The notes below the pieces were generated by a model, which saw nothing but the letters and a program-made list of their open reading frames with translations, was not told the origin of the DNA and ran no database searches. This document shows, one piece after another, positions 1 to 64,000 of a DNA stretch of 64,000 nt. Made by a program: the position numbers and the translations under genes. Numbering within the stretch: the stretch's first letter is position 1; each line of letters begins with the position of its first letter. This DNA is from Pyrinomonadaceae bacterium (lineage in GTDB: Bacteria; Acidobacteriota; Blastocatellia; Pyrinomonadales; Pyrinomonadaceae). The stretch covers positions 1,026 through 65,025 of the forward strand of contig JBEVJD010000356.1 of NCBI GenBank assembly GCA_040510435.1, given 5' to 3'.

Positions 1-1
1 C

Positions 2-820
2 TCGGCCTCGTTCCAGATCATCTACCACTTCCTCTTCGTCCAAGCCCCCGACAAGCCCTACCTGTTCTCGACGACGCTCCAGTGGATCATCTACAACTCG
101 TCCGAGAATTACGGCATCTACGGCCTGCTGCTCCTGCTCAACCAGCTCTTCCGCTACTACCGCCGCTTCCGCGAGGGCGAGCTGCGCACGTCGCGCCTCC
201 AGACGCAGTTGACGCGCGCGCAGCTCGAAGCCCTCAAGATGCAGCTCCAGCCGCACTTCCTCTTCAACACGCTCCACTCCATCTCGGCCCTGCTGCACCG
301 CGACCCGGACGCGGCCGACCGCATGATCGCCCGCCTCGGCGACTTCCTGCGCCTGACGCTGGAGAACTCCGGCGCGCAGGTGGTCTCGCTCCAGAAGGAG
401 CTTGAATTCCTGACCTGCTACCTCGAAATCGAGCGCGTGCGCTTCCAGGATCGACTGACGACGAGCGTCGAGGTCGAGCCGGCAGCGCTCGACGCGCCCG
501 TCCCCAACCTCATCCTTCAGCCCATCGTCGAGAACGCCCTCCGCCACGGCATCGCCCAGACGCGCGGGCCCGGCCGCGTCGAGATTTCCGCGAAACGCGA
601 GAACGGCTCCCTGCGTATACGCGTGCGGGACAACGGGCCAGGGCTCGCGGCCATCACAAGGTCGGACGACGGGTTGAAGGAGGGTGTCGGGCTCTCGAAC
701 ACGCGCGCGCGGTTGGAGCAGCTCTACGGCGACGCGCACCGCTTCGATCTCGAAAACGCGCCCGGCGGCGGCCTCCTCGTCACGATGGAGATACCGGCCG
801 CCGAGGGCACCCCCGCCTGA
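2..820 (+). CDS. Sensor histidine kinase, LytS/YehU type (5' end outside window)
   Basis: Frame is open from the window edge. LQPHFLFNTLHSISALL (His_kinase-type region) is followed by HATPase_c motifs IVENALRHG, VRDNGPGL, GVGLSNTRARL. A LytTR regulator follows. Confidence 0.9.
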   Translation, partial: SASFQIIYHFLFVQAPDKPYLFSTTLQWIIYNSSENYGIYGLLLLLNQLFRYYRRFREGELRTSRLQTQLTRAQLEALKMQLQPHFLFNTLHSISALLHRDPDAADRMIARLGDFLRLTLENSGAQVVSLQKELEFLTCYLEIERVRFQDRLTTSVEVEPAALDAPVPNLILQPIVENALRHGIAQTRGPGRVEISAKRENGSLRIRVRDNGPGLAAITRSDDGLKEGVGLSNTRARLEQLYGDAHRFDLENAPGGGLLVTMEIPAAEGTPA

Positions 821-914
821 TTTTTGGAACCCTTCTCACGTCCCCTCGTAACCTTTACTGAAACCTGAAGTCGTTTTTTGTCACAAACAGGTTCAGTGCG
901 GTGTTTTCTGTTCG

Positions 915-1020
915 GTAAATCGTGAATCGTACAGTCGTAGCCCGTCCCGCTTTTCCACGGACTACGCTTTACTTCAGGCACGCCGGCACGCCGCTTCACG
1001 GTTTACGATTCACAGTTCAC
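915..1020. repeat. Degenerate heptamer-arm hairpin between the kinase and regulator genes
   Basis: gtgaatcgta (922-931) pairs with tacgattcac (1004-1013). An inner pair is cgtagcccgt (936-945) / acggactacg (957-966). The right arm reads ttcacgg tttacga ttcacag ttcacaa (period 7). Confidence 0.5.
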
Positions 1021-1028
1021 AAAAAATT

Positions 1029-1814
1029 ATGACGGAAGCCGCACAGGCGCCCATCCGCGTGCTCGTCGTGGACGACGAGCCGCTCGCGCGCGAGAAGATT
1101 CGCGGCATGGCAGCCGACGACCCCGACCTGCGCGTCGTCGGCGAGTGCACGAACGGCGCCGAGGCCATCGAGGCCGTCCAGACGCTCAAGCCCGACCTGC
1201 TCCTGCTCGACGTGCAGATGCCCGAGGTCGGCGGTTTTGCCGTGCTCGAAGCCCTGAAGGACGACGGGCTGCCCCCCGTCATCTTCATCACGGCCTACGA
1301 CCACTACGCCGTGCGCGCCTTCGAGTTCCACGCGCTCGACTACCTGCTCAAGCCCTTCGACCGCGAGCGCTTCCGCGCCGCGATGGAGCGGGCCAAGCGG
1401 CACATCAGGCGCGACAACGGCGGGGCGCTCGACGAGCGCATCATCGCGCTCCTGGAGCAGATGCGCGGGCAGCAGCGCTACAGCGAGCGGCTGGTGGTCA
1501 AGACCGGCGGCCGCGTCTTCTTCCTCAACACCGACGAGATCGACTGGATCGAGGCCGAGGGCAACTACGTCTCCATCCACACGGGCAAGAAGTCGTACCT
1601 GCTGCGCGAGACCATCTCAAGCCTTGAGTCGCAGCTCGACCCGAAGGACTTCGTCCGCATCCACCGCTCGGCGATTGCGAACATCAACCGCATCAAGGAG
1701 CTTCAGCCCTGGTCGCACGGCGAGTACCACGTCATCCTCCACGACGGGACGCAGTTGACCCTCTCGCGCAGCTACCGCGAGAAGCTCCAGGCCGCGCTCG
1801 GCAACAGTCTGTGA
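1029..1814 (+). CDS. LytTR-family response regulator (receiver + LytTR DNA-binding domain)
   Basis: Receiver motifs VLVVDDEPLAR and DLLLLDVQMPE. C-terminal LytTR-like segment FFLNTDEIDWIEAEGNYV...RIHRSAIANINRI. Confidence 0.92.
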   Translation: MTEAAQAPIRVLVVDDEPLAREKIRGMAADDPDLRVVGECTNGAEAIEAVQTLKPDLLLLDVQMPEVGGFAVLEALKDDGLPPVIFITAYDHYAVRAFEFHALDYLLKPFDRERFRAAMERAKRHIRRDNGGALDERIIALLEQMRGQQRYSERLVVKTGGRVFFLNTDEIDWIEAEGNYVSIHTGKKSYLLRETISSLESQLDPKDFVRIHRSAIANINRIKELQPWSHGEYHVILHDGTQLTLSRSYREKLQAALGNSL

Positions 1815-1837
1815 CGTGGTCGAAAACGGACGAGCGG

Positions 1838-1879
1838 GCGGCGAGTCCAGTTCATCACGCGGCGAGTCCAGTTCATCAC
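1838..1879 (+). promoter_or_regulatory. Perfect 21-bp tandem direct repeat, candidate LytTR binding site
   Basis: gcggcgagtccagttcatcac occurs at 1838-1858 and again, identical, at 1859-1879. The core ccagttcat resembles the AgrA-type 9-mer, and the 21-bp phasing matches known LytTR sites (9-bp repeats, 12-bp spacer). It lies 24 nt downstream of the regulator gene and upstream of the Fis-like gene. Confidence 0.55.
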
Positions 1880-1886
1880 AAAAGCC

Positions 1887-1915
1887 TTCGCGAACGGCCA
1901 ACTGCTCTTTAGAAT
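1887..1915 (+). promoter_or_regulatory. Candidate activator-dependent promoter for the Fis-like gene
   Basis: -10-like tagaat at 1910-1915 with a poor -35 (ttcgcg, 1887-1892) directly after the direct repeats. A second tagaat lies at 1969-1974. Confidence 0.3.
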
Positions 1916-2025
1916 CCCCCTCGACACGGCAGCCCCGCGGCCGCCTGCGCCTTGGGCGCCCGGCGCCTTAGAATGGGTGGAGTCCCGGCCCCGCCCGACC
2001 TTACCCGAAGGGAGTTCTACCGAAC

Positions 2026-2412
2026 ATGCTGGAACAGAGACATTACGCGTTCAATCGGCCGGCCGAGCAGCCCGAGCCCGCCCCCGCCGCCCCGCCCGAA
2101 CAGGGCGCGGCCGTCAGACTCAAGACCTTGAGGGAGTTGGCGCTTGCGCTCCTCCAGGAGGTCGATTCGATCAAGGGCAGCGGCTCGCTCGAAGCGAAGC
2201 CGAGCGTTGACTTCTCGGAGGAGGTGCGCCGCTTCGAGACCGACCTCATCCGCTGGGCGCTGATGCGCACGGGCGGCCACCAGCGCCGCGCCGCGCGCAT
2301 GCTCAACCTCAAAGTCACCACCCTCAACGCCAAGATCAAGCGCTACCGCATCCAGCCGCACGCCACCCCCGCCACCACCGGCAACGTCGTCGGCCTCTAC
2401 CGCGAGGAGTAG
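2026..2412 (+). CDS. Small Fis-family (HTH_8) DNA-binding protein
   Basis: C-terminal FETDLIRWALMRTGGHQRRAARMLNLKVTTLNAKIKRY is a typical Fis/NtrC-type helix-turn-helix. Confidence 0.75.
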   Translation: MLEQRHYAFNRPAEQPEPAPAAPPEQGAAVRLKTLRELALALLQEVDSIKGSGSLEAKPSVDFSEEVRRFETDLIRWALMRTGGHQRRAARMLNLKVTTLNAKIKRYRIQPHATPATTGNVVGLYREE

Positions 2413-2418
2413 GGGAGG

Positions 2419-2541
2419 AAGTAGTCAGTAGTCAGTAGTCAGTAGAAGAAAACACAGGCGGCGCGCCTCAACCTTCAGGTCGGGCGCGCCGCCTCGTCTT
2501 TCCTACCGGCTACTGACTACTGTCTCCTGTCTACTCTACTT
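2419..2541. repeat. Heptamer-arm hairpin (GTAGTCA family) with conserved inner GC hairpin
   Basis: Left arm aagtagtcagtagtcagtagtcagtag (2419-2445). Right arm ctactgactactgtctcctgtctactctactt (2510-2541). Inner hairpin aggcggcgcgcc...ggcgcgccgcct (2456-2494). Confidence 0.85.
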
Positions 2542-2585
2542 CGCCCCTTTTGCCTTTCGACTCCGAGTCGCGTATAGAAAGGCGA

Positions 2586-3521
2586 ATGAAGGTTCGCGTC
2601 GTCTTCGTGATTCTGTGCTGCATCTGGGGCTCGACCTGGATGTTCATCAAGCTCGGTCTGCGCGACCTCCCGCCGTTGAGTTTCGCGGCCGCGCGCTTCC
2701 TCTTAGCCACCGCCATTCTGGCCGCCGTCGTCGCCGCGCGGCGCGCGCGCCTGCCGAAGGGTCGCGCCGAGTGGATGCTCCTCGCGCAGACGGGCGTGCT
2801 GGCCTTCGGGCTCAACTACGGGCTGCTCTTCTGGGGCGAGCAGCACATCTCTTCGGGGCTCGCCGCGCTGCTCCAGGCGACCATCCCCGTCTTCGGCATG
2901 CTGCTGGCCCACCCCTACCTGCCGGGCGAGCGCCTGAACGCGCGCAAACTGGCGGGCGCGCTGCTCGGGGTCGTGGGCGTCGGCGTCATCTTCTCGCACC
3001 AGTTGGGCTCGGAAGGCTCGATGGCTTTGTGGGGGAGCGCGGCCGTGGTGTTGGGCGCGGCCTTCGCGGCGTGGGCGAACGTGCTGGTGAAGGCGAGGGG
3101 CATGAGACTCGACGCGTCGGTGCTGTCGGCGGGGCAGATGGCGTGCGGCTTCGTGGCGCTGGCGTCGGCCGCGCTGGTGCTCGAAGGCGACCCGCGGGAG
3201 TTGCGTTGGACGCCGCTGGCGTTGACGTGCCTCCTGTACCTGACGCTGGTCGGGTCGGTGGCGGCGTTCCTGCTCTTCTACTGGCTGGTGCGCCACGTGG
3301 ACGTGACGAAGACGATGCTGATAGCGCTGGTGACGCCGCTGGCGGCGGTGCTGCTCGGCGTCATCGCGCTCGGCGAGGAGATGTCCTGGAGGACGGTGGC
3401 GGGCGGCGCCGTCATCCTGTCCGGCGTCGCGCTGGTCGTGCTGCGCCGCGCGCCGAAAGCCTCGCCGGTCGCCCCCGAAGGGCTCGCGCCCGAGGCCGAG
3501 GCGGCGGCCGGCGAGACGTAG
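2586..3521 (+). CDS. EamA/DMT-family transporter
   Basis: About 10 hydrophobic segments in a two-fold EamA-like layout (IWGSTWMFIK...). The ATG at 2586 is preferred over the TTG at 2550. Confidence 0.85.
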   Translation: MKVRVVFVILCCIWGSTWMFIKLGLRDLPPLSFAAARFLLATAILAAVVAARRARLPKGRAEWMLLAQTGVLAFGLNYGLLFWGEQHISSGLAALLQATIPVFGMLLAHPYLPGERLNARKLAGALLGVVGVGVIFSHQLGSEGSMALWGSAAVVLGAAFAAWANVLVKARGMRLDASVLSAGQMACGFVALASAALVLEGDPRELRWTPLALTCLLYLTLVGSVAAFLLFYWLVRHVDVTKTMLIALVTPLAAVLLGVIALGEEMSWRTVAGGAVILSGVALVVLRRAPKASPVAPEGLAPEAEAAAGET

Positions 3522-3555
3522 AGAGTTCGTCAAGAAGTGAACGACTCGCAAAGAG

Positions 3556-3592
3556 AAGGGCTCGCGGGAGGTTAATCCCGCGAGCCCTTTTT
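3556..3592 (+). terminator. Rho-independent terminator between convergent genes
   Basis: Stem aagggctcgcggga (3556-3569) / tcccgcgagccctt (3576-3589), followed by a T-run. Confidence 0.7.
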
Positions 3593-3620
3593 GTAAGTCC
3601 GCGCCGGCGGCGGGCGTGCC

Positions 3621-6600
3621 TTACGGCAGCGCCTCGACGTTGACGAAGAACTTGAACGTGCCCGTCTGCTGGATGCCCAGCAGGAACTGGACGTTGATCT
3701 GGCCGCCGTTCGCCAGCGGCGTCGCCAGCGTCACCGTGCCCACCGAGAGCGACGTGTTGAAGGCGCCGCCGTTGGGCTGGTTGGGCGGCACTTCCATCTC
3801 CGTCTGCTGCACCGGGCAGGTGCCGGCCGGGCAGGCCGGGTTTATCCCCGTGATCGTCACGAAGTCCGGGACGAGCGGGGTGGCGCTCGACGAGCGCGTG
3901 CGCAGGTCGGCGAAGCCGGCCGGGGCCGGGAACGTCGTCTGGTCGATGACGCGGAAGCGCAGCCGCGTGACGGGCGCCCCCGTGTTGTTCGTGATCGTCT
4001 TGCGGATCAGGAGCGTGCCGAAGGTCGAGTTGTTCGCCGGGTCGGAGGTGAAATTGCGCACGCGATTCGGCGGGCTGGAAGTGCCGACCCCGGGGTCGAG
4101 GTTGCCGCCCGGGAACTGTGTGTTGCGCTGGATGGGGCTCGAAAGGTTCTCGGGCCCCGGCGCGCCGAGGCGCTGCCCCGCGCCCGCGCTCGTCCCGTTC
4201 GTGTCCACGAAGACGAAGTCAGCCGCGTTGTCGCCCGTGTCCTTCGGGAAGCCGCCGGTCGGGCACGGGCCGAGCGTCGTGATCGAACCGCCCTTGCCGC
4301 AGAGGTCGCGGTAGAAGCTGTGGTCGATGAGGAACTGCACGGTCGCCGGGTAGCCCCCACCCTCCTTGTAGAGCGTGTTGGCCTCGGACGTGGAGCCGAC
4401 CGCGTCGAGCCGCGTCGCGAGCGAGAAGTTGGCCGCGGTCGCCGTGCTGAAGAGCGCGATGCCCGTGTTGTTCGGGATGTTGGTCGTGTAGGTCGCGTCG
4501 CCGGTGGCGGTCGTGCCGTTGCCCGCCGGGTACGTCGCGAGCGAGTAGCCGGCCGAGTTGACGCAGAGGTAGTGGCCGCGCGCCGGGATGGTCGTCCCCG
4601 CGGGGATGGTGCAGCGGATGACACCGTCCGAGGCCGCGACCGCGTAGCCCGCCGAGCCGTCGGTCGTCGTCACGGTCAGCGGCGAGTCGTTGTTATTGTA
4701 AATCTCGATGAACTCGTCGTTGTTCGGCTCGGGGGCGGGCGTGCCCGCCGGGCCGTTGGGGCCGTGCGTCCGGAATTCCGAGATGAGCAGGTCGCCCGAG
4801 CCGGCCGGAGCCGTGACCTTCGCCCACCAGGTGCCCCAGCGCGAGTCGTTCGAGCCCTGCCCCGTCGCGCCGACGCGCGGCTGTGCGTACTCCTCAATCG
4901 TCCACAGGTCGCGGTCGTTCACGGGGTCGACGACCGTGTGGCTGTAGTCGCCCCACCTGTTCCTCGTCCCCGAAAACGTCTTCTGGTAGTAGTCCTCGCC
5001 CTCCTTGTAGATGACGGGGTCGCGCATCGTGCCCGCGGCGTCGGTGCCGACGCGGTAGGTGTAGCCCGCGTCAACGTAGTCGTCCGACTCGAACTCGGAG
5101 AAGCCGAGCAGGATGTCGTTGTTCTTGTTGACCGAGAGCGAGGGGTAGGAGTAGTGCTTGCCGCCGTTGAAGATCTGCGCCGTCGCGTCCTCGACGCGCC
5201 CGCCCGTGTTGAAGGTGCCGTCGGGGTTGAGCCCCGTCCACTGCACGGCGAAGCGCGAGGCGACCGTCAGGCCCCCCGCCGGGAGCGCGATGGCCTGCGG
5301 GTAGTAGATGAGCCCGTTGCGGAAGACGGCGTTCGAGCGGATGAAGGAGTCGGACGCTTCGAGCCCGCGCGGCGTGGCCGGGCAGGTCTGCGTCGGGATG
5401 GAGACGCCGGGGACGCACTGCTGCGGCAGGTTGTCGCCGCCGGGCTGCGTCCAACCGCCGCCCGGCCGCACGCGCGCCACCGCGTCGAGCGTGAACGTGG
5501 CCGCGGCGGGCGTGCCCGTGATTCTGTGCAGGCGGTAGAGCGCGCCGCCGCTCTGCTGGTGCGTCGGCACGTAGAGCGTCGCCTCGGTCGCGGAGAAGGT
5601 CGTCACCGGGTGCATGCAGAAGCCGGTGGCGGCGGAGGCGTTCGTAAAGATGGTGCCGGCGGCCGTGCCCGCGCGCGCCGTCGGGTAGTCGAGGACGAGC
5701 ATCTTGCCGCCGACGAAGGCGCTGGTGTTGATGGTGAACTGGTTCCAGCCGATGGCGATCCAGTTCGCGTTGAAGCCGAGCATCGGGAAGTCGGCCCACT
5801 CGCCCTGCGCGTTGCAGCCCGCGGCGCCGGGCGCGCAGCCGACGATGAGGCGGTAGAGCGTGTAGGTGCCCTGCGGGTCGGAGGTGTCCGAGATGCCGAC
5901 CAGCACGGACGAGTTGGCGGTCTGCGCGCCCGCGACGGCCGAGAGCAGCCAGCGCCCCTGGTACGGGTCGTACTGGACGCGCGGGTCGAAGACGCCGGTC
6001 GCGCCCGTCGAGGCCCAGAACGTGTCGATGGAGACGGTCGAGAGCGCCGCTCCCGTCGTCTTGTCGTGGACGCGGTAGTTGTTGTTGACGTTGGTGAAGA
6101 CCTTGTCGATGCCGACGGCGCCCATCGTGTCGGGCGGGATGGTGAAGGTGCCGGTGCCGACCTTCGCCGCGTCCTCCTGCGCCAGGAAGTTCTGCGACGG
6201 CGACGGCGACGGGACGAGCGGGCCGCCCGTGTCGGACTCAAGCACCGGGCCCGGGCTGCCCAGGGTGTCGCCGCCCTCGCCGGCCTCGCCCGCGGCCGGC
6301 GCGCCTGTCCCGTCCTCCTGAATGGTCATCGGCGCCGGGAGCACGCGCAGCGTCTGGGTGCTCAGCGTGACAGTCCGCGCACGCTTGGCCGCATCGCTCA
6401 ACTGCTTGAGGTTGATTCTCGTCGCCGTGACCGATTCGACGCGCTTGGAGGTCACGGCGGGCGGGTCTTCGGCCGCGGTGGTCTGCACCGGGCCGCGTGT
6501 CGTCACGGGGGCCTGCGGCTTGATCTTGACGGTGGTGGCGCGTTGCGCGCCCACGCGCGCGACGCCGACGAGCAGCGCCGGGATTACGAGCGCCAAGAGC

Positions 6601-6695
6601 AGCAGTGCGAGAAGGCCCAGCCTGCCGGCGGCGGTGTCCATGCCTACTTTGCGCCGCGCGCCCGCGCGGCCGGCTCTGGAACTATTACTACTCAT
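3621..6695 (-). CDS. Large membrane-anchored/secreted protein with a lamin-tail-domain-like segment
   Basis: 1024-aa ORF with AAGGAG upstream and an N-terminal TM (LGLLALLLLALVIPALLVGV). WGDY-type propeller-like middle region. LISEFRTHGP...NDEFIEIYNN resembles an LTD. Confidence 0.8.
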   Translation of the reverse strand: MSSNSSRAGRAGARRKVGMDTAAGRLGLLALLLLALVIPALLVGVARVGAQRATTVKIKPQAPVTTRGPVQTTAAEDPPAVTSKRVESVTATRINLKQLSDAAKRARTVTLSTQTLRVLPAPMTIQEDGTGAPAAGEAGEGGDTLGSPGPVLESDTGGPLVPSPSPSQNFLAQEDAAKVGTGTFTIPPDTMGAVGIDKVFTNVNNNYRVHDKTTGAALSTVSIDTFWASTGATGVFDPRVQYDPYQGRWLLSAVAGAQTANSSVLVGISDTSDPQGTYTLYRLIVGCAPGAAGCNAQGEWADFPMLGFNANWIAIGWNQFTINTSAFVGGKMLVLDYPTARAGTAAGTIFTNASAATGFCMHPVTTFSATEATLYVPTHQQSGGALYRLHRITGTPAAATFTLDAVARVRPGGGWTQPGGDNLPQQCVPGVSIPTQTCPATPRGLEASDSFIRSNAVFRNGLIYYPQAIALPAGGLTVASRFAVQWTGLNPDGTFNTGGRVEDATAQIFNGGKHYSYPSLSVNKNNDILLGFSEFESDDYVDAGYTYRVGTDAAGTMRDPVIYKEGEDYYQKTFSGTRNRWGDYSHTVVDPVNDRDLWTIEEYAQPRVGATGQGSNDSRWGTWWAKVTAPAGSGDLLISEFRTHGPNGPAGTPAPEPNNDEFIEIYNNNDSPLTVTTTDGSAGYAVAASDGVIRCTIPAGTTIPARGHYLCVNSAGYSLATYPAGNGTTATGDATYTTNIPNNTGIALFSTATAANFSLATRLDAVGSTSEANTLYKEGGGYPATVQFLIDHSFYRDLCGKGGSITTLGPCPTGGFPKDTGDNAADFVFVDTNGTSAGAGQRLGAPGPENLSSPIQRNTQFPGGNLDPGVGTSSPPNRVRNFTSDPANNSTFGTLLIRKTITNNTGAPVTRLRFRVIDQTTFPAPAGFADLRTRSSSATPLVPDFVTITGINPACPAGTCPVQQTEMEVPPNQPNGGAFNTSLSVGTVTLATPLANGGQINVQFLLGIQQTGTFKFFVNVEALP

Positions 6696-7038
6696 AGTAG
6701 AGGGTGCTCCTTCAAATTCGGGGTCTTAGAGACGATTCGTCCTGTTAACGATGACGTGTTGGGGGTTGGGCGACGCGCCGACGCGCGTGCGCCCCGACAG
6801 TCCGGCGCGCGTGAGTGGGAGAACACGCAACGCCGGGACTCGGATGGCAAATGGACTGAATTGAGAAGTGCGAACTGCCGGCCGCGGCTCCCTTCGAGCC
6901 CCCACAGCACCGCGCGGTCAGTTCGGGACGAGACGTGGCCTCCGGCGGGGGTTACTGCCTGAAGACGTCTTTAGAACGGGGGCTGAATCGAGTGAATAAT
7001 AAACGATGGCGCCGCGGCCCGCAACCACTTTGGCGGGA

Positions 7039-7740
7039 CTACGGCGACGGCTTGGGCGACCCGGCCTGCCCGATGCCGACGGTGCACTCGCCGGTCACCA
7101 GGTCAACGGCGCCGAGGCGAATGACAGGGCTCGGGCCCCCCTTCTTCCTCCGCAACTGGTCGCGCGCCGGCCCGTCCTGCACCTGTAACTGCTCCGCCTC
7201 GCGCTCGGCCTTCTCCCTCTGCGCGCGTTCGGCGGCGCTCTCACGCCGCGGGGGCACGACGGTGTGCGCCGTCAGCAGCAGCGCCGCGTGGCCGTCCGCG
7301 CCGTTCGCGCGGTACTCGACCTGCGGGTCTTTGAAGGAGGAGCCGATGCAGCGCCGCATGAGCGTCTCGGCGCGGCGGCGCGTGATGGTGCGCGTGATGT
7401 CGGAGGTCTGTGGGAGCAAGGTGGCGACCGAGTGCGTGTCCACGCGGCGCGGCCCTTCGGTGTAGAAGCCGACCGAGTCGTTGACGGTCGCCTCGTAGCC
7501 GCCGACCGAGAGCCGCCAGACGACGCGGCGGTCGCCCGGGCGGTCGACGACGCGCGCGATGCGGAAGTGCTGGTCGAAGAAGGCGGCGCTGATGCCGGTC
7601 TCGATGATGGCCGCGCGCGAGCCGGCGACGAGCGCACGCTCGGAGGCGGTCAACTCCTTCGGCGGCGCGGTCTGCGCGCCCGAGCCGGGCGCCGCGGCGA
7701 GGAAGGCCGCGGCGAGGATGAAGGGCAGAAGGGTTCTCAT
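7039..7740 (-). CDS. Hypothetical secreted protein
   Basis: Signal peptide MRTLLPFILAAAFLAAAPGSGAQ. GC3-rich coding frame. Confidence 0.7.
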   Translation of the reverse strand: MRTLLPFILAAAFLAAAPGSGAQTAPPKELTASERALVAGSRAAIIETGISAAFFDQHFRIARVVDRPGDRRVVWRLSVGGYEATVNDSVGFYTEGPRRVDTHSVATLLPQTSDITRTITRRRAETLMRRCIGSSFKDPQVEYRANGADGHAALLLTAHTVVPPRRESAAERAQREKAEREAEQLQVQDGPARDQLRRKKGGPSPVIRLGAVDLVTGECTVGIGQAGSPKPSP

Positions 7741-7761
7741 ACTCTCTCTCTCTAACTCTGT

Positions 7762-7841
7762 CAGAACGGCGAGCGGGTCAGTCTTACGCTTTGAAAATTA
7801 TTGGCGTAAGGCTGACCCGCTCGCGACCGCTCGCGTTACTG
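7762..7841. repeat. Hairpin of the GAGCGG-rich family
   Basis: cagaacggcgagcgggtcagtcttacgc (7762-7789) pairs with gcgtaaggctgacccgctcgcgaccgctcgcgttactg (7804-7841). Related copies lie at 34413 and 54137. Confidence 0.8.
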
Positions 7842-7846
7842 TCTCT

Positions 7847-8887
7847 CTACCCGGCGCGGAGCGTCCGGACGATGGCGTCGCGCAGGCGCTGGGGCGCGAC
7901 CTCGGTGTCGCCCTCGCCCTTCTGCGGGTCGCGCCAGTTGTCGAGGATGGCCACCTTGTGCGCGCAGGCGACGGTGCAGAGCGGCGCGCACCACTTCTCG
8001 GTGTTGTACTCGCGCACCACGTCGGCCTTCGTGTACTGCTCGACGGGGACGCCGGGCGTGCCGCGCTGCTGCGAGCAGTAGTGGACTAACCCGTCCTCGC
8101 AGACGTAGAGGTAGCGCGCGCCCGAGCGGCAGCGCCACTTGTTCTCCTTGCCCGCCGCGAGGTTGTCCTGGAACCAGCCGAGGCGCGCGTACTCGGACTT
8201 CGACACGCGCTTCAACTCGTCGTAGACCTCGCGCTCGCGCTCGCCCAAGGGCTTGAGCAGGCCGTGCCCGTCGTGGATGACGCCGACCGTGGTCGAGAAG
8301 CCAAGCTCCTGCGCGCGGCGCGCGATGACGAGCGCGTCGTCGGGGTTCTTGATGCCACCGCCGATGACCGAGTTGATGTTGACGTGGAAGTCGGAGTGCT
8401 CGGCGAGGTTCTGGAGCTTCCGGTCGAGGTTCTTCAGACTCTTCTTCGAGACCTCGTCGGGCGTGACGTTGTCGATGGAGATTTGGAGGTATTCGAGCCC
8501 GGCCTCGTTCAGGCGCCGGATGCGCTCGGGCGTCATGTAGTAGCCGTTCGAGATGAGCCCGGCGATCATGCCGCGGCGGCGGATGTGGCTGATGATCTCG
8601 TCGAGTTCGGGGTGCATCAGGGGCTCGCCGCCCGAGATGGTGATGACCGACGTGCCGAGGCGCGCGAGCGCGTCCAGACGACTCTTCATCGCGTCGAGCG
8701 GGACGGGGTCGGAGGTCTTGTCGAACTCGTTGCAGTAGGTGCAGGCGAGGTTGCAGCGGCGCATGGGGATGATGTGCGCCAAGACCGGGTGGTCTGTGTG
8801 CATCAGCGCGCGGGTGATGAATCTCGCCTCGCGCAGCTTCAACTTCAGAAACGTGCTTCGCTTCATCAAGGCTGTATCTAGTTGCAC
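7847..8887 (-). CDS. Radical SAM protein with Cys-rich C-terminal region
   Basis: [12 protein letters not shown] (CxxxCxxC) and a GGEP-type motif [11 protein letters not shown]. Extra cysteines occur near the C-terminus. The start is uncertain (GTG 8887 or ATG 8866). Confidence 0.85.
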
Positions 8888-9013
8888 GCCCGCGCCGTGG
8901 GAGTCACGGCTGGCGCGGGCTCTCCTTCGGGGAAATGACTGCTAGACAATACGCAATGCGGCCGCCCAAATCAAGCGCCCCGGCCGCGCGGCTGCGTACG
9001 GCGCGGCCGGGCG

Positions 9014-9067
9014 TAAAAAAAGGCGAAGGGCTCTGACCACTCACGGCGGGCAGAACCCTTCGCCTTT
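9014..9067 (-). terminator. Rho-independent terminator after the LolA-like gene
   Basis: On the minus strand, stem aaaggcgaaggg / cccttcgccttt (9056-9067 and 9019-9030) is followed by a T-run (the A-run at 9015-9021 on the plus strand). Confidence 0.65.
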
Positions 9068-9098
9068 CAGACTTTCAAACTCGCGGGACTCGCGGGAC

Positions 9099-9806
9099 TT
9101 AGCCCTTGACGATCTTCGTGCCCGCGGGCAGTTCGATCTGGAAGGGGTTGCCGGGGATATTCGGGTTGCGCTGGATGTTGGTCAGGCGCACGGTCGTCGC
9201 GTCGCCGTTCCTCTCGGTGACGCGGGTCTGGATGGGCATGCCGTCGTCGCTCACCCAGATTTCCGCGAACTGGAAATCGGCGCGGCCGCGCGGCACGAGC
9301 TTCAGCCACCAGACGTGCGGGCTGCCCTTGTAGAGCTCGCCCTCGCCGACCAGCTCGACGTTGAACTGGTTCTTCGCCTGCGAGCCCGACATGTTGAGCG
9401 CCAGGCTGAGCACGCCGCCCGCCTTCCCCTTGTTGTTGCCGGCGGTCTTGGTCGAGCCCTGGTAAGCCTGGTTCAGGCGCGGGCGGTAGAGCGTGTACTG
9501 GCCGCCGGAGACGGCGAGCAGCTCGACGACGGGGCGCTTCCAGTCAACGCGGACGTTGGCGTCGCGGCCCTTGGCGGCGAGGTACTGCACGTCGCCGTAC
9601 TGGTCGTCCGTCGTGCGAATCTGCGAGTTGTACTTCTGCATGTGCACCGCGGCGCGCAGCGAGCCGAGCGAGCGACGGTTACGATCCATCTTGTTGAGGA
9701 TGGAGCTGATCAGACCCGGCCCCTGCGCCTGCGCGGGGGGCGGCGCCACAGAGAGCGAGGCCAAAAGCATCAACGCGGCGAGGGCCGGCGCGAACATCTT
9801 CTTCAT
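9099..9806 (-). CDS. LolA-like outer-membrane lipoprotein carrier/sorting protein
   Basis: Signal peptide MKKMFAPALAALMLLASLSVAPPPAQA and AAGGAG before the ATG at 9806. It is the last gene of the ABC/lipoprotein cluster. The fold call is by context and loose similarity. Confidence 0.65.
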   Translation of the reverse strand: MKKMFAPALAALMLLASLSVAPPPAQAQGPGLISSILNKMDRNRRSLGSLRAAVHMQKYNSQIRTTDDQYGDVQYLAAKGRDANVRVDWKRPVVELLAVSGGQYTLYRPRLNQAYQGSTKTAGNNKGKAGGVLSLALNMSGSQAKNQFNVELVGEGELYKGSPHVWWLKLVPRGRADFQFAEIWVSDDGMPIQTRVTERNGDATTVRLTNIQRNPNIPGNPFQIELPAGTKIVKG

Positions 9807-9873
9807 GCTAACTCCTTCAAACATTCCGGGGAGACTCCTCTGCCGGTCACAAAAACCGGGTAAGTATAGGCAA

Positions 9874-10224
9874 TTACGGCTCTATGTCAACCTCAAAACC
9901 GACCGTACGACCGTCCGTGCTCTTCAGTTCCCTCCAGCCGCTGACGCGGAGGTCAGGCTGACCGGTGATTTTGCGCGCGCAGCGCTCGATGTCGTGCGCG
10001 TCGGGCTCGGCGGTCGCAGCCACACCCGTCGTCCTGATAAGCAGCTTTTGTGCCGCTCCGAGTGCATTTTGATGCGCCGGCGCGCAGGCGAGTTCGCCCC
10101 ATTCAAACCACCCTTTAGGCGTAAGAAATACGAAGGCGAGGATGGCGACGCACAGCACGTCGTACTGCCACGTCGTCCGCCCGTAAGACCAGAAGATGAC
10201 CTTTTTAAAGACGTTCAGGAGCAT
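9874..10224 (-). CDS. Small membrane protein (hypothetical)
   Basis: 116-aa ORF with one hydrophobic helix (YDVLCVAILAFVFL), located between the ATPase and LolA-like genes. Confidence 0.5.
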   Translation of the reverse strand: MLLNVFKKVIFWSYGRTTWQYDVLCVAILAFVFLTPKGWFEWGELACAPAHQNALGAAQKLLIRTTGVAATAEPDAHDIERCARKITGQPDLRVSGWRELKSTDGRTVGFEVDIEP

Positions 10225-10240
10225 ATAAATTCAGACACCT

Positions 10241-10305
10241 GTGATGAGTGATAAGTGATAAGAAAACTGCAATACTCTTATCACTTATCACTCATCACTC
10301 ATCAC
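10241..10305. repeat. Heptamer-arm hairpin (GTGATAA family)
   Basis: gtgatgagtgataagtgataag (10241-10262) pairs with cttatcacttatcactcatcactcatcac (10277-10305). It lies between two co-directional genes of one cluster. Confidence 0.85.
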
Positions 10306-10312
10306 CCTTGCA

Positions 10313-11017
10313 TTATATCTGTACACGGGGGCCCGGGGCAACGATTTGTCCGTCGCGCATCTGTATGATGCGGCGGCACATGGCGGCCGCCTCCGGGTTG
10401 TGCGTGATCATGATGATGGTCTGGTTGAAGCGGTAGTTCATCTCCTGGAACATGTTAAGGACGATGGCGGAGTTCTCTGTGTCGAGATTTCCGGTGGGCT
10501 CGTCGGCCAGGATGAGGGCGGGGCGGTTGACGATGGCGCGGGCGAGCGCCACGCGCTGCTGCTCGCCGCCCGAGAGTTCGAGCGGCTTGTGGTGCATCTT
10601 GTCTTCGAGCTGGAGGAGGCGGAGGACTTCGCGGCGGCGCTCGGGGTCGCCGCCCTTCTTGCCGTCCGCGCCGCCGTGGATGCTCTCGGCGAGCTTCAGA
10701 TTCCCGTCGGCCGTGAGCGTGGGGAAGAGGTTGAAGCGCTGGAAGACGAATCCGATCTTGCGGCGGCGGATGTCCGTGCGCTTGGCGTCCGTGGCGGCCG
10801 TCAGGTCTTCGTCGTCGATGACGATGCGACCCGTCGTCGGCGTCAGGAGTCCGCCGAGCAGGTGCAGCATCGTGGACTTGCCGCAACCCGAGGGCCCCAT
10901 GATGGCGAGGTACTCGCCCTCCTCCACGTCGAGCGAGACGCCCCGCAGCGCGGGCACGTCCACGCTCCCCACCCGGTAGACCTTCGTCAGATTTTCCGCC
11001 TGTAGAATCGTTCGCAT
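10313..11017 (-). CDS. ABC transporter ATP-binding protein (LolD/MacB type)
   Basis: Walker [10 protein letters not shown], signature LSGGEQQRV, Walker [13 protein letters not shown]. Confidence 0.93.
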
Positions 11018-11024
11018 CGGAAAC

Positions 11025-11137
11025 CAGTAGTCAGTAGTCAGTAGTCAGTAGAAAAATTCTCTTCATCTTAACAGTCAGCTTAAGAAGGTCAACGTCGGCG
11101 ACGCGGAGCGCCTACTGACTACTGTCTCCTGACTACT
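11025..11137. repeat. Heptamer-arm hairpin (GTAGTCA family)
   Basis: cagtagt x3 + cagtag (11025-11051) pairs with ctactgactactgtctcctgactact (11112-11137). The permease TAG stop (11133-11135) lies inside the right arm. Confidence 0.88.
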
Positions 11138-12266
11138 CATAAGCAAGCGCGCTCACGGCGTCGAGGTTGGCGGCGCGGACGGCCGGATAGAGCGCGCCCA
11201 GGGCGCCGCCGAACAGCCCGATGAGCGCGGCCGTTAAGCCCCAGGCCCAACTGTACTCGAAGGGCAGGGCGTAGGCGCTCTGGATCACGTAGCCGACCAG
11301 GAACGAGATGGCGAAGCCGGCGACGACGCCGATGACGCTGATGAGCACGGCCTCCTTCACGATCTCGCCGACGATGAAGCCGCGCGACGCGCCGAGCGCC
11401 TTCAGAATGCCGATCTCGCGCGTCCGCTCCGTGATGGTCGTGTACATCGCCAGCATCACCACGAGCCCGCTCACCAGCGCCGAGAGCCCGACCAGCGTGC
11501 GGAGGAAGATGCCGAGGTACGGGATGCTCTTCTCGATGTTGGTGATGATGTCGCGCGTGAGCTGAATCTTGTTGCCCGGCAGCTCCTGGTCGATCTTGCG
11601 CGCCATCTCGACCGCCCGCGCGGGGTCTTTGAGCTTGACGTAAATCCAGGTGCACTTGTTCGGCGCCTGGAGCGCGTCCTGCATCGCGGCCAGAGGCATT
11701 TTGACGCGCGGCCCGGCCTCGGGCGTGTAGATGCCGGCGACCGTGTAGGACTGGTTGCCGAAGAGTTTCATCTCGCTGCCGACCGTCAGGTTGTTGTTGC
11801 GCGCCTTCGCCTCGTCGATGACGACCTCCCTGGTCACGGGCTCGCCGTTCTCGTTAACGACGAAGCGCGGCGGGCGCCCCGCCACGAGGCTCATCCCGTT
11901 CATCGCGGCGAACGCCTCCCAGTCCACGCCCTCGACCTGCTCGAAGCCGAAGCCCTTGCCGCCCTGCGAGACATAGCGGATGTCGGGGATGGCCGTCGCG
12001 ACGCCCTCGATCTTTAAAAGCTCGTCGGCGTACTGCACGGGCAGGTTGGCCGACGTGCTCATCAACTGCGTCGAGCCCGCGTCGCGCGTAAACACGATCT
12101 CGGCCTTCAAGTTCTGCGAACGCCGTTCGAGGTCGTTCGACAGTCCGCGCGCCAGCCCCGTGAAGAGCATCACCAGGCAGACCCCGAGCGCCACGCCCGC
12201 CGCGCTCACGACGGCGCGCACGGGGCGCTGGCGCACGTTGGCTGTGACGAGACTGTCCATGCTCAC
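11133..12266 (-). CDS. ABC transporter permease, FtsX/MacB-LolCE type
   Basis: N-terminal TM, a large periplasmic domain, and a C-terminal FtsX-like 3-TM bundle (REIGILKALGASRGFI). GTG start. Confidence 0.88.
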   Translation of the reverse strand: MSMDSLVTANVRQRPVRAVVSAAGVALGVCLVMLFTGLARGLSNDLERRSQNLKAEIVFTRDAGSTQLMSTSANLPVQYADELLKIEGVATAIPDIRYVSQGGKGFGFEQVEGVDWEAFAAMNGMSLVAGRPPRFVVNENGEPVTREVVIDEAKARNNNLTVGSEMKLFGNQSYTVAGIYTPEAGPRVKMPLAAMQDALQAPNKCTWIYVKLKDPARAVEMARKIDQELPGNKIQLTRDIITNIEKSIPYLGIFLRTLVGLSALVSGLVVMLAMYTTITERTREIGILKALGASRGFIVGEIVKEAVLISVIGVVAGFAISFLVGYVIQSAYALPFEYSWAWGLTAALIGLFGGALGALYPAVRAANLDAVSALAYE

Positions 12267-12272
12267 TTCGTT

Positions 12273-12353
12273 CGCGTAAACCGTGAACCGTCAACCGTGA
12301 CGAGATAAAACCTGCTCTCCTCTTATCACGGTTGACGGTTCACGGTTTACGCG
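12273..12353. repeat. Perfect 28-bp-arm hairpin (CCGTGAA-type heptamers)
   Basis: cgcgtaaaccgtgaaccgtcaaccgtga (12273-12300) and its exact reverse complement (12326-12353), with a 25-nt loop. The TGA stop of the upstream gene (12340-12342) lies in the arm. Confidence 0.92.
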
Positions 12354-13422
12354 CATCAAGGTTGACCTCCGGCAGGTTCGAGCTGTTCTTCAGGACGAAG
12401 ATTTCGGGGTCGTAGGTCTGGTCAACTTTGACCGCGCCGGGGTCTTGAAACGCGAGCCGGATCGAGTAGTGATCCTGCGGACGCGTCAGCTCGATCTGCG
12501 CGGGCTGGCGCAGGCGCCCATCCTCGCCGAACGGCTGCGGGTTGCTGTAGACCACGTCGGTGATGAGCTGCCCGCGGTCACCGTACATCTGCACGCGCGC
12601 GAGCCGGAGCGTCCCGACGCGGTCGAACCAGAAGCGGCGCGTGACGCGCGCGCGGTTCTGCGTCACCAGCTCCAGCTCCGACAGCACGTAGTAGCCGCGC
12701 ACGACGCGCGCGCCCTTCTGCGCGCCGGAGCGCGTGTCGGCCTCCTCCTCGTAGGTCTCGGCCTGCGCGTAGACGTGTTTCGTGTCTTCGAAAGAGACGG
12801 GGGGGACGAGCACGGCGTCGGTCAAGTGCTGCGGCCGGAGGGAGGAGAGGGCGCTGACGGTGGCGCGCTGCATCGCCTCCTCGCGCCGCTTGCCGCTCAG
12901 GTTGCAGTCGAGTTGAGCACTGGCGCCGTTGGCCTCCAGGCGCTCGTACTGCGCGGCGTTCGACCCCGTCACAAAGCGCTTGTACTTGTCGTCGCCCATG
13001 TAGACGGCCGCCCAGAAGCGCTCGCCGGTCGAGCTCATCTCGGCGACCTTCGTGCCGACGATGGGCAACTGCACGGTCAGGTAGACCTGCCCCGGTCGCT
13101 GCACGACCAGCCTGCCGTCGGCCGTGCGGTACTTCTCGGCGAGCCCGCAGGGGGCGTAGCTCGTGTCGAGGAACTGTATGTCAACCCGGCCGTTCAGGGA
13201 ACGCACCGCGGCGAGGCGGTTGACCTCCTCGAACATCTGGGGCATGTCGGCCTCGACGAGCGGGGTCAGCGGCTGCGGCACGGAGATGCGCCTCGACGCC
13301 TTGAAGAGGCCGCACCCAGAGACCAGCACCGCCGCCGACAGCACGGCCAGGACGGCCGCGACCCGGACACACCCCCAGTTTTTCAGCCTGTGCATCGAAA
13401 GCAAAAGTCGAACCCGCGCCAC
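12340..13422 (-). CDS. Lipoprotein (possible LolB/DUF4292-like), first gene of the ABC cluster
   Basis: Lipobox AAVLVSGC. The start is ambiguous (GTG 13422 or ATG 13395). Confidence 0.7.
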   Translation of the reverse strand: MARVRLLLSMHRLKNWGCVRVAAVLAVLSAAVLVSGCGLFKASRRISVPQPLTPLVEADMPQMFEEVNRLAAVRSLNGRVDIQFLDTSYAPCGLAEKYRTADGRLVVQRPGQVYLTVQLPIVGTKVAEMSSTGERFWAAVYMGDDKYKRFVTGSNAAQYERLEANGASAQLDCNLSGKRREEAMQRATVSALSSLRPQHLTDAVLVPPVSFEDTKHVYAQAETYEEEADTRSGAQKGARVVRGYYVLSELELVTQNRARVTRRFWFDRVGTLRLARVQMYGDRGQLITDVVYSNPQPFGEDGRLRQPAQIELTRPQDHYSIRLAFQDPGAVKVDQTYDPEIFVLKNSSNLPEVNLDARKP

Positions 13423-13504
13423 CCGCCACCCCGCAAAGATTCCCGAAATCAGTTAAGGGAAGCTAACAAACGCGCTTCGGCCTTGTCAACGAAGGGCAGA
13501 AGTT

Positions 13505-13593
13505 GGGACGGGGAGAAGGGGCGACGGGGGGAGGGGGAGATACAGCGTGGCGGTAGTCACCCCGTCACCCCTTCACCCCTTCTCCCCGTCCCC
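13505..13593. repeat. Hairpin of the GGGGAG-type family
   Basis: gggacggggagaaggggcgacgggg (13505-13529) pairs with ccccgtcaccccttcaccccttctccccgtcccc (13560-13593). Confidence 0.8.
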
Positions 13594-13595
13594 AC

Positions 13596-14030
13596 TCAGT
13601 CCAGCATCAGCGGCGGCTTCTCGAAGCGGGCGCGGACGGCGTTGACGGCGGCGTTGACCCGGGGGCGGCTGACAATGCGCGTTTCGAGCGCGCGTTTGCC
13701 GGGGAAATCCAACAGCATGATGCCGAGCAGGATCGTGAGCACGCCCTGCCCCGGCACCCCGGGCAGCGACATGACGACGCCGAAGCCGACCAGCACCAGC
13801 CCGAGCAGGTTCTTCGCGAAGATGCCCAAGGCGCGCAGGATTGGATGGCGGTGGACGAGGAACTCGCGGTCGTGCGACGAGTGGAAGTAGTTCGCCGGGA
13901 GCTTCACCAGCACCACCGTCACCACGCCGATGCTCGCGACGAACGTCACCACCGAGAACAGCACCCCGAAGAGCACCTGCCCCCACGTCAGCCCCCACCC
14001 GTGAATCGTCTCCGTCAGCCAGTCAATCAT
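13596..14030 (-). CDS. Small integral membrane protein (hypothetical)
   Basis: 144 aa with hydrophobic helices (VLFGVLFSVVTFVASIGVVTVVLV; LLGLVLVGFGVVMSLPGVPGQGVLTILLGIMLL). Confidence 0.7.
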   Translation of the reverse strand: MIDWLTETIHGWGLTWGQVLFGVLFSVVTFVASIGVVTVVLVKLPANYFHSSHDREFLVHRHPILRALGIFAKNLLGLVLVGFGVVMSLPGVPGQGVLTILLGIMLLDFPGKRALETRIVSRPRVNAAVNAVRARFEKPPLMLD

Positions 14031-14036
14031 AAAAGA

Positions 14037-14159
14037 AGTAGACAGTAGTCAGTAGTCAGTAGTCAGTAGAAACCCCTTAATGAGTAGGGCTGTCAGTATT
14101 TCAGTACAACGTCCGCCGGGCGGAGCCTACTGACGACTGTCTACTGTCTCCTGACTACT
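14037..14159. repeat. Heptamer-arm hairpin (GTAGTCA family)
   Basis: agtagacagtagtcagtagtcagtagtcagtag (14037-14069) pairs with ctactgacgactgtctactgtctcctgactact (14127-14159). The TAG stop of the HD gene (14141-14143) lies in the arm. Confidence 0.88.
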
Positions 14160-14728
14160 TGCTTTCTTTCCTCCACGAGCGCCGCGACCATCTCGCGGAC
14201 GACCTCGCGGGCCGGGTCTTCGAGCTGGAAGTCGCGTTCGGCGGCTCCCTCCCAGAACTCGTCGAGGCCGCGCGAGCCGGCGCGCTCGAAGGCGAACGCC
14301 TGCGCCAGCAGGTCTATCACGTCAGCCGCCTTGACGAGCCGCGCCTCCAGGCTCGCACGCGACTCGTAGTCCTCGTGCAGTTCCGCGTAACGGGCGGCGT
14401 GCGCCGCGCCCGCGCCGCGCATGATGTCGTCGAAGGCCGCGCGCTCGGCCGCGCGCCGCGCCTCCCGGCCGTAGTAGTCGGCGACCGTGCGCGGCATGTC
14501 GCCCGTGCGCGTCTCCTGCAAGTCGTGCAGCAGCGCGATGCGCAACAACCGTCCCACGTCCACCGCAACGCCGCGCGCCGCGCACTCGTCCGCCAGAAGC
14601 ATCGCCGTCAGAGCCACCCCGTACGAATGCGCCGCCACCGACTCCGCCCCCGGCGGCAGTCCCCGCAAGACCCACCCCGTCCGGTCGAGCCGCTTCAAAC
14701 GCTGTAGTTCGAGGAGGACGCTCAGCAT
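14141..14728 (-). CDS. HD-domain hydrolase (YfbR-like 5'-nucleotidase family)
   Basis: AAHSYGVA...LLHDLQETRTGD (H...HD...D). The ATG at 14728 is preferred because upstream codons fall in the repeat arm. Confidence 0.8.
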   Translation of the reverse strand: MLSVLLELQRLKRLDRTGWVLRGLPPGAESVAAHSYGVALTAMLLADECAARGVAVDVGRLLRIALLHDLQETRTGDMPRTVADYYGREARRAAERAAFDDIMRGAGAAHAARYAELHEDYESRASLEARLVKAADVIDLLAQAFAFERAGSRGLDEFWEGAAERDFQLEDPAREVVREMVAALVEERKQVVRRQ

Positions 14729-14735
14729 AACAGGG

Positions 14736-14816
14736 GTGATAAGTGATGAGTGATAAGTGATAAGAGAATACAAGGCCCGTGTTTAGTCTTATCACTTATC
14801 ACTCATCACTTATCAC
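14736..14816. repeat. Perfect 29-bp-arm hairpin (GTGATAA family)
   Basis: gtgataagtgatgagtgataagtgataag (14736-14764) and its exact reverse complement (14788-14816), with a 23-nt loop. It abuts the stop of the oxidase gene. Confidence 0.92.
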
Positions 14817-16244
14817 TCAAACAAACACCTTTCCCGGGTTGAGTATTCCAAGGGGGTCGAGGGCGCGTTTGATGCGGCGCATGGCTTCGATGGTGTCGGA
14901 GCCGAGCGCCATGTCGAGATAGGGGGCCTTGACGTAGCCGATGCCGTGCTCGCCGCTGATGGTGCCGCCCAAATTCACGGAGACCGCGAAGGTCTCGCCG
15001 ACGGCGGCGCGGGCGCGCGCGACCGCCGCGGGGTCGTCGCGGTCGCACATGAAGTTGACGTGGATGTTGCCGTCGCCGAGGTGGCCGAAGTTGACGACGA
15101 AGGTGTCGTGCCTGCGCCCTATCTCCTCGACGCGCTCGATCAGCTCGGGCACGCGCGAGCGCGGGACGACCACGTCCTCGTTGAACTTGAGCGTGCCGAA
15201 CTTCTTGATCGCGGGCGAGAGCGCGCGCCGCACGTCCCACAGGCGGTCTTCGTCCTCGCGCGACTCCGAACGCAGAATGTCGTAGCCGCCCAACTCCTTC
15301 ACCACTTCCTCCACCAAACGAATCTCGCGCTCGACCTCTTCGCGCGGGCCGTCCACGGAGACGAGCAGGAGCGCGCCGGCCTCGGGGTCGATGCCGAAGG
15401 CGAACTCGGATTCGACGGCGCGGATGGCGTTGCGGTCTAAGACCTCGATGGCGACGGGCGTGACGCGCGCGCGCGTGAAGGCGGGCGGGCAGGCGCAGGC
15501 CGCGGTCATCGTCTTGAAGGTCGCGCGCACGGTGCGCGTCGTCTCGGGCAGCGGCAGGAGTTTGAGCGTCGCCTCGGTGATGATGCCGAGCAAGCCTTCC
15601 GAGCCGCAGATGAGACCCGTCAGGTCGAAGCCGACGACGTTCTTGCTCGTCAGGCCGCCCGTGCGGACGATCTCGCCCGTGGGGAGGACGACTTCGAGGC
15701 CGAGCACGTAGTGCTTCGTCACGCCGTACTTCGCCGAGCGGATGCCGCCTGCGTTCTCGGCGATGTTGCCGCCGATGAAAGAGTTCTTATAAGAGGCCGG
15801 GTCGGGCGGGTAGAAGAGACCCATCTCCTCGACGGCCTGTTGCAGCGCGTAGGTCGTCACCCCCGGCTCGGTGACGGCGTAGAGGTTTTCGACCGAGACT
15901 TCGCGGATGCGGTTCATCCGATCGGTGCCGATGACGATGCCGCCCTCGACCGGCACCGCGCCGCCCGTGTAGCCGACGCCGCCGCCGCGCGCCGTGACGG
16001 GGAAGCGCCACTCGTTGGCGAGGCGCAGTATCGCGGAAATCTCTTCGGCCGAGCGGGGCAGCACGACGGCCTCGGGCGGGAACTTCTCCTTCAGCGCGTC
16101 GCCCGCGTAGGGCTCGACCCGCTCCTCGTCCACGAGCACGTTCTCCGCGCCGACCGTCTCGCGCAGACGCGCCAGCACCTCCGGCTCGGAGGCGGCCGTG
16201 CGCGCGCGCACACCTTTGTCTGCGAAATGAATCGTCCGGCTCAT
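14817..16244 (-). CDS. FAD-linked oxidase (GlcD / D-lactate dehydrogenase family)
   Basis: FAD-binding PCMH-type N-terminus (PVTARGGGVGYTGGAVP) and C-terminal FAD-oxidase_C (GTISGEHGIGYVK). An alternative TTG start lies at 16271. Confidence 0.9.
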   Translation of the reverse strand: MSRTIHFADKGVRARTAASEPEVLARLRETVGAENVLVDEERVEPYAGDALKEKFPPEAVVLPRSAEEISAILRLANEWRFPVTARGGGVGYTGGAVPVEGGIVIGTDRMNRIREVSVENLYAVTEPGVTTYALQQAVEEMGLFYPPDPASYKNSFIGGNIAENAGGIRSAKYGVTKHYVLGLEVVLPTGEIVRTGGLTSKNVVGFDLTGLICGSEGLLGIITEATLKLLPLPETTRTVRATFKTMTAACACPPAFTRARVTPVAIEVLDRNAIRAVESEFAFGIDPEAGALLLVSVDGPREEVEREIRLVEEVVKELGGYDILRSESREDEDRLWDVRRALSPAIKKFGTLKFNEDVVVPRSRVPELIERVEEIGRRHDTFVVNFGHLGDGNIHVNFMCDRDDPAAVARARAAVGETFAVSVNLGGTISGEHGIGYVKAPYLDMALGSDTIEAMRRIKRALDPLGILNPGKVFV

Positions 16245-16310
16245 CCTGTAAAGCTTTGCTCCCTCGCCCAATACTAGCGTGCGCGGCGCGGCTCATCAAC
16301 ACGGGAAGAA

Positions 16311-16536
16311 CAGTAGGCAGTAGGCAGAGGGCAGTAAGCAGTGAGCCCCGGAGGGGCGGGATGTTTATAGCCCCCACGGTGTAAAAGACCCCGAGCCCCG
16401 TCAGGGGCGACATACACATGCCGCTCCTCCGGAGCTTGTCAGGTTAAGTATTACCCTTGAGCTATAAACATCCCGCCCCTCCGGGACTTCTCAAACAGCC
16501 TTCTACCTGCCTGCTGCCATCTGCCTACTGCCTACT
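16311..16536. repeat. Heptamer-arm hairpin (GGCAGTA family) enclosing a MITE-like element
   Basis: cagtaggcagtaggcagagggcagtaagcag (from 16311) pairs with ctacctgcctgctgccatctgcctactgcctact (16503-16536). Confidence 0.8.
16345..16498. mobile_element. MITE-like element, copy 1
   Basis: Perfect 24-bp terminal inverted repeats ccggaggggcgggatgtttatagc (16348-16371) and gctataaacatcccgcccctccgg (16461-16484). The core ccccgagccccgtcaggggcgacatacacatgccgctcctccggagcttg is shared with the copy at 24884. Confidence 0.8.
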
Positions 16537-16730
16537 CTCACCGCCCACTTCCCCTCCCCAACATTTTCCTTCCCAGACCGGTCGAAAGTGTTTAGAATGC
16601 TCGCCCATTACGGGACGGAGGCGGGCGCTCCCATACAGTCCGCGGCCGTCGCCCCTCAACCCGACAGGCCGGCGTGGCCCGCGGCGTGTGCTGAAGCCTC
16701 ACAATCGTTTTCGCTCTCAGACATGAAGGG

Positions 16731-17471
16731 ATGAATATGAAAAGGGGAATCTGCCTCCTCGTTCTCTTCGTCTTTGCGGCGCCCACGCTCCCTTCGGCGG
16801 GCGCGGCAGCGGCGGAAGACTCGTTGGCCTCCGTCCTGAAGCAGGGGGGCTACACCGTCTCTCTGGATTTGAGGGTGAAGAAGAAGAAGCGCGACTCTCT
16901 GGAGCGGGTCGTCAGCGACCTGCTCGGCGACAACGGGCCGAACGCCTACGCGACCGGCTTCGTCGTCGGCGAGGGGCTGGTGATGACCTCTTACCACGTC
17001 GTCTCGGGCGGCTTGAGCGCTGACAAGCGGCGGCAGCTCGGCTTCACCCTCGACGACCAGCTCGTGGTCGAGGCGTCGGTCAAGGGCTGCGTCGCCAAGG
17101 TGCTCAAGATCGACCCGGACTCCGACCTCGCGCTGCTCGGCATCTGCGGGACGCCGAAGCACGCCACGACCTTCGCCGTGCAGGAGGCGGTCAGCCCTGA
17201 CGAGGAACTGCTCGTCATCGCCCGCCCCAACGGCAACAAGGCCGTCAAGCGCGGCGGCTTCAAAGGCCCCTACACGTACCGCGGCAAAGAATACTGGTCG
17301 GCCAAGATCGAGGGGCGCGACGGCTTCTCCGGCAGCCCCGTCTTCAACGAGAAGGGACAACTCGTCGGCGTCTTCAGCGGCTACGACTACACACGCAAGG
17401 TCGCGCTCATCAGCCCCGGCGCCCACGCCCAGAAGCTCCTCCAGGACTACGCCGCACATCTCAAGCAGTAG
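16731..17471 (+). CDS. Secreted trypsin-like (S1/S1C-like) serine protease
   Basis: Signal peptide. Catalytic-triad contexts TSYHVV, DSDLALL, GFSGSPVF. Confidence 0.8.
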   Translation: MNMKRGICLLVLFVFAAPTLPSAGAAAAEDSLASVLKQGGYTVSLDLRVKKKKRDSLERVVSDLLGDNGPNAYATGFVVGEGLVMTSYHVVSGGLSADKRRQLGFTLDDQLVVEASVKGCVAKVLKIDPDSDLALLGICGTPKHATTFAVQEAVSPDEELLVIARPNGNKAVKRGGFKGPYTYRGKEYWSAKIEGRDGFSGSPVFNEKGQLVGVFSGYDYTRKVALISPGAHAQKLLQDYAAHLKQ

Positions 17472-17491
17472 AGCGCCGCTCAAAAACGTTC

Positions 17492-17566
17492 GCGCCCGCC
17501 CCGGAACCGCATCGGCCCCCACGCCTTCCGCGTGCAGTGGCCGAACGCCGTTTCCGGGGCGGGCGC
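17492..17566 (+). terminator. Possible terminator hairpin after the protease gene
   Basis: gcgcccgccccggaa (17492-17506) pairs with ttccggggcgggcgc (17552-17566), followed by tctttgtgatgttt. The loop is large. Confidence 0.35.
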
Positions 17567-17660
17567 TCTTTGTGATGTTTGAGGTTAAGCGGAGATACCC
17601 CGCGCGTGATTGCGAATCCGTTACATTGCGCTTGTCATGAGGAGACGGGGCTTAAAGGAA

Positions 17661-17747
17661 TTAACCACGGAGACACAGAGACACGCTAAGGCACAGCTAA
17701 AGTCATCAGGCTGTGTTCAAGCCGTGTCTCTGTGTCTCTGTGGTTAA
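17661..17747. repeat. Octamer-arm hairpin (AGAGACAC family)
   Basis: ttaaccacggagacacagagacacg (17661-17685) pairs with ccgtgtctctgtgtctctgtggttaa (17722-17747). A related copy lies at 45667. Confidence 0.85.
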
Positions 17748-17790
17748 TAAGGTCGCGCGCGAAGGCGCAGCGACGGAGGCGTCGGCTCAC

Positions 17791-17946
17791 TCACCCGCAG
17801 TCGGGGTGGTGGCAGGTGCAGCCGATCTCCATCATGTGCACCTTGGACGCGTCCTCGCACTCCTCCGAGCAGTACTTGCTGCCCTCCGCCGCCGGGCAGT
17901 CGCAGGTCTCGCGAGCGCACTTGTTCTTCGGCCTCTCGTCCGCCAT
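17791..17946 (-). CDS. Bacterial metallothionein, SmtA/BmtA-like (51 aa, absent from the ORF track)
   Basis: Translation: MADERPKNKCARETCDCPAAEGSKYCSEECEDASKVHMMEIGCTCHHPDCG. GGAGG lies 6-7 nt upstream. The pattern KCAxExCxC...YCSExC...GCxCHxxxC matches Synechococcus SmtA (KCACEPCLC...YYCSEACADGH...GCGHTGCNC). Confidence 0.65.
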   Translation of the reverse strand: MADERPKNKCARETCDCPAAEGSKYCSEECEDASKVHMMEIGCTCHHPDCG

Positions 17947-18024
17947 CTCAACCTCCTCGTTTTCGACTGTTCGTGGTCGGGGTACTTGCGCCTAAGTTTC
18001 GACCCGAGACGCCGCTTAAGTCAA

Positions 18025-18119
18025 GATGGGGAGAGTGAGAGACGGGGTGACGGAGAGACATCGCAAGCAGTACATGACTGCTTTCTCTCCCCGTCACCCC
18101 GTCTCCCACTCTCCCCGTC
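18025..18119. repeat. Hairpin of the GGGGAG-type family
   Basis: gatggggagagtgagagacggggtgacggagaga (18025-18058) pairs with tctctccccgtcaccccgtctcccactctccccgtc (18084-18119). Confidence 0.85.
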
Positions 18120-18128
18120 TGACTCAGC

Positions 18129-18827
18129 TCAAGGTGCCTGCTGGACGACGATGCGGACGCGTTCTTTGCCAACGACGATTTCGAGCGGGTTGCCGAGTTG
18201 GAGGGGGATGGTCTTGCCGTTGACGTTGATTTCGAGCGGGGGCACGGCGGCGGCGGGCGCCGTCGCGGAGGTGTCGGCTGCGGGCGTCGCGCCCGCGGGC
18301 GCGCCCGTCTCGGCGGGCGGCGGCGGGGTCTGTTCGCGCGGCTTGGCCACGTCGCCCGTGCGCGTCAGGAGCGTCGTCGCCACAATGCGCCACGTCGCGG
18401 GCGTGCAGGTCAGGCGCAGCCCCGGCGTGTCCACCTCGACCTGCTCGCGCGGCGCGAAGGCTTCGAGCTTCCAGAGGCCCTCGCCGCAGCGCACGCCGTC
18501 CTCGCCGTAGAAGGTCGCCCACCCCGCCACGTAGTTGTAGAAGACGGGGCTGCGGTTCTCGACCACGAACCGCGTGTTGCGCGCAGGGGCTTCGGGGCTT
18601 CCCACGAGCGACTGCGTGCGCAGGCGACCGCCCAACGCCTCGTTGCCCGCCACGTCGTACGCGATTGCCGCCTGCGCCAGGGGCACGTGCGGCTCGCTCG
18701 GCCGCACGTCCGAAGTGCTCGCCGCCGTCTGCTGCGGGGTCGCCTCCGCCGTCTGCGCCGACGCCGCGCACACGCACGCGGCGACGGCCGCGAGCAGAGA
18801 CGCCGTCCTGAAAAGTTTAGTCCTCAC
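18129..18827 (-). CDS. Hypothetical secreted protein
   Basis: GTG start at 18827 with GGAGG upstream. Signal peptide RTKLFRTASLLAAVAACVCAASAQ. The longer ORF-track N-terminus is rejected. Confidence 0.6.
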   Translation of the reverse strand: MRTKLFRTASLLAAVAACVCAASAQTAEATPQQTAASTSDVRPSEPHVPLAQAAIAYDVAGNEALGGRLRTQSLVGSPEAPARNTRFVVENRSPVFYNYVAGWATFYGEDGVRCGEGLWKLEAFAPREQVEVDTPGLRLTCTPATWRIVATTLLTRTGDVAKPREQTPPPPAETGAPAGATPAADTSATAPAAAVPPLEINVNGKTIPLQLGNPLEIVVGKERVRIVVQQAP

Positions 18828-18897
18828 CTGCTCCCCTCCGTTGCGGTATTCCGCGCGCCAAGAGAGTACAGGCCGCGGCGACCCTTTGACAAATTCT

Positions 18898-20163
18898 TCA
18901 GCCCGCGACGACCGGCATGTAGGCCGCGCCGCGCGGCAGCACGTAGCCCGCGGCGTCCGGCTCGACGCGCGCAAGCGCCTCCTCGACCGTGCGCGCGGGC
19001 GTCATGCGCATGTGGCGCACCTCCTCTTCCGGCAGGTTCGAGACGAGCTGGATGCGGAACCGCTCGGCCTTCGTCAGGAGCGACCAAGCGGTCTGGCCGT
19101 TGACCTCGTAAGCGTCGCGCAGGCGCGCTTCGAGCGCGCGCGAGTCTGCCGAGTCGAACCACTTGAGGAAGTCGGCGCGCCCCAGTCCGTCGGCGCACTC
19201 TGCGACGAGGACGATGTGGCCGCCCTCCACGCACGCGTGCGAGGCCATCTCCAGAGCCTTGTGCGCCTGCACGAGGTTGAGGTCGAAAGGCGCGCCACCG
19301 GCGGAGGCGACGACGACGGGTCGGCGCTCTTCAATCTTGACGGTGTGCGAGTCCGCGTACTCGGCGCAGGCGAGGCGGTGCGCCACGCGCCAGTCGCCGG
19401 CATACACGCGCACTATCTGTCCGCGCGCGTCGGTCACCGTGTTGATGAGGAACGACGGCGCGGCCTCGGCCGCAATGCGCTCGCACTCCTCGTGGACGGC
19501 GTTGCCGTCGAGCCTTCCGGTGCCGACGCCCGCGCGCCGCCCGCCGCGCTCGAAGTCGAGAGCCTGTAGGTGTGTCGCCTCAACCGTGCGCCGCGAGGCG
19601 AGTCCCGGGCAGACGCTCTTGCGCCCGCCGGTGAAGCCCGCGAAGTAGTGGAAGCCGACCCCGCCCGTGAGGATGACGTGCGAGTGTTCGAAGAGCGCGC
19701 GGTTCAGCTCGACGGGCGTGCCGCGCTCGGTCTCGCCGAAAGAGGCGTGCTGCGACCCGTCGTCGGCGTCGTGCGCGAGCGTGCGGACGCGCTGCACGAT
19801 GAAGGGCGTCAGAAGCTCTGCCTTCTCCTCGCGCGTCACCGGCCGGTGGATGCCCGTCGCGAAGATGACGCGCAGGTCGTAAGGCGCGACGCCGAGCGCG
19901 ATCAGGCGCCGCACGAGCAGGTTGACGACCTGCGCGCTCCCCGTCGCGCGCGTCGCGTCCGAGACGACGATCAAAATACTCTCGCCCGGGCTGATGATAT
20001 CTTCCAGCGGCTGCGAATCGACGGGGTCGTCAATCGCCGCCCCGACCTCCGCGTCCGACAGCGCACGCTCCTCGCGCGCCTCGCCTTCAAGCACCTCGAA
20101 GCGCCCGCCCTCGAACTCGAAAGAAACGTGACCGCGGCCGTAGCCTAGTTGGATTGTGGTCAT
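18898..20163 (-). CDS. LarA-like (nickel-pincer lactate racemase family, DUF2088) protein
   Basis: ATGIHRP and HYFAGFTGGRKSVCPG motifs, 421 aa. No larB/C/E genes are seen nearby. Confidence 0.82.
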   Translation of the reverse strand: MTTIQLGYGRGHVSFEFEGGRFEVLEGEAREERALSDAEVGAAIDDPVDSQPLEDIISPGESILIVVSDATRATGSAQVVNLLVRRLIALGVAPYDLRVIFATGIHRPVTREEKAELLTPFIVQRVRTLAHDADDGSQHASFGETERGTPVELNRALFEHSHVILTGGVGFHYFAGFTGGRKSVCPGLASRRTVEATHLQALDFERGGRRAGVGTGRLDGNAVHEECERIAAEAAPSFLINTVTDARGQIVRVYAGDWRVAHRLACAEYADSHTVKIEERRPVVVASAGGAPFDLNLVQAHKALEMASHACVEGGHIVLVAECADGLGRADFLKWFDSADSRALEARLRDAYEVNGQTAWSLLTKAERFRIQLVSNLPEEEVRHMRMTPARTVEEALARVEPDAAGYVLPRGAAYMPVVAG

Positions 20164-20170
20164 AAAAAGC

Positions 20171-20248
20171 AGGGAGTCAGGAGTCAGGAGTCAGAATGAA
20201 GAAGATGCGGCACCACTTTTTATTCTGAATTCTGGCTCCTGACTCCCT
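20171..20248. repeat. Heptamer-arm hairpin (GGAGTCA family)
   Basis: agggagtcaggagtcaggagtcagaat (20171-20197) pairs with attctgaattctggctcctgactccct (20222-20248). Confidence 0.85.
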
Positions 20249-20254
20249 TCCCCC

Positions 20255-20497
20255 TCACACCCCGAAGCGCACCAGCTCGCGTTCGATGACGTTGAGCGAG
20301 GCGAAGTCGGTCTTGCCGGAGGCGCGCGTCTCTGCGAGCCAGCGGCGGAGTTGCCGCGCCTCGTCGAGCGTCTGGATGCGGCACGCGCCCGTCAGCGCCA
20401 GCGTCACGAGCGCGTCCGGCGCGCCGTGCGTCATCAGCGCCGCCTGCAACGCTGCCTGCTCGCGCAAATCGAGGACGATGAGAAGGCTGATCTCCAT
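20255..20497 (-). CDS. Hypothetical small protein (80 aa)
   Basis: GC3-rich frame downstream of the CDF gene. No clear SD, and the start is uncertain (20497 or 20548). Confidence 0.4.
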   Translation of the reverse strand: MEISLLIVLDLREQAALQAALMTHGAPDALVTLALTGACRIQTLDEARQLRRWLAETRASGKTDFASLNVIERELVRFGV

Positions 20498-20510
20498 AAG
20501 TACAGATGTT

Positions 20511-20577
20511 AGATGTGAGCTGCCGGATGCTGGTGCGTGCCTTTTCACTAACGTCCAGCATCCGGCAGCTCACATCT
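20511..20577. repeat. Perfect 23-bp inverted repeat immediately after the CDF stop codon
   Basis: agatgtgagctgccggatgctgg (20511-20533) and its exact reverse complement (20555-20577), with a 21-nt loop. It is not of the heptamer type. Confidence 0.9.
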
Positions 20578-21545
20578 CATTCCTTCGTCGAGCGGAAGCA
20601 GGCCGTGCCGGAGGTGCAAAAGTGGAACGTCTCGTCCTCGAAGTCCTCGGTCTCCATCTGAATCGTCAGGTGGTCTACGCCAAACTGGTCGTGGAGCTTG
20701 GCGCGCAAAGAGCGCAGCAGCTCAGCGGGCGCGGCGGCGGGCGCGTGGCGGACGTGCGCCGAGAGCGCGTCGCGCCCCGAGGTGATCGTCCAGACGTGCA
20801 GGTCGTGCACGTCCTCGACGCCCGCCGTCTCAAGGATCGCGCCCTCGACCGCGGCGAGGTTGATGTGCGCGGGTGTCCCTTCCAGCAGGACGTTGGTCGC
20901 CTCGCGGATGAGGCTCCAGGAACTCCACACGATGAGCACGGCGATGAGCGCGCTGAAGAACGGGTCGGCCGCGTGCCAACCCTTCAGCGTGATGAGCAGG
21001 CCCGCGGCGATGGCTCCCACCGACCCGAGCGCGTCGCCCATCACGTGCAGCCACGCGCCGCGCACGTTCAGGTCGCGCTCGTGGTCGCCGTGCAGCACCC
21101 ACGCGCAGACGAGGTTGACGAGCAGGCCGCCCGCGGCGATGAGCGTCAACGTCCCCCCGCGCTCGATGGGCGGCGGCGCGAGCCAGCGGCCGTAGGCGTC
21201 GTAGAGGATGAAGAGCGAGACGGCCGCGAGCGCGACGCCGTTCGTGAACGCGGCGAGTATCTCCAGCCGGTAGTAGCCGTACGTCTTCGTCGGGTTGGCG
21301 GGGCGCGCCCCGAACCGCGCGGCCACCAGCGCCAGCGCCAGCCCCGCCACGTCAGCGAGCATGTGACCCGCGTCGGCCAGCAGCGCCAGACTCCCCGTCC
21401 ACCAGCCGCCCGCCGCCTCGGCCACCGTGTAGGCGGCCGTCAGCGAGAGGACGAGGAGCAGCCGCCGCCGCCCGCGCGCCGAGAGCGTGTCGTGAGTGTG
21501 CGCGTGCGCGCCGTGCGCGTGCCGGTGTCCGTTCTCCGAAGCCAT
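20577..21545 (-). CDS. Cation diffusion facilitator (CzcD/ZitB-type Zn/Co/Cd efflux)
   Basis: His-rich N-terminus (HRHAHGAHAHTHD), SLALLADAGHMLAD and HVMGDALGS motifs, C-terminal cytoplasmic domain. The ATG at 21545 is preferred. Confidence 0.92.
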   Translation of the reverse strand: MASENGHRHAHGAHAHTHDTLSARGRRRLLLVLSLTAAYTVAEAAGGWWTGSLALLADAGHMLADVAGLALALVAARFGARPANPTKTYGYYRLEILAAFTNGVALAAVSLFILYDAYGRWLAPPPIERGGTLTLIAAGGLLVNLVCAWVLHGDHERDLNVRGAWLHVMGDALGSVGAIAAGLLITLKGWHAADPFFSALIAVLIVWSSWSLIREATNVLLEGTPAHINLAAVEGAILETAGVEDVHDLHVWTITSGRDALSAHVRHAPAAAPAELLRSLRAKLHDQFGVDHLTIQMETEDFEDETFHFCTSGTACFRSTKE

Positions 21546-21620
21546 CTGCCTTAAGGGATTCCCGACCTCCCGCCGCCGTCGAAGCGGTAAGCTTAGCAGA
21601 TTACGCCGGAGCCCGACAGA

Positions 21621-21773
21621 GGCAGTTAGTAGGCAGTTGGCAGATGGCAGTTGAAAGACAATAAGACTCGTTTGACGCATTCGCCCTGAACGAATCGAAG
21701 GCGGCGAGATTCATTGCTCGCCGCCTTCGATTCAATTCAGGCGCCTTCTGCTTTCTACTGCCTACTGCCTACT
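21621..21773. repeat. Heptamer-arm hairpin (GGCAGTA family) with an inner GC hairpin
   Basis: ggcagttagtaggcagttggcagatggcag (from 21621) pairs with ctgctttctactgcctactgcctact (21748-21773). Inner 17-bp stem gaatcgaaggcggcgag / ctcgccgccttcgattc (21692-21733). Confidence 0.8.
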
Positions 21774-21779
21774 CCCCCC

Positions 21780-22574
21780 TCACAGCTCGGCGAGGCCGAG
21801 GGCGCGGTTGAAGTCGCGGTAGAGTTCGTTGAGGTCGCGGATGTTCTTCTCCAGCACGCGGGGGAGGTCGCCGACCTCCTTCATCTGGACGACGAGGTTG
21901 GCGCCGGCGAGGAAGGCCGCGTGCGCGTCGCCCGTGCGCGCCGTGTTCGTCAGGAGCACGAAGACGAGGCGGCGCCGCTCCGCGTTGCGCATCGAGACCA
22001 ACTCGCGGCCGACCGCGACCGCGCCCTGCGCGCGCGGGTCGAATTCTGGGTCGAGCACGAGCACGTCGAGCTGCTCCTCGCGCATGCGCTCGACGGCCTG
22101 CGCGGCGTCGGCCGCGACCGACACGTCGTAGCCGGACTGGCTCAGGCCGCGCGCCGCGTCGCCGCCAAAGGACGAGCCCGCGCACACCAGCGCGCGCCTG
22201 CACTCCCAATCGCCGCGGCGCCCGCTCCCCGCGAACGAAGCCCGCGCGCCGCCCACTTCGCCCGCCGCCTCGCGCCGCAGCAGCGACGCGAGCAGCCGCA
22301 GCACGTCCTCGCTCGACTCGGGCGGAGGCGGTGCGGCCGCGGGCGCGTCGCTCACCAGCGGCGCGGCGACCGCGGGCGCAGAATCCTGCCGCGGCCGCGC
22401 CGAGGCCGGCAAGTCGCCGACCGCCGCCACGGCGTCGCGCTGTGCCTCCTGCGCGGGCGGCTGCGCGTTGACGATCTGCTGACACTTCGGGCAGCGCACG
22501 CTGAACGGGCGCGCAGGAATTTTGGCCCCGTCGAGCTGGAGCTTCGTGGTGCAGTTGGGACAGGTAACTATCAT
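21780..22574 (-). CDS. Zinc-ribbon (MJ0042-type) + receiver-like domain protein
   Basis: N-terminal CPNCTTKLQL...VRCPKCQQ. The C-terminal CheY-like fold has LDVLVLD but lacks the N-terminal acidic pair. It lies directly downstream of pilT. Confidence 0.75.
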   Translation of the reverse strand: MIVTCPNCTTKLQLDGAKIPARPFSVRCPKCQQIVNAQPPAQEAQRDAVAAVGDLPASARPRQDSAPAVAAPLVSDAPAAAPPPPESSEDVLRLLASLLRREAAGEVGGARASFAGSGRRGDWECRRALVCAGSSFGGDAARGLSQSGYDVSVAADAAQAVERMREEQLDVLVLDPEFDPRAQGAVAVGRELVSMRNAERRRLVFVLLTNTARTGDAHAAFLAGANLVVQMKEVGDLPRVLEKNIRDLNELYRDFNRALGLAEL

Positions 22575-22577
22575 GGC

Positions 22578-22730
22578 AGGGAGTCAGGAGTCAGAACTCA
22601 GGAGTCAGAAGTTAAGAGCCGGTAGTCTGGAGCTTCGGAGTCAAAGGTCGTTGAGTATCAAGTCAGTCGTAACGGACAAGACGACACCCGCTCTACATTC
22701 TGACTTCTGACTCCTGACTCCTGACTCCCT
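22578..22730. repeat. Heptamer-arm hairpin (GGAGTCA family)
   Basis: agggagtcaggagtcagaactcaggagtcagaagt (22578-22612) pairs with attctgacttctgactcctgactcctgactccct (22697-22730). Confidence 0.85.
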
Positions 22731-22732
22731 TC

Positions 22733-23959
22733 TCACTCGATCATATCGAGCATGGAGCCGCCGCCCGCGGGGCGCGTGGGGGCGGAGGGGAAGGCGCGTG
22801 GGGGGGCGGCGGGGCGCTTCGCGGTGAAGCCCGAGGCTTCGGCCGGCCGGAAGTCGTCCGTCGCCGACATGCCTTTGAGCGCGAGTTGTAGATTGTTGGG
22901 GTTCGTGGCGAACGAGAGCCCGTCTTCGAGCGTGATCGTGCCGGCCTCGATCATCCCCTTGATGACGTTGTCGAAGTCCTGCATCCCGTCGAGCCGCCCG
23001 TCGCGCATCGCGTCGAGCAGAGACTTCCCGTCCGACTCGCCCGCGGCGACGTACTCGCGCGTGCGCGGCGTGGACTTCAAGACCTCGACCGCCGCGATGC
23101 GCCCGCGGGCGTCGGCGCGCGGGATCAAACGCTGCGAGACGATGTAGCGGAACGTCTGCGCGAGCCGCGTGCGGATGACCTGCTCCTCGTTCTTCGGGTA
23201 GAGGCCGATGATGCGGTCGACGGTCTTCGACGCGTCGATGGTGTGCAGGGTCGAGAGGACGAGGTGACCCGTCTCGGCCGCTTCGAGCGCGATCTCGGTC
23301 GTCTCGTAGTCGCGCATCTCGCCGATGAGGATGACCTTCGGCGCCTGCCGCAACGCCGAGCGCAGCGCCGAGGGGAAGTCGCGCGCGTCGGAGCCGACCT
23401 CGCGCTGGTTGATGGTCGAGTTCTTGTGCGCGTGCAGGAACTCAATCGGGTCTTCGATGGTGACGATGTGGTAGTGCTGCTGCTGGTTGACGAGGTCGAT
23501 GACGGCGGCCAGCGTCGTGGACTTGCCCGACCCCGTCGGCCCCGTCACCAGCACGATGCCGTTGCGCAGCTCCGCGATGTCGGCGAGCTGCTTCGGCAGG
23601 GTCAGGGATTCGAGCGTCGGTATCTCGGTTGGGATGACGCGCATGACGATGGAGTAGGTGCCGCGCTGCTGGAAGATGTTGACGCGGAAACGCGTGCGCG
23701 AGGGCAGAGAGTAGCTGAGGTCGGCCGAGCCGGAGTGCACGAGGCGCTGCGCCGCGTCCGGGTTGCCGTGCATCAGCGTCATCGCGATGACCTCGGTCTG
23801 GTACGGCGTCAGCTTCTGCAAGCCCAACGTCTGGACGGGGCGCAACTGGCCGTTGACCTCCACCTGCGGCGCCTGGCCGACGGAGAAGTTGAGGTCGCTG
23901 ATGCCTTCGGCGGCCTTGAGCATCTGCTCGATGACGGGCGGCAAGTCGAAATATTTCAT
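22733..23959 (-). CDS. pilT: Type IV pilus retraction ATPase PilT/PilU family
   Basis: Walker A GPTGSGKSTT, Asp box, Walker B VILIGEMRD, His box LVLSTLHT. About 40-aa Pro/Ala-rich C-terminal extension. Confidence 0.93.
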   Translation of the reverse strand: MKYFDLPPVIEQMLKAAEGISDLNFSVGQAPQVEVNGQLRPVQTLGLQKLTPYQTEVIAMTLMHGNPDAAQRLVHSGSADLSYSLPSRTRFRVNIFQQRGTYSIVMRVIPTEIPTLESLTLPKQLADIAELRNGIVLVTGPTGSGKSTTLAAVIDLVNQQQHYHIVTIEDPIEFLHAHKNSTINQREVGSDARDFPSALRSALRQAPKVILIGEMRDYETTEIALEAAETGHLVLSTLHTIDASKTVDRIIGLYPKNEEQVIRTRLAQTFRYIVSQRLIPRADARGRIAAVEVLKSTPRTREYVAAGESDGKSLLDAMRDGRLDGMQDFDNVIKGMIEAGTITLEDGLSFATNPNNLQLALKGMSATDDFRPAEASGFTAKRPAAPPRAFPSAPTRPAGGGSMLDMIE

Positions 23960-24220
23960 GCGGGGATTGGCGACTCCGTGTGGCGGGCGGTAAAGAACGC
24001 GGGGCAGGATTTTAAGTCAGGAGGCCGGGAACGGGGCACTGCCCCCGACGACCTTTTTTATAATGTCTGAATGGAATGGGAAAAGCAAGTTAAAACTTTT
24101 AACCTGCTCATCTCTTAAGACTTACCTGACTTTAGCAGTTTTGCGGTCGGGTGCGACCGGGGCCCAAACAGAACCGCGAGCGGTAGCGAGCCTCTGAGGC
24201 ACTGTCTCGGGGTTAAAGTC

Positions 24221-24853
24221 TCAGAGCACGGCGAAAAATGCGCGGGTGCGGCGGGTGATTTCGGCTGGGTCTGTGGTGTTGACGAGCGCGCCGATGACGG
24301 CGACCGAGTCGGCGCCGGCTTCGAGGACGGAGGGCGCGCCCTCCGCCGTGATGCCGCCGATGGCGACCAGCCTGATTGAGCGGCCGACCGCCCCGCGCAC
24401 ACGCTTCAAGCCTTCGAGCCCGACGACCGGGTCGGGGTTCTCCTTCGACGAAGTGTCGAAGACCGGCCCGAGGGCTATGTAGTCTAACGGCAGACGCGCG
24501 GCCTCGATTGCCTGCTCGACGTTGTGCGTCGAGAACCCGACGATCTTCCCCTCCCCCAGCAACGCCCGCGCGGCCTCCGGCGGCATGTCGTCCTGCCCCA
24601 GATGCACGCCGTCCGCCCCGACCGCCAGAGCCACGTCAACCCTGTCGTTGACGATCAACCTCGCCCCGAAGAAGCGCGCCACCTTCAAAGCCTCCGACGC
24701 CTCCCCGTAAAACTCACGCGCCGCCAACCGCTTCTCCCTCAACTGCACCAAACGCGCCCCGCCCTCACACAGACGCGCCACCTGCTCCGCGTGCGTGAGC
24801 CCCGACAAACGCCGGTCGGTAATCGGATAGAGCTTTGGCAATTCTAAAATCAT
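24221..24853 (-). CDS. thiE: Thiamine-phosphate synthase
   Basis: LYPITDR..., GADGVHLGQDD, IGGI...; 210 aa. Confidence 0.92.
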   Translation of the reverse strand: MILELPKLYPITDRRLSGLTHAEQVARLCEGGARLVQLREKRLAAREFYGEASEALKVARFFGARLIVNDRVDVALAVGADGVHLGQDDMPPEAARALLGEGKIVGFSTHNVEQAIEAARLPLDYIALGPVFDTSSKENPDPVVGLEGLKRVRGAVGRSIRLVAIGGITAEGAPSVLEAGADSVAVIGALVNTTDPAEITRRTRAFFAVL

Positions 24854-24883
24854 AAGGACTGAGAGCTTGCTTAAAGAGTACTC

Positions 24884-25035
24884 GCTCCGGAGGAGCGAAA
24901 TGTTTATAGCTTAAGCGAGTATTATTCAACCAAGCTCCGGAGGAGCGGCATGTCTATGTCGCCCCTGACGGGGCTCGGGGTTGGTTGAAACACTGGGGCT
25001 ATAAACATCACGTCCCTACGGGACTTTTCAAACAG
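24884..25035. mobile_element. MITE-like element, copy 2 (core inverted relative to copy 1)
   Basis: Terminal inverted repeats ccggaggagcgaaatgtttatagc (24887-24910) and gctataaacatcacgtccctacgg (24998-25021). The core is the reverse complement of the copy-1 core. It is flanked by short arms aaggactgag (24854-24863) / ctcagtcctt (25068-25077). Confidence 0.75.
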
Positions 25036-25080
25036 ACTCTGCGGACTGAGTGAAGAGCAGCATTTGACTCAGTCCTTATC

Positions 25081-27270
25081 TTATCTCGCGTCGGGTGGGA
25101 CGGCCGTCTGCTTGCCGTCGAGGTAGCGGTCGAACCAGTAGAGCTGCCAGTTGAGGCTCTCGACTAAATGTTTGGGCTCGCCCGTGCGGGTGAGGTTGTG
25201 GTTCTCGCGGGGGAAGATGACGAACTCGGCGTTGGCGCCGAAGTGGCGGAGGGCGCGAAACCACTGCTCGGCCTGTTCGAGCGGGACGCGGTGGTCGTTC
25301 TCCGAGTGGAGAATGAGGATGGGCGTCCTGACGTTCTTCGCGTACTTGAGCGGCGAGCGCTCCCAGTAGAGGTCGAACTTCTCGAAGAGGTCGCCGCCGA
25401 AGTCGTCCTCGTGGCCGTAGGCGCCGTCGCGCGTGCCCTCGTCGCTGATGAAGTTGACGACGCTCCGCAGCGTCACGGCCGCCTTAAACATGTTCGTGTG
25501 GCCGACGATCCAGTTGGTGAGGTAGCCGCCGTAGCTCCCGCCCGTCACGCCCAGGCGCTCGCGGTCTATCCAGGGGTTGCGGCGCAGGACTTCCTCGACG
25601 CCGTTCATCACGTCCACGTAGTCCTTGCCGCCCCACTCGCCCTCGATGCCGCGCTCGAAACGCTGCCCGTAGCCCGTCGAGCCGCGCGGGTTCGTGTAGA
25701 AGACGGCCCACCCGCGCGCGGCGTAGACCTGAAACTCGTGGAACCAGTCCACGCCGTACATCGAGGCGGGGCCGCCGTGGATGCTCAAGACCAACGGGTA
25801 CTTGACGCCCTCACGCCAGCCGACGGGTCTGACGAGGAAGCCGTCAACGTCCCAGCCGTCGGCGCCCTTGTAGGTCATGCGCTCGACGGCCGAGAGTTGG
25901 AGCTGCGGCCAGAGGCGCGCGTTGAGGCTCGTCAACTTCTTCTCGTCGGAGCCGTCGAGGTCTGCCGTGTAGAGGTCGTCGAGGCGCCGGAAGTCGTTCG
26001 CGGCGTAGACCAGGCGCCGCGAGTCGTTGGAGATGTCCACGAAGCGGACGGCGCGCGCGCCCTTCGTCACCTGCTTGATCTTTCCGTCGCGCGCGTCCGC
26101 GCGGAACAGATGCGCCTCACCCTTCACGCCGGTCTCGAAGTAGAGCGCGCGCCCCGCTTCGGCCCAGGTCAGATTCGAGGGGATGAGGTCGAGTTCGGGC
26201 GCGACGTTGCGCGAGGGCGCGCCGCCCGCGGCCGGAGCCAAGAAGATTTTCGGGTGGTCGCGTTCGCGTATGCGGCCGAGGAAGGCGATGGTCTTTCCGT
26301 CGGGCGACCAGCGCGGGCTGTTGTCGGCCTCGTCGTGGTCGGAGATTTTCCGGATGGGGCCGCCGGCCGAGTCTATGACGAAGACATCCGTGTTGCGGCT
26401 CTCGTCGAAGGCTTTGCCCGTGCGGTCGGAGACGAAGGCGATAAGGTTGCCGTCGGGCGACCACTGCGGGTCGGAGTCGTTCCAGTCCTCGCCGAAGGTT
26501 ATCTGCGAGGCCGCGCCGCTCCGCACGTCAAAGACCCAGACGTGGCTGCGCTTGTCGTCGAACCAGCCCGTGTCGTTGAACTTGTAGGAGGTGTGCTTGT
26601 AGTGACGCACGTCGCTCGAAGGCGGTTTGATGTCGCTCGGGCCGGTGCGGCTCGTTAGCACCAACCGTGTTCCGTCCGGCGACCAGTCGAAGGTGCCGAC
26701 GCCGTTCCTGAGGTTCGTCAGGCGCCGCGCCTCGCCGCCTTCGAGCGAGAGCAGCCAGACCTGCGCGCGCGGCGTCGCCTCGGGCGTCGCGGTCTGGAGC
26801 GCCGAAGGTATCCCCGGCGTCGTCGCCGTGACCTGCGACTGCGGCGCGGCGCCCGAAGTCGCGGGCGCAGGCGTCGGCGTGGGCGTCGCACTTCCCTGCG
26901 GCGAAGACGGGGCGACATCGGGCGCGGGTCTTGAGGAGAGGAAGGCTATCGAGCGGCCGTCGGGCGACCAGCGCGGCGAGGTCGAGGACTGCGGGCTCGT
27001 CGTGAACTGGCGCGGCGTGCGGCTGCCGTCGGTCGCCGCCAACCAGATTTGAGAGAGCCGGCGGTTCTGCCTCTGATCCACGTTCGTCACGACGTAGGCC
27101 ACCCAGCGCCCGTCGGGCGAGAGCCGCGGGTCGGAGAGAAACTCGAACGAGTAGTAGTCCTCGGCCGTGACGCCGCGCGGCGCCTGCGCGACCTGCGCGG
27201 CGAGCGGCGCGGCCGAGACGAACGAGAGCAGCAGGGAGACGGCGAGCGCCCCCTTCAAAAACATTCTCAT
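25081..27270 (-). CDS. S9-family serine peptidase with TolB-like beta-propeller
   Basis: Signal peptide and repeated WSPDG propeller motifs. Catalytic GGSYGGYL, C-terminal D/H region (HSENDHRVP). Confidence 0.92.
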   Translation of the reverse strand: MRMFLKGALAVSLLLSFVSAAPLAAQVAQAPRGVTAEDYYSFEFLSDPRLSPDGRWVAYVVTNVDQRQNRRLSQIWLAATDGSRTPRQFTTSPQSSTSPRWSPDGRSIAFLSSRPAPDVAPSSPQGSATPTPTPAPATSGAAPQSQVTATTPGIPSALQTATPEATPRAQVWLLSLEGGEARRLTNLRNGVGTFDWSPDGTRLVLTSRTGPSDIKPPSSDVRHYKHTSYKFNDTGWFDDKRSHVWVFDVRSGAASQITFGEDWNDSDPQWSPDGNLIAFVSDRTGKAFDESRNTDVFVIDSAGGPIRKISDHDEADNSPRWSPDGKTIAFLGRIRERDHPKIFLAPAAGGAPSRNVAPELDLIPSNLTWAEAGRALYFETGVKGEAHLFRADARDGKIKQVTKGARAVRFVDISNDSRRLVYAANDFRRLDDLYTADLDGSDEKKLTSLNARLWPQLQLSAVERMTYKGADGWDVDGFLVRPVGWREGVKYPLVLSIHGGPASMYGVDWFHEFQVYAARGWAVFYTNPRGSTGYGQRFERGIEGEWGGKDYVDVMNGVEEVLRRNPWIDRERLGVTGGSYGGYLTNWIVGHTNMFKAAVTLRSVVNFISDEGTRDGAYGHEDDFGGDLFEKFDLYWERSPLKYAKNVRTPILILHSENDHRVPLEQAEQWFRALRHFGANAEFVIFPRENHNLTRTGEPKHLVESLNWQLYWFDRYLDGKQTAVPPDAR

Positions 27271-27294
27271 GCTTTCACCTTCACGCGGAGGGTC

Positions 27295-27873
27295 TTAAGG
27301 GTTCGTCTTCGGGATGGGCGTCTGTTTGACCGCCAGGCCGGCTTCAGGGTTGTCGGCGTCATACGCGACTTCGCGGTGCACCTCTTCTCTGAAGTCATCG
27401 AGCGCGAGCGTCATGCGCCGCCCGGACACCTTCGGCCCCTCCTCGGAGGTGACGGACGCCCAGCAAGACTCGTAGCGCTCGTTCTTCGCGTCGCGCACGC
27501 GCCACGCGCCGTCGAGCTTGAGCCAGACAACGTTGCACTCTGTCCCGGCGCCGCACTGCCGGTCGTCGGGCGGCACCTTCGACAGCCCGCACACGTCGAG
27601 CAGCAGGTACGTGAAGCCGCCCGCGCGCGACAGGAAGAGCACCGACACGTCCTCGATACGCATCGCGTCAACGTGCTTCGTCAGGTCGAGCGTGCGGGCG
27701 CGGCCGCCCTCCGTGACGACGACCCCGAGCCGCCCCTTCGCGCGCACGCTGACGCGCCCCTGCGCGCCCACCGGCACCCAGGACACGCAGGCCACGCACA
27801 GCGAAAGCAGTACGGCGCCGACGGATTGTTTGAGAAGTCGCAGCCCCGGAGGGGCGTGATTTTTATCGCGCAT
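27295..27873 (-). CDS. Hypothetical secreted protein; the start codon lies inside MITE copy 3
   Basis: The only canonical start is the ATG at 27873. The first 15 codons (MRDKNHAPPGLRLLK) are MITE sequence, followed by a signal-peptide-like h-region VGAVLLSLCVACVSWVPVGAQG. Confidence 0.55.
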   Translation of the reverse strand: MRDKNHAPPGLRLLKQSVGAVLLSLCVACVSWVPVGAQGRVSVRAKGRLGVVVTEGGRARTLDLTKHVDAMRIEDVSVLFLSRAGGFTYLLLDVCGLSKVPPDDRQCGAGTECNVVWLKLDGAWRVRDAKNERYESCWASVTSEEGPKVSGRRMTLALDDFREEVHREVAYDADNPEAGLAVKQTPIPKTNP

Positions 27874-27993
27874 GCTTTTTTTGTCGTCCGAGCCCCGTCA
27901 GGGGCGGCACGTCACATTTCGCCCCCGACGGGGCTCGGGAGAAAATTAAATACGCGGGGCTATAAACATCACGCTCCTCCGGGGCTTTACAGG
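27827..27993. mobile_element. MITE-like element, copy 3 (variant core)
   Basis: Terminal inverted repeats ccggaggggcgtgatttttatcgc (27846-27869) and gctataaacatcacgctcctccgg (27959-27982). Palindromic core ccgagccccgtcaggggcg...cgcccccgacggggctcgg. Confidence 0.75.
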
Positions 27994-28013
27994 TCGGCTT
28001 CTATTACTTCGTC

Positions 28014-30974
28014 TCACTTCGCCGCCTGCGCCGGGGCCGCGGTCAGTTTGTCGAGGTCGAAGACGTAGGCCGTCTGCGCGTCGCTCAGGACGAAGAGGCG
28101 GTTGCCGTCGAGGTTGAAGCGGACGAAGGCCGACGCCCCGGCGAGGCGGAGGTTGGCCTTGAGGTCGCCCGTTTCGAGGTCGTAGAGCGAAAGCTCGCCG
28201 GGGAAGTTCTCGACCGCGACGAGGTCGCGGCGCGGGTTGACGGCCGCCGTGCCGCCGAAGAAGCGGTGGCGCAACTCGCCCGTCTTGAGCGAGTAGATGA
28301 GGACTCGCCCCTCCGAGTCGTGGAGCACGAGCCGGTCGCCCTCCGACAAGCCCCGCCCCACGTCGAACGAGCCCTGCCCCGTCTCCAGCAGCATCGTGCC
28401 GACCGCCTTCTGCGAGAAGGCGTCCACGACCTCGACGAGGTAGTCGTCGGCCTTGTTGCCGAGCGCGTCGGCCTTCGCCTTCAACTCGGCCGACTCTTTG
28501 AGCTTCGCCTTGCCCACGTCGCTCCCCAGACGCCAGTAGAAGATGAGGCGGCCGCTGTAGGCGTCGAAGGAGAACTCGGGCGCCTCCTTCGTGAAGTCAC
28601 GCGACCAGATGACCTTGTCCTGCACGATGTCTTTCAACTCGAAGCGCACCTCGCGGCGCAGCCCGAGGTCGTCGTCGCCCTGCGCGGCGGCCAGCGCCGC
28701 CGCGGGGTCGTCCTTCGCCGGCTTCGCCTTGAGACTCGCGCGCAGGAGCACGAAGCGCCCGTACTGGCGCGCGCCCTTCTCGGGCAGCTCGCGGAAAGCG
28801 TTCGCGTCGCCGCTGGCGCCGCTCATCAGCACGAGGCTGTGCGGCGCGTCCCCGAGCTTGGGGAAGTCACCGACCGCGCCGCCGTCGTTGGCGGTGACGG
28901 CCCCGCGGAAGCCGCGGACGAAGACCTTGCGCTCGCCCGTCTTCAGAGACCACAGCCCGCCGCGCGTCTTCGACGAGAGCAGCAGCCAGCCGAAGTCGTC
29001 CGACACGTCCGAGGCGACGAGCCCGCGGACGGGGCTGACGGGGATTTCGACCGCGCCCACGTCCTTGAGGTCGAGCCTCTTGCTCGTCTCGTCGTAGCTC
29101 GTCTCGCGCAGCAGGATGTTGCCGCTGACCGACTCGTAGGCCATGACGCTGCCGAAGAAGGTCGCGTCGTCCTTGTCGAACCCGCCGATGAGCGCCCCGC
29201 GCTTCACGTCGAAGACGCCGAGCTTCGCGTTCGAGATCGGCCTGGCGATGACGTAGTCCGGGTTCTCCGTCCGCCCGATGAACCTCGCGCCGAACTCGAA
29301 CTTCTTGAGCCGCTTGCCCGAGGGGAAGGCGAAGAGACCCGAGTCGGCGGCCTTGCGCGAGGGCATGCCGACGACCGAGCCCGAGTCGAGGAAGGCGTAC
29401 GGGCGCGAGGCGACCTTCTTGAGGTCGCCGCCCACGTCCACCTGCTTGAGCGTCGTCAGGTCGACGGCCGCGGCCGTGTCCTCCGACTCGGCCACGGTCA
29501 TCGCGTCCCATTTGAAGCGGAAGCGGAAGCGCTGCGAGCGGCTGAACATCACGTAGCGGCCGTCGGGCGAGAACCCGATGCGGAAGAAGCCCACGTCGTC
29601 GTCGCCGTCGTCGTCGCCGCCCGCGCCGCGACGCGACGCCGAGCCGAGCCACGCGAGGTACTCCCAAACGTCGAGCCGGTAGAACTCCTTTTTCTCCCAG
29701 ACCTTCTTGCCCGTCTTCACGTCGAGCACGTGCGCGTTCGCAGAGGTGTCCACGCACGCGAGGTAGTTGCCGTCCGGCGAGAGGCCGTGCTCCCAGCAGT
29801 CGCGCCGGGTGACGATCTCGCGCACCTCGACGGGCGCGGCGTCGGCGACGCTCCACTTCTCGTAGCGCAAATTCTCGGTCGTGAAGACGACGAACCGACC
29901 GTCGGGCGTGAACATGGCGCGGTCGGCGTCCTCGACCGGAATCTGGAAGAGGACGCGCGGCTGCGGCTCGCGCGCGATGACGGTGACGGAGTAGTCGTCC
30001 TGCGCGAGCAGCAGCCGGCCGTCGCGGCTGAAGGCGAAGTGCGACACGTCGCTGCGCAGCTTCGGCTGTAACTCCTTCTTCCAGACGAGGCCGGGCAGCT
30101 CCTCCTTGCGGTTCGCCTCGCGGTACGAGACGACCTCGGCCTGCCACTTCAGGAACTCTTCGGTCGGGCGCGCGGCCGTGCGCTCGCGGCAGGGGGCCGG
30201 CATCTTCTCGGCGGCCTTCGCCATCTCGTAGAGCCGCTTCTGCTCGGGCGTCGTCTTGCCGAAGAGTTCCGAGAACCAGCCGCCCCGCGCCTTGCTCTCG
30301 GTCAGCCGCTCGAAGAACGACGAGAGCCCCTTCGGGTCGTAGCCGGCGGCGACCAGGGCGTAGACGCCGATCTGGTCGGCCTCCAACTGCTGCCCGTCCT
30401 CGTGGCCGCGGCCGCGCGAGTAGCGGCGCGTGCGCGCGCGCTCGATGAGAAGGTTGTACTTCTCGGTCACGTCCCTGCGGTCGCCGAGCGCGGTCACGTT
30501 CAGGATTTTGCGGAGCGCGTCGGACATGTCCTGCGCGCCGTGGCGGACGACGGCGTGCCCCAGCTCGTGCGCGATGACGCCGGCCAGTTCGTCCTCGTTG
30601 TTGACGAAGGCGACGAGCTTGCGCGAGACGGCGACGTAGCCGCCCGGCAGGTTGTAGGCGTTCACCTCGGGGATGTCCATCAGGTAGAAGCGGTACTTGA
30701 GGCCGGTCTGCGGCAGGTGCTTGATGATGCGCTCGCCGATACGGTTGAGGTGGGCCGTCAGCCTCTCGTCGCGGATGAAGCGAATCTCGCCGGCCATGTT
30801 CTGCACCCACAGCTCGCCGAAGATCATCTCCTGCTCCGGCGTGAACATGTTGTTCGACTTCGCGTTGGCGACGATTGCTGGCGGGGCGCACTCCTGCGCG
30901 AGGGCGGGCGCGGCGGCGCCGGCGCCGAGCAGGGCCGCGCAGAGCGAGAGGGCGGCTAAGGTCTTTCTGTACAT
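28014..30974 (-). CDS. Secreted M48-family Zn-metallopeptidase fused to a WD40/TolB-like propeller region
   Basis: Signal peptide from the ATG at 30974 (MYRKTLAALSLCAALLGAGAAAPALAQ). HELGH motif (IAHELGHAVVRHG). Repeated SPDG/SRDG propeller motifs. The 168-codon upstream extension in the ORF track is rejected. Confidence 0.85.
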   Translation of the reverse strand: MYRKTLAALSLCAALLGAGAAAPALAQECAPPAIVANAKSNNMFTPEQEMIFGELWVQNMAGEIRFIRDERLTAHLNRIGERIIKHLPQTGLKYRFYLMDIPEVNAYNLPGGYVAVSRKLVAFVNNEDELAGVIAHELGHAVVRHGAQDMSDALRKILNVTALGDRRDVTEKYNLLIERARTRRYSRGRGHEDGQQLEADQIGVYALVAAGYDPKGLSSFFERLTESKARGGWFSELFGKTTPEQKRLYEMAKAAEKMPAPCRERTAARPTEEFLKWQAEVVSYREANRKEELPGLVWKKELQPKLRSDVSHFAFSRDGRLLLAQDDYSVTVIAREPQPRVLFQIPVEDADRAMFTPDGRFVVFTTENLRYEKWSVADAAPVEVREIVTRRDCWEHGLSPDGNYLACVDTSANAHVLDVKTGKKVWEKKEFYRLDVWEYLAWLGSASRRGAGGDDDGDDDVGFFRIGFSPDGRYVMFSRSQRFRFRFKWDAMTVAESEDTAAAVDLTTLKQVDVGGDLKKVASRPYAFLDSGSVVGMPSRKAADSGLFAFPSGKRLKKFEFGARFIGRTENPDYVIARPISNAKLGVFDVKRGALIGGFDKDDATFFGSVMAYESVSGNILLRETSYDETSKRLDLKDVGAVEIPVSPVRGLVASDVSDDFGWLLLSSKTRGGLWSLKTGERKVFVRGFRGAVTANDGGAVGDFPKLGDAPHSLVLMSGASGDANAFRELPEKGARQYGRFVLLRASLKAKPAKDDPAAALAAAQGDDDLGLRREVRFELKDIVQDKVIWSRDFTKEAPEFSFDAYSGRLIFYWRLGSDVGKAKLKESAELKAKADALGNKADDYLVEVVDAFSQKAVGTMLLETGQGSFDVGRGLSEGDRLVLHDSEGRVLIYSLKTGELRHRFFGGTAAVNPRRDLVAVENFPGELSLYDLETGDLKANLRLAGASAFVRFNLDGNRLFVLSDAQTAYVFDLDKLTAAPAQAAK

Positions 30975-31174
30975 GCGGATTCTCCAAATGCAGGGTCGGA
31001 CGCGGAGGGCCTTCGCGCGTGAAGAGTCGGGGGGGCGTCGTGTCAGCCCCGGGTCGCGCGGGCGCGGAAACCTTCCGCGCCCCGGCCTTCCCTCGGGCGG
31101 CGGGCGCCGCCCGGCACATGCTACCACCACCCGCCGCGCCCCGCACGCCGCACCAAAGGCCGCGCGGGGGAGGC

Positions 31175-31639
31175 TCAAAGCTCTCGCGTCATGAAGACGC
31201 TGTAAGGGTCTTCGACGTAGTCCGCGAACGGCCCGCAGTAGGCGAAGCCGAAGCGAGCGTACAACTGCCGGGCGGGCTCGAAGGCTTCCGCCGACCCCGT
31301 CTCCAGACTCAGCCGCGCGTAGCCGCGGCCCACCGCCTCTTCGAGGATGTGGCGCAGAAGGTGTGAGGCGACGCCGCGCCTCAGGTGCGCCGCGGCCGTG
31401 CGCATGGACTTGATCTCGGCGTGGCGCGAGTTCAGTTCCTTGAGCGCCCCGCAGCCGAGCAGCTCGCCCCCCTCCCACACCGTCCAGAAAGTTATCCCCG
31501 GCCCGCGCAGCCCTTCGAGGTCGAGGGCGTGGACGCTCTCGGGCGGCGAGTGCAGGTGCATGTTCCGCAGGTGCTCCCCCAGCAGCTCGTGTATCTCGGG
31601 GCCGCTCAGGTCGTCGATCTTAACGTGCACGAGGTTCAC
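31175..31639 (-). CDS. GNAT-family N-acetyltransferase
   Basis: 154 aa. RRGVASHLL (acetyl-CoA binding Q/RxxGxG/A-like) and ARQLYARFGF. The start is 1 nt from the upstream stop. Confidence 0.85.
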   Translation of the reverse strand: MNLVHVKIDDLSGPEIHELLGEHLRNMHLHSPPESVHALDLEGLRGPGITFWTVWEGGELLGCGALKELNSRHAEIKSMRTAAAHLRRGVASHLLRHILEEAVGRGYARLSLETGSAEAFEPARQLYARFGFAYCGPFADYVEDPYSVFMTREL

Positions 31640-31640
31640 C

Positions 31641-34382
31641 TCAGCGTGTGCTTCTCCTGCCGCCGCCGCGCGCGCCGGCCGACGGCGCGGCGTCGTCCGG
31701 ACGCAGGTTCGCTTCGAAGAGTCGGAGGATGCGCTTGTACTCGTCGGCCCAACTGTCGGCGCGGTCGAAGGCGTGGTCTTCGACGGGGTAGGGGGCCAGC
31801 TCCCAGTTCTCTTTGCGCAGCTCGATGAGGCGCTCGGCGAGGCGGACTGTATCCTGAAAGTGGACGTTGGTGTCCACCATGCCGTGGCAGATGAGGAGCG
31901 GGCCTTTGAGCCCCGCGGCGAAGTAGATGGGCGAGCTGCGGCGGTACGCCTCGGGGTCGTCGTGCGGCTCGTTGAGGATGTTGGCGGTGTAGGGGTGGTT
32001 GTAGTGCGCCCAGTCGGTGACGGGGCGCAGCGCCGCGCCCGCGGCGAAGATGTCGGGCGTGGTGAACATCGCCATCAGCGCGATGAAGCCGCCGTAAGAG
32101 CCGCCGTAGAGCCCGACGCGCCGCGGGTCAACGCCGTGCTCGGCGACGAGGTAGCGGACGGCATCCACGTGGTCGTCCAAATCCTTGCCGCCCATGTGGC
32201 GGTAGATGCCCGTGCGCCAGTCGCGGCCGTAGCCGGCCGAGCCGCGGTAGTCGATGCTCAGCACGGTGTAGCCGCGCTCCATCAGGAGGTGGTGGAACAT
32301 GTGCTCGCGGTAGTAGGTTGACCACCACTTATGCACGTCTTGAAGATAGCCCGCGCCGTGGACGAAGAGGACGGCGGGCCCGCCCGGCCGCGCGCCCGCG
32401 GGCTTGTAGAGACGGCCGTGGACGGTCGCGCCGTCGCGCGCGCGGAAGTTGACGATGGGCGGGTCGATCCAGTTGTGAGTGAAGAACTCGGGCAGGGGCG
32501 AGGTCGTCACCTGTCTGATGTCCGGCGCGTGCCCGTTCGTGCCTTGCGGGGCCGCGGCCTGTGCGTTCGTCGAAGAGTTCGCCGCGGGCGCGTTCGGCGC
32601 CTGCGAGGTCTGGTCGGGCGCGGGCCGGTTCGGCTGTAGGTAAAGCTCGGGCGGGCGGTTCGTGTAGGAGCGCACGACGGCGAGCGTGCGGTCGTCGGGC
32701 GAAACGTCAACCTGGTTGTTGCCCGTCATCGTCGTCAGGCGCGTGCGCGCGCCGCCGTCGAACGACATCGTGTAGAGGTGTCGCTCGAAGAGGCTGCCCT
32801 CGCTCGAAGTGAAATATAACCTGGTCTTGTCGGTCGAAAGGCGCACGTCCGAGACTTCGAAGCGGCCGCTGGTCAACTGCGCGGGCTCGCCGCCTTCAAC
32901 GTTCACGGTGTAGAGGTGCGCCCAGCCGTCGCGCTCTGAGACGAAGTAGACGCGCCGGTTGTCCGGGAGCCAGCCCAGCGTGAACGCGCCGGGGCCGCCG
33001 ACCCACGCGTCGTCGTGCACGACGGCGAGCACGCGCGTCCGCCCCGTCGCCGGGTCGAGCGACATCACCCAGCGATCCTTGTTGTCCGAGGCGCGCGCCA
33101 TCAGCACCGCGCGCGAGCCGTCCTCGTTCCACTGCAACTGGAAGAGCTGCGCCTCGCGGTCGCGCGCCTGCTGCCCCTCGGTCTGCTGCGGCGGCGTGCG
33201 CGGCGGCTGGCCGGTCTGCTGTCCCGACTGTGCGCCGGTCTGCTGTTGAGATTGTGCGCCCGTCTGTTGTTGCGTCTGCGCGCCGGTCTGCTGCGCGCCT
33301 GACTCGCGCTGCGCGGACTCGGTCGCGTTCTGCTCGGTGCGCTGCTGCACGCGCGGCGCGACCTGCGCGCGCAGACCCGTCTCGACCCACTTGACCTCGC
33401 CCGTCGCCACGGACGCGAGCCCGAGCCGCGTGCGCCCCTGCGTGTCGCCGACCTTCGTGCGCGACTGTATGTCCTCGGTGTAGCCGCCGTCGCCGATGTA
33501 GTTTGGGACGATGGTGTTCTTGCCCGCCGCGGGGTCAGCCACCGTCAGGACGACGTAAGCGCCGTCGGGCGAGAGCTGGAGGTTCGTCACCGTCTGACCC
33601 GCGGTGAGCGAGAACGGCTTGCGCCTGTCCTTGTCACGCTCGCGGCGGCGGCGCTCCTGCTCCTCGCGCTGTTCGGCGCGCTCGCGCACCACGTCGAGGA
33701 GCCGCCGCTCCTCCCTGCGCAAAAACTCCTGGCTCTCGCTCGCGCGCCCGCCCGCGCCGACCGTCGCCTGCAAACCGACACCCGCGCCCACCGCCGCGCC
33801 ACCCGCGGTGGGCGGGGTGGGCACGCGTATGTCCGTGAGCTGTTCGAGCGAGCCGCCGTCGAGCGACATCACGTAGAGGTTGCTCGCGCGCGTGAAGTAG
33901 ACCGCGCGCTGGTCGCGCGTGAAGCGCGCGTTCGACTCCGCCTCGACCGTGCGCGTCAACTGCCGCCGCTCGGACTTCTCGTGGTCGTAGAGGAAGACAT
34001 CGCCCTCGTCCGTGAAGACCGTGAGGCGCCTGTCCTTCGACAACTCGCCCGCGGCGGGCGGGCTCTTGCGCACCTCCTCTTCCGACAGCTTACGCAGCCC
34101 CGTGCCGTCGGCGTTCACCGTGTAGAGGTCTGTCTCCTTCAGGCGCGGCTCGCCCGCGCGCTTCCAACGGAAGAAGACGCGCCGGCTGTCCTGCGACCAG
34201 TAGACGCCCCCCGGCGTGTAGCCGACGAGGTCGGGCCCGCGCATGATACTGTCCACGGTCAGCGCGAACGCCTTGGCCGGCGCCACTTGCGCCTGCGGCT
34301 GCTGCCGCGCGAAGGTCTGCTGGAAGAGCAGCGCCGCGACGAACGCGCACGACGCCGCGCGGCGGAAAGTTTGTCCTCGCAT
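31641..34382 (-). CDS. S9-family peptidase (DPP-IV/prolyl oligopeptidase type) with a Gln-rich insertion
   Basis: Signal peptide and propeller N-terminus. Catalytic GGSYGGFI, later CHGMVDTNV and EDHAF. Confidence 0.9.
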   Translation of the reverse strand: MRGQTFRRAASCAFVAALLFQQTFARQQPQAQVAPAKAFALTVDSIMRGPDLVGYTPGGVYWSQDSRRVFFRWKRAGEPRLKETDLYTVNADGTGLRKLSEEEVRKSPPAAGELSKDRRLTVFTDEGDVFLYDHEKSERRQLTRTVEAESNARFTRDQRAVYFTRASNLYVMSLDGGSLEQLTDIRVPTPPTAGGAAVGAGVGLQATVGAGGRASESQEFLRREERRLLDVVRERAEQREEQERRRRERDKDRRKPFSLTAGQTVTNLQLSPDGAYVVLTVADPAAGKNTIVPNYIGDGGYTEDIQSRTKVGDTQGRTRLGLASVATGEVKWVETGLRAQVAPRVQQRTEQNATESAQRESGAQQTGAQTQQQTGAQSQQQTGAQSGQQTGQPPRTPPQQTEGQQARDREAQLFQLQWNEDGSRAVLMARASDNKDRWVMSLDPATGRTRVLAVVHDDAWVGGPGAFTLGWLPDNRRVYFVSERDGWAHLYTVNVEGGEPAQLTSGRFEVSDVRLSTDKTRLYFTSSEGSLFERHLYTMSFDGGARTRLTTMTGNNQVDVSPDDRTLAVVRSYTNRPPELYLQPNRPAPDQTSQAPNAPAANSSTNAQAAAPQGTNGHAPDIRQVTTSPLPEFFTHNWIDPPIVNFRARDGATVHGRLYKPAGARPGGPAVLFVHGAGYLQDVHKWWSTYYREHMFHHLLMERGYTVLSIDYRGSAGYGRDWRTGIYRHMGGKDLDDHVDAVRYLVAEHGVDPRRVGLYGGSYGGFIALMAMFTTPDIFAAGAALRPVTDWAHYNHPYTANILNEPHDDPEAYRRSSPIYFAAGLKGPLLICHGMVDTNVHFQDTVRLAERLIELRKENWELAPYPVEDHAFDRADSWADEYKRILRLFEANLRPDDAAPSAGARGGGRRSTR
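33205..33300 (-). repeat. In-frame 24-nt tandem repeat (about 4 units) encoding QQQTGAQS-type low complexity
   Basis: ccggtctgctg/cccgtctgttg recurs at 33211, 33235, 33259 and 33283. Translates to GAQQTGAQTQQQTGAQSQQQTGAQSGQQTGQ. Confidence 0.8.
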
Positions 34383-34412
34383 TCAGTCCTCTTCTGAGCC
34401 GGCGGCCCGGTG

Positions 34413-34507
34413 AAACGGAACCGCGAGCGGTAACGAGCGGGTGCGTCTTACGACATTAGTCCGCACGGCGTACCTGCGACCCGCTCGCGAACGCTCGCGG
34501 TTCTGTT
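34413..34507. repeat. Hairpin of the GAGCGG-rich family
   Basis: aaacggaaccgcgagcggtaacgagcgggtgcg (34413-34445) pairs with cgacccgctcgcgaacgctcgcggttctgtt (34477-34507). Confidence 0.8.
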
Positions 34508-34556
34508 CAGGCACGGCGGTATAATAGTCAACGAAAAGTTAAGGGAGACTTTGAAG

Positions 34557-34739
34557 GTGAACGAGCGGCGGGATGATACAACAAAACCGGAGGCCGAGTC
34601 GCGCCCCGCGCCGGGGGACGGCCGCTACTACTACGACGACGCCACCGGCTACGAGACCTACCGGCCCGATGAAGAAGAGGACGAGCCGGAGGACGACGAG
34701 CCCGGTCGTGAGGAGACTGAGCCGGCGGCCGGCGGCTAA
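34557..34739 (+). CDS. Possible small acidic protein (about 60 aa)
   Basis: AAGGGAG lies upstream of the GTG at 34557. The GC3-rich frame encodes ...GDGRYYYDDATGYETYRPDEEEDEPEDDEPGREE. No homology recognised. Confidence 0.35.
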   Translation: MNERRDDTTKPEAESRPAPGDGRYYYDDATGYETYRPDEEEDEPEDDEPGREETEPAAGG

Positions 34740-34948
34740 CGCGGCGGGCGGCCCTGTCCGATGCGGCGACGGTCGGAGAGCGTGTACGTGTCGCGCTTGC
34801 GCTGCTCGCCTTCATACTCGCTGTCCTCGTAACGCGGGCAGTCGCAGCGCTCCGCGCCCTCGGCCGCGAACGAGCACCCGCCCGCAATCGTGTGGTGCTC
34901 TTGCAGATGCCCGCAGTTCCAGCAAGACCTGTCGTTCACGTCGCCCAC
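34736..34948 (-). CDS. Possible small Cys-rich protein (70 aa)
   Basis: GTG start and GC3-rich frame. CWNCGH...C...CDC suggests a zinc-ribbon-like fold. Its stop overlaps the stop of the convergent plus-strand ORF. Confidence 0.4.
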   Translation of the reverse strand: MGDVNDRSCWNCGHLQEHHTIAGGCSFAAEGAERCDCPRYEDSEYEGEQRKRDTYTLSDRRRIGQGRPPR

Positions 34949-35019
34949 CTTTCCACGGTTGTCGAGATTAACGCGCTGACGTTATGGCACGCGCGCGCGC
35001 CTGTCAAGAAACTAAAGCG

Positions 35020-35130
35020 GACGGGGAGAGTGCGAGACGGGGAGAGTGCGAGACGGGGGGACGGGGAGCAAGAAGCTGCATCGCCAAACATCTCCCCGTC
35101 TCCCCGTCTCCCCGCCCCCCGCTCTCCCCG

Positions 35131-35132
<2 letters not shown>
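35020..35132. repeat. Hairpin of the GGGGAG-type family (16-nt unit duplicated in the left arm)
   Basis: gacggggagagtgcgagacggggagagtgcgagacggggggacggggag (35020-35068) pairs with ctccccgtctccccgtctccccgccccccgctctccccgtc (35092-35132). The typA TGA stop (35131-35133) overlaps the arm. Confidence 0.85.
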
Positions 35133-36948
<1,816 letters not shown>

Positions 36949-37071
36949 CTGTGCTTTCCCGCCGGGCGCGCCGCGACATTCCCGGAACGTCCGGCCGCCC
37001 CCTTGTCTAAAATTGCCTGAAATTTCGGGCTGAATTTAACGGGAAATTGTACCTTGGCGGGCGCCCCCGTG

Positions 37072-37536
37072 TCACCCGCGCCCGACGGCGCCCGCCTGCC
37101 GCAGCGCCTCGTAGAGTGCGATGCCGACCGACGTGGCGAGGTTGAGGCTGCGCACGCGCGGGTTCGGCATCGGGATCGTCAGGCAGTTCTCCCAGTTCGC
37201 GCGCAGGAGTTCTTCGGGCAGGCCGCGCGTCTCTGGCCCGAAGACGAGGCAGTCGCCTTCGACGAATGACCACTCGGCGTAAGACGTTTGGGCCTTCGTC
37301 GTGAAGTAGAGGAGGCGCGCCGCGGGCAGCGCTTGTTTAAGAGCGTCGAGGTCGCGGTGGCGGTGCAGCTCGACCTCGGGCCAGTAGTCGAGCCCCGCGC
37401 GCCGCACGGCGCGGTCGTCGAGGCGGAAGCCCGTCACGCCCACCACGTGCAGCGGCGTGCGCGTCGCCGCGCACAGGCGCGCGACGTTGCCAGTGTTCGG
37501 CGGTATCTCCGGCTCGACGAGCGCGACGTGGAACAT
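37072..37536 (-). CDS. trmL: tRNA (cytidine/uridine-2'-O)-methyltransferase TrmL (SpoU family)
   Basis: From the ATG at 37536: MFHVALVEPEIPPNTGNVARLCAAT...; 154 aa; SPOUT C-terminal motif NLATSVGIALYEA. Confidence 0.88.
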   Translation of the reverse strand: MFHVALVEPEIPPNTGNVARLCAATRTPLHVVGVTGFRLDDRAVRRAGLDYWPEVELHRHRDLDALKQALPAARLLYFTTKAQTSYAEWSFVEGDCLVFGPETRGLPEELLRANWENCLTIPMPNPRVRSLNLATSVGIALYEALRQAGAVGRG

Positions 37537-37690
37537 AAGAAGTTGCCGGCGGTCAGACTTCGGCTTTCGTCTTTCGACTTCGTCGTCAATGAATCCGAAT
37601 GATTGTCTGACTTGCGTGATGGGGTGGCAAGCGCGCGTTGAAGTGGGGCGTCGGGCTCGGGGCAAAGCCGCACGCCGAGTGCCGGTCGCT

Positions 37691-37733
37691 TAAAAATAAT
37701 TTGGACGGCGTGCATTGGATGCAACCGCCGTCC
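37691..37733 (-). terminator. Rho-independent terminator after the small basic protein gene
   Basis: Minus strand: ggacggcg...cgccgtcc (37703-37733), followed by aaattattttta. Confidence 0.55.
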
Positions 37734-37805
37734 TAATTAGCGCCCTCGCGGGCGAAGAATGTTATGCGCGCTGTTGTAGGTTGCGCGTACTCCCCTTGAC
37801 CGGAA

Positions 37806-37928
37806 CTACCTCTTCTTCGAGCCGCCCTTCTTCGAGGCGCCCTTTTTCGCGCCGCCCTTGGCGCCGCCCGCGGCCTTCTTAGCGCCGCCCTTTTTCGCTC
37901 CGCCCTTCGCTGCTTTCTTTGTTGCCAT
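37806..37928 (-). CDS. 40-aa Lys/Gly/Ala-rich highly basic protein (absent from the ORF track)
   Basis: Translation: MATKKAAKGGAKKGGAKKAAGGAKGGAKKGASKKGGSKKR. AAGGAG lies upstream. It has a dedicated near-consensus promoter and terminator in an AT-rich island. Confidence 0.6.
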   Translation of the reverse strand: MATKKAAKGGAKKGGAKKAAGGAKGGAKKGASKKGGSKKR

Positions 37929-37966
37929 AAGCTGTACCTGCTCCTTTTCTGGTTTGGTGTTCCTCA

Positions 37967-37999
37967 CCACAAGATGCTGTGTCAATTTTCATCTTGTGG
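37967..37999 (-). promoter_or_regulatory. Perfect 10-bp inverted repeat in the 5' leader of the small basic protein gene
   Basis: ccacaagatg (37967-37976) / catcttgtgg (37990-37999), lying between the predicted -10 and the start codon. Confidence 0.5.
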
Positions 38000-38030
38000 C
38001 CTAGACTAAAAAGCGCACAACATATTGGGA

Positions 38031-38059
38031 TTTATAAACAGATTAAAAAAAGAAGTCAA
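38031..38059 (-). promoter_or_regulatory. Sigma70-like promoter TTGACT-N17-TATAAA
   Basis: Minus strand: TTGACT (38059-38054), a 17-nt A/T-rich spacer, then TATAAA (38036-38031). It lies about 100 nt upstream of the ATG at 37928. Confidence 0.6.
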
Positions 38060-38079
38060 TAACTTAATTCATTAGCGCT

Positions 38080-38128
38080 AAAAAAAATTCGCGCGCGACG
38101 AAGAGTTGTTTTGCTCTTCGTCGCGCGC
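38080..38128 (-). terminator. Canonical rho-independent terminator ending the pil-like operon
   Basis: Minus strand: gcgcgcgacgaagag-caaaacaa-ctcttcgtcgcgcgc, followed by gaa + T8. Confidence 0.85.
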
Positions 38129-38188
38129 GAACGTGTTGTGTGTGACGTGTGACTCTCTCTCAATCGCGCCGCGCGCGGCGGCGCAGCC

Positions 38189-38854
38189 TCAACGGTAGAA
38201 GGGCGTGAAGACCCAGCGGTCGTGTCGTTCGATGCCGTAGTAGGTGATGATGGAGTCGCGACGGCTGCGGCTGGTCACGCCGATGAAAGGGCCGCTGCTT
38301 GAGATTGAGCTGTCCTCGCCGCCGTCGCTATCGCCGATGCTGGAGCCGATGCCGGTGACGAGGCCGGCGAGCTGTGGGAGCTGACCCGCGAGCGGCAGCA
38401 GCGACGGGTCAGTCGTCGCGGTCGGCGTCCGCCCTTCGGCGTACTCGCTGAGGTCGCGGATGAAGCGCACCAGCGCCTCATCCCGCAGCTTGATGGTGCG
38501 CCACTCGCCGCTCTCCGAGAGCGGGTCGCGCGCGGCGCTGGCGCGCAGCACCTTGACCTTCTTCGTGCGGCCGGCGGGCGCCACGCCTTCGAGCAGCTCG
38601 TCCATCGAGGTCGGCGGCTGCTTCGCGGGGTGGAGGCTGATGTAGAGGCGGATGGCGTCAGCGACCTCCTCGCCGCGGGCGATGGCTTCGAGCTCCGTCT
38701 CGCGGCGCGCCTGCTGGCGCATGCTCGGCGCGGCGGTCATCATCGCGATCATGAGCAGCGTCATCAGCGCGAGCAGCGCGATGAGCGCGTAGCCGCGCTC
38801 GCCGGGGGCCCGCCCGCCCGAGCCGCGTTCGCCTGTTGCGTGTCGTGCTTTCAT
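38189..38854 (-). CDS. Pseudopilin-like protein (GspG/GspK-like N-terminus lacking Glu+5)
   Basis: RGYALIALLALMTLLMIAMM is a prepilin-like hydrophobic N-terminus with Ala at +5. It is followed by a RRETELEAIARGEEVADAIRLY helix typical of T2SS/T4P pseudopilins. Confidence 0.65.
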   Translation of the reverse strand: MKARHATGERGSGGRAPGERGYALIALLALMTLLMIAMMTAAPSMRQQARRETELEAIARGEEVADAIRLYISLHPAKQPPTSMDELLEGVAPAGRTKKVKVLRASAARDPLSESGEWRTIKLRDEALVRFIRDLSEYAEGRTPTATTDPSLLPLAGQLPQLAGLVTGIGSSIGDSDGGEDSSISSSGPFIGVTSRSRRDSIITYYGIERHDRWVFTPFYR

Positions 38855-38879
38855 CGAGTCTGTCCGGGTGCCGCGGGGC

Positions 38880-39815
38880 TCAGGGCTCTTCGTCGCCGTC
38901 TTCGGCGGGGGGCGGCGGGGGCTGGATCGAGCCGGGCGCGCGGCCGGGCACGCCGGGCCCGCCGCGCGTGTCCACGTAGGGCATCGTGTGCTTGATGTTC
39001 AAGTCCTTATCGACGACCTCGACGCCGCGCTCGGAGATGTCCGTGACGCGGAAGCGGCCCTCGACGAGGTCGCCCTGGCGGACGCTGTAGAGCTCGCCCC
39101 TCGCGTCCTTGAGGACGGCGGTGCTGGTGCTCGGGCGCGGGCGCTTGAGGAAGCCGACGAAGGTGTAGGTCGGCGCGGGCGGCTGCATGACGTTGAGCGA
39201 CGCCTCGTTCGAGAAGAGCTGGCCGTCGGGCGTCTGCACCTTGACGGGGCGCGCGCCGGGGGTGGAGATGAGCGAGGCCGGGACGGTGGCCGTGAGCTGC
39301 TGGGCGCTCTTGTACTGCGTCGGCAACTCCTGACCGCCGACGTAGACGCGGTCGCTGGGGCCGAACTTGTCGCCGCTGAGCTGAAGCGTGAAGCCGGCCG
39401 TGCGCGCGAAGACGCTCTGCGGCATGAGGCCGGCGAGCATCTTGTCCGGCGGCGGCGTGGGCACCGGCGTGGGCACGGTGGGGATGGGGGTCGGCGGCGG
39501 CGGGGGCTTGACGTAGAAGGCGAAGATGTTGCGGCCTGCGTCGCCGACGGTGGCGGGCTCGGGGCAGCAGACGACGACGGCGAGGTCGGCGGCGGAGACT
39601 TCGGCGTCGGCCTCGGGGGCCGTGCCGGGCGCCTGCTGCTGCGCCGTCGAGGGGCGCGCGCCGCCGCGCTTGTTGTTCGTGTTGGCGGTCGCCGGGGTCG
39701 GCCTCGAAGGGCCGGAGAGCATGTTGTAGGCGAAGATGAGTGCGAGGAGCGGCAGCGCGATGGCCGCGATCAGCTTGTTGCGCTCAGCCGGTGTCTTTCC
39801 TTCGAAGAGTGCCAT
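38880..39815 (-). CDS. PilP-like protein with Pro-rich linker and an inserted IPT/TIG-like domain
   Basis: N-terminal TM and RNIFAF motif. FTLQLSGDKFGPSDRVYVGGQEL...ATVPASL is IPT-like. The C-terminal AVLKDARGELYSVRQGDLVEGRFRVTDISERGVEVVD is PilP/GspC-HR-like. Confidence 0.6.
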   Translation of the reverse strand: MALFEGKTPAERNKLIAAIALPLLALIFAYNMLSGPSRPTPATANTNNKRGGARPSTAQQQAPGTAPEADAEVSAADLAVVVCCPEPATVGDAGRNIFAFYVKPPPPPTPIPTVPTPVPTPPPDKMLAGLMPQSVFARTAGFTLQLSGDKFGPSDRVYVGGQELPTQYKSAQQLTATVPASLISTPGARPVKVQTPDGQLFSNEASLNVMQPPAPTYTFVGFLKRPRPSTSTAVLKDARGELYSVRQGDLVEGRFRVTDISERGVEVVDKDLNIKHTMPYVDTRGGPGVPGRAPGSIQPPPPPAEDGDEEP

Positions 39816-39858
39816 GACTTTTAATTCGCTCGTCGCGCGTGAGGGCCGCGGCCCGGGG

Positions 39859-40695
39859 CTACTGCGCCGCCTCGGCGGAGGCGGCCGCCCGCCGGAAGTA
39901 TGTGGCCATGTCGAGGCGCAGGCTGACGAGCGCGCCGCGCGTGGGCGCCTGCGGCTGCGTCTGGGGCACGCCGGGCACCTCGCCGTTGGTGACGACGGGG
40001 GGCGCTATTTGTTCCGCCGCGTTCGTGTCAGTGACGCCTTCGAGCTCGACCGTGTTGATGACGACGAACTGCCGGCGGTCGCCCTCGATGTCGCGGATGA
40101 AGCGGCGGAGGTTCGGGTAGTTGCCCTCGACCGTGAGCGTGACGCCGATGCCGGGGAAGATGCTCTGCACGATGCGCTGCGCGCCCTGCTCGCCAGACCC
40201 CTGGCGGCGCGCCCGCTGCGCGTTCTCCGCGCCGGGCACGACCTCCTGAAGCTGCGTGAAGTTGATGCCGCCGCTGATGCGCAGCCCGTTCTTAGTGATG
40301 AGCCGGTTCAGTTCTTCGATGACGAGCTTCGTGCCGCTCGACGCGCTGCCGAGGTTGCCGGTCTCGAAGCGTTCGAGGCTCGTCAGGATTTCCGAGACGC
40401 GCTGCTCGGTGTCCTTGCTCGTGCCGAGGTTGGTCTGCTGGCTCGCGAGCACCTGCCTCAGGCTCGCGTCCTCTGCGTCGAGCGACTGCGTGCGCGACCT
40501 CTGCGGGACGAGCAGGAAGAGGTAGGCGAGCACGGCCGCCATCAGGAGCAGCGCCGCGAAGGCGAGCGCGCCCAGCTCGGGCAGGCCGAAGGGGCCGCGG
40601 CGGCGCGAGGCGCGGAGCGTGTCGAGGCGCGCGCGCAGGGCCGCGCCTCGCGCGCCGGCCCCGCCCGGCCCCGTGACTGCGGTGTCGTTCTTCAA
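39859..40695 (-). CDS. PilO-like pilus/T2SS assembly protein
   Basis: Single TM, coiled coil, and C-terminal VTLTVEGNYPNLRRFIRDIE...FVVINTVEL, typical of PilO/GspM. TTG start 2 nt after the pilN-like stop. Confidence 0.72.
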   Translation of the reverse strand: MKNDTAVTGPGGAGARGAALRARLDTLRASRRRGPFGLPELGALAFAALLLMAAVLAYLFLLVPQRSRTQSLDAEDASLRQVLASQQTNLGTSKDTEQRVSEILTSLERFETGNLGSASSGTKLVIEELNRLITKNGLRISGGINFTQLQEVVPGAENAQRARRQGSGEQGAQRIVQSIFPGIGVTLTVEGNYPNLRRFIRDIEGDRRQFVVINTVELEGVTDTNAAEQIAPPVVTNGEVPGVPQTQPQAPTRGALVSLRLDMATYFRRAAASAEAAQ

Positions 40696-40697
40696 AG

Positions 40698-41357
40698 CTA
40701 CTCGCGCCCCCCCGCGTCCTTAGAGATAGATATTGCGGCGTCGCGCACGGAGGCGGATATGTCGCCGGCCGGCGCGCTGCGCCCCCCGCGCCGCGCGTGC
40801 TGCACGTAGGAGACGCGCAGCAGCCACTCGAAGCCCGACTCGCCGCGCCCGGACTTCTGGTTCTCGGTGACGGCAACGACGTTGAAGGTGCCGGAGCGGT
40901 TCATCGCGTCCATCATGCCGGTCACGTCGGTCGGCGTGCGTCCGACGACCGTGAGGTCGAGGTCGGTGCGCGTCTGGTCGCCGACCTGCGCGACCTCGCG
41001 GACGTTGATGCGCGAGACCTTCACGTCGCTCGGCAGGAAGCCTTCGAGGTCGGAGAAGAGCTGCGACCACGAGAAGCCTTTGCGGCTGATGAGCGCGCGC
41101 GCGGCCTCAAGCGTCTGGTACTGCTCGCGCGGGATGCTCTGCCTGACGGCGTCGGCCTGCCGTTCGTACTCCTTCTGCTGCTCGCGCATCACCACCACCT
41201 GCTTCTCGGAGAGGTCGGCCTCTGCGCGCACCTCGTTGTAGCGGGCGAGGATAAAGACGAGCGCGAGGAGCGAGGCGGCCGAGACCGCGGCGGCCACCGT
41301 CCAGGGCAGGGCGCGATTCCGAAACGGGTCGTTGGCTAAGTTGAGTCTGGAAATCAC
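40698..41357 (-). CDS. PilN-like pilus assembly protein
   Basis: LNLANDPFRNR + TM + coiled coil + ferredoxin-like C-terminus (VKVSRINV...LDLTVVG). GTG start. Confidence 0.72.
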   Translation of the reverse strand: MISRLNLANDPFRNRALPWTVAAAVSAASLLALVFILARYNEVRAEADLSEKQVVVMREQQKEYERQADAVRQSIPREQYQTLEAARALISRKGFSWSQLFSDLEGFLPSDVKVSRINVREVAQVGDQTRTDLDLTVVGRTPTDVTGMMDAMNRSGTFNVVAVTENQKSGRGESGFEWLLRVSYVQHARRGGRSAPAGDISASVRDAAISISKDAGGRE

Positions 41358-41516
41358 TTGCTCTTTCGCTTTCCGAAGAGGTGCGTGCGCGGCAGCCGGG
41401 GGACTTCACCGGACGTTGAAAGGATAACCCGCGGCGAGAACGCACGCAACCGCCCCACGCCCGCCATTACACGCCTCGACCGCGCTGCGGTTGCAGAAAA
41501 AGCAGGAGGCTTAAAG

Positions 41517-41641
41517 GCAAGTAGACAGGAGTCAGGAGTCAGGAGTCAGTAGAAAAGAGAGGCGGCGCGTCTCAACCTCCGGGCCGAGCGCGCCGCCTGG
41601 TTCTTCTACTGACTCCTGACTCCTGTCTACTGCCTACTGCC
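41517..41641. repeat. Heptamer-arm hairpin (GGAGTCA/GTAGTCA mixed) with conserved inner GC hairpin
   Basis: gcaagtagacaggagtcaggagtcaggagtcagtag (41517-41552) pairs with ctactgactcctgactcctgtctactgcctactgcc (41606-41641). Inner aggcggcgcgtc...gagcgcgccgcct (41560-41598). Confidence 0.88.
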
Positions 41642-41643
41642 TT

Positions 41644-42600
41644 TTACGGCCGCCCGGTGGCCTGGCTGACGACGCGCGAGTTGACGACGCGGCCCGCGGC
41701 GTCGAGCGTGAGTTCGATGACGGCGCCGGTGGTGTCGAGGACGCGGCGGACGGTCTGCCCCGAAGGGTTGGTCGTGTCGGCGCCCTGCTGCGTGAGCGAG
41801 CCCACGCTGCCGACCGTGCGCTGGCCGACGACCGTCCCGGCCGTGTCGAGCGTGCGTTCGACGATGTTGCCCGAGCGGTCGACGACCCGCTGGACGGTCT
41901 GGCCGAGGTTGTTGACCGTCGAGTTCAAAAGCCCGCCGGGCTGCGTGACGTTGTTGAGGGTCTGGCCGACGGTGCCGACCGTGCGATCCACGACGCCGCC
42001 CGGTTGCAGAGCCGTGTTGGCGACGCCGCCGACCGTGCCGACCGTGTTGTCCACGCTCTGGAGGAGCCGTTCGAGTATCTGCGGGTTGCGGTCGATGGTC
42101 GTCAGCGTGCGGTCGATGATGGCGGCGACGTTGTCGAGCCTGACCTTCAGGAGCACCTCGGCGCGCACGCCCTTGATGGTGAGGTCAACGTCGTCAATCC
42201 CCACGTCGGCACCCGCGGTCAGTTGCAGGAGGTTGGCGAGGCGCGCGTCCAGAGCGACGTGCGCGCGCAGGTTCTTCACCTTCAGAGTTATCTCTTCGAC
42301 CGAGAGGTTCGGCACGTCTAAGAGCACGTCCGGGTCGCCCGAGGCCGCGGACTGCCGCCGGCGCTCGCTCGCCTCCTGCTGGCGGCGTATGTCCTCCTGC
42401 GAGAGCGGGCGGACGGGCGTGACGGCGGGCGGCGAAGGGCGCGGCGTCGGCTGCTGCTGCGCGGTGCGCGTGCCGGTCGCGGTGGCGTTGATGGAGGCGT
42501 TCGGGTCGCCCTGGTTAGTGGTCGTGGTCGTCTGCGCGTAAGCGCCGACGCCGTGGAGCGCGAGGATCAGCAAGGCTCCTGCTTGAAAGAGCTTCTTCAT
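41644..42600 (-). CDS. Secreted repeat protein (hypothetical), gene C of a 3-gene operon
   Basis: Signal peptide MKKLFQAGALLILALHGVGAYAQ with GGAGG upstream. C-terminal repeats of the type VDRSGNIVERTLDTAGTVVGQR / LDTTGAVIELTLDAAGRVVNSR. Confidence 0.7.
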   Translation of the reverse strand: MKKLFQAGALLILALHGVGAYAQTTTTTNQGDPNASINATATGTRTAQQQPTPRPSPPAVTPVRPLSQEDIRRQQEASERRRQSAASGDPDVLLDVPNLSVEEITLKVKNLRAHVALDARLANLLQLTAGADVGIDDVDLTIKGVRAEVLLKVRLDNVAAIIDRTLTTIDRNPQILERLLQSVDNTVGTVGGVANTALQPGGVVDRTVGTVGQTLNNVTQPGGLLNSTVNNLGQTVQRVVDRSGNIVERTLDTAGTVVGQRTVGSVGSLTQQGADTTNPSGQTVRRVLDTTGAVIELTLDAAGRVVNSRVVSQATGRP

Positions 42601-42678
42601 CGTTCCCTCCGGAAAATGTTTGACGAAAACGTCTCGGTACGGGCGGGGGTTTTCTTGTTCGCAAAACTTTGAAGCGGG

Positions 42679-43116
42679 TTAAGGCGGGGGCCGCGTCGGC
42701 GTGCCGCGGCGCGCATCGAGCAGTCGCAGCACGGGCGCGAGGCTCGCGCGGAAGCGGACGTGCCCGCGCACGTTGCGCAAGAGCACCTCGATGTCGCTCG
42801 CGCGCAGGGTAACACCTACGTCGAGCCGCAGTCCGCGCGCGCCGTCCGTCTCGACCGCGGTCTCGGCGTGGAAGTCCTTCTCGCTGATGCGGCGCACGTC
42901 TATGTTCAGCTCGAAGTCTTCGTCGGCGGTCGCGCCTGCTTCCTGTGTCGGCAGCGGAGGCGCGGCCGCGGGCGCCTCAACAGTCTGCGTCTGCGCCAAC
43001 GCGCCCGTAGACGCTGCGGCGAGGACGAAGCACACGATAGCGGATTTAAGAAGAGACGCGGCCGCTGATTTAAGAAGACGGCCGGCCGCGGCCGAAAGAA
43101 GATTCGTGCGTTTCAA
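42679..43116 (-). CDS. Secreted hypothetical protein, gene B
   Basis: TTG start overlapping the gene A stop (TTGA), with GGAGG upstream. Signal-like AIVCFVLAAASTGALAQ. Confidence 0.6.
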   Translation of the reverse strand: MKRTNLLSAAAGRLLKSAAASLLKSAIVCFVLAAASTGALAQTQTVEAPAAAPPLPTQEAGATADEDFELNIDVRRISEKDFHAETAVETDGARGLRLDVGVTLRASDIEVLLRNVRGHVRFRASLAPVLRLLDARRGTPTRPPP

Positions 43117-43727
43117 TTTCCCCTCCCCCTGCGCGCGAGCCCGCGCCTGTGCCGCGTCGCGGCGGCGTTGTCGGCGGGGGCTTGAGCCGGCGGAGTGTTT
43201 GACTGTGCCGGCGGAGCGTCCGCGCCGGGCGGCTGCGTCGGCGGGGGCGCGGGCGGCGGTATGTCGTCGCTCGGCGGGACTTCGCCCAGCGCCTCCGCGA
43301 CGATGCGGTCGATGTCGGCGAAGACGCTCCTGATGTGGAGCGTGATGCCTATGTTGCGGTAGGTCTCGCCGGGGCGAACCTCCTGCGGCAGGTTCTCGCG
43401 CTCCGACTCCCAGGCGGTCTCGCGCCTCGGCCGCCCCGTGAACTCGACGCGCGGGTTCGGCACCTTGTCGAACCGCAGGGACTCGGCCGTCACGCGCGCC
43501 GTGATGGAAACGTCCGCGCTCGCGTCCGCCTCGCTCTCAAGGGGCGTTCGCGGTTCGCGCGGCGCGGGGCTTGTGCCCTGCCGCGGCGGCGCAGGGCGCG
43601 ACTGACCTTGCGCGCTGGTCTGACGCGGCGCGGTAATCTGCGCCGACACGTCAGACGAAAGTCCCGACGCCGTCATGAAGACGGCGGCGAGCACGAAGTT
43701 GACGAAGGCCGTGAGCCTCACTCTCAT
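43113..43727 (-). CDS. Secreted hypothetical protein with Pro-rich C-terminus, gene A
   Basis: ATG at 43727 with GAGGTGAGG upstream. Signal peptide [22 protein letters not shown]. The 179-codon upstream extension in the ORF track is rejected. Confidence 0.6.
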
Positions 43728-43857
43728 CCTCACCTCTAAACTCTGCGCGGCAGACGCGTGCCTAAACAGAGACGTGCTCAAAGGGGAACTCGGAAGGGGG
43801 TTGTTCGGCGGTGCGCGTATGATAGCAGATTCTTTTTGCGCCGCAAGACCCCTGCCT

Positions 43858-44832
43858 TCAGCGGGGCTCGCCGGGGCCGGGGCCGGCGGGGCGCAGGTCG
43901 GGCGGGGAGACGCAGTAGGCGACGACGCGGTTGCGGCCGAGGTTCTTGGCGCGGTAGAGGGCCGTGTCGGCCAGCTCGACCAGCTCGATGGGGTCGCGCG
44001 CGTCTTCGGGGTAGGCGGCGACGCCGAGGCTGATGGTGATGCGGAGTGTCTCGTTCGTCTCGTTGGGCGCGCCGCGGCGCGTGGCCGGGAAGAGGTGGCG
44101 CTCGATGGCTGTGCGGACGCGCTCGGCGGCGACGAGCCCCTGCGCGCAGTCGGCGTTGAGGAGGAAGGCCGCGAACTCCTCGCCGCCGAAGCGCGCCGCC
44201 ACGTCGCCCGCGCGCAGGGCGCCCGTGATGAGCGTGCCAACCTCTTCGAGCGTCTGGCTCCCAACGAGGTGCCCGTGCTTGTCGTTGACCAACTTGAAGT
44301 GGTCGAGGTCCATCATCAGGACGCAGAAGGGTCGCACCTCGGTCTCGGCGCGCGCGGCCTCGCGCCGCAGTTCGGAGAAGAAGGACTTGCTGGTGAGCAG
44401 TCCCGTCAGCTCGTCGTGCGCGAGCAGGCGGTGAATCTGGCGCTGGTACTCGCGGTCTATGTCGTCGAGGAGGTCGAAGCGCAGGAGCTGTTCGCCGACC
44501 GTGAGCTTGTCGCCGTCCTGGAGGTAGGCGTCCGAGACGGGCGCGCCGTTGAGGAGCGTGCCGTTGGTCGAGTTGAGGTCGGTGATGCGATAGCGCGCGT
44601 CGCCCGTGGCTGCGTCGCGCTCGACCGTGATGCGCGCGTGCATGCGCGAGGCGCGCGCGTCGTTGACGCGCACGTCGGCTTCGAGCGCGCGCCCCAGCGT
44701 CACCTCGTCGCGTTCGAGCGGGATGGGCGCGGCCAGCAGTTCGCCGCGCAGGAAGACGAGCGCAGGGTGGCGCTCGCGCGGCGCGGAGAGCCGCGGCATC
44801 TGAACGGTCGTGTCGAAGGGTTCGCTTCCCAT
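43858..44832 (-). CDS. FHA-domain diguanylate cyclase (FHA + GGDEF)
   Basis: FHA: [25 protein letters not shown]...[14 protein letters not shown]: [17 protein letters not shown]...[12 protein letters not shown]. Confidence 0.9.
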
Positions 44833-44959
44833 TTCCAGGCGAGCGGCCGTGCGCGCCTCATGTCGCCGGGCCGCATCTTAGCGCGGGCGCGTGCCCGGCG
44901 GGGAAAAATTTTCGCGCGGCGGCGCGGGGCGCAGACCTTCGCCGGCCGTCGCGCGTTCC

Positions 44960-44988
44960 TTGTCGCGCGCGCGCGCGGCTCCTATAAT
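44960..44988 (+). promoter_or_regulatory. Sigma70-like promoter TTGTCG-N17-TATAAT upstream of ribA
   Basis: ttgtcg (44960-44965), a 17-nt spacer, then tataat (44983-44988). AAGGAG follows, then the TTG start at 45013. Confidence 0.5.
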
Positions 44989-45012
44989 CCGGTCAGAAGG
45001 AGTTACCCGAAG

Positions 45013-45654
45013 TTGAAAGAAGAAGCGACACTGGACTGCCCGTGGTCGAAGCAGGCGCTGACGGTCGAGCGCGTGTCGGTGGCGCGACTGCCGACGGAGA
45101 TCGGCGAGTTCCGCATCGCGGGGTATCGCTCGAAGACGAGCGAGGAGGAGTTCGTCGCGCTCTACAAGGGCGAGATGAACCCCGACGAGCCGACCCTCGC
45201 GCGCATCCATTCGCAGTGCCTGACGGGCGACGTGTTCGGCTCGACGAAGTGCGACTGCGGCCGGCAGCTCCACAGCGCCATGCAGCTCATCGAGCGCGAG
45301 GGGCGCGGCGCCATCGTCTACCAACTGCAAGAGGGGCGCGGCATCGGCATCATCAACAAGATTCGCGCCTACGCCTTGCAGGACGAAGGCGCGGACACCG
45401 TTGAGGCCAACGAGCAGCTCGGGCTCGCCGTTGACCTGCGCGAGTACAGGCAGTGCGCCGAGGTGCTCTTCGACCTGGGGCTGTGCCAGGTGCGCCTGAT
45501 GTCGAACAACCCCCTGAAGCTGCGCGCGATGGAGGAGGCGGGACTGCGTGTCGTCGAGCGCGTCGCGCTCGAAGTCGAGCCCGCCGACGCCGCCATGCAC
45601 TACCTCCGCACCAAGAAGACCAAGATGGGACACCTGCTCGACCACATCGAGTAG
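45013..45654 (+). CDS. ribA: GTP cyclohydrolase II
   Basis: [24 protein letters not shown] (Zn site CxxxxxxxxxxCxC), [22 protein letters not shown] start with AAGGAG upstream. Confidence 0.9.
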
Positions 45655-45666
45655 GCGCAAGACTTT

Positions 45667-45748
45667 TTCAACGCAGAGACACAGAGACACGGCTTGAGGA
45701 TATAACTCACCAAGCCGTGTCTCTGCGTCTCTGCGTCTCTGTGTTGAA
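45667..45748. repeat. Octamer-arm hairpin (AGAGACAC family) between convergent genes
   Basis: ttcaacgcagagacacagagacacggcttg (45667-45696) pairs with caagccgtgtctctgcgtctctgcgtctctgtgttgaa (45711-45748). Confidence 0.88.
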
Positions 45749-45772
45749 ATCCCTACCCACTCAACTCAACTT

Positions 45773-46741
45773 CTACGGACGCGGCTGGCCGGGGATGCCG
45801 ACCTCTAAACGCATGAGGCTCGGGCGGCGCGCGGGGCCGGGGCCGGGGAAGAAGGGGAAAGCGGCGTTGGCGATGTAGAGGCTCTTACTATCCTTCCCGA
45901 CGCCGAAGGCCGCGGCGGTCGGGCCGTCGAGCCCGTCGGCCGCCGTGAGCAGCACCGTCTGCGTCCCGTCGGGGCTGATGCGGACGACCGTGTTCGAAGG
46001 GTCGGTCGTGCCGTAGAGGTTGCCGTGGATGTCGAAGGCGAAGTCGTCGAGCCCGATGCCCGAGGCGTGGACTCGGCCCGGCCCGGCCGTCCCGTCTCCG
46101 TTAATCCTGAAGGCCGCGACGTGAGCGCGGTCGGAGACGGCAACGTAGACCTCGCCGCGGAAGACTTGCAGCCCGTTCGGGCCGGGGACGAGCGGGATGA
46201 AGAGCGGCGTCAGCAGCGGGTCGGCCGTCCAGACCTCGGGCGCGCCCGTGCCGTCGGAGTGTATGCGCCAGACGCGCCCGAGCAGCGTGTCGGCCACGTA
46301 GAGCCAGCCGGCGTGGTACGCGATGCCGTTCGGCGCCGAGCCCTGCGGCAGCCCCGCGACGAGCGAGACCGCCCCCGCCGGAGTCACCTTCCAGACGCCG
46401 AGCTGCGCCGGGTTGCACGAGTTGACCGAGGCGTAGATGTTGCCCTGATGGTCGAGCGTGATCGAGCCCATGATGGGGAGGCCGAAGGCGTTGCCGCAGG
46501 GCTGAACGTCGGGCCGGACGGGGAGGAAGGCCAGCGTCGTCTGCGTCCCGTCGGGCGCGATCTTACGGACTTCACCGGTGAGCGCCATGCTGATGTAGGC
46601 GTTGCCGTGGCGGTCGAACTGTACGCTCTCGGGGGTCTCGAAGGCGGCGGGGTTGAACAGCGCGACGGTCGAGAGGTCGGCGGCCGACGCGCCGGCCGCG
46701 AAGATGAAGCAGAGCAGTAGTGCGAGCGATAGCTTGAACAT
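45773..46741 (-). CDS. Secreted six-bladed beta-propeller protein (SMP-30/gluconolactonase/NHL-like)
   Basis: Signal peptide MFKLSLALLLCFIFAAGASA with AAGGAG upstream. Repeated ...G.IY..... blades. Confidence 0.72.
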   Translation of the reverse strand: MFKLSLALLLCFIFAAGASAADLSTVALFNPAAFETPESVQFDRHGNAYISMALTGEVRKIAPDGTQTTLAFLPVRPDVQPCGNAFGLPIMGSITLDHQGNIYASVNSCNPAQLGVWKVTPAGAVSLVAGLPQGSAPNGIAYHAGWLYVADTLLGRVWRIHSDGTGAPEVWTADPLLTPLFIPLVPGPNGLQVFRGEVYVAVSDRAHVAAFRINGDGTAGPGRVHASGIGLDDFAFDIHGNLYGTTDPSNTVVRISPDGTQTVLLTAADGLDGPTAAAFGVGKDSKSLYIANAAFPFFPGPGPARRPSLMRLEVGIPGQPRP

Positions 46742-47463
46742 TCTTCAGACTCCTTTTTGTGGGGGACGCGCGTGCCGTGTGTTAAGGCGTGCGCGCTCGT
46801 GTGATGTCTCGACGAGGTAAGGTGCCGGAGGCGCGCGGATAGTACCTCCGTCGGAAAATGGTTTCCGCGCATGGTCGCGGCGGGGTGGCGCTGCTCGACA
46901 CGTTAACGCGTAAACGTGCGGCGGAAGGGATCATCTTTTTCGACCACTCACGACACACTCAAATTAAGTCTACGCCTCGGCGATGGAGACGCGGGCGATA
47001 CGGACGGAGACGGACGTGCTGCTGCTGCTTCCCTTCCCGCGGGCGGAGGGGAGGCCGAGCGGGAGCGTCTGCCCGCGCTGCTCGTCGAGGAGCACGCCGC
47101 GAAGCGCGGGGAGGCGAGATATTACCGGCCGGGGATTTTTTTTACCGGTTGCTAAATTATTTCAGGCTCCCGCGCGCCCCCCGAAAATCTAGACTCGGAT
47201 TCATTTTTTTGGATATGATGTCGCGGGTTCCAAACGCCAGCCCCGAAAAATTCTCAAGAAAGCTCGACGCGCGGGGCGCGCCCGAAGTGGCGCGGGCGCG
47301 GAACGTCATTTGCTGATTTCGTTGGTCGAGACGAACTGTCCTTCTTCTTTCATCCGTTCTTCGTTCTGATCCGGCACACGGTCTATCACCTGCTTCAGAA
47401 GCGGCCGCGCACTTGAAACGTAAGTGGGCCGCACGATTCATCAGCCAGCCTTAGGAGGAAACG

Positions 47464-50400
47464 ATGAGAAGACCCGCATTTCCCCGCGGCCGCGCCATAG
47501 CCCTCGCCTGCGCCATGCTCGTGTCGCTGTTCGCCGCCGCCGCCGCGTCCGCGCAGACCGGCCGCTCCACCGTGCGCGGCACGGTCAGAGACCAGCAGGG
47601 CAACGTCGTCACGGGCGCGAGCGTGACCCTCGCGGACGCCAGCAAGAACTTCACCCGCACACAGACGACCAACGAGGAGGGCGGCTACACCTTCGCCGCC
47701 ATCCCGCCCGGCGTCTACCGCGTCGAGGTCGAGTCGCGCGGCTTCAAGAAGTCGACGGTCGCCGACGTGCAGGCGCTCGTGGACACGCCCGTGGACGTGA
47801 ACGTGGCGCTGGAGGCGGGGCTTGAGACCGAGTCCGTCACGGTCACGGCCAGCAACGAGGCTCCGCTCAACACGACGGACGCGACCCTCGGCACGGCCTT
47901 CGAGTCGCGCCGCATCGAGGAGCTGCCCCTCAACGCCCGCAACGTCGTCGGCCTGCTCTCGCTCCAGCCCGGCGTCACCCGCGGCGGCTACGTCAACGGC
48001 GGCCGCGCCGACCAGGCCAACGTCACGCTCGACGGCGTGGACAACAACGAGCAGCAGCGCGGACTCGACGTAGTGACCGACGAGGCGTTCGCCTCCGTCC
48101 TGCGCTCGACGCCCGACTCGCTCCAGGAGTTCCGCGTCATCACGACCAACGCCAACGCCGAGCAGGGTCGCTCTTCCGGCGCGCAGGTCTCGCTCATCAC
48201 CAAGTCGGGCACGAACGAGCTGCACGGCTCGCTCTACCACTTCCACCGCAACACCGTCACGACCGCCAACGACTTCTTCAACAACGCGGCCGGCAGCTTC
48301 GGCCCCGACGACTTCGCCGTCCAGACCGGGGCGGCCCGCGTCGGCGACCCGCGCGCGCCGCGCCCGCAACTCCTCCGCAACGTCTTCGGCGGCTCTCTCG
48401 GCGGTCCCATCAAGAAGGACAAGGCGTTCTTCTTCTTCACCTACGAGGGCTTCCGCGAGGCTTCGGAGACGCCCGTCGTGCGCGAGGTGCCGCTCCCCAC
48501 GCTCGGCCAGGGCATCGTCCGCTACTTCACGGCCAACGGGTCGAGCGACGCGGGCTGCCCGGCCGGCACCCCCGAGGGCGTCAACTGCCTGACCCCGGCC
48601 GAGATCAACGCCGCGTACTCCGGCCTCTACGGCGCGTCGCCCGGGCTCAACCCGGCGGCGCTCTCCGTGCTCGCCTCGGCCGCGGCGCGCTACCCGGCCA
48701 ACGACGCCAGCGTCGGCGATGGCCTCAACACCTCCGGCTTCCGCTTCAACGCCAAGACGCCGGCCGAGCTGAACACCTACATCATGCGGCTGGACTTCAA
48801 CCTCACCGACCGCCAGACGCTCTTCCTGCGTGGCAACTACCAGCAGGACAACGTGACGAAGGGCTCCTTCTTCGCCACCGACTGCTCGGACACGGCGCAG
48901 TGCTTCCCCGACACCGAGCCGCTCAAGATTTGGAACCACCCCATCGGCATCGCCGCCGGCCACACGTGGACGGTGCGGAACAACCTCGTCAACCGTTTCA
49001 CCTACGGGCTGACGCGCACGGCCTTCAGCGACTTCGGCGACCGGACGCTGCCCGGCGGCAACGGCAACTTCACCACCTTCCGCTTCATCTTCCGCCCGAC
49101 CGGCTTCCGCTCGACGCTCTTCCGCACCACGCCCGTCCACAACCTCGTCGAGGACGTGTCGTGGATCAAGGGCAACCACAACTTACAGTTCGGCGGTAAC
49201 GTCCGCTTCATCCGCAACCACCGCACGTCCTTCGCCAACGCCTTCGACGAGGCCGTCATCAACCCCTCGTGGTACGACTTCTCGGGCGCGGTGCTGACGC
49301 GCGACTCCTACGGCTCGAACGCCTCGCTCTTCCCGTCGGTCGCGGTGCGCTCCGACCTGCGCGACGGGCTGGCCGCCGTCATCGGCCGCTTCTCGCAGTA
49401 CTCGGCCAACCTGACCTACAGCGGCGAGGGGCAGCTCCAGGGTTCGGGCACGCCGACCGAGCGCACCTTCGCCACCGAGGAGTACGAGTTGTACTGGCAG
49501 GACTCCTGGCGCGTGCGGCCGAACCTGACGTTCACCTACGGCGTGCGCTGGACGACCGGCACGCCCGTCTACGAGAAGGACGGCATTCAGGTCAAGCCGA
49601 CGGTGAGCCTCGCCGACTACTTCGCGCGCCGGCAGTCGGGCGCCGCCGCCGGCACGCCGCTCAACGACCCGATCACGCTCGACCTCGCCGGCCGCGCCAA
49701 CGACCGGCCCGGCTACTACAAGCAGGACTGGAATAACTTCGGGCCGTCGGTCGCCGTCGCCTGGTCGCCCGACTTCGGCGACAACTTCTTCGGCAAGCTC
49801 ATCGGCCGCCAGGGTCGCTCGGTCATTCGCGGCGGCTTCCGCATGACCTACGACCGCATCGGCAGCCAGCTCGCCGCCAACTTCGACCTCAACTCGGCGC
49901 TCGGCTACACGTCGAGCCTGACCATCGGGGCCAACACCTTCAACGTCAGCGACAGCCTGGCCCCGCTCTTCACGGGCTTCGGCTCGAACGTCCGCGGCTT
50001 CCCCGTCTCGCCGGGGACGATCACGCCGACGCTCAACTTCCCGCTGACGCTCCCGTCCGACGAGGCGCAGCGCATCGAGCAGTCGCTCGACGACTCGCTG
50101 ACAACGCCGAGCAACTACAGCTTCAACGTCTCCTACGGGCGCGAGCTGGGCAAGGGCTTCTCGTTCGAGTCCTCGTATGTCGGTCGTCTGGGGCGCAACC
50201 TGCTGGCCTCGCGCGACATCATGCACCTCAACAACATCCGCGACCCGCAGTCGGGGCTGACGTGGTACCAGGCCATCAACCGGCTCATCGACCACCGCTA
50301 CCGCTTCACGCCGCTTGAGAACATCCCGACGATACCGTTCTTCGAGAATCTCTTCCCCGGCGTGGCCGAGTTCGTCATCGGCGACACGACGCTCACCAAC

Positions 50401-51393
50401 ACGCAGGCCGTCTACCTGCTGCTGGCGCGCCCCGAGGTCGGCGGCTTCGACATCACCGACTACACCTTCATCCAGACCTTCCTGGACGACCAGCCGGTGT
50501 CGCGCCTGAACAACACGTTCTTCCACCCGCAGTTCGCCGCGCTCGCGGCCTACTCGACCATCGCGCGCTCGAACTACCACTCGGGCCAGTTCTCCTTGCG
50601 CCACCGCTTCCGCAACGACCTGGCGTTTGACTTCAACTACACGATGTCGCACTCGCTCGACAGCGCGTCGGGGCTCCAGGCGGCGACCGCTTATTCGAGC
50701 GCGGGCTTCATCGTCAACGCGCTCGACCCCGACCAGAACTATGCCAGCTCCGACTTCGACGTGCGCCACATCATCAACGCCAACTGGCTCGTCTCGCTCC
50801 CCGTGGGGCGCGGCCGCTGGCTCGGCCACGACTTGAACGGCCCGCTCAACGCCGTCCTCGGCGACTGGCAGGTCTCGGGCATCTTCCGCTGGAACTCGGG
50901 CCTCCCCATCCAGACGCCGTTCCAGGCCGACCGCTGGGCGACGAACTGGAACCTTCAGTCGAACATGGTGCGCGCCCGCGAGGTTGATTCTTCGCCGACG
51001 CGCAACGGCACCGCCCGCGTCTTCACCAACCAGGACGAGGTCTTCCGCTCCTGGCGCGAGCCGCGCGCCGGCGAGGTCGGCGACCGCAACATCCTGCGCG
51101 GCGAGGGCTACATGGCGCTCGACCTCGGGCTGACCAAGCAGTTCAAGATGCCCTGGGAGGGTCACCGCCTCCAGTTCCGCTGGGAGGTCTTCAACGTCAC
51201 CAACACCCAGCGCTTCGACAACAACAGCCTCCAGGGGCTCGGGCTCATCGCCGACCCGTTCCTGCCCGACGTGGACAGCGGCCAGCCGATCAGCGCGCCG
51301 TCCGACTTCGGGACTTACACCGCCACGCAGACGCCCCTGAACGAGCCGCGCGCCGGCCGCGTCATGCAGTTCGCGCTGCGTTACGTCTTCTAA
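47464..51393 (+). CDS. TonB-dependent outer-membrane receptor with carboxypeptidase-regulatory-like N-terminal domain
   Basis: Signal peptide. GTVRDQQGNVVTGASVTL...GGYTFAAIPPGVYRVEVE (CarbopepD_reg-like). Plug region and long beta-barrel. C-terminal aromatic ...ALRYVF. AGGAGG upstream. Confidence 0.92.
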   Translation: MRRPAFPRGRAIALACAMLVSLFAAAAASAQTGRSTVRGTVRDQQGNVVTGASVTLADASKNFTRTQTTNEEGGYTFAAIPPGVYRVEVESRGFKKSTVADVQALVDTPVDVNVALEAGLETESVTVTASNEAPLNTTDATLGTAFESRRIEELPLNARNVVGLLSLQPGVTRGGYVNGGRADQANVTLDGVDNNEQQRGLDVVTDEAFASVLRSTPDSLQEFRVITTNANAEQGRSSGAQVSLITKSGTNELHGSLYHFHRNTVTTANDFFNNAAGSFGPDDFAVQTGAARVGDPRAPRPQLLRNVFGGSLGGPIKKDKAFFFFTYEGFREASETPVVREVPLPTLGQGIVRYFTANGSSDAGCPAGTPEGVNCLTPAEINAAYSGLYGASPGLNPAALSVLASAAARYPANDASVGDGLNTSGFRFNAKTPAELNTYIMRLDFNLTDRQTLFLRGNYQQDNVTKGSFFATDCSDTAQCFPDTEPLKIWNHPIGIAAGHTWTVRNNLVNRFTYGLTRTAFSDFGDRTLPGGNGNFTTFRFIFRPTGFRSTLFRTTPVHNLVEDVSWIKGNHNLQFGGNVRFIRNHRTSFANAFDEAVINPSWYDFSGAVLTRDSYGSNASLFPSVAVRSDLRDGLAAVIGRFSQYSANLTYSGEGQLQGSGTPTERTFATEEYELYWQDSWRVRPNLTFTYGVRWTTGTPVYEKDGIQVKPTVSLADYFARRQSGAAAGTPLNDPITLDLAGRANDRPGYYKQDWNNFGPSVAVAWSPDFGDNFFGKLIGRQGRSVIRGGFRMTYDRIGSQLAANFDLNSALGYTSSLTIGANTFNVSDSLAPLFTGFGSNVRGFPVSPGTITPTLNFPLTLPSDEAQRIEQSLDDSLTTPSNYSFNVSYGRELGKGFSFESSYVGRLGRNLLASRDIMHLNNIRDPQSGLTWYQAINRLIDHRYRFTPLENIPTIPFFENLFPGVAEFVIGDTTLTNTQAVYLLLARPEVGGFDITDYTFIQTFLDDQPVSRLNNTFFHPQFAALAAYSTIARSNYHSGQFSLRHRFRNDLAFDFNYTMSHSLDSASGLQAATAYSSAGFIVNALDPDQNYASSDFDVRHIINANWLVSLPVGRGRWLGHDLNGPLNAVLGDWQVSGIFRWNSGLPIQTPFQADRWATNWNLQSNMVRAREVDSSPTRNGTARVFTNQDEVFRSWREPRAGEVGDRNILRGEGYMALDLGLTKQFKMPWEGHRLQFRWEVFNVTNTQRFDNNSLQGLGLIADPFLPDVDSGQPISAPSDFGTYTATQTPLNEPRAGRVMQFALRYVF

Positions 51394-51416
51394 ACGCCCG
51401 CCGCCGGGCCAAAGCA

Positions 51417-51456
51417 GAAGGGGCCGGAGGTCTTAACCTCCGGCCCCTTCTTTTTT
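51417..51456 (+). terminator. Canonical rho-independent terminator after the receptor gene
   Basis: gaaggggccggaggt-ctta-acctccggccccttc, followed by T6. Confidence 0.85.
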
Positions 51457-51482
51457 ACCGCCGCCCTTAACCGTTAACCCTC

Positions 51483-52139
51483 TTAATTCTTCGCCCTCTT
51501 GCCCAGCCGCTCGGCGTCCTTCGCCGCGAGGCGGCTGCGCTCGATCACGTCGGCGAGGTCGCGGCCCGCCCGCGCCGCGGCCTCCGCGTCGAGCACGTCC
51601 GTGTTCTTGAAGAGCGGGCTGCGGACGAAGCTCATGATCGAGCGGTCGAGCGCGAGCAGCGCGGCCTTCATCCCGGCGGAGTCCTCGGCCGGCTTCGGCT
51701 CGGTCTTCTTTTCGTCTTTGGCCTCGGGCGCGGGCAGCGCCAGGTTCTCCCGCAGGCGCTCGGCGCGGCGGCGGATGTCGGCGACCGACTTGTTGATGAG
51801 TTCGTAGTCGGGCGCGGGCGCGCGCATCGTGGCGGACATCATCTTGTTGTTGACCTGCTGTAGGTCGCGGTAGTCCTCCGCGATCTCGGACAGCCGCAGC
51901 TCCTCGGACTTGCGCGGCGGCGTGCCCTTGCCCATCTCGCGCGACATCTCGTCCATCATGAGCTGGCGCTCGCGGACGCTCGGCGCGCGCGGGTTGGGGT
52001 TGGACTGGGCCGGCGGCGGCGGCCGGTGCGGCTGCGGGGCGGCCTGCGCGCAGGCGGGCGTCGGCGCCGACGCGCAGACGAACAGGAGCGCGGCGCAGGC
52101 CGCGGCGGCCGGCAAAAGCGTTGTGTGCTGTGGCTTCAT
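51483..52139 (-). CDS. Hypothetical secreted helical protein
   Basis: Signal peptide [25 protein letters not shown]. 218 aa, charged and helical. Confidence 0.65.
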
Positions 52140-52240
52140 GGATACCTCCTCGGGACGGTCGGCGTTTCCAGCGGGTGTGCCGAAGTAGTATATTCACACA
52201 GGCTCTTCAGGACAAACATTTCGAGGAAGAACGGCCAGAC

Positions 52241-53557
52241 TTGTCGGAGCGCATCTACCGCGACCCCGTCCACAACATCATCCGGCTGCGCACGGACAGC
52301 GCGGAGGGGCGCCTGATGGTGCGCCTCGTCGACTCGTTCGAGGTGCAGCGCCTCCGCCGCATCAAGCAGCTCGGCCTCGCGCTCTTCACCTACCAGGGCG
52401 CTGAGCACTCGCGCTTCGCGCACAGCTTAGGCGCGCTCCACCTGATGACGCGCGTGCTCGACCGCCTCTCCGAGCGTTACCCGATCTCGGAGGCGTCGCG
52501 CGCCGCCGCCCGCGCCGCGGCGCTGCTGCACGACACGGGGCACGGCCCCTTCTCGCACGTGATGGAGAAGGTCTTGAACTTCCACCACGAGGAGTGGACG
52601 CGCCGCGCCGTCTTAAGCGAAGAGACCGAGGTCGGGCAAATCCTCCGCGACTTCTCGCCGGAGCTTCCCGTTGCGGTCGCCTCCATCATCGAGGGCACGT
52701 TCCAGCCCGCCTTCCTCGCGCAGCTCGTCTCGTCGCAGTTGGACGTTGACCGCATGGACTACCTGCTGCGCGACTCCCTGATGACGGGCGCGAAGTACGG
52801 CAACTACGACCTCGAATGGATCATCAACGCCATCGAGGTTGACGAGCAGTCAGACCGCATCTATGTCTCGGCGCGCGGCCTCTTCGCCGTCGAAGAGTAT
52901 TTGCAGGCGCGCTACTACATGTTCCGGCAGGTCTACTTCCACCGCACGCTGCGCTCGGCCGAGGCGGTGCTGCGCTCGACCCTCAGGCGCGCGCTCGAAC
53001 TCATCAGCGCGGGCGAGCGCGTCTGGTGCGCGCCCGACACGGCCTTCGAGAAGGTCTTGAAGGGCGCCCCGCTCACGCTCACCGACCATCTGGAGCTGGA
53101 CGACTCCGAAGTCACTTTCCATATCAAGCAGTGGCAGCGCGCCGAAGACCCAATCCTGCGCGACCTCAGCCGCCGCTTCGTCGGCCGCCGCCTCTTCAAG
53201 GCCATCGACCTCGACATGCCCGAGACCGAGCGCGCGGACTTCCTCGACACCGCCCGCGCCGTCGTCGCCCGCCGCGGCTTCGACCCGACCTACTACTTCA
53301 TCGAAGACCACGCGGGCGACGTGCCCTACTACTCCTACTACACGGCCGAGGGCGCCGAGCCCAAGTCGCTCATCTACTGTGAGGACGGCTACGCCCGCCC
53401 CCTCGTGCGCGAGATCAGCGAGGTCAGCGACGCCGTCCGGGGTCTGCGCGGCTACCGCCTCCACCGCGTCTGCTTCCCCCCCGAGGTCAAGGACGAAATC
53501 TACGCGCTCTACCACGGCGACTCGCAGCCGACGGCCGCCGACGCCGCGGTCAATTGA
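52241..53557 (+). CDS. HD-domain phosphohydrolase (COG1078 / SAMHD1-like dNTPase family)
   Basis: [47 protein letters not shown]. The TTG at 52241 is chosen to avoid overlapping the upstream gene. Confidence 0.85.
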
Positions 53558-53671
53558 CGCGTCAGCCTTAAACGTATTTCCAGTTTATCGGGCGACACTT
53601 GCTGGAAGAATTCAGTTGCCCCACGAGGTTATTGCGGCAGGACTGGAAGTACTGTCCAGGGAGAAAAGTTA

Positions 53672-54157
53672 GTGCCCGACATGCTCGTCAACCTCCTGCG
53701 CCTGCCGCCCGTGGATGAGGCGTCGGATGAGTTGCGCGCCGCGGGCGTCATCGTGCGGCGCGCGCGGCCGTGGGAGTTGACGCAGGTGCGCGAGTTCGTC
53801 GGGGAGAATTTCAGTCAGGCGTGGGCCGACGAAATCTCCGTTGGGCTCGTCCGGCAGCCCGTGACGGTCTTCGTCGCGCTGCGCGAGGGGCGGCTCGTCG
53901 GCTTCGCCGCTTACGAGTGCACGCGCAAGAACTTCTTCGGGCCGACGGGCGTCATCGAAGGAGCGCGCGGGCGCGGGGTGGGTCGCGCGCTGCTGCTGGC
54001 GGCGCTCGGCGGCCTGCGCGAGTTGGGTTATGCTTACGCCGTCATCGGCGGCGTCGGCCCCGCGGACTTCTACGAGCGCGCAGTCGGCGCGCGGCTCATC
54101 CCCGATAGCTCCCCAGGCGTCTACGCAGACCCGCTCAAACAGAACCGCGAGCGGTAG
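53672..54157 (+). CDS. GNAT-family acetyltransferase
   Basis: 161 aa. GARGRGVGRALLLAAL (acetyl-CoA motif). The last 6 codons and the TAG lie in the repeat arm. Confidence 0.75.
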   Translation: MPDMLVNLLRLPPVDEASDELRAAGVIVRRARPWELTQVREFVGENFSQAWADEISVGLVRQPVTVFVALREGRLVGFAAYECTRKNFFGPTGVIEGARGRGVGRALLLAALGGLRELGYAYAVIGGVGPADFYERAVGARLIPDSSPGVYADPLKQNRER

Positions 54158-54232
54158 CGAGCGGGTCAGCGTTACTTAAGAGGGCCGGCCGGCGTAACGC
54201 CGACCCGCTCGCTACCGCTCGTGGTTCTGTTT
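54137..54232. repeat. Hairpin of the GAGCGG-rich family
   Basis: aaacagaaccgcgagcggtagcgagcgggtc (54137-54167) pairs with gacccgctcgctaccgctcgtggttctgttt (54202-54232). Confidence 0.85.
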
Positions 54233-54239
54233 AATTTTT

Positions 54240-55136
54240 ATGATTCGCCGCCTCATCTTCGTCGCGCTCTTTTCGGCGCTGTGCCTGACGGCATCGGCGC
54301 GCGAGGTGCGCCCCTTGACGGTGGCCGTGCTCGACGTGGGCGGGACGCCCCTGGCGGAGCGCGTGGCCGAGCGTCTGGCGAAGACGCTCGGGTCGTCTGT
54401 GATGACGGAGACGAGGCTCACGGTGCTCGACCGCGGGATGAGCCGCGCGGCGGCGCGCGGGGTCGGCTATGCGGGCTCGCTCAACATGACTTTGGCGGAG
54501 GCGCGCTCGCTCGGCGCGGCCGTGGGGTGCAACTTCTTCCTGACGGGCGACGCGCAGACCGTGCGACGCTCGTCCTCCGCGCGCCCCGTCTACTTCGAGT
54601 CGTACGCCTCCGTCTTCGTCGTCAGCGCGCACACGGGCCGCCTCGTCCACTGGGACAGACCCGCGGCCGAGGCCGACACGATTGAGGCAGCCGAAACTGC
54701 CCTGCTTGCCAAACTCGACGCGGGCGCGGGCGCGCGCTACGCCGCGGCCGTCTCGGAGGCCGCCGCGCGCGAGGAGCGCGGGCGCTTCGCGGGCGAAGAG
54801 AGCGCGACGGTTTCCGTCATAGACCTCTCGACCGACGAGGGCGCCGTCGCCAACAGAGACTTGCGCGAGCCCGAGCCCTACCGCCGCCTGCGCCCGGCCT
54901 ACACCGACGCGGCCTCGCGCGCCGAGGCCGAGGCGACCGTGGACGCCTTAGTCGAGATCGGCGCGGACGGCGAGGTCGGCGACGTGCGCGTCGTGCGCTG
55001 GGCCGGCTTCGGGCTCGACGAAGAGGTCGTCGCGACCGTGCGCCGGATGCACTTCCGCCCCGCGCAGCGCGAAGGCGAGCCGGTGCCCGTGCGCGTCCTC
55101 CTGCGTTATAACTTCCGCAAACCGCCGAAGACTTGA
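54240..55136 (+). CDS. Secreted protein with TonB C-terminal (TonB_C) domain
   Basis: Signal peptide. C-terminal EATVDALVEIGADGEVGDVRVVRWAGFGLDEEVVATVRRMHFRPAQREGEPVPVRV. Confidence 0.75.
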   Translation: MIRRLIFVALFSALCLTASAREVRPLTVAVLDVGGTPLAERVAERLAKTLGSSVMTETRLTVLDRGMSRAAARGVGYAGSLNMTLAEARSLGAAVGCNFFLTGDAQTVRRSSSARPVYFESYASVFVVSAHTGRLVHWDRPAAEADTIEAAETALLAKLDAGAGARYAAAVSEAAAREERGRFAGEESATVSVIDLSTDEGAVANRDLREPEPYRRLRPAYTDAASRAEAEATVDALVEIGADGEVGDVRVVRWAGFGLDEEVVATVRRMHFRPAQREGEPVPVRVLLRYNFRKPPKT

Positions 55137-55176
55137 TGTAAACTGTCCCTGAATCCGAAACCGAGAACCCGAGCGT

Positions 55177-56514
55177 ATGCAGTCCACGAAGGCTCCGAAG
55201 ACGTTGCGAATCGCGCTCAGCGCTCTCGTCGTGTGCCTGCTGCTCGTCGCGCCGTCGGCGGGCGCGCGGCGCGCGACCCCGGAAGACTGCGCGCCCGTCG
55301 AGTACGCCTCGACGCCCGAGGGGCGGCTGCGCATCTTCGACGAGGTGTGGGAGCAGGTGAGCGAGCGCTACTTCGACCCTTCGTTCCAGGGCGTGGACTG
55401 GGGGGGCGTGCGCGAGGAGCTGAGGCCGCGTGCGGCCGAGGCGCGCGGCGAGGCCGAGTTGTACGTCGTGCTGCGGCGCATGCTCGGGGCTTTGCGCGAC
55501 CCGCACACGCGCGTCTACGCGCCCGGCGAGAGCAACGACTGGCGCGTGCACCGCTACGTCTCAATCGGCGTCGCCGTGCGCGAGCTGGCGGGACAGGTCG
55601 TCGTCACGGACGTGGAGCGCGACTCGGAGGCGCGGCGCGCGGGCTTGCGCGCGGGCGACACGGTGCTCGCGCTCGACGGCGAGCCGGCCCCGCAGCTCGT
55701 CGCGCGCAGGGCGGCCGAGCAGGGCTCCGCCTCGGCCTCGTCGGCGCGGCTCACCGCCGTCTCGCACCTCTTCGACGGGCCGCGCGACTCCTACGTGCGC
55801 GTGACGTTCGCGCGCGCGGGCGAGACGCGTGTGCGCGACGCCGTCCTGCGCCGCGAGCCGCGCACGCGCGTGCCCTCGTTCGACGTGGAGGAGGAGGAGC
55901 ACGGCGTCCGCCTCGTGCGCTTCAACATCTTCACGCCCGAGGTCACGTCGCAGTTCGCGCGCGCGCTCAGGGATGAGTTGAAGGGCGCGCGCGCGCTCGT
56001 CATAGACCTGCGCGACAACGGCGGCGGCGAGACGCAGTCGATGGCTGACCTCGCCTCGACGCTGCTGCCCGCGGGGCTCAGCCTCGGGCGCTTCACCGAC
56101 CGCACGGGCGCCGTCTGGCTGGAGCCCTTCACGCGCGCGGCGCTGGTCTCGACGGCCGACTCGTTCCAGCGCTTCGGCCGCCCCGTCGTGCTCCTGACGG
56201 GCGCGCGCACGGCGAGCGCGGCCGAGGTCTTCGCCGCGAGCCTGCGCGAGACGAACCGCGCGTCGGTCATCGGCGAGGCGACGTGCGGCTGCGTCCTCGG
56301 CATCCGCCGCCGCCACCGCCTGCCCGACGGCGGCGTCCTCGACGTGAGCGAGATGGACTACCACACGGCCGCCGGCACGCGCCTCGAAGGCGCGGGCCTT
56401 CGCCCCGACGTTACGGTCGAGCCCACGCGCGAAGACCTCCGCCGCCGCCGTGACCGCGCCCTCGAACGCGCCCTGGAGATTTTGCAGGACGTGAAGGGGG
56501 GAAGTAGGGAGTGA
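55177..56514 (+). CDS. S41-family C-terminal processing peptidase with PDZ domain
   Basis: IFDEVWEQVSERYFDPSF, PDZ (GLRAGDTVLALDG), LVIDLRDNGGGE, TASAAEVFA. Confidence 0.9.
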   Translation: MQSTKAPKTLRIALSALVVCLLLVAPSAGARRATPEDCAPVEYASTPEGRLRIFDEVWEQVSERYFDPSFQGVDWGGVREELRPRAAEARGEAELYVVLRRMLGALRDPHTRVYAPGESNDWRVHRYVSIGVAVRELAGQVVVTDVERDSEARRAGLRAGDTVLALDGEPAPQLVARRAAEQGSASASSARLTAVSHLFDGPRDSYVRVTFARAGETRVRDAVLRREPRTRVPSFDVEEEEHGVRLVRFNIFTPEVTSQFARALRDELKGARALVIDLRDNGGGETQSMADLASTLLPAGLSLGRFTDRTGAVWLEPFTRAALVSTADSFQRFGRPVVLLTGARTASAAEVFAASLRETNRASVIGEATCGCVLGIRRRHRLPDGGVLDVSEMDYHTAAGTRLEGAGLRPDVTVEPTREDLRRRRDRALERALEILQDVKGGSRE

Positions 56515-56515
56515 G

Positions 56516-56661
56516 AGTAGACAGTAGTCAGTAGTCAGTAGTCAGTAGTCAGTAGTAGGAGATAACAAACAGCGCGGCTCTCATCGGTCGATGATGAGAG
56601 CCGCGCTGTTCTACGTCTTCCCTACTGACTACTGACTACTGTCTACTGTCTACTGTCTACT
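56516..56661. repeat. Heptamer-arm hairpin (GTAGTCA family, 6 units per arm) with an inner 18-bp GC hairpin
   Basis: agtagac agtagtc x4 agtagta (from 56516) pairs with ctactga ctactga ctactgt x3 (56622-56661). Inner aacagcgcggctctcatc / gatgagagccgcgctgtt (56568-56610). The TAG stop of the 56657 gene lies in the arm. Confidence 0.9.
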
Positions 56662-56998
56662 TCTTCCTCCCGTCGAGGTCGAGGAGGGCTTTGAGGGCGC
56701 GCTTGAGGGCGTTGTCGCTGTCCTGTTCAAGCTCTGCGAGTTCTTCGGGGGTGGCCTTGCCCGCGCGGGCGTCGTTGACCTTCTGCCAGAGGGCTTCGCG
56801 GGCGCGGACGTACTCTTCGGGGAGCGCGCGGCCGCAGTAGTTGCAGGCGGGGCTCCCGAGCGCGAGCAGGCGGCGCTTGCAGTGCGGGCAGAAGCGGAAG
56901 TCGGGCGCCGCGCGCGCGCCGGCCGCCGCGCCGCAGTTCGGGCACTTCGCCGCGTCCTCTTCGAAGGCGCTCTGGCAGTAGTCGCAGGTTCGACTCAT
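56657..56998 (-). CDS. Double zinc-ribbon protein (113 aa)
   Basis: CDYCQS...CPNCG and CPHCKR...CNYCG. The start overlaps the upstream stop by 4 nt. Confidence 0.7.
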   Translation of the reverse strand: MSRTCDYCQSAFEEDAAKCPNCGAAAGARAAPDFRFCPHCKRRLLALGSPACNYCGRALPEEYVRAREALWQKVNDARAGKATPEELAELEQDSDNALKRALKALLDLDGRKK

Positions 56999-57732
56999 CT
57001 CTTCGCGCGCGCACGGCGGGGCGCGTCTGTGACGAACTCCACTTCGGAAGCGTCTACGGTCGGCGTGGCCTTCGGCGGCGCCGCGCCCGCGGGGACGACC
57101 CAGGATTCGACCAACAGCGCTTCGCGGAAGCCGCCGTCAACGATGAGGATGCGTGACGCCTCGATGCCCCTCACCTCGACGAGATATTTTTTCGCGCGCA
57201 CGCAGCGGCGCTCCGCCTCGCCGGCCCGCCCCTTGCGGCCGCCGTAGCAGAGCAGGTGTCCCTCGGCCGTCGGGTCGTTCAGCAACTCGATGGCGTAGTT
57301 GTCGAGCCGCGCCTTCTCGTCGTCGAAACGGATGTTGCCGTAAGTGTCGAGCGGGCGGCCGCAGCCTATGACCGCCGGGAGCGTGTAGGAGACAGAAGTC
57401 GGGCAGGAGCCGGACAGCCCGCCGACCTCGACCGTCACCTCCACGAACATACTCCTGACGCCGGTCAGGTCTGTGATGAGGACGGCCGTGCCCTGACCGC
57501 CGACGACAATGCCCGCCGGGAGCGTCCAGTTGTATGTGACCCTCGCGCCGTCGCGCTGCGGGGCGTGTTTGACCCTGAAGGTGATGTTGGTGTCGCGCAG
57601 GCCCGCGCCGGGCGAACCGTCCGCGACGATCTCGGGGCAACTGTTCTCGCCGCGCTGCTCCTGCGCGCGCGACGGCGGGACGACGAGCACGAGGACGAGG
57701 ACAAGTGATGTGAGTACGACGGTCTTTCTCAT
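56995..57732 (-). CDS. Secreted two-domain protein (Ig-like + OmpA-C-like?), paralog 1
   Basis: Signal peptide. YNWTLPAGIVVGGQGTAVLITD, then DTYGNIRFDDEKARLDNYAIELLNDP...RAKKYLVEVRGIEASRI. Confidence 0.7.
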   Translation of the reverse strand: MRKTVVLTSLVLVLVLVVPPSRAQEQRGENSCPEIVADGSPGAGLRDTNITFRVKHAPQRDGARVTYNWTLPAGIVVGGQGTAVLITDLTGVRSMFVEVTVEVGGLSGSCPTSVSYTLPAVIGCGRPLDTYGNIRFDDEKARLDNYAIELLNDPTAEGHLLCYGGRKGRAGEAERRCVRAKKYLVEVRGIEASRILIVDGGFREALLVESWVVPAGAAPPKATPTVDASEVEFVTDAPRRARAKR

Positions 57733-57759
57733 ACAGTTATGTCGAGTGGCTGCGTGACT

Positions 57760-58488
57760 TCAACGGCGTCGCGCCCCGCGCTTCGATGGAGGCTTGATGA
57801 ATTTGACTTCGCTCGGGTCAACCGTCGGAACAGACTCAGGCGGCGGCAGGCTGTTATGCCTTATCTTGAGTTCCACCGTCAGCTCTTCGCGGTGGCCGCC
57901 GTCAATGGTCACGAGTCGCGAGGCGGGGATGCCGCGCACCATCATAAGGTAGCGCTTCGCGCGCGCTATTCTCCTCGCCGCCTCGCCGCGGCGCGCGCGC
58001 CTCCCGCCGTAGCCGACGATGTAGCCGACGAACTGCGGGTCGTTCTGCAACTCAATGGCGAGGTTGTCGAGCCGCGCCTGCTCGTCCTCGAACTTGATGT
58101 TGCCGTACTCGTCAACCTTGTCGTGGAAGATGAAGTGCCGAACCCCCACCGTGCACGACGCCGACTTCGCGCAGGACTCCGGGAGGCCGCTGATTTCGAC
58201 CGTAGCCGTCACGATCTGGTTGCCGGAGAGTCCGGTCGTATCCACAGTGATGGAGGTCGTCCCCTGCCCGCTGCTGATAGTCCCGGCGGAGACCTCCCAC
58301 TTGAAAGTGAGTTTCGCGTCGGCGGGGGCGTTGTTGACGGACGCCGCGAAGGTCGCGGGCTCGCCGCCGTTAACAGTGTCGGGACAGGAGACGACGACCG
58401 CGGGGCATTGGCGCGCGCGGGGCGCGGCGCCGCCGATGGGTTGCGCCGCGAGCGAGGCGAGTGTGATTGCCAGCACGAGCCTCTTCAT
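57760..58488 (-). CDS. Secreted two-domain protein, paralog 2
   Basis: Same architecture: FKWEVSAGTISSGQGTTSITVD, then DEYGNIKFEDEQARLDNLAIELQNDP...RAKRYLMMVRGIPASRL. Confidence 0.7.
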   Translation of the reverse strand: MKRLVLAITLASLAAQPIGGAAPRARQCPAVVVSCPDTVNGGEPATFAASVNNAPADAKLTFKWEVSAGTISSGQGTTSITVDTTGLSGNQIVTATVEISGLPESCAKSASCTVGVRHFIFHDKVDEYGNIKFEDEQARLDNLAIELQNDPQFVGYIVGYGGRRARRGEAARRIARAKRYLMMVRGIPASRLVTIDGGHREELTVELKIRHNSLPPPESVPTVDPSEVKFIKPPSKRGARRR

Positions 58489-58552
58489 CTTCCTGACGCG
58501 ACGCGGGCGGGACTGTGCGCCCCGCCCGCGATAAATGACACGGCCTTTTATC

Positions 58553-59689
58553 TCACGCGGCCGTGCCGCAACTGCCGCAGAACTTCGCGCCCGGCGCGAT
58601 GGGGTTGTTGCAGTTCTTGCAAGCCTTCGGCTCGACCGACTGGCCGCAGTTGTTGCAGAACTTCGACCCCGCGGGCACCTGCGCCTGGCAGTTCGGGCAC
58701 TCGACGCCCGCCGCCTGCTGAACCTGCGTGTTCGCGCCGCAGTTCTGGCAGAACTTCGCGCCCACGGCGTTGGGCGTCTGACACTTCGGGCACGGCACGG
58801 ACTGCGCGGCCGCGCCGCCCCCGCCCTGCTGACCCTGCTGACCCTGCTGACCCTGCCCGCCGCCGAAGGCGTTCGCCATCATCTGCCCGTAGCCGAAGCC
58901 CATGCCGAGCCCCATCCCCGTGCCCGCGGCGCCGCCCGGCTGCTTCGCCGCGTCGGGCATCGACTCGGCCGCCTTGTACTGCATGTAGCGCCCCATGTCG
59001 CCCAGCGCAGACATCGACGAGCGCTCGTCGATCTTCTTCTGCACCTCTTCGGGCGGCGTGATGGCGGAGACGAGCATGTCGACCAGCTCAAGCCCCTGCT
59101 TGCTGAAGTCCTCGGCGACGCGCGCCTTGACGCCCGCGGCCAGCTCGTCGTAGTAGGCGGGCAGGTCGAAGACCGTCTTCAAATTCTCGCCGAGCAGGTC
59201 GTTGAGGCGCGAGACGACGATGTCGCGCAGGTAGTCGCCGAGACTTTGCGTCGAGACGAGGCCGCGCGTGCCGACGATGGAGGCGACGAAGAGCTGCGGG
59301 TCTGCGACGCGGAAGGAGTACTTGCCGAAGGCGCGCAGCCGCACCATGTACAGCTCCGTGTCGCGGAACGGGATCGGCTCCTTCGTGCCCCACTTCATGT
59401 CCTGGAAGGTGTGGCGCGCGACGAAGACGACGGCCGCCGTGAACGGCGACTCCCCGCCGAAGGGGAGCGAGAGCACCTTCGTCAGGAGCGGCACGTTCAT
59501 CGTCGTCAGCGTGTGGCGGCCGGGGCCGAACGTGTCGAGCGCCTTGCCGTCGCGGAAGAAGACGGCCGACTGGTTCTCCTGCACGATGAGTTGCGCGCCC
59601 ATCTTGATGTCGGCCGAGCCCTGCGGCGGGACGCGCGCCACGATCTGCTGCCCCGTCTGGTCGAAAAACTGTATGACTTCGATTGCCAT
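58553..59689 (-). CDS. SPFH/band-7-like protein with three C-terminal zinc ribbons (COG4260 / YdjI-like)
   Basis: N-terminal [21 protein letters not shown]...[27 protein letters not shown], Gly/Gln-rich linker, then CPKCQ..CQNCG, CPNCQ..CNNCG, CKNCN..CGSCG. Confidence 0.85.
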
Positions 59690-59705
59690 CTGGCTCTCCT
59701 TAATT

Positions 59706-59831
59706 AGTAGACAGTAGTCAGGAGATAGTAGTCAGTAGAAGAACCTTCGTCGCTCGAACCCTACAGTCGTCATCCTCAACGACTGCGGCGCGGAGCGCCT
59801 ACTAGCTACTGACTACTGTCTCCTGTCTACT
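59706..59831. repeat. Heptamer-arm hairpin (GTAGTCA family)
   Basis: agtagacagtagtcaggagatagtagtcagtag (59706-59738) pairs with ctactagctactgactactgtctcctgtctact (59799-59831). The TAG stop at 59827-59829 lies in the arm. Confidence 0.88.
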
Positions 59832-61122
59832 TCTTCAACCTGATGTTCCCGTTGACCACCTTGACGTTGAGTGTGGCCCCGCCGCCGCCGAGTTCCGCCT
59901 CGACCCTCTGCCCGACCCCGCGCTTTTCGGCCTTCAAGGGGAGTGTGTCGGCGACCTCGACTTTGCCGTTCGTCGAGGCGGCCTTCAGGTCAACCTCCTG
60001 CTCGCCGGCCAGGGAGACCTCCACGTCGCCGTTCACCACCGTGAACTCCTGCGGCTCCTCGTGGCGGCCGAGGTACTCGACGCTCGTCCTGCCGTTGGTG
60101 ACCCGGCTGCGCACCGCGCCGTTCGAGGCGACCGAGACGTTGCCGGTCGTCACGTTCAAGTCCAACTCGCCGTCGAACTCGCTGACCTTGATGTCGCCCC
60201 TCTGCGCGGAGAGTTCGAGCTTGTGCAGCCCCTGCCGCGGCACCGTGATCTCGTAGGAGACGCTCACGCGCCCGCCCGGCGCCGCCGTGCTCACCAGCAT
60301 GACGCCCTCGTCGGACTCGGCCGCGAGCACCTGTGTCGAGGCGCGCTCTCGCACGCTCCCGCCGCGCTTGATGATCTTGACGACCGTCTCGTCCGCGTCC
60401 TCGGCGCCGACCACGGTGACGTTGCCGCTGATGATGTGCGCCTTGAAGGTCGCGTCGGAGCCGAGCCCGTAGGTGCGTGTGATGGTCGTGTCGTCGCCCG
60501 CGACGACCGCGTCCGACTCGTCCAGCGGGAGCGGGACGCCGTGCCCCTTGAGCGCCTCCTTGATGCGCTCGCCGAGGTCGGCCGGCAGCGCCGGCATTTC
60601 GGGCACTTCGGGGACTGGGGGCGCGGCGGGCGCACTCGGCGGCGGGCCGGTCTTGACCACCCTGACGACGGTGCCCTGCCGCGTCGCACGCCACCAGAAC
60701 AGGCTCGCGACCGTAGCGAGCCCCGCCCCGAACACGAAGACCGCGAGCAGCGCGAAGAGCCAAAGGCCGCGGCGTCTCTTAGGCGGAGCGGGCGTAGGAG
60801 GAGCGGCCGGCGCGCCGACCGAGAGCGGCCGCGAGCCGAACGGCTGACCCACGAGCACGGAGGTCTTCTGTCCCGCGTTCGTCTGGTACTCGGTCGGGCG
60901 CTGCCCCGAGACGGAGTCCGTATAAGCCCCGTTGGCGCCGAGCGGCGAGGTGCCCGCGGCGGCCGGGGTCGCCGGGCCGTCCTGCTGCGCGCCGCCGGGG
61001 AAGATTTGCGTCGGCGCCTCGCCACCGCCGCCCACGGCCGCGCCCACGGGAGTCCCGCACCGGCGGCAGAACTGCTGCCCCCCGTACAACTCCATGCCGC
61101 AGTTAGCACAACTCTCGGACAT
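59827..61122 (-). CDS. Zinc-ribbon + TM + DUF4097-like (LiaG-like beta-strand repeat) protein
   Basis: CANCGMELYGGQQFCRRCG, TM LWLFALLAVFVFGAGLATVASLFWW. C-terminal repeats of the ...GNVTV / GDIKV / GNVSV / GDVEV / GKVEV / GNIRL type. Confidence 0.8.
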   Translation of the reverse strand: MSESCANCGMELYGGQQFCRRCGTPVGAAVGGGGEAPTQIFPGGAQQDGPATPAAAGTSPLGANGAYTDSVSGQRPTEYQTNAGQKTSVLVGQPFGSRPLSVGAPAAPPTPAPPKRRRGLWLFALLAVFVFGAGLATVASLFWWRATRQGTVVRVVKTGPPPSAPAAPPVPEVPEMPALPADLGERIKEALKGHGVPLPLDESDAVVAGDDTTITRTYGLGSDATFKAHIISGNVTVVGAEDADETVVKIIKRGGSVRERASTQVLAAESDEGVMLVSTAAPGGRVSVSYEITVPRQGLHKLELSAQRGDIKVSEFDGELDLNVTTGNVSVASNGAVRSRVTNGRTSVEYLGRHEEPQEFTVVNGDVEVSLAGEQEVDLKAASTNGKVEVADTLPLKAEKRGVGQRVEAELGGGGATLNVKVVNGNIRLKK

Positions 61123-61127
61123 AGGAA

Positions 61128-61197
61128 GGGTTCTGGGTGTTGGGTGTTAGGTTCTGGGTGTTTGCCTTTAACCAGCACCCAGAACCCAGCACCCAAA
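61128..61197. repeat. Heptamer-arm hairpin (GGGTGTT family)
   Basis: gggttct gggtgtt gggtgtt aggttct gggtg (61128-61160) pairs with cacccagaacccagcacccaaa (61176-61197). Confidence 0.8.
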
Positions 61198-61203
61198 GCC
61201 CTT

Positions 61204-61737
61204 TCAGCTAAACATCGGCTGGCCCTGCGCGTCCTCGGGGCCGAAGGTCTCGATGGCGCGGTAGCGCTCGTCGAAGGTGCGGTTGAGGTCGTCGGCCGCG
61301 CGCTCGATCTCGGCGGCGGCGGCCTTGAGGCCGTCGGCCGTGGCGCCCTTCCCCCCGAGTTCGCGCGCCTGCCGCTCGAAATCCTCGACCTTCTCGACGA
61401 GCGAGAGGTCGAAGCGGTAGATGCGCTCCAACTGCGGCTCCTCAATCTTGACGGCGTCGAAGAAGCCCGCGTAGCCGTAACTGGCGAAGCGGATGCGGTT
61501 CTCGATCTGGTCGAGCTTCTTCAGCACGCGGTCAACGGGGCCGACCTCGAAGAGGCGGCCCGAGGATGAAAGCTCGCGCATCACGTCGGTCAGGGGCTGC
61601 TTGGTCAGGCGCAGGCGCTCGGCCAGGTGCTCGCGGTGGAGCTTGTCCACGTCGCGCCGCCGCTCCTTGGCGACGTAGCCCGCGTAGCCCGGAATCTTGT
61701 CGCCCAAACGTTCAAGCCAGTTTCGCTGGTCGCTCAT
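61204..61737 (-). CDS. Hypothetical cytoplasmic helical protein (177 aa)
   Basis: The ATG at 61737 is preferred (MSDQRNWLERLGDKIPGYAGYV...). Divergent from gvpF/L. Confidence 0.65.
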   Translation of the reverse strand: MSDQRNWLERLGDKIPGYAGYVAKERRRDVDKLHREHLAERLRLTKQPLTDVMRELSSSGRLFEVGPVDRVLKKLDQIENRIRFASYGYAGFFDAVKIEEPQLERIYRFDLSLVEKVEDFERQARELGGKGATADGLKAAAAEIERAADDLNRTFDERYRAIETFGPEDAQGQPMFS

Positions 61738-61921
61738 CTTTGTCTCCAGAGGCGTCGATGCCAAAGTCGTCGGTCTATGTACGTCGCGGCGAGCCGCGGG
61801 GTTCTTTGGCGTAGATTCTAACACCCCCCGGCGCGCGGATAGTAGTTGCGCCGCCAACGCGCCGCCTACTATTATACCCGCGTCAGCATTCTTCCAAGCC
61901 GCAGAACAACTTCAGAAAAAT

Positions 61922-62725
61922 ATGAGCGCCGAAAACGAGACGCCGAACGCCGCGCCCGCGCAGGAGGGCAAGTACGTCTACTGCATCATCGAGTCGAAGG
62001 AACCGCGCAGTTTCGGCCCCATCGGCATCGGCGGCCGCGGCGACGAGGTCTATACCGTCCACCACGACGGGCTGGCCGCGGTCGTCTCGAACACGCCCAT
62101 CCAGGTCTACGACCCGACGCGCGAGAACGTCTTCGCGCACGAGCAGGTCAACGAGACCGTCATGCGCGAGTTCACGGTGCTGCCGATGGCCTTCGGCGTG
62201 CTCTTCCGCACCGAAGACGACATCATGGAGTTGATGCGCGGCACCTACGACGCGCTCCGCGACGTGCTGGCGAAGATGGCGGGCAAGGTCGAGTTCGGCC
62301 TCAAGGTCAACTGGGATCGCGAGCGCGTCATCGGCGAACTGGAAGAGCAGAGCGAGGAGATACGCAACCTCAAGGAGCAGATCACCTCGCGCGGCGCGGG
62401 CTCGACCTACTTCGCCCGCATGCAGTTGGGGCGCCTCGTCGAGACGGCCCTGGCCGAGAAATCGGACGCCTACGTCCGCGAGGTCTACGACTACCTGCGC
62501 GACACGGCCGTCGCCTCGCGCGCCAACAAGCCCATCGGCGACAAGATGATCATGAACGCCGCGTTCCTCATCGAGCGCGACCGCGAGCAGGAGTTCGACG
62601 CCAAGGTCAAGGAGATCGCCGCCAAGTACGAGGGCAAGCTCTCCTTCAAATACACAGGCCCCTGGCCGCCCTACAACTTCGTCCACATCCGTCTGAAACT
62701 GGAGCGCGGCGAGGGCGCCGCCTGA
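61922..62725 (+). CDS. gvpF: Gas vesicle protein GvpL/GvpF family
   Basis: KYVYCII...VHHDGLAAVVSNTP...TVLPMAFGVLF...KYTGPWPPYNF are hallmark GvpL_GvpF motifs. Confidence 0.87.
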   Translation: MSAENETPNAAPAQEGKYVYCIIESKEPRSFGPIGIGGRGDEVYTVHHDGLAAVVSNTPIQVYDPTRENVFAHEQVNETVMREFTVLPMAFGVLFRTEDDIMELMRGTYDALRDVLAKMAGKVEFGLKVNWDRERVIGELEEQSEEIRNLKEQITSRGAGSTYFARMQLGRLVETALAEKSDAYVREVYDYLRDTAVASRANKPIGDKMIMNAAFLIERDREQEFDAKVKEIAAKYEGKLSFKYTGPWPPYNFVHIRLKLERGEGAA

Positions 62726-62775
62726 CGGCAGCGCCCGCCACCGACATGCGCCGCTTTGACCATCGAGGTCACGCC

Positions 62776-63303
62776 ATGACAGACGAAGAACGCCAACGCA
62801 CGATGGACTTCATCCTCCAACAGATGGCGCAGTTCGCCGCCAGCATTCAGAGGAGTGAAGAGGAGAGAGAAAAGCGCGAGCGGACAGACCGCCGCAGGGA
62901 TGTCAGCATCGAGCAGATCAGGAGAATCCTCGCTCGGTCGATCTGGGAGCGCCGTTGTGATCGCAGAGACTGGAACGAGCGCATGGCCGCTCTCGTTAAC
63001 GCGCAGATGCGGTCTGATGAGGCGCGGTCACGCCTGGATGAAAAGATGGACGCGCTCATCGACGTACAGGTCAGGTCAGAAGAGACGCAATCACGTTCGG
63101 AAGAGTGGCGGACACAGATGGAAGAGAGTTTCGCGCGCTCGAACGAAAGACTGGCATACCTTGAAGACTTGACGGCGCGCAACAGTGAGGCCGTCGGGAA
63201 GCTCGCAGTCTCGAACGACCGCAACAGTGAGGCCATCACGAAGCTGACCGAGGTCGTGACGGACATCGCACGGCGGCGGAACGGCGACGAGGAGTCGGCT
63301 TAG
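62776..63303 (+). CDS. Coiled-coil protein with internal 21-aa repeats (hypothetical), between gvpF/L and gvpG
   Basis: GAGG lies 6 nt before the ATG at 62776. MAALVNAQMRSDEARSRLDEK / MDALIDVQVRSEETQSRSEEW repeat, plus RNSEAVGKL / RNSEAITKL. Confidence 0.6.
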   Translation: MTDEERQRTMDFILQQMAQFAASIQRSEEEREKRERTDRRRDVSIEQIRRILARSIWERRCDRRDWNERMAALVNAQMRSDEARSRLDEKMDALIDVQVRSEETQSRSEEWRTQMEESFARSNERLAYLEDLTARNSEAVGKLAVSNDRNSEAITKLTEVVTDIARRRNGDEESA

Positions 63304-63307
63304 TCAT

Positions 63308-63640
63308 ATGTTCCTGATTGACGACATCCTGCTCGCGCCGGTGAACGGCTTCAAGTTCATCATGCGGCAGATTCAGCAGCTCGCCGACAAGGAGCTGAAC
63401 GACGAGTCCGTCATCAAGGAGCAGTTGCTCGAACTCCAGATGCGCTTCGAGCTGGAGGAGATTTCCGACGAGGACTACGCCGAGGCCGAGCGCGAGCTGT
63501 TCGCGCGGCTGCGCGCCATCAAGGCCCGGCAGCTCGAAGCCTTGGGGCAGGTGCACACGGCCGACTCCTCCTCAATGGTCGTCGAGGCGGGCGGCGACGA
63601 CGAGGGCGGCGACTTCTACGAGCCCGGCGGCGGGCGCTGA
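63308..63640 (+). CDS. gvpG: Gas vesicle protein GvpG
   Basis: MFLIDDILLAPVNGFKFIMRQIQQLADKELNDESVIKEQLLELQMRFELEEISDEDYAEAERELFARL matches the GvpG pattern. Confidence 0.8.
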   Translation: MFLIDDILLAPVNGFKFIMRQIQQLADKELNDESVIKEQLLELQMRFELEEISDEDYAEAERELFARLRAIKARQLEALGQVHTADSSSMVVEAGGDDEGGDFYEPGGGR

Positions 63641-63644
63641 AACA

Positions 63645-64000
<356 letters not shown>

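Follow-up and report, generated by a model that had tools for sequence, protein, structure and literature searches.

A dispersed family of four-hairpin repeats in an Acidobacteriota genome, best explained as REPIN-like derivatives of a Y1 transposase cassette

The window, i.e. the whole 64,000-nucleotide stretch of DNA analyzed here, carries three copies of a short repeat which are best explained as REPIN-like, non-autonomous derivatives of a REPtron/TIRtron-type cassette. The source genome (G000) is an Acidobacteriota MAG of 7.56 Mb. A first-pass annotation of the window had described three copies of a MITE-like element, and a profile search with nhmmer recovered exactly three, at 16345-16494 (+), 25023-24879 (-) and 27985-27835 (-). 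The terminal-repeat consensus given there was correct, with the pair in copy 1 forming a perfect 24-nt inverted repeat, and so were the opposite orientation of the core common to copies 1 and 2 (arms 16344-16438 and 24931-25025, 95 nt, 85% complementary) and the palindromic core variant of copy 3, which is symmetric (GAGCCCCGTCAGGGGCG...CGCCCCCGACGGGGCTC). As annotated, the elements are non-autonomous, and no transposase partner was found within the window. The features are listed below (no sign where no strand applies).

16311-16344: left arm of the GGCAGTA-type heptamer hairpin around copy 1 (families D1/D7)
16345-16487 (+): conserved core of copy 1 (nhmmer 141.7 bits), laid out as U1 hairpin GCCCCGGAGGGGC and GGGATGTTTATAGC, linker, U2/U3 (GAGCCCCGTCAGGGGCGACATACACATGCCGCTCCTCCGGAGC), linker, GCTATAAACATCCC and U4 hairpin
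16488-16546: right outer arm of copy 1 (TTCTCAAACAGCCTTC), then right (TACTGCC)n arm of the heptamer hairpin
24855-24863: left-arm heptamer (GGACTGAG) of the host (GGACTGA)n hairpin, split off by copy 2 (comparison with G011 and G044)
24864-25035 (-): copy 2 as inserted DNA, with outer arms of 20 nt (AGCTTGCTTAAAGAGTACTC) and 11 nt (TTTTCAAACAG)
24884-25024 (-): conserved core of copy 2
25036-25077: remainder of the host (GGACTGA)n hairpin (95% match to G011:C427:1626-1663, minus strand); its loop, 25051-25067, is inverted with respect to G011
27825-27842: outer arm of copy 3 (ATTGTTTGAGAAGTCGCA), overlapping the 5' end of the minus-strand ORF 27295-27873
27843-27985 (-): conserved core of copy 3 with symmetric U2/U2' centre (101.1 bits)
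27986-28002: other outer arm of copy 3 (TTTACAGGTCGGCTTCT)

Further copies had been anticipated at first pass and were found throughout the genome: about 162 are full and about 13 partial, and a 26-nt end pattern gave 268 matches as compared to none for its reversed control, so that the family exceeds chance. Solo hairpin units are rare (11-19 versus about 650 within full copies) and the full element is therefore the unit. The full copies are predominantly intergenic (149 of 162, 92%). Their orientation relative to genes is unbiased (56 versus 45) and their gene context (tandem 101, divergent 22, convergent 18) equals the background, and 3' ends are not preferred. The copies are old as well as diverse, since their median pairwise identity is 76%, nearest neighbours share 87% and no two are identical. 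These data support a dispersed, non-autonomous repeat family.

Each copy is built from four hairpin units arranged as two nested inverted pairs, a unit being a 5-bp stem followed by a G-N-N-ATGT(TTATAG) tail, and a conserved core is common to all copies (A/GCCCC...GGGGC/T, slashes marking its edges). The terminal repeats are themselves autonomous small hairpins, whose local pairing is kept where left-right complementarity is lost; in copy 2 the two terminal hairpins differ (left GCTCC/GGAGC, right GTCCC/GGGAC) and both are fully paired. Local hairpins are fully paired in 91-94% of copies, double compensatory variants are present, and identity to the consensus is 92-93% in the modules versus 57-67% in the linkers between them, indicating that the local hairpins are under constraint. 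No co-variation between the two linkers was found. As a whole, copy 1 folds into a long hairpin (z = -9 to -11).

Comparison with congeneric genomes revealed the empty sites expected of a mobile element. At all five loci tested (the three window copies and two further ones) the element is missing at the orthologous sites, which are either empty or differently filled. The copy 1 site in G044 keeps a GGCAGTA-type hairpin with a different apex of about 60 nt and no element. The copy 2 site is empty in G011 (flanks 94-95% identical), G044 and G003, and the G011 site indicates that copy 2 was inserted as a segment of about 172 bp, outer arms included. For copy 3, empty sites of 43 bp and 98 bp were found in G003 and G023, respectively. 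Target-site duplications were sought at every boundary and none was found within 30 nt.

The sole match to PF01797 (Y1_Tnp) in the genome, at C27:6003-6347, lies exactly between the halves of a split copy of the element, with nhmmer element positions 1-73 and 73-149 immediately flanking the gene. The end units around it are the only inverted pair in the genome spaced 0.2-8 kb apart and the only one to enclose more than 200 bp. A longer partner with the same ends, as envisaged by the first-pass annotation, is thus present, and it encodes a Y1/HUH transposase instead of the DDE enzyme proposed. The protein is intact (166 aa), contains the HUH motif and the catalytic Tyr, scores 84.9 bits against Pfam Y1_Tnp and has catalytic motifs that align with those of its homologues; judged by its sequence, it looks functional. 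It passes the NCBIfam IS200 model (65.1 bits, cut-off 55), and its best relatives in the PDB are IS200-type TnpAs. The gene looks recently arrived, because its GC content is 49.6% in a genome of 66.9% and four congeners lack it at the orthologous position; a search of 36 congeneric genomes gave no close orthologue. Its own ends share only 75-82% identity with the dispersed copies and have no close counterpart in any sub-family.

The same architecture surrounds homologous genes in at least five phyla. Homologues 63-70% identical in other families of the class, as well as homologues 55-73% identical in Verrucomicrobiota, Planctomycetota, Bacteroidota and Poribacteria, are flanked by two-plus-two hairpins with different, co-varying stems. 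Significant upstream/downstream inverted repeats were detected at 65 of 77 homologue loci, with about two GC hairpins per side versus 0.2 in shuffles. Of 120 genomes surveyed in the class, 24 have a close orthologue (31 matches in total), and 17 of these contain the end motif; of the other 96, 16 contain it (odds ratio 12, p = 7e-7, without correction for phylogeny). Repeats also occur in genomes lacking a close orthologue, namely G003, G007, G011, G014, G023 and G024, the congener G049 (93 end-motif matches) and three 100%-complete genomes of the family (26-62 motif matches).

Several known systems share part of these properties. As in the REPIN-RAYT systems, or REPtrons, of Pseudomonas and E. 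coli (Nunvar 2010, PMC2817692; Bertels & Rainey 2011, PMC3116915; Bertels 2017, PMC5581495), short GC-rich extragenic palindromes occur in inverted pairs and hundreds of copies, a mostly single-copy Y1/HUH gene sits between matching palindromes, target duplications are absent, variable spacers part conserved hairpins and doublets outnumber singlets. Differences are that the C27 protein fails the curated RAYT model (NCBIfam REP_Tyr_transpos, 35.2 bits, cut-off 80) and is closer to IS200-type TnpA, that two nested inverted pairs give the element four hairpins instead of two, that the 5' GTAG tag is absent with G(T/G)AG found inside the hairpin instead, that identity between the population and the copies beside the gene is only 75-82%, and that the host phylum is Acidobacteriota. 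On motifs alone (DH[IV]H, WQ, Y---Q--HH), the C27 protein and its homologues are assigned to TnpA-Y1 subclass 1.2, with which they also share a conserved C-terminal extension of about 30 aa and a low number of gene copies per genome; this subclass was published as being without REPs (Quentin et al., 2018, PMC6006769), whereas 65 of the 77 loci studied here, in at least five phyla, have the two-plus-two hairpin cassette, of which a dispersed gene-less population also exists. TIRtrons comprise Y1 genes (TIRYTs) with flanking inverted repeats, sometimes doubly palindromic, whose repeat copies form moderately abundant families, and Acidobacteria are among the groups from which they were described (Di Nocera et al., 2013, PMC3733652); the C27 gene resembles them in its flanking inverted repeats and the dispersed copies of those repeats. 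Most TIRYTs belong to the longer subclass 2.1 (NH[VYF]H and YIELNP, about 238 aa), while the C27 protein has DHIH and YIRNQEQHH in 166 aa. Like the IS200/IS605 elements (IS608, ISDra2 and PATE/MITE-like gene-less derivatives), the system has a Y1/HUH TnpA of the IS200 type, subterminal hairpins and no target duplication; unlike them, it has a single-copy gene and no tnpB. The two ends of an IS200/IS605 element are unlike each other and carry one hairpin each, in contrast to the inverted repeats with two hairpins per end seen here.

The full cassette reads U1-U2-[Y1 transposase gene]-U3-U4, and in our reading the repeats of about 145 bp are this cassette minus the gene. We propose that recognition falls on the four small GC hairpins together with the conserved tail of each (hairpin-GNNATGTTTATAG on the outer side, hairpin-GACATGT centrally). 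A transposase of the Y1/HUH type, from the IS200/IS605 superfamily and with the subclass 1.2 signature (DHIH, WQ, YIRNQEQHH), would bind the hairpins on single-stranded DNA, then cut and rejoin them in trans, leaving no target duplication. Insertion may favour intergenic DNA that is single-stranded or extrudes hairpins, most of all GGCAGTA-type heptamer hairpins at their apex and arms. We infer the catalysis by the C27 protein, the single-stranded intermediate and the cleavage positions. It is likely that the elements derive from and were mobilized by Y1 enzymes of this clade; whether the C27 gene itself is the current mobilizer is evenly balanced.

Alternatively, the repeats might now be immobile, their amplification having been the work of an ancestral Y1 transposase from the same clade which was later lost; the C27 gene would then be a related cassette of recent acquisition with no action on them. 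This variant of our reading has the same origin and a different present state. We regard it as possible though the less probable course: the low GC content of the gene, its absence from the orthologous site and from all congeners examined, the divergence of its ends, the age and diversity of the copies and the persistence of repeats in genomes without the gene are in its favour, but G000, the only genome of the genus with the gene, has the largest repeat population observed (268 motif matches versus 93 in G049 and at most 153 elsewhere). Moreover, G011 lacks each of the five insertions tested at a flank identity of 94-97%, which speaks for turnover following a recent split. The recognition modules are of the same kind, and binned draft assemblies readily lose a short gene that lies between high-copy repeats.

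The first-pass annotation had also linked the insertions to heptamer hairpins. This association is statistically real, although not every copy shows it: beside copies, GGCAGTA-type arrays show a 42-fold enrichment (20/31 versus 27/648 for other types), and about 60% of the copies adjoin a heptamer array. Copy 1 sits at the apex of its GGCAGTA-type hairpin, as claimed; copy 2 is indeed associated with a hairpin, of the (GGACTGA)n type, and lies inside its left arm rather than in the loop. The enrichment, together with flanks in which the palindrome mostly runs on right up to the core, would also fit a composite module, in which repeat and GGCAGTA heptamer arms arise or move as one unit (e.g. 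by template switching on hairpins) and the hairpin is a part and not the target. We consider this unlikely, as about 40% of the copies, including copies 2 and 3, lack such arms, relatives retain the GGCAGTA hairpin with a different apex at three orthologous sites, and copy 2 was inserted, without heptamers of its own, into a hairpin of a different heptamer family.

About as unlikely is a host function (as terminator, mRNA-stabilizing hairpin, protein-binding site or small RNA) with spread by recombination and host selection on the modules. The modules are strongly conserved and the hairpin with its T-rich tail fits a weak terminator pattern; E. coli REP/BIME elements have acquired host roles of this kind. 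Against it stand the background-like gene context and unbiased orientation of the copies, the lack of an Rfam match and of linker co-variation, the presence/absence differences between close relatives and the gene-bearing cassette, which it leaves unexplained. A conserved structured RNA gene, named at first pass as the competing possibility, is likewise contradicted by these polymorphic insertions and the unbiased orientation, by an Rfam search of the element without a match and by linkers that do not co-vary. The MITE class suggested at first pass, with a DDE transposase (IS630/Tc1, IS5, PIF-like) recognizing the 24-nt terminal inverted repeats, is very improbable and largely refuted: the elements share with classical bacterial MITEs (Correia/NEMIS, IS630-/IS5-derived) their small size, terminal inverted repeats, high copy number, intergenic location and long-hairpin potential, but target-site duplications are absent at any offset, the genome holds no DDE partner and no second longer element with these ends, the ends are hairpins that fold on their own, and Y1 genes in many phyla are flanked by the same ends.

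The three repeat elements reported by the first-pass annotation were recovered with a profile built from genomic copies (nhmmer), which matched the window exactly three times, at 16345-16494 (plus strand), 25023-24879 (minus strand) and 27985-27835 (minus strand). Their terminal inverted repeats are 24-26 nt long. Copies 1 and 2 do share a core in opposite orientation (95 nt, 85% complementary), and the variant core of copy 3 is a symmetric form of it. The conserved parts of the copies are as follows:

16345-16487, plus strand: core of copy 1
24884-25024, minus strand: core of copy 2
27843-27985, minus strand: core of copy 3

In the source genome (G000, a draft assembly of 7.56 Mb in 622 contigs with 66.9% GC and 94.5% completeness), BLAST and nhmmer together identified about 162 full copies, plus about 13 that are partial or lie at contig ends. 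As short, imperfect, GC-rich palindromes of high copy number and extragenic location, with four hairpins per copy, they fit the traits of REP/REPIN sequences. Placement was determined relative to gene calls from a crude GC3-based caller: 149 of the 162 copies were intergenic and did not overlap with called genes, and the gaps holding copies were of the tandem (101), divergent (22) and convergent (18) type, against a background of 3293, 657 and 607, respectively. Only 11-19 solo units were detected outside full copies, which fits the REPIN trait of inverted doublets with rare singlets. The median pairwise identity of the copies was 76% and the nearest-neighbour identity 87%, i.e. the population is old and diverse. 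Contig ends coincide with repeats or hairpins at the starts of C356, the contig of the window, and of C405, which overlap by about 137 nt at a repeat/hairpin break, and at the ends of contigs C221, C433 and C47 of the congener G011. Repeat counts taken from the assembly are thus minimum values, and bins may lack short genes flanked by repeats; both annotation and assembly of these genomes are affected, with repeats sitting at contig breaks in G000 and in related MAGs.

Each element consists of four related units (U1-U4), every one of them a hairpin with a 5-bp stem followed by a G-N-N-ATGT tail, arranged as two nested inverted pairs (U1/U4 outside, U2/U3 inside). The 144-nt consensus reads GCCCCGGAGGGGC-GGGATGTTTATAGC, linker, GAGCCCCGTCAGGGGC-GACATGT directly abutting ACATGCC-GCTCCTCCGGAGC, linker, GCTATAAACATCCC-GCCCCTCCGGGGC. 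The copies are 92-93% identical to the consensus in the three modules and only 67% and 57% identical in the two AT-rich linkers. Hairpin stems are fully paired in 91-94% of the copies, and the stem variants represent double compensatory changes (GCCCC/GGGGC, GCTCC/GGAGC, GTCCC/GGGAC and GCGCC/GGCGC). In 31 copies, including copy 2, the left and right terminal hairpins differ from each other at two or more positions and each is still paired locally. Left and right linkers gave no sign of pairing with each other (cognate -9.94 vs non-cognate -10.01 kcal/mol). Folding predicts a hairpin spanning the whole element (z about -9 to -12); since the linkers show no mutual pairing, this long hairpin is not the conserved feature; it is the four small hairpins, together with their tails, that are preserved. 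On both strands, the end units (a GC hairpin followed by ATGTTTATA) also fit the pattern of a weak intrinsic terminator (window 24882-24898, 25012-25024 and 27843-27855); sites with this pattern number 14 in the region vs 9.0 +/- 2.7 in shuffles, without clear enrichment.

The candidate for the autonomous partner, which the first-pass annotation proposed to search for among transposases such as IS630/Tc1, is a Y1/HUH transposase gene on contig C27, outside the window, lying between the halves of a split copy. It is the single match to Pfam Y1_Tnp (PF01797) in the whole genome (C27:6003-6347). Positions 1-73 of the element were located by nhmmer at C27:6439-6367 and positions 73-149 at 5889-5816, so that the locus reads U1-linker-U2-GAGG-N5-GTG(166-aa ORF)...U3-linker-U4, and a pattern scan of G000 detected no other inverted pair of end units with a spacing of 0.2-8 kb. 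The protein contains the motifs PDHIHLL, WQ and YIRNQEQHH. It scores 84.9 bits against PF01797 (cut-off 23), passes NCBIfam NF033573 (IS200) with 65.1 bits (cut-off 55) and fails NF047646 (REP_Tyr_transpos) with 35.2 bits (cut-off 80); its nearest solved structures are IS200-type TnpAs (E about 4e-6). In this gene (C27:5862-6359, loci L001/L002), the U3 hairpin encodes the last 12 residues of the protein (SPGHAAPTGLGK); several homologues also have AP(T/N)G at their C-terminus, which is read from GCCCCTACGGGGC. At the N-terminus, the nine residues MANTYTQIY hardly vary between phyla.

The cassette characterises the gene family. In other families of the class, orthologues with 63-70% identity are arranged as U1-U2-gene-U3-U4, with the same ATGTTTATAG and GACATG tails and other stems (GCTCC, ATCCC, CACCCC, GACTCC). 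One scan of species-representative genomes yielded at least 505 relatives, the best 80 of which (55-73% identity) belong to Acidobacteriota, Verrucomicrobiota, Planctomycetota, Bacteroidota (Flavobacterium, Chryseobacterium), Poribacteria and others. All inspected loci showed the same layout, with the variant tails ATATTTATAG, CTGTTAATAG and ATCTTTGTAG. Upstream/downstream inverted repeats lay above the 99th percentile of shuffles in 65 of the 77 usable loci, which carry about two GC-rich 5-bp hairpins per side (0.2 in shuffles) and in 45 cases at least two hairpins on both sides. Paralogues at 33-41% identity have multi-hairpin flanks of their own. A close orthologue is present in 24 of 120 other genomes of the class (31 matches in total), and the end pattern GNNCCNNNGGNNCNNNATGTTTATAG was detected in 17 of these 24 genomes vs 16 of the 96 without one; the reversed control pattern gave one match (G027) across 121 genomes. 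The co-occurrence of gene and end pattern has an odds ratio of 12 and, on raw counts of related genomes, p = 7e-7, a value which overstates the case because these genomes are not independent.

The ends of the C27 gene are only 75-82% identical to the dispersed copies; in their modules, the copies themselves agree with their consensus at about 92% identity. A repeat sub-family matching the transposase's own ends was sought, and none exceeded 82% identity. With a GC content of 49.6% (genome 66.9%) the gene looks foreign; it is missing from the orthologous position in the congeners G011, G049, G023 and G044, and no close orthologue was found in 36 congeners. Several congeners without an orthologue carry repeats (93 end-motif matches in G049 vs 268 in G000), and three 100%-complete genomes of the family contain 26-62 motif matches and no close orthologue. 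The absence of the gene may in part be an artefact, as assembly readily leaves a 0.6-kb gene between high-copy repeats on a short contig that escapes binning. The claims on the clade and on the gene itself therefore differ in strength: Y1 enzymes of the clade of the C27 protein probably gave rise to the repeat family and mobilise it, whereas the chances that the C27 gene itself encodes the enzyme acting on the copies today are roughly even.

Five orthologous sites (copies 1-3 and the sites on contigs C124 and C172) were compared, and the element was lacking in congeners at each of them:

Copy 1 site, G044 (89% identical flanks): GGCAGTA hairpin with a different apex of about 60 nt
Copy 1 site, G011 (96%): an 850-bp gene in place of the element
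Copy 2 site, G011 (94-95%) and G044: (GGACTGA)n hairpin without element; G003: 17-bp gap
Copy 3 site: 43 bp in G003 and 98 bp in G023
C124 and C172 sites, relatives: GGCAGTA arms with other apex contents, or entirely different heptamer families

The comparison delimits the copy 2 insertion to about 172 bp (24864-25035) with outer arms of 20 nt and 11 nt. Downstream of one gene, G000 (C405) and G049 each have a copy; these copies are only 75% identical and their downstream flanks differ, and either shared ancestry or repeated insertion fits. A signal-peptide gene overlaps at its 5' end with the end and outer arm of copy 3 (window 27825-27873; minus-strand ORF 27295-27873). In G003 and G023 this gene starts with TTG-AAG-CAA-CTC behind a GGAGG-like site, with a gap of 43-98 bp to the upstream gene; in G000 the start region is replaced by copy 3 sequence. 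Repeats can give neighbouring genes start codons, and copy 3 appears to do so.

Period-7 arrays, which form the arms of the heptamer hairpins, number 679 in the genome under a strict test (1-80 for other periods from 5 to 11), and about 22% of the intergenic gaps of at least 100 nt hold one. Association with the repeats was tested at a 15-of-21 threshold against the intergenic background: an array lies within 100 nt on at least one side in 95 of 159 copies and on both sides in 48, with a background of about 18% per flank (p <= 3e-12). Among strict arrays, 20 of the 31 of GGCAGTA type adjoin a copy vs 27 of 648 of all other types (odds ratio 42). A strict hairpin definition (19/21 periodic positions, both arms) returned 155 hairpins, only 3 of which held an element, as it was too strict for the imperfect arms that occur in reality; ungapped comparison of left and right flanks was uninformative, since indels between heptamer variants break the register. 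The hairpin also exists without the element, relatives retaining the same GGCAGTA hairpin under another apex, and copy 2 sits in a different heptamer family. Judged by these few sites, the hairpin is more likely to be a favoured target of insertion, as suggested earlier, than a component of the element. A composite origin, in which the heptamer hairpin belongs to the element, is kept as a rival explanation.

The reading of the copies as DDE-type MITEs (IS630/Tc1, IS5, PIF) did not hold, as neither a target-site duplication nor a DDE partner sharing the terminal repeats was found: direct repeats of 2-8 nt gave no signal over 31 x 31 boundary offsets (best 4-mer rate 2.5%), and the absence of target-site duplications is a trait expected of IS200/IS605-type transposition. 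A structured RNA family was rejected with 0 Rfam matches, no orientation preference relative to genes (56 vs 45 copies) and no linker co-variation across the long stem.

Functionally, the system is REPIN/RAYT- or TIRtron-like (PMC3116915, PMC2817692, PMC3733652). As in REPIN-RAYT systems, a single-copy Y1/HUH gene lies between the genome's own repeats in inverted orientation; flanking REPs in those systems are close to the dispersed master sequence, whereas the C27 flanks reach only 75-82% identity. REPs have a conserved GTAG at their 5' end, whereas the ends described here start with A-GCCCC and G(G/T)AG lies inside the loop and 3' stem instead of forming a 5' tag. RAYT proteins (NF047646; class 2, Quentin 2018) have a tyrosine motif of the YIxxNP type, whereas the C27 protein has YIRNQEQHH and remains below the cut-off. 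It resembles IS200/IS605 TnpA (NF033573, PF01797) in its HUH motif (PDHIHLL), catalytic tyrosine (YIRNQ) and scores above the cut-offs, but IS200/IS605 insertion sequences occur in multiple near-identical copies, and here there is one gene copy in G000, and 31 matches in 24 genomes of the class. Likeness to TnpA-Y1 subclass 1.2 (PMC6006769) extends to DH[IV]H, WQ, Y---Q--HH, a conserved C-terminal block and low copy number; by this motif comparison, the C27 protein is a putative member of the subclass. Subclass 1.2 has been published as being without REPs and IS-like ends (PMC6006769). New here are its link to a conserved four-hairpin cassette with gene-less progeny and the nesting of repeats in heptamer hairpins, neither of which we found described in the open-access papers searched. 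It is conceivable, though we consider it rather unlikely, that all orphan subclass 1.2 Y1 transposases are REPtron-type cassettes with deeply conserved four-hairpin ends (hairpin-NNATGTTTATAG ... hairpin-GACATG) in at least five phyla, seeding REPIN-like populations that in this lineage home to the apex of extruded heptamer-repeat hairpins. If true, a single-strand-specific transposase would naturally target hairpin loops in vivo. A concrete, testable role emerges for a Y1/HUH branch (at least 505 relatives) that is large and conserved but poorly understood, the REPIN/RAYT concept extends past the Proteobacteria-centred class 2 enzymes, and the repeats nested in heptamer hairpins make it possible to examine whether extruded hairpins are targets of single-strand-specific transposases.

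Intergenic heptamer hairpins are found in the window at 2413-2528, 11019-11137, 14037-14159, 41512-41646, 56516-56661 and 59706-59824, and also at loci L121-L129. In one and the same orthologous gap, the heptamer family varies between congeneric species (GGCAGTA, AACCGTG, GGGTGTT, AAGGCAA), and some gaps hold several families nested in each other, so that turnover is much faster in the arms than in the genes on either side. The loop of the (GGACTGA)n hairpin beside copy 2 (window 25051-25067) is inverted relative to G011:C427:1626-1663 (L030), with 95% identity on the opposite strand, which suggests that the apex may flip between the inverted arms. A second apex module of about 60 nt, of the form GTTGAAAGCSCCG...CGATTWATYCTTTCAA...AACGCGGRGCGGCTGCC, recurs in relatives, inside GGCAGTA hairpins at sites that are occupied by the element in G000 (L024 in G044 at the copy 1 site and L121 in G003 at the C124 site). 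Another dispersed palindrome family, AACAGAACCGCGAGCGGTAGCGAGCGGGTCAGC and its complement, occurs three times in the window (7769-7845, 34406-34507 and 54130-54232), and in G011 the C172 site is occupied by a relative of this family (L125).

Follow-up and report, generated by a model that had tools for sequence, protein, structure and literature searches.

A conserved PilN-PilO-connector-pseudopilin operon, the probable platform of a second type IV filament machine in Acidobacteria

The window, a 64,000-nucleotide stretch of one contig of a Pyrinomonadaceae MAG (class Blastocatellia), holds four intact, tightly spaced minus-strand open reading frames that end at a strong terminator (Table 1). 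These genes, here called N, O, P and K, are separated by gaps of 2 nt (N-O), 43 nt (O-P) and 25 nt (P-K). A first-pass annotation, made from the sequence alone, had described a four-gene minus-strand operon with a 2-nt N-O gap, and the reading frames lie exactly where it placed them. The canonical terminator that it put at 38080-38128 was also recovered, as a 19-bp stem followed by seven T residues.

Table 1. Features of the operon and its surroundings, in window coordinates.
Feature	Position	Strand	Description
Intrinsic terminator	38087..38132	-	End of operon; 19-bp stem (12 G-C pairs), 8-nt loop, then TTTTTTT
K	38189..38854	-	Non-canonical pseudopilin; 221 aa
P	38880..39815	-	GspC/PilP-like connector (putative); 311 aa
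O	39859..40695	-	PilO/GspM-like bitopic membrane protein; 278 aa, TTG start
N	40698..41357	-	PilN-like bitopic membrane protein; 219 aa, GTG start
Three secreted-protein genes	41644-43727	-	Upstream of N
FHA-GGDEF diguanylate cyclase	43858..44832	-	Pfam GGDEF 1.4e-38, FHA 1.3e-16; conserved upstream neighbour
PilT	22733-23959		Adjoins zinc-ribbon/receiver gene; only related gene on the window's contig

The family assignments proposed for the four proteins proved essentially right. Single-sequence HMM searches support them weakly, with every match to a named family under its curated cut-off, and ortholog-wide and structural tests strengthen them. For example, N alone matches Pfam PilN at E=0.011 (16.1 bits, cut-off 22.8); the same model matches 27 of 35 N orthologs (best 4.9e-5), and the N profile aligns to the canonical PilN of its own genome with 84% probability (E=7.9e-6, hhalign). 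Against PDB sequences, the N profile found nothing. From a conserved peptide at the cytoplasmic N-terminus (LNLAxxPFRNR), the protein continues through a single TM segment and a coiled coil to a PilN-type domain in the periplasm; residues N6, P11, F12, N14 and R15 are invariant among orthologs. Its 'NL' motif is PilN-like, but canonical PilN reads MIKVNLL, whereas the motif of N (NLxxxPFxNR, invariant) is longer and distinct. In other acidobacterial classes, a PilM-like gene directly precedes N. O matches Pfam T2SSM_b at 2.2e-4 (21.5 bits, cut-off 21.7) and NCBIfam GspM at 1.2e-4, but not PF04350 PilO. Its ortholog profile matches Myxococcus PilO (PDB 3jc8; 2.8e-4) and the PilO of the same genome (E=2.6e-4, hhalign).

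P is built from a TM helix (residues 9-34), a disordered Pro-rich linker (~39-120), an IPT/TIG domain (125-210) and a C-terminal beta domain (218-280), followed by an acidic, Pro-containing tail. The AF2 model has pLDDT >90 over residues 125-280, and a Foldseek search with it matched the IPT domain to TIG/IPT domains with target TM-scores of 0.76-0.81. HMM matches include the Ig-like repeat CoaZ_rpt_PGGG (7e-20), TIG (4e-4), GspC_delta (0.004) and pilP_fam (0.05). The last two also match P orthologs weakly, in 11 of 35 (best 0.0011) and 10 of 35 cases, respectively. A short, 171-aa ortholog from outside the class matches Pfam T2SSC (0.0017) and sits between O and a secretin gene. Together, these weak matches and the gene position suggest that the end domain of P is GspC-HR/PilP-like. 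The Foldseek results were swamped by Ig/TIG folds, so the end domain is not assessable from them, and only the IPT domain was found when the P profile was compared with PDB sequences. The profile showed no similarity (hhalign) to the protein in the PilP position of the genome's canonical pilus operon, which itself has no Pfam match, and an exact look-up of P in a gene-position index returned no record.

K was described in the first-pass annotation as having a prepilin-type N-terminus with Ala in place of Glu at +5, a GspK-like feature. This was borne out: the leader of K is 21 aa long and ends at a predicted prepilin-peptidase site (G21|Y22), and residue +5 is Ala. Among its orthologs G21 is invariant, Y22 is nearly so, and none has Glu at +5. 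Position 22 aligns to residue 1 of PilE/PilA, in the pilin helix alpha-1, when the K profile is compared with the PDB, and the AF2 model (mean pLDDT 79.6) places a 55-residue alpha-1 helix at 20-74. The head has no solved structural relative, with Foldseek matching the pilin helix only (E=2.4). HMM searches gave the GspK N-terminus only (E=0.62) and no match to Pfam N_methyl or TIGR02532. Close homologs are named 'pseudopilin PulG' by JGI. A pattern scan of genome contigs with a four-sequence alignment returned Blastocatellia only; among more distant K-family clusters, the named ones belong to Terriglobales or Blastocatellia and the rest are unnamed metagenome proteins.

As had been noted, pilM, pilQ and PilB/PilC are absent around the operon, and PilT, placed ~15 kb away beside a zinc-ribbon/receiver gene, is found there at a distance of ~14 kb. 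The partners lie on other contigs. Whole-genome searches located a canonical pilMNOPQ operon on contig C123, whose copies pass the cut-offs (PilN 29.1, PilO 86.3), and pilB-pilT-pilC on C260. PilM was found on C123 only, plus a weak match on C4, platform genes on C161 and C260, and secretins on C123, C321, C1 and C343; the genome has three A24 peptidase genes. HMMs built for N, O, P and K match the window copies and not canonical PilN/O/P. Given this separate canonical set, N-O-P-K is not the scaffold of an ordinary type IVa pilus.

The same genome carries a dedicated partner set at a second locus. Six genes, F-E-D-G1-G2-X, run across contigs C161, C321 and C405, which are joined by exact 133-nt overlaps. 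They encode a GspF-like platform protein, a GspE-like ATPase, a TPR-secretin, two GspG-like pseudopilins and a divergent PilM-like protein (X, ~320 aa; 2.5e-5 to 6.6e-12 against PilM models). F scores best to GspF and D to GspD, and E ties between PilB (548 bits) and GspE (543 bits). Scores remain under the NCBIfam equivalog cut-offs for GspF (329-339 vs 424), GspE (540-543 vs 630), GspD (122-140 vs 351) and GspG (20-34 vs 89). G1 and G2 carry Glu5 (G|WTLIE and G|FTLLE), and the K HMM weakly matches both pseudopilins on C321. In the secretin, an ordinary signal peptide and TPR repeats are combined with a cohesin-like domain at the C-terminus. The N-terminus of E matches the general MshEN/T2SSE_N domain; a c-di-GMP receptor was considered there and set aside, the RLGxxLLxxG-type motif not being visible by eye. 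Matches to Amuc_1100 and Amuc_1098, from the Akkermansia pilus-like cluster, were weaker than the Gsp and Pil ones.

Gene order among relatives connects the two loci. N-O-P-K is a single-copy set whose order is unchanged in all the examined relatives that hold the four genes: it is collinear in 9/9 class-level loci, and of 80 Pyrinomonadaceae/Blastocatellia loci, 66 have the four genes intact and ordered and 14 miss one or more of them, mostly where the contig ends. P was matched in all 16 genomes from the other six families of the class and, counting these, in 39 of 41 relatives. Within Blastocatellia the genes are either contiguous (N-O-P-K-F-E-D-G-G-M) or split as in this genome. In two other families (genomes G032 and G028), N-O-P-K is followed directly by T2SSF, T2SSE, TPR-secretin, two GspG-like pseudopilin and PilM-like genes. 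In three other acidobacterial classes or families (loci L113, L116, L117), a single operon reads F-E-X-N-O-P-secretin-G-K. Two features are specific to the class: the splitting of the layout and the IPT domain inserted in P. The operon is consequently no orphan, as it had first appeared, since its own partners sit at the second locus and are contiguous with it in other families. The earlier idea of a dispersed system was essentially right.

These layouts also bear on whether N, O and P could be a spare or dispersed set serving the canonical type IVa pilus, with its PilM, PilQ, PilB/C and the nearby PilT. The PilN-like 'NL' motif and a PilT only 14 kb away would fit such a role, which we nevertheless consider very unlikely: counterparts of N, O and P are already encoded in the canonical operon, relatives join N-O-P-K to a different F/E/secretin/PilM-like set, the motif of N is extended, distinct and invariant, and PilT shows no syntenic link to the operon across relatives.

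Decay into functionless paralogs is barely credible. It would account for the weak HMM scores and the fairly high dN/dS against close relatives (0.23-0.70, purifying but loose, with dS probably compressed by a GC3 of ~0.9), but not for the undisrupted frames, constant gene order and conserved motifs of >80 genomes spanning the class, for relatives across the phylum or for confident AF2 domains. Of the two circumstances that the first-pass annotation had named together as counting against it, a complete canonical pilMNOPQ operon elsewhere and clear degeneracy of these genes, the first holds (C123), but N-O-P-K is single-copy, intact and collinear across the class.

The upstream neighbourhood offers a further reading, raised in the first-pass annotation, in which an alignment subcomplex has been recruited to another envelope machine, such as that of the three secreted-protein genes. 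These lie on the same strand and are closely spaced. Only a subset of close relatives has them, amounting to about a quarter of the related loci; they gave no family matches in HMM searches and are 286 nt from N, and elsewhere the FHA-GGDEF gene abuts N instead. Such recruitment is a very slim prospect. The FHA-GGDEF gene occupies a same-strand upstream position in at least 45 of 80 related loci, in many of them right beside N, and Chloracidobacterium-family loci have it upstream too. Its product is a candidate regulator of the operon, to which it is linked by synteny only. Housekeeping genes are further neighbours of the operon.

Taken as a whole, the evidence makes it probable that N-O-P-K encodes the inner-membrane and periplasmic assembly platform of a second type IV filament machine, together with what is likely its tip subunit, and that this machine differs from the cell's ordinary type IVa pilus, is of the Geobacter Pul type and is found across Acidobacteria. 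The Pelobacter/Geobacter Pul genes are listed as pulF-E-M-N-O-P-Q-pulG-oxpG (Pcar_1685-1678 + oxpG) in PMC3543383 (Table S4), which gives such systems 'two or three pseudopilins each'. Compared by gene set and order, and not by Geobacter or Pelobacter protein sequence, this atypical Geobacteraceae T2SS has the same parts list, and the same order in the non-Blastocatellia Acidobacteria (L113, L116, L117). The three pilin-like genes here (G1, G2, K) fall within the two-or-three range, and an acidobacterial secretin from outside the class has a lipobox, like 'secretin lipoprotein PulQ'. Unlike Pul, the genes here are split, with N-O-P-K in the window and F-E-D-G1-G2-M' elsewhere, P has an inserted IPT domain, and the secretin has the ordinary signal peptide, TPR and cohesin-like parts described above.

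Two better-known systems share some of these features. The type IVa pilus scaffold, PilM-PilN-PilO-PilP with PilQ (Pseudomonas, Myxococcus, Thermus), resembles this machine in its separate actin-like PilM, its bitopic PilN and PilO, the connector to the secretin, the NL-type peptide at the N-terminus of PilN and, in out-of-class relatives, the order M-N-O-P-secretin. However, pilMNOPQ of this genome is separate and scores far better, N and X fall under the PilN/PilM cut-offs, the partners are GspF/GspD-like with an ATPase intermediate between GspE and PilB, and there is no PilT or PilA-type major pilin. In the canonical T2SS (Gsp/Eps/Xcp), GspL joins a cytoplasmic actin-like and a periplasmic ferredoxin-like domain in one protein, and the pseudopilins are G/H/I/J/K. 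O resembles GspM and the N-terminus of K (ERGYALI, no Glu5) GspK, the end domain of P may resemble the GspC HR domain, and the best-scoring models for F and D are GspF and GspD. In contrast to that system, there is no fused GspL, PilM-like X and PilN-like N (~200-220 aa) being separate genes in every layout seen; GspC-like P has no PDZ or coiled-coil and its IPT precedes the putative HR-like domain; and GspH/I/J are absent and K is much smaller than GspK.

By analogy with these systems, N and O would pair in the inner membrane, with the NLxxxPFxNR peptide of N held in the cytoplasm by the dedicated, divergent PilM-like X, which may couple the platform to the GspF-like platform protein and GspE-like ATPase. 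P, anchored in the inner membrane, would span the periplasm through its Pro-rich linker, with the IPT domain as spacer, and the presumably HR/PilP-like domain at its C-terminus would dock on the TPR-secretin, aligning motor and pore. K would be cut at G21|Y22 by prepilin peptidase. GspK/PilX-type subunits lack Glu5, and K, like them, may start and cap a short fibre, here of the two Glu5-bearing GspG-like pseudopilins. ATP-driven growth of this fibre would then push folded proteins out through the secretin. The ancestral single operon was probably rearranged in Blastocatellia, where P gained its IPT domain, and split into two loci in this lineage.

Secretion is mildly favoured over display of a surface pilus. 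That the same machine instead builds a true pilus on the cell surface, with a role in adhesion, DNA uptake or electron transfer, and no secretion piston is possible, if on balance unlikely. The M/N/O/P architecture is indeed that of a type IVa pilus and not GspL/M/C, E is equal to PilB and GspE (548 vs 543 bits), and the cohesin-like domain of the secretin could hold surface partners. Conversely, only three genes are pilin-like, each of them resembling GspG, a retraction ATPase is absent from the cluster in every layout seen, and F and D score best to Gsp models. Moreover, one studied system with such a gene order, Geobacter Pul, is described in a citing source as needed for secretion of a protein, the multicopper oxidase OmpB (Mehta et al. 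2006).

More speculatively, and we think rather doubtfully, the Pul-type machines of Acidobacteria and Geobacter could be a phylum-spanning class of type IV filament system in their own right, to be counted with neither the T2SS nor the type IVa pilus. The Blastocatellia version would then be derived, its platform/tip operon detached beside FHA-GGDEF (c-di-GMP control of assembly), and the IPT domain on the connector would recognise cargo or set the periplasmic span.

Acidobacteria, which rank with the most abundant bacteria of soils, live by secreting hydrolases. To our knowledge, their envelope machines are known only through generic "T2SS" annotation labels, and the literature searched on the phylum held no description of this machine beyond listings of 'T2SS genes'. 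The seemingly orphan scaffold operon can now be placed, with the probability given above, in a complete, phylum-wide second machine of Geobacter Pul type, which corrects the annotation of genes mostly labelled "hypothetical" or "PulG". Because its parts are split between loci, a system finder that demands neighbouring genes would overlook or misclassify it. The IPT-bearing connector and the Glu5-less subunit, presumably co-transcribed with the platform, would be testable variations on periplasm spanning and fibre start. The same operon is present (locus L107) in Pyrinomonas methylaliphatogenes K22, a culturable organism suited to such tests.

The four genes of the operon encode a PilN-like protein (N), a PilO/GspM-like protein (O), a GspC/PilP-like connector (P) and a pseudopilin without Glu at +5 (K). 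They run head to tail on the minus strand with gaps of 2, 43 and 25 nt, and the N stop and O start overlap in many relatives. ORF coordinates and a hairpin with a T7 tail confirm the four-gene minus-strand operon, 2-nt N-O gap and terminator proposed in the first-pass annotation. The window has a G+C content of 63-72% and lies within contig C356 of a 7.56-Mb assembly (622 contigs, 94.5% complete). Close homologs come from Pyrinomonadaceae MAGs (Acidobacteriota, class Blastocatellia).

Features of the operon, its surroundings and related loci (positions in the window unless a contig or locus is named)
Feature	Position	Strand	Description
FHA-GGDEF gene	43858-44832	minus	diguanylate cyclase, upstream of N
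Signal-peptide genes	41644-43727	minus	three, between FHA-GGDEF and N
N	40698-41357	minus	219-aa ORF
O	39859-40695	minus	278-aa ORF
P	38880-39815	minus	311-aa ORF
K	38189-38854	minus	221-aa ORF
Hairpin 3' of K	38132-38087	minus	19-bp stem, G+C-rich, T7 tail
Secreted-type hydrolases	25081-34382	minus	run of large proteins downstream of the operon: two S9 prolyl-oligopeptidase/DPP-IV family (729 and 913 aa), one M48-peptidase/beta-propeller (1154 aa)
PilT pair	21780-23959	minus	PilT-family ATPase (408 aa), then zinc-ribbon and degenerate receiver-domain protein
Six genes after K in G032/G028			T2SSF platform protein; T2SSE ATPase with MshEN-type N-domain; TPR/STN secretin; two prepilin-type proteins; ~320-aa protein with weak PilM matches
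Own secretin	L026 1598-4162		system's TPR-secretin
Secretin paralog	C1 (L027 3039-5837)	plus	932 aa
Genes after the partner locus	L029 3593-4797 (G016)		redoxin, ECF sigma factor, zf-HC2 anti-sigma gene
Peptidase cluster	C343, about 217-8066		A24 prepilin peptidase, weak secretin match and T2SSE-family ATPase match together

The operon had been called an orphan, a description that does not hold. In two relatives from two families (G032 and G028), six genes directly follow K, and own-genome orthologs were found for each: a GspF-like platform protein (F), a GspE-like ATPase (E), a TPR-secretin (D), two GspG-like pseudopilins (G1 and G2) and a PilM-like protein (X). C161 ends with F and the beginning of E; the remainder of E, D, G1 and G2 are on C321, and X is on C405. 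Exact 133-nt overlaps between the contig ends show that these pieces form one locus. Five other class genomes likewise keep the two loci apart, with ~1.2 Mb between them in Chloracidobacterium-sized genomes. HMM scores, all of them under cut-off, place F and D closer to Gsp, with E equally near GspE and PilB. PilM models pick up X at E=2.5e-5 to 6.6e-12, well short of their cut-offs. G1 and G2 carry canonical sites (G↓WTLIE and G↓FTLLE, respectively) and GspG-like motifs, and the genome has three A24 prepilin peptidase genes.

The own secretin carries a TPR module at its N-terminus together with STN/Secretin_N domains, and has a cohesin-like domain at its C-terminus; these domains were also noted for the secretins of loci L020 and L113. 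Its signal peptide is of the ordinary type, whereas a lipobox (VVAGC) is present in the out-of-class copy. A TPR-secretin paralog on C1 of the source genome shares the cohesin-like C-terminal domain and has 34-38% identity to the secretin orthologs of the system, with no other pilus or secretion gene adjoining it within the 9 kb examined. In the genus, including on C405, the F-E-D-G1-G2-X locus is followed by redoxin, ECF sigma factor and zf-HC2 anti-sigma genes.

N-O-P-K is distinct from the scaffold of the ordinary pilus, for which this genome has a well-scoring pilM-N-O-(P)-Q on C123 (PilM 240 bits, PilO 86 bits, secretin 145 bits) and pilB-pilT-pilC on C260, so that pilM, pilQ, pilB and pilC, which were to be sought elsewhere, are all present. 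HMMs built from N, O, P and K match only the window copies in this genome. A canonical pilMNOPQ operon elsewhere, together with clear degeneration of the four genes, had been named as grounds against the proposal; the operon exists, but the four genes, intact and in conserved order, are not degenerate paralogs. The PilT and zinc-ribbon/receiver pair pointed out earlier is indeed present 14 kb away, though it has no apparent link to the N-O-P-K system. A second PilT lies between pilB and pilC on C260, and the C343 cluster is possibly a third, perhaps Tad-like, system.

The HMMs point the same way as the initial family calls for N, O, P and K, although every family match of the system is sub-threshold against curated cut-offs; ortholog profiles and structure models add further weight. 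In single-sequence searches, all below those cut-offs, N matched PilN (E=0.011), O matched T2SSM_b (2e-4) and GspM (1e-4), and P matched TIG (4e-4), the Ig-like repeat model CoaZ_rpt_PGGG (7e-20), GspC_delta (0.004) and pilP_fam (0.05); K gave nothing useful. Profile tests were based on 35-sequence ortholog alignments of each protein. PilN was matched by 27 of the 35 N orthologs, and the N profile aligned with the own-genome canonical PilN at 84% probability. N6, P11, F12, N14 and R15 are invariant in the cytoplasmic peptide of N; for comparison, the canonical PilN reads MIKVNLL. Against solved structures, the O profile matched Myxococcus PilO at 2.8e-4.

The AF2 model of P comprises a membrane helix (9-34), a disordered Pro-rich stretch (~39-120), a confident IPT/TIG sandwich (125-210) and a second beta domain (218-280), also confident. 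Foldseek confirmed the IPT domain (target TM-score ~0.8 to EBF1/CAMTA1 TIG domains). Weak GspC/PilP matches in about a third of orthologs, a T2SSC match in a short P ortholog and gene position suggest that the end domain is GspC/PilP-like. In K, Gly21 is invariant, Tyr22 near-invariant, and Glu at +5 absent from all orthologs. A 55-residue helix is predicted, which the profile aligns to gonococcal/meningococcal pilin from residue +1; a fold search found no relative of the head among solved structures.

Within the genus, 22 of 24 genomes carry P; beyond it, P occurs at full length and 28-38% identity in all 16 genomes sampled across six further families of the class. The suggested check of gene order in relatives bore out the arrangement, which is collinear in 9/9 class-level loci examined and, among 80 further loci (cultured Pyrinomonas methylaliphatogenes K22 included), intact in 66; one or more genes are missing from the remaining 14, mostly at the end of a contig. 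The downstream genes (spoU-type methyltransferase, TypA/BipA) likewise keep their place. Values of dN/dS against close relatives are 0.23-0.70; the four genes evolve fast but under constraint.

Full-length K relatives outside the class were found by the K profile, and three out-of-class loci hold a single operon, F-E-X-N-O-P-secretin-G-K. The Pelobacter carbinolicus genome paper lists, in order, pulF, pulE, pulM, pulN, pulO, pulP, pulQ (secretin lipoprotein), pulG and oxpG, gives the Pul system two or three pseudopilins, and cites Mehta 2006 for the requirement of Pul in OmpB secretion in Geobacter (PMC3543383). The parts list and order of Geobacter/Pelobacter Pul therefore coincide with the acidobacterial operon, a likeness at the level of gene content and order. 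The machine type is already known from Geobacter, and its annotation in Acidobacteria is generic. Two features appear particular to Blastocatellia: throughout the class the operon for platform and tip subunit has become detached, and P carries an inserted IPT domain, the latter judged against one clear out-of-class P ortholog (171 aa, without IPT).

Recruitment of N-O-P-K as an alignment subcomplex to the upstream secreted-protein operon had also been proposed. This is unlikely, because the three signal-peptide genes, which gave no family match, are confined to the source's sub-lineage of Pyrinomonadaceae (up1/up2 in ~1/4 of loci), and FHA-GGDEF directly adjoins N in many other relatives. The three genes look as if inserted between GGDEF and N, whose direct junction would be the older state. 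The cyclase deserves more attention as a conserved neighbour: across the loci covered (L017, L018, L022 and L033-L112) it lies upstream in the same orientation at no fewer than 45 of 80 related loci, as well as at Chloracidobacterium-family loci, often directly adjoining N, and at 68-97% identity across relatives is far better conserved than N, O, P and K. On this synteny, the machine may be under c-di-GMP control.

Gene content, order, conservation, domain architecture and the existence and location of the partner genes are directly established. By analogy, N and O would pair in the inner membrane, the invariant peptide of N would bind its cognate X, and the P end domain would bridge to the secretin. 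K, without Glu5, would prime and cap a short fibre of G2/G1, whose ATPase-driven growth would expel cargo. Secretion is tentatively favoured over display of a surface pilus, because the single relative that has been studied is a secretion system, just three subunits of GspG-like type are encoded, and the genes have no linked retraction ATPase. The hydrolases downstream of the operon are conceivable cargo candidates of such a secretion machine.

Follow-up and report, generated by a model that had tools for sequence, protein, structure and literature searches.

Curli (CsgA/CsgB) and Fap (FapB/FapC) are known examples of compact operons of small Sec-exported proteins, in which the main subunit contains repeated strands and is encoded together with a shorter paralogue that shares these repeats. 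Three other described groups come near to the locus analysed here: the RHS/YD-repeat proteins (PF05593), which form a large shell, the PilMNOPQ/GspLMC platform, and the repeat proteins of the LEA and apolipoprotein type. The locus belongs to a member of the Pyrinomonadaceae, a family that is among the commonest bacteria of dry and agricultural soils and of which, to our knowledge, almost none have been cultured. It lies in a stretch of 64,000 nucleotides, which we call the window, and comprises three genes, named A, B and C, between a gene for an FHA-GGDEF protein and a pilNOP-like operon. An earlier note had read all of these genes as one module; our analysis suggests that A-B-C is instead a unit of its own.

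Gene organization and transcription signals

All four open reading frames from which the earlier note had started are present on the minus strand: the FHA-GGDEF gene (43858-44832; protein P0004, 324 aa), gene A (43113-43727, 204 aa), gene B (42679-43116, 145 aa) and gene C (41644-42600, 318 aa). The TTG start codon of B (43116-43114) and the TGA stop codon of A (43115-43113) do overlap as TTGA, and the Shine-Dalgarno sequence of B, GGGGGAGGGG, can be read within the last codons of A. The N-terminus that follows from this start (KRTNLLS...) is kept in the homologues of B, many of which are also called with a non-ATG start; therefore, we favour the TTG codon over the call of 118 aa (P0248). Good ribosome-binding sites had been ascribed to all three genes. 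This holds for B, with its site inside A, and for C, which unlike the TTGA-coupled A-B pair has a strong site of its own (GGAGG, a 5-nt spacer and ATG). The site of A fits less well: GGTGAGG abuts the ATG, and a GTG two codons downstream is better spaced. As read from the sequence, the start codon of A is ambiguous and its reading frame is not.

The predicted signal peptides of A, B and C, recognized by reading the sequences, bear out the earlier claim of export: in each, a hydrophobic core follows a basic N-terminal region, the cleavage site lies between A and Q, and this Q is invariant in the alignments of C and of B. The three are conserved as proteins across dozens of species and are thus not chance open reading frames. 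The trio A-B-C is genuine and its proteins are predicted to be exported; it is coupled in translation, the TTGA overlap joining A and B.

A promoter-like block of the extended -10 type lies upstream of A (43819-43848, minus strand). It consists of TTGCGG and TATCAT, separated by 16 nt of which the last three are TGC. The block does not vary across 13 aligned intergenic regions, and 19 related loci have the pattern CTTGCGG-N17-TGnTAT(C/G)AT upstream of A. A consensus promoter scanner made no call on the block, its -35 element being weak; we infer a promoter role for it. The leader of A matched neither a c-di-GMP riboswitch nor any other element of Rfam and its RNA folds no better than shuffled sequences, and a search for an ECF-like or sigma-54-like motif shared upstream of A across distant loci found none.

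At the other end, directly after the stop codon of C and before pilN, there is a near-perfect palindrome of about 130 nt (41514-41643) with GGAGTCA/TGACTCC heptamers and a predicted RNA fold of -113.3 kcal/mol (z -12.9). The same repeat is dispersed over the genome, with 10 matches in the window against about 0 expected, and 92 exact 15-mers in the genome against 0 for a reversed control. We infer that the palindrome serves as a transcript boundary or terminator.

Both flanking units are of recognizable kinds. The protein upstream matches FHA (1.3e-16) and GGDEF (1.4e-38) in Pfam and GGDEF in NCBIfam (8e-46), in agreement with the domains named in the earlier note, and its translation contains GGEEF and, five residues upstream, the I-site-like RxxD motif RAGD. 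By its domains and motifs it is a predicted diguanylate cyclase with nothing unusual about it, and we treat it as a context gene outside the cassette. The operon downstream (38189-41357, minus strand) has four genes, which keep their order whether A-B-C is present or not: a PilN-like gene (40698-41357; weak match to PilN, 0.011), a PilO/GspM-like gene (39859-40695; weak match to T2SSM_b, 2e-4), a PilP/GspC-like gene with a TIG/CoaZ repeat (38880-39815; CoaZ_rpt 7e-20, PilP 0.05) and a pseudopilin-like gene (38189-38854).

Proteins A, B and C

Protein A consists of the signal peptide, a disordered spacer, a beta-rich core of about 80 residues and the Pro-rich tail already pointed out in the earlier note, which has a basic end. 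The core (residues 72-150) is conserved, bears the motif RENLP..V.PG.TYRN and is modeled by AF2 as a three-stranded sheet with a helix (pLDDT 74-91). A has 554 homologues and, outside the signal peptides, no significant similarity to C or B.

Protein B is simpler, having a long signal peptide and a beta domain of about 70 residues. It has 303 homologues. B is known from Pyrinomonadales and from a single locus in a cyanobacterium; elsewhere a second, full copy of C fills its position. The segment that B and C had been said to share is real but weak: the two profiles align with hhalign over 75 columns at E 7e-5 and a probability of 63%. The beta domain of B thus resembles the strand repeat of C, to which it may be related.

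Protein C has the most elaborate layout. The signal peptide is followed by a T/Q/P-rich spacer, a charged helix, an N-domain, Gly-rich repeats and a C-terminal beta domain of the YD/RHS-like type, which contains the terminal repeats noticed earlier. The N-domain (42085-42339, minus strand; residues 88-172) is made of two tandem pseudo-repeats of about 34 residues, predicted to form a long beta-hairpin; in the AF2 model its strands cover residues 92-121 and 125-153 (pLDDT 59-71). The two long strands align with each other (hhalign E 1e-5, probability 82%), which makes them an internal repeat, and the invariant columns of the C alignment cluster here; no other part is as conserved across the family. 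A beta-amphipathic pattern is significant locally, at residues 144-156 (p 0.005), and not over the whole strands. The repeats that follow are 10/11 residues long, rich in Gly, Thr and Val, and variable in copy number. The C-terminal beta-meander (41659-41937, minus strand; residues 222-314) is composed of two units of about 45 residues with YD/RHS-like hairpins and has a pLDDT of about 87-92; giant relatives of C carry this unit in multiplied form.

C has more than 3,000 homologues and belongs to a large unnamed superfamily, which comprises no fewer than 1,669 clusters when grouped at 50% identity; the identity of C across phyla is 57-73%. Streptomyces and Nonomuraea have the strand domain too, in proteins that lack a signal peptide, among them the Streptomyces plasmid protein P0367. 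Therefore, any mechanism proposed for C must work in the cytoplasm too. Two fusions among the relatives give hints of the surface or outer membrane: P0369 has an N-terminal extension that resembles an outer-membrane barrel by eye and has no Pfam match, and P0424 is fused to a CarboxypepD_reg domain.

The earlier note recognized no family for any of the three proteins. Our profile and structure searches lead to the same result with one exception, the RHS/YD-type repeats at the C-terminus of C. No match to A, B or C was obtained in Pfam or NCBIfam, and the C of the window gave nothing at E<=0.1 in Pfam. The RHS_repeat family was matched by its close homologue P0090 (2.8e-7, 31.2 bits against a cut-off of 22) and at sub-threshold scores by P0125 and P0372. 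Searches of PADLOC and PHROGs assigned A, B and C to no defence or phage family, and the C profile found only chance CRP matches among PDB sequences. Foldseek searches of PDB with the C and A models and of BFVD with the C model returned no hit at E<=1e-3 (best TM-score about 0.15). The two models are only moderately confident (mean pLDDT 66 for C and 60 for A). GvpA of gas vesicles, BON/OsmY, TamB/AsmA and Asp23 were also considered as identities, and none is supported by any profile match.

Distribution and genomic context

A, B and C are co-conserved. Among 201 Acidobacteriota genomes, strong matches to A and C coincide in 4, and A is missing from the remaining 197. Three genomes of the same family (G168, G111 and G178) have neither A, B nor C, while in G072 all three are adjacent to each other.

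In G168 the order is ribA, divergent from FHA-GGDEF, then pilN-O-P-pseudopilin-trmL-typA, with no gene between GGDEF and pilN; G111 has the same run of FHA-GGDEF and pilN-O-P-pseudopilin without A-B-C. The gap from GGDEF to pilN is then about 290 nt (G168) or 164 nt (G111), in genomes that are 99-100% complete. Because the orthologue of the FHA-GGDEF gene directly precedes pilN in genomes without A-B-C, gene order indicates that its conserved partner is the pilN-like operon and not the cassette.

Conversely, A-B-C is found away from both neighbours. Two g15 genomes (G072 and G099) have it without FHA-GGDEF or pil neighbours, and further Pyrinomonadales examples are the loci L053, L096, L098, L102, L109, L110, L026 and L027; altogether, the cassette lacks this backbone at no fewer than 10 loci, and in other phyla as well. 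In a cyanobacterium it lies beside tal-zwf-opcA. The arrangement A-C-C' is found in Thermoanaerobaculia and in G139, A-C in Longimicrobiaceae, and C alone in Deinococcus, including on plasmid P1 of D. deserti VCD115 (DEIDE_RS18140); none of the genes beside the C homologues of Streptomyces and Deinococcus is A-like or B-like. On the C tree, cassettes without the FHA-GGDEF/pil flanks stand at three or more separate places among Pyrinomonadales. A recent transfer from Pyrinomonadaceae is unsupported: on the tree, sequences from other phyla fall outside the clade of the Pyrinomonadales. Judged by these arrangements, the cassette is present or absent, and changes its genomic context, as one unit; between the FHA-GGDEF gene and the pilNOP-like operon it is very probably an indel, those two neighbours being the ancestral pair.

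Discussion

Our data imply that A-B-C, in the composition described above, is very probably an autonomous cassette. The best explanation overall combines such a self-contained cassette with envelope assembly by C, and we put its probability at roughly one half. The assembly mechanism, with B and A as partners, is a tentative proposal that we hold to be less likely than not. C would be the core component, being the only one found alone and the most widespread. Through the duplicated, partly amphipathic beta-strands of about 30 residues in its N-domain, C would associate with itself and so form an oligomer or polymer at the envelope. The Gly-rich repeats would be a spacer in it, and a partner or a surface would be bound by the YD-like domain at the C-terminus. 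B, which has the strand-repeat domain only, could join C in the assembly and cap or nucleate it, and A could be a small beta-rich companion of the exported C, acting as a periplasmic helper or anchor. An extension of this proposal, which we regard as speculative and rather doubtful, is that C-type proteins build an undescribed sheet, fibre or ring in the envelope from the duplicated long strands, with B as cap or nucleator and A as periplasmic helper, that this kit is portable and shared patchily by bacteria of soils and drylands in several phyla, and that its core domain is reused inside actinomycete cells.

One could argue that the repeats of C tell a different story, in which A, B and C are stress protectants, for instance against desiccation, that are periplasmic or coat membranes, and C covers membrane or cell-wall surfaces by amphipathic repeats, in the manner of LEA proteins and apolipoproteins, and builds no defined structure. 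The Gly/Thr/Val-rich repeats of variable copy number would suit such a role, and cytoplasmic relatives of C have clear 11-mer repeats with weak matches to Apolipoprotein and ApoLp-III. The carriers would suit it too: Pyrinomonadaceae, Longimicrobiaceae, Streptomyces and the three desert isolates Deinococcus deserti, D. hopiensis and D. maricopensis, all of which we take to be dryland or soil organisms. However, what is most conserved in C are the folded beta domains and not the low-complexity repeats, the Pfam matches of the LEA/apolipoprotein type are far below the cut-offs (13-20 bits in the relatives against 36-90), and the lineages share no stress-type promoter. Thus we consider a protectant role unlikely.

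The earlier note had seen in the FHA-GGDEF gene, the secreted trio and the PilNOP-pseudopilin set a single surface or secretion module under the control of c-di-GMP and phosphothreonine, with A, B and C as substrates or parts of a pilus- or T2SS-like machine. We find this reading improbable. It is true that the order FHA-GGDEF, A-B-C, pil is kept on the same strand in most of 80 Pyrinomonadaceae/Blastocatellia loci, even where PilN identity is down to about 40%, that on the D. deserti plasmid the region within about 2-6 kb upstream of C contains genes for GGDEF and EAL proteins, and that C comes after comEA-comEC in D. maricopensis. Yet the persisting synteny takes in the housekeeping genes ribA, trmL and typA as well, and therefore reflects a stable chromosome segment and not a functional unit. 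An obligate co-occurrence of the cassette with the pilNOP-like operon fails both ways, as each is found without the other, and the cassette of the window is bounded by a promoter-like block and a terminal palindrome of its own. Its leader matches no c-di-GMP riboswitch in Rfam. Additionally, A, B and C have no homology to Pil/Gsp components in Pfam or NCBIfam and no prepilin-type signal (G before FTLIE); their signals are of the Sec type. A lineage-specific functional tie of the cassette to its flanks may nevertheless exist, given the order kept across many Pyrinomonadaceae.

The last alternative, that C is a pore or channel former or an RHS-related toxin-like protein whose long hairpin makes an oligomeric beta-barrel, with A and B as accessory or protective proteins, could appeal to the two strands of about 30 residues with their partly alternating hydrophobic and charged residues and to the RHS-type repeats, but it is very improbable in view of the heavily charged polar face of the strands, the very high conservation of C where RHS toxin tips vary, the lack of a toxin or enzymatic domain and of a polymorphic C-terminus, the Foldseek searches, which found neither a pore-forming nor an RHS shell fold, and the PADLOC and PHROGs results given above.

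With a self-contained cassette as the preferred reading, the locus offers one conserved exported gene set of Pyrinomonadaceae and defines three protein families without a name, a solved structure or detectable relatives. It also leaves the FHA-GGDEF/pilNOP-like pairing as a cleaner hypothesis, namely that c-di-GMP controls a pilus-like machine. Should C indeed self-assemble, it would be a new building block among bacterial envelope polymers; otherwise the family definitions are still useful for annotation.

How then does the cassette compare to the systems described at the outset? The PilMNOPQ/GspLMC platform is its same-strand neighbour in many Pyrinomonadaceae, but A, B and C match none of its components, and genomes that lack them have the whole platform operon in the same synteny. 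With LEA and apolipoprotein repeat proteins C and its cytoplasmic relatives share 10/11-residue repeats, which stand between their domains, whereas the C family is defined by its conserved folded beta domains. The likeness to RHS/YD-repeat proteins is confined to the last 90 or so residues of C, a series of beta-hairpins that repeat the pattern D..G.(I/V)(V/I)E.T.D..G; C has about 4-6 such hairpins instead of a large shell, its 318 residues include no RHS core, cleavage motif or toxin tip, and the remainder of the protein is unrelated. To curli and Fap the cassette shows no similarity in sequence or fold; in the contexts inspected, no CsgG/FapF-type outer-membrane channel and no CsgE/F-type factors were present in or near it. 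What the cassette may have in common with them is a logic: a compact operon of small Sec-exported proteins, in which C would correspond to the main subunit with internal strand repeats and B to the shorter paralogue that shares them.

Results

The three minus-strand genes A (43113-43727), B (42679-43116) and C (41644-42600) are an indel that moves as one unit, and the conserved pair at this place is the FHA-GGDEF gene together with the pilN-like operon. All through the genus the genes run ribA<-FHA-GGDEF->A->B->C->pilN->pilO->pilP->pseudopilin->trmL->typA in a fixed order, which most of the 80 species-representative Pyrinomonadaceae/Blastocatellia loci also keep, even at a PilN identity of about 40%. 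The earlier note had read this layout as one module composed of a regulator, a secreted trio and a PilNOP-pseudopilin set. However, the conserved synteny also spans unrelated housekeeping genes, and its two parts can be separated. Genome G168 has the same ribA-to-typA order without the trio, leaving about 290 nt between FHA-GGDEF and pilN, and G111 has the same FHA-GGDEF-to-pseudopilin run, also without the trio, with a gap of 164 nt. Conversely, A-B-C stands without either neighbour within 4 kb at loci L053, L096, L098, L102, L104, L109, L110, L026 and L027 and in two g15 genomes, and in the maximum-likelihood tree of C the cassettes lacking these flanks occupy three or more separate positions within Pyrinomonadales. 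Thus the single module is not supported, and the cassette is very probably autonomous.

The FHA-GGDEF gene (43858-44832, minus strand, 324 aa) matches the Pfam FHA (1.3e-16) and GGDEF (1.4e-38) domains, and its translation contains GGEEF with RAGD five residues upstream, which agrees with its previous description as a putative FHA-domain diguanylate cyclase. In Pyrinomonadaceae genera that lack A-B-C (G168, L112; G111, L113), its counterpart lies directly upstream of the pilN/pilO/pilP-like and pseudopilin-like operon (38189-41357 in the window), which neither pilM nor a secretin gene adjoins. For control of a pilus-like machine by c-di-GMP and phosphothreonine, this pairing is a cleaner candidate. 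The PilP/GspC-like protein (38880-39815) carries a "choice-of-anchor Z" PGGG repeat/TIG-like domain (NF058597, 6.9e-20) before a weak PilP-like end, an unusual build for a PilP. Elsewhere, on Deinococcus deserti plasmid P1, C is preceded at a distance of about 2-6 kb by GGDEF and EAL genes (L030 1-2718), and in L026 a faint PilZ-like gene (1403-2083) precedes A-B-C by about 2 kb. A c-di-GMP link is possible, but such genes are numerous and the proximity may be due to chance.

The grouping of the three genes themselves was borne out. Across 201 evenly sampled Acidobacteriota genomes, the four with a strong match to the A profile were also the only four with a strong match to the C profile, and A, B and C are jointly missing from three genomes of the same family with a completeness of 99-100%; most compared genomes are MAGs, and absence here means not found in the genomes searched. 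G072 has all three genes adjacent, and G139 has A and two copies of C without B. A lies directly upstream of C in G139, Thermoanaerobaculia and Longimicrobiaceae. An intact A-B-C also stands beside tal-zwf-opcA in a contig to which we assign a cyanobacterial origin from these neighbours. A 188-kb contig labelled as a Sphingomonadales MAG (L044, JAXDPD010000043.1) carries the full FHA-GGDEF/A-B-C/pilNOP block at 84-86% identity; it is nested within the genus of the window on the C tree, and most probably it belongs to Acidobacteriota and was mis-binned.

C is the most widespread of the three. A set of 5.8 billion proteins contained more than 3,000 homologues of C (identity 57-85%; Deinococcus, Thermoanaerobaculia and Longimicrobiaceae included); A has 554 homologues and B 303, the named ones of A and B being nearly all from Pyrinomonadaceae or other Acidobacteriota. 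By the source names of its closest homologues, the window belongs to a Pyrinomonadaceae (Acidobacteriota) genome. When 1.84 billion representatives were scanned in full with HMMER, the C superfamily came to 1,669 clusters at E<=1e-3. The majority combine one N-domain (the duplicated strand domain, residues 88-172 of C) with one C-terminal unit. Giant members carry several C-terminal units, others consist of the N-domain alone without a signal peptide, two relatives are fused to a 3-keto-disaccharide-hydrolase domain, and one (P0369) begins with a region that resembles, on visual inspection, an outer-membrane barrel and gives no Pfam match. C occurs alone on two plasmids, D. deserti P1 and one of D. 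taeanensis, and on the chromosome of D. maricopensis. For the D. deserti homologue (L030 4551-4850, DEIDE_RS18140) the RefSeq start seems to be placed too far into the gene: the same frame extends upstream through a signal-peptide-like stretch (..APVILLAHLVMGSAFAQ). Its locus tag is out of series, which suggests that it was added on re-annotation. On Streptomyces sp. WAC00288 plasmid p1 (L031 3851-4879), divergent from parAB, an N-domain (55% identical) without a signal peptide follows an acidic N-terminus and is accompanied by at least five clear 11-residue repeats and a basic Lys/Ala-rich tail. A similar N-domain is present in Nonomuraea, which indicates that the domain is also used inside monoderm cells. 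In the C tree every phylum branches separately and outside the Pyrinomonadales clade, with modest divergence overall. The patchy distribution thus speaks for ancient transfer or loss under strong constraint and against a recent spread from Pyrinomonadaceae.

All four open reading frames were found where the earlier note had placed them, and its observation that the TTG start of B overlaps the stop (TGA) of A as TTGA was confirmed. The source-genome annotation calls a 118-aa version of B; we favour the TTG start because homologues share the long N-terminal extension. Of the good ribosome-binding sites ascribed to each gene, those of C (GGAGG, 5-nt spacer, ATG) and B (G-rich, within the last codons of A) stood, whereas that of A directly touches its ATG, so that a GTG two codons downstream is an equally good start. 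All three products appear to carry signal peptides, as previously proposed; these look like Sec-type ones ending in A|Q, and the alignments of B and of C show no variation at this Q. A-to-B coupling (overlap or a 1-3 nt gap) is kept at every inspected locus having both genes. The stretch coding for the conserved basic end of A (RRGRGN, 43117-43135; AGGGGGAGGGGAAAT) doubles as the Shine-Dalgarno of B, and conservation of this tail at the protein level may therefore partly reflect the coupling signal.

Aligned across 13 species, the GGDEF-to-A spacer contains an invariant block, GTCTTGCGGCG...GAaTCTGCTATCATAC, which would read as an extended -10 promoter (TTGCGG, 16 nt ending in TGC, TATCAT). 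The block is present in 19 related loci; a simple promoter scanner did not call it upstream of A. The leader of A (about 100 nt) matched no Rfam family and folded no better than shuffles. Directly 3' of the C stop, a palindrome of about 130 nt with GGAGTCA/TGACTCC heptamers (41514-41643, -113 kcal/mol, z -12.9) probably marks the 3' end of the cassette transcript. The same repeat is dispersed over the genome (92 exact 15-mers versus 0 in the reversed control); further copies, likewise intergenic palindromes of tandem heptamers, lie at 20173-20246 and 22580-22728, and the repeat resembles a family of REP- or MITE-like elements.

No recognised family could be named previously for A, B or C, and they indeed gave no match in Pfam-A and NCBIfam (E<=0.1), PHROGs or PADLOC. 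The AF2 model of C (51-sequence alignment, mean pLDDT 66) predicts a signal peptide followed by a disordered T/Q/P-rich spacer, then a charged helix (68-86), strands, helices (156-217) and a confident beta-meander (224-312, pLDDT about 90). The strands, about 30 residues each (92-121 and 125-153), are drawn as a hairpin at moderate confidence (pLDDT 59-71); hhalign shows the two to be homologous (E 1e-5), and the invariant residues cluster in this region. Hydrophobic and charged residues alternate along the strands in parts only. The copy number of the Gly-rich 10/11-residue middle units differs among orthologues, and the C-terminal units are YD/RHS-like, with one homologue above the Pfam cut-off. 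Foldseek of the C model against PDB and BFVD returned no credible match, and a PDB sequence search only chance ones. The R[AG]HV segment formerly noticed in B and C is real and corresponds to the repeated strand motif of C, but the link is weak (hhalign E 7e-5, probability 63%, B against the strand region). The modelled core of A is a small three-stranded sheet with a helix (pLDDT 74-91); it has no structural neighbours in PDB (Foldseek), and A shows no significant relation to B or C.

Discussion

The near-invariant duplicated strand domain, its use with and without an export signal, and B as a domain-only partner point to a core of C that binds its own copies or a generic surface and is not an enzyme. 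We tentatively propose, with a probability of about one in four, that C would be an envelope protein that associates with itself and binds something else through its YD-like end, with B as a cap or nucleator (elsewhere replaced by a second C) and A as a periplasmic helper dedicated to exported C. A rival role as a membrane-coating stress protectant we consider unlikely. A, B and C show none of the defining features of LEA, pilus, T2SS, defence or phage families. A lineage-specific tie of the trio to the pilus-like machine would suit the fixed order within the genus and is doubtful, somewhat more so, given the cassettes away from these flanks. A pore- or toxin-like role is highly improbable.

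The trio lies outside every described protein family, and we therefore class A, B and C as categorically new at the protein-family level, with no unusual mechanism implied; the short RHS/YD-type repeat of C is the only known element. Compared with curli and Fap, the trio has no channel gene and no homology, but its operon logic, a putative main subunit (C) with a shorter possible paralogue (B), recalls theirs.
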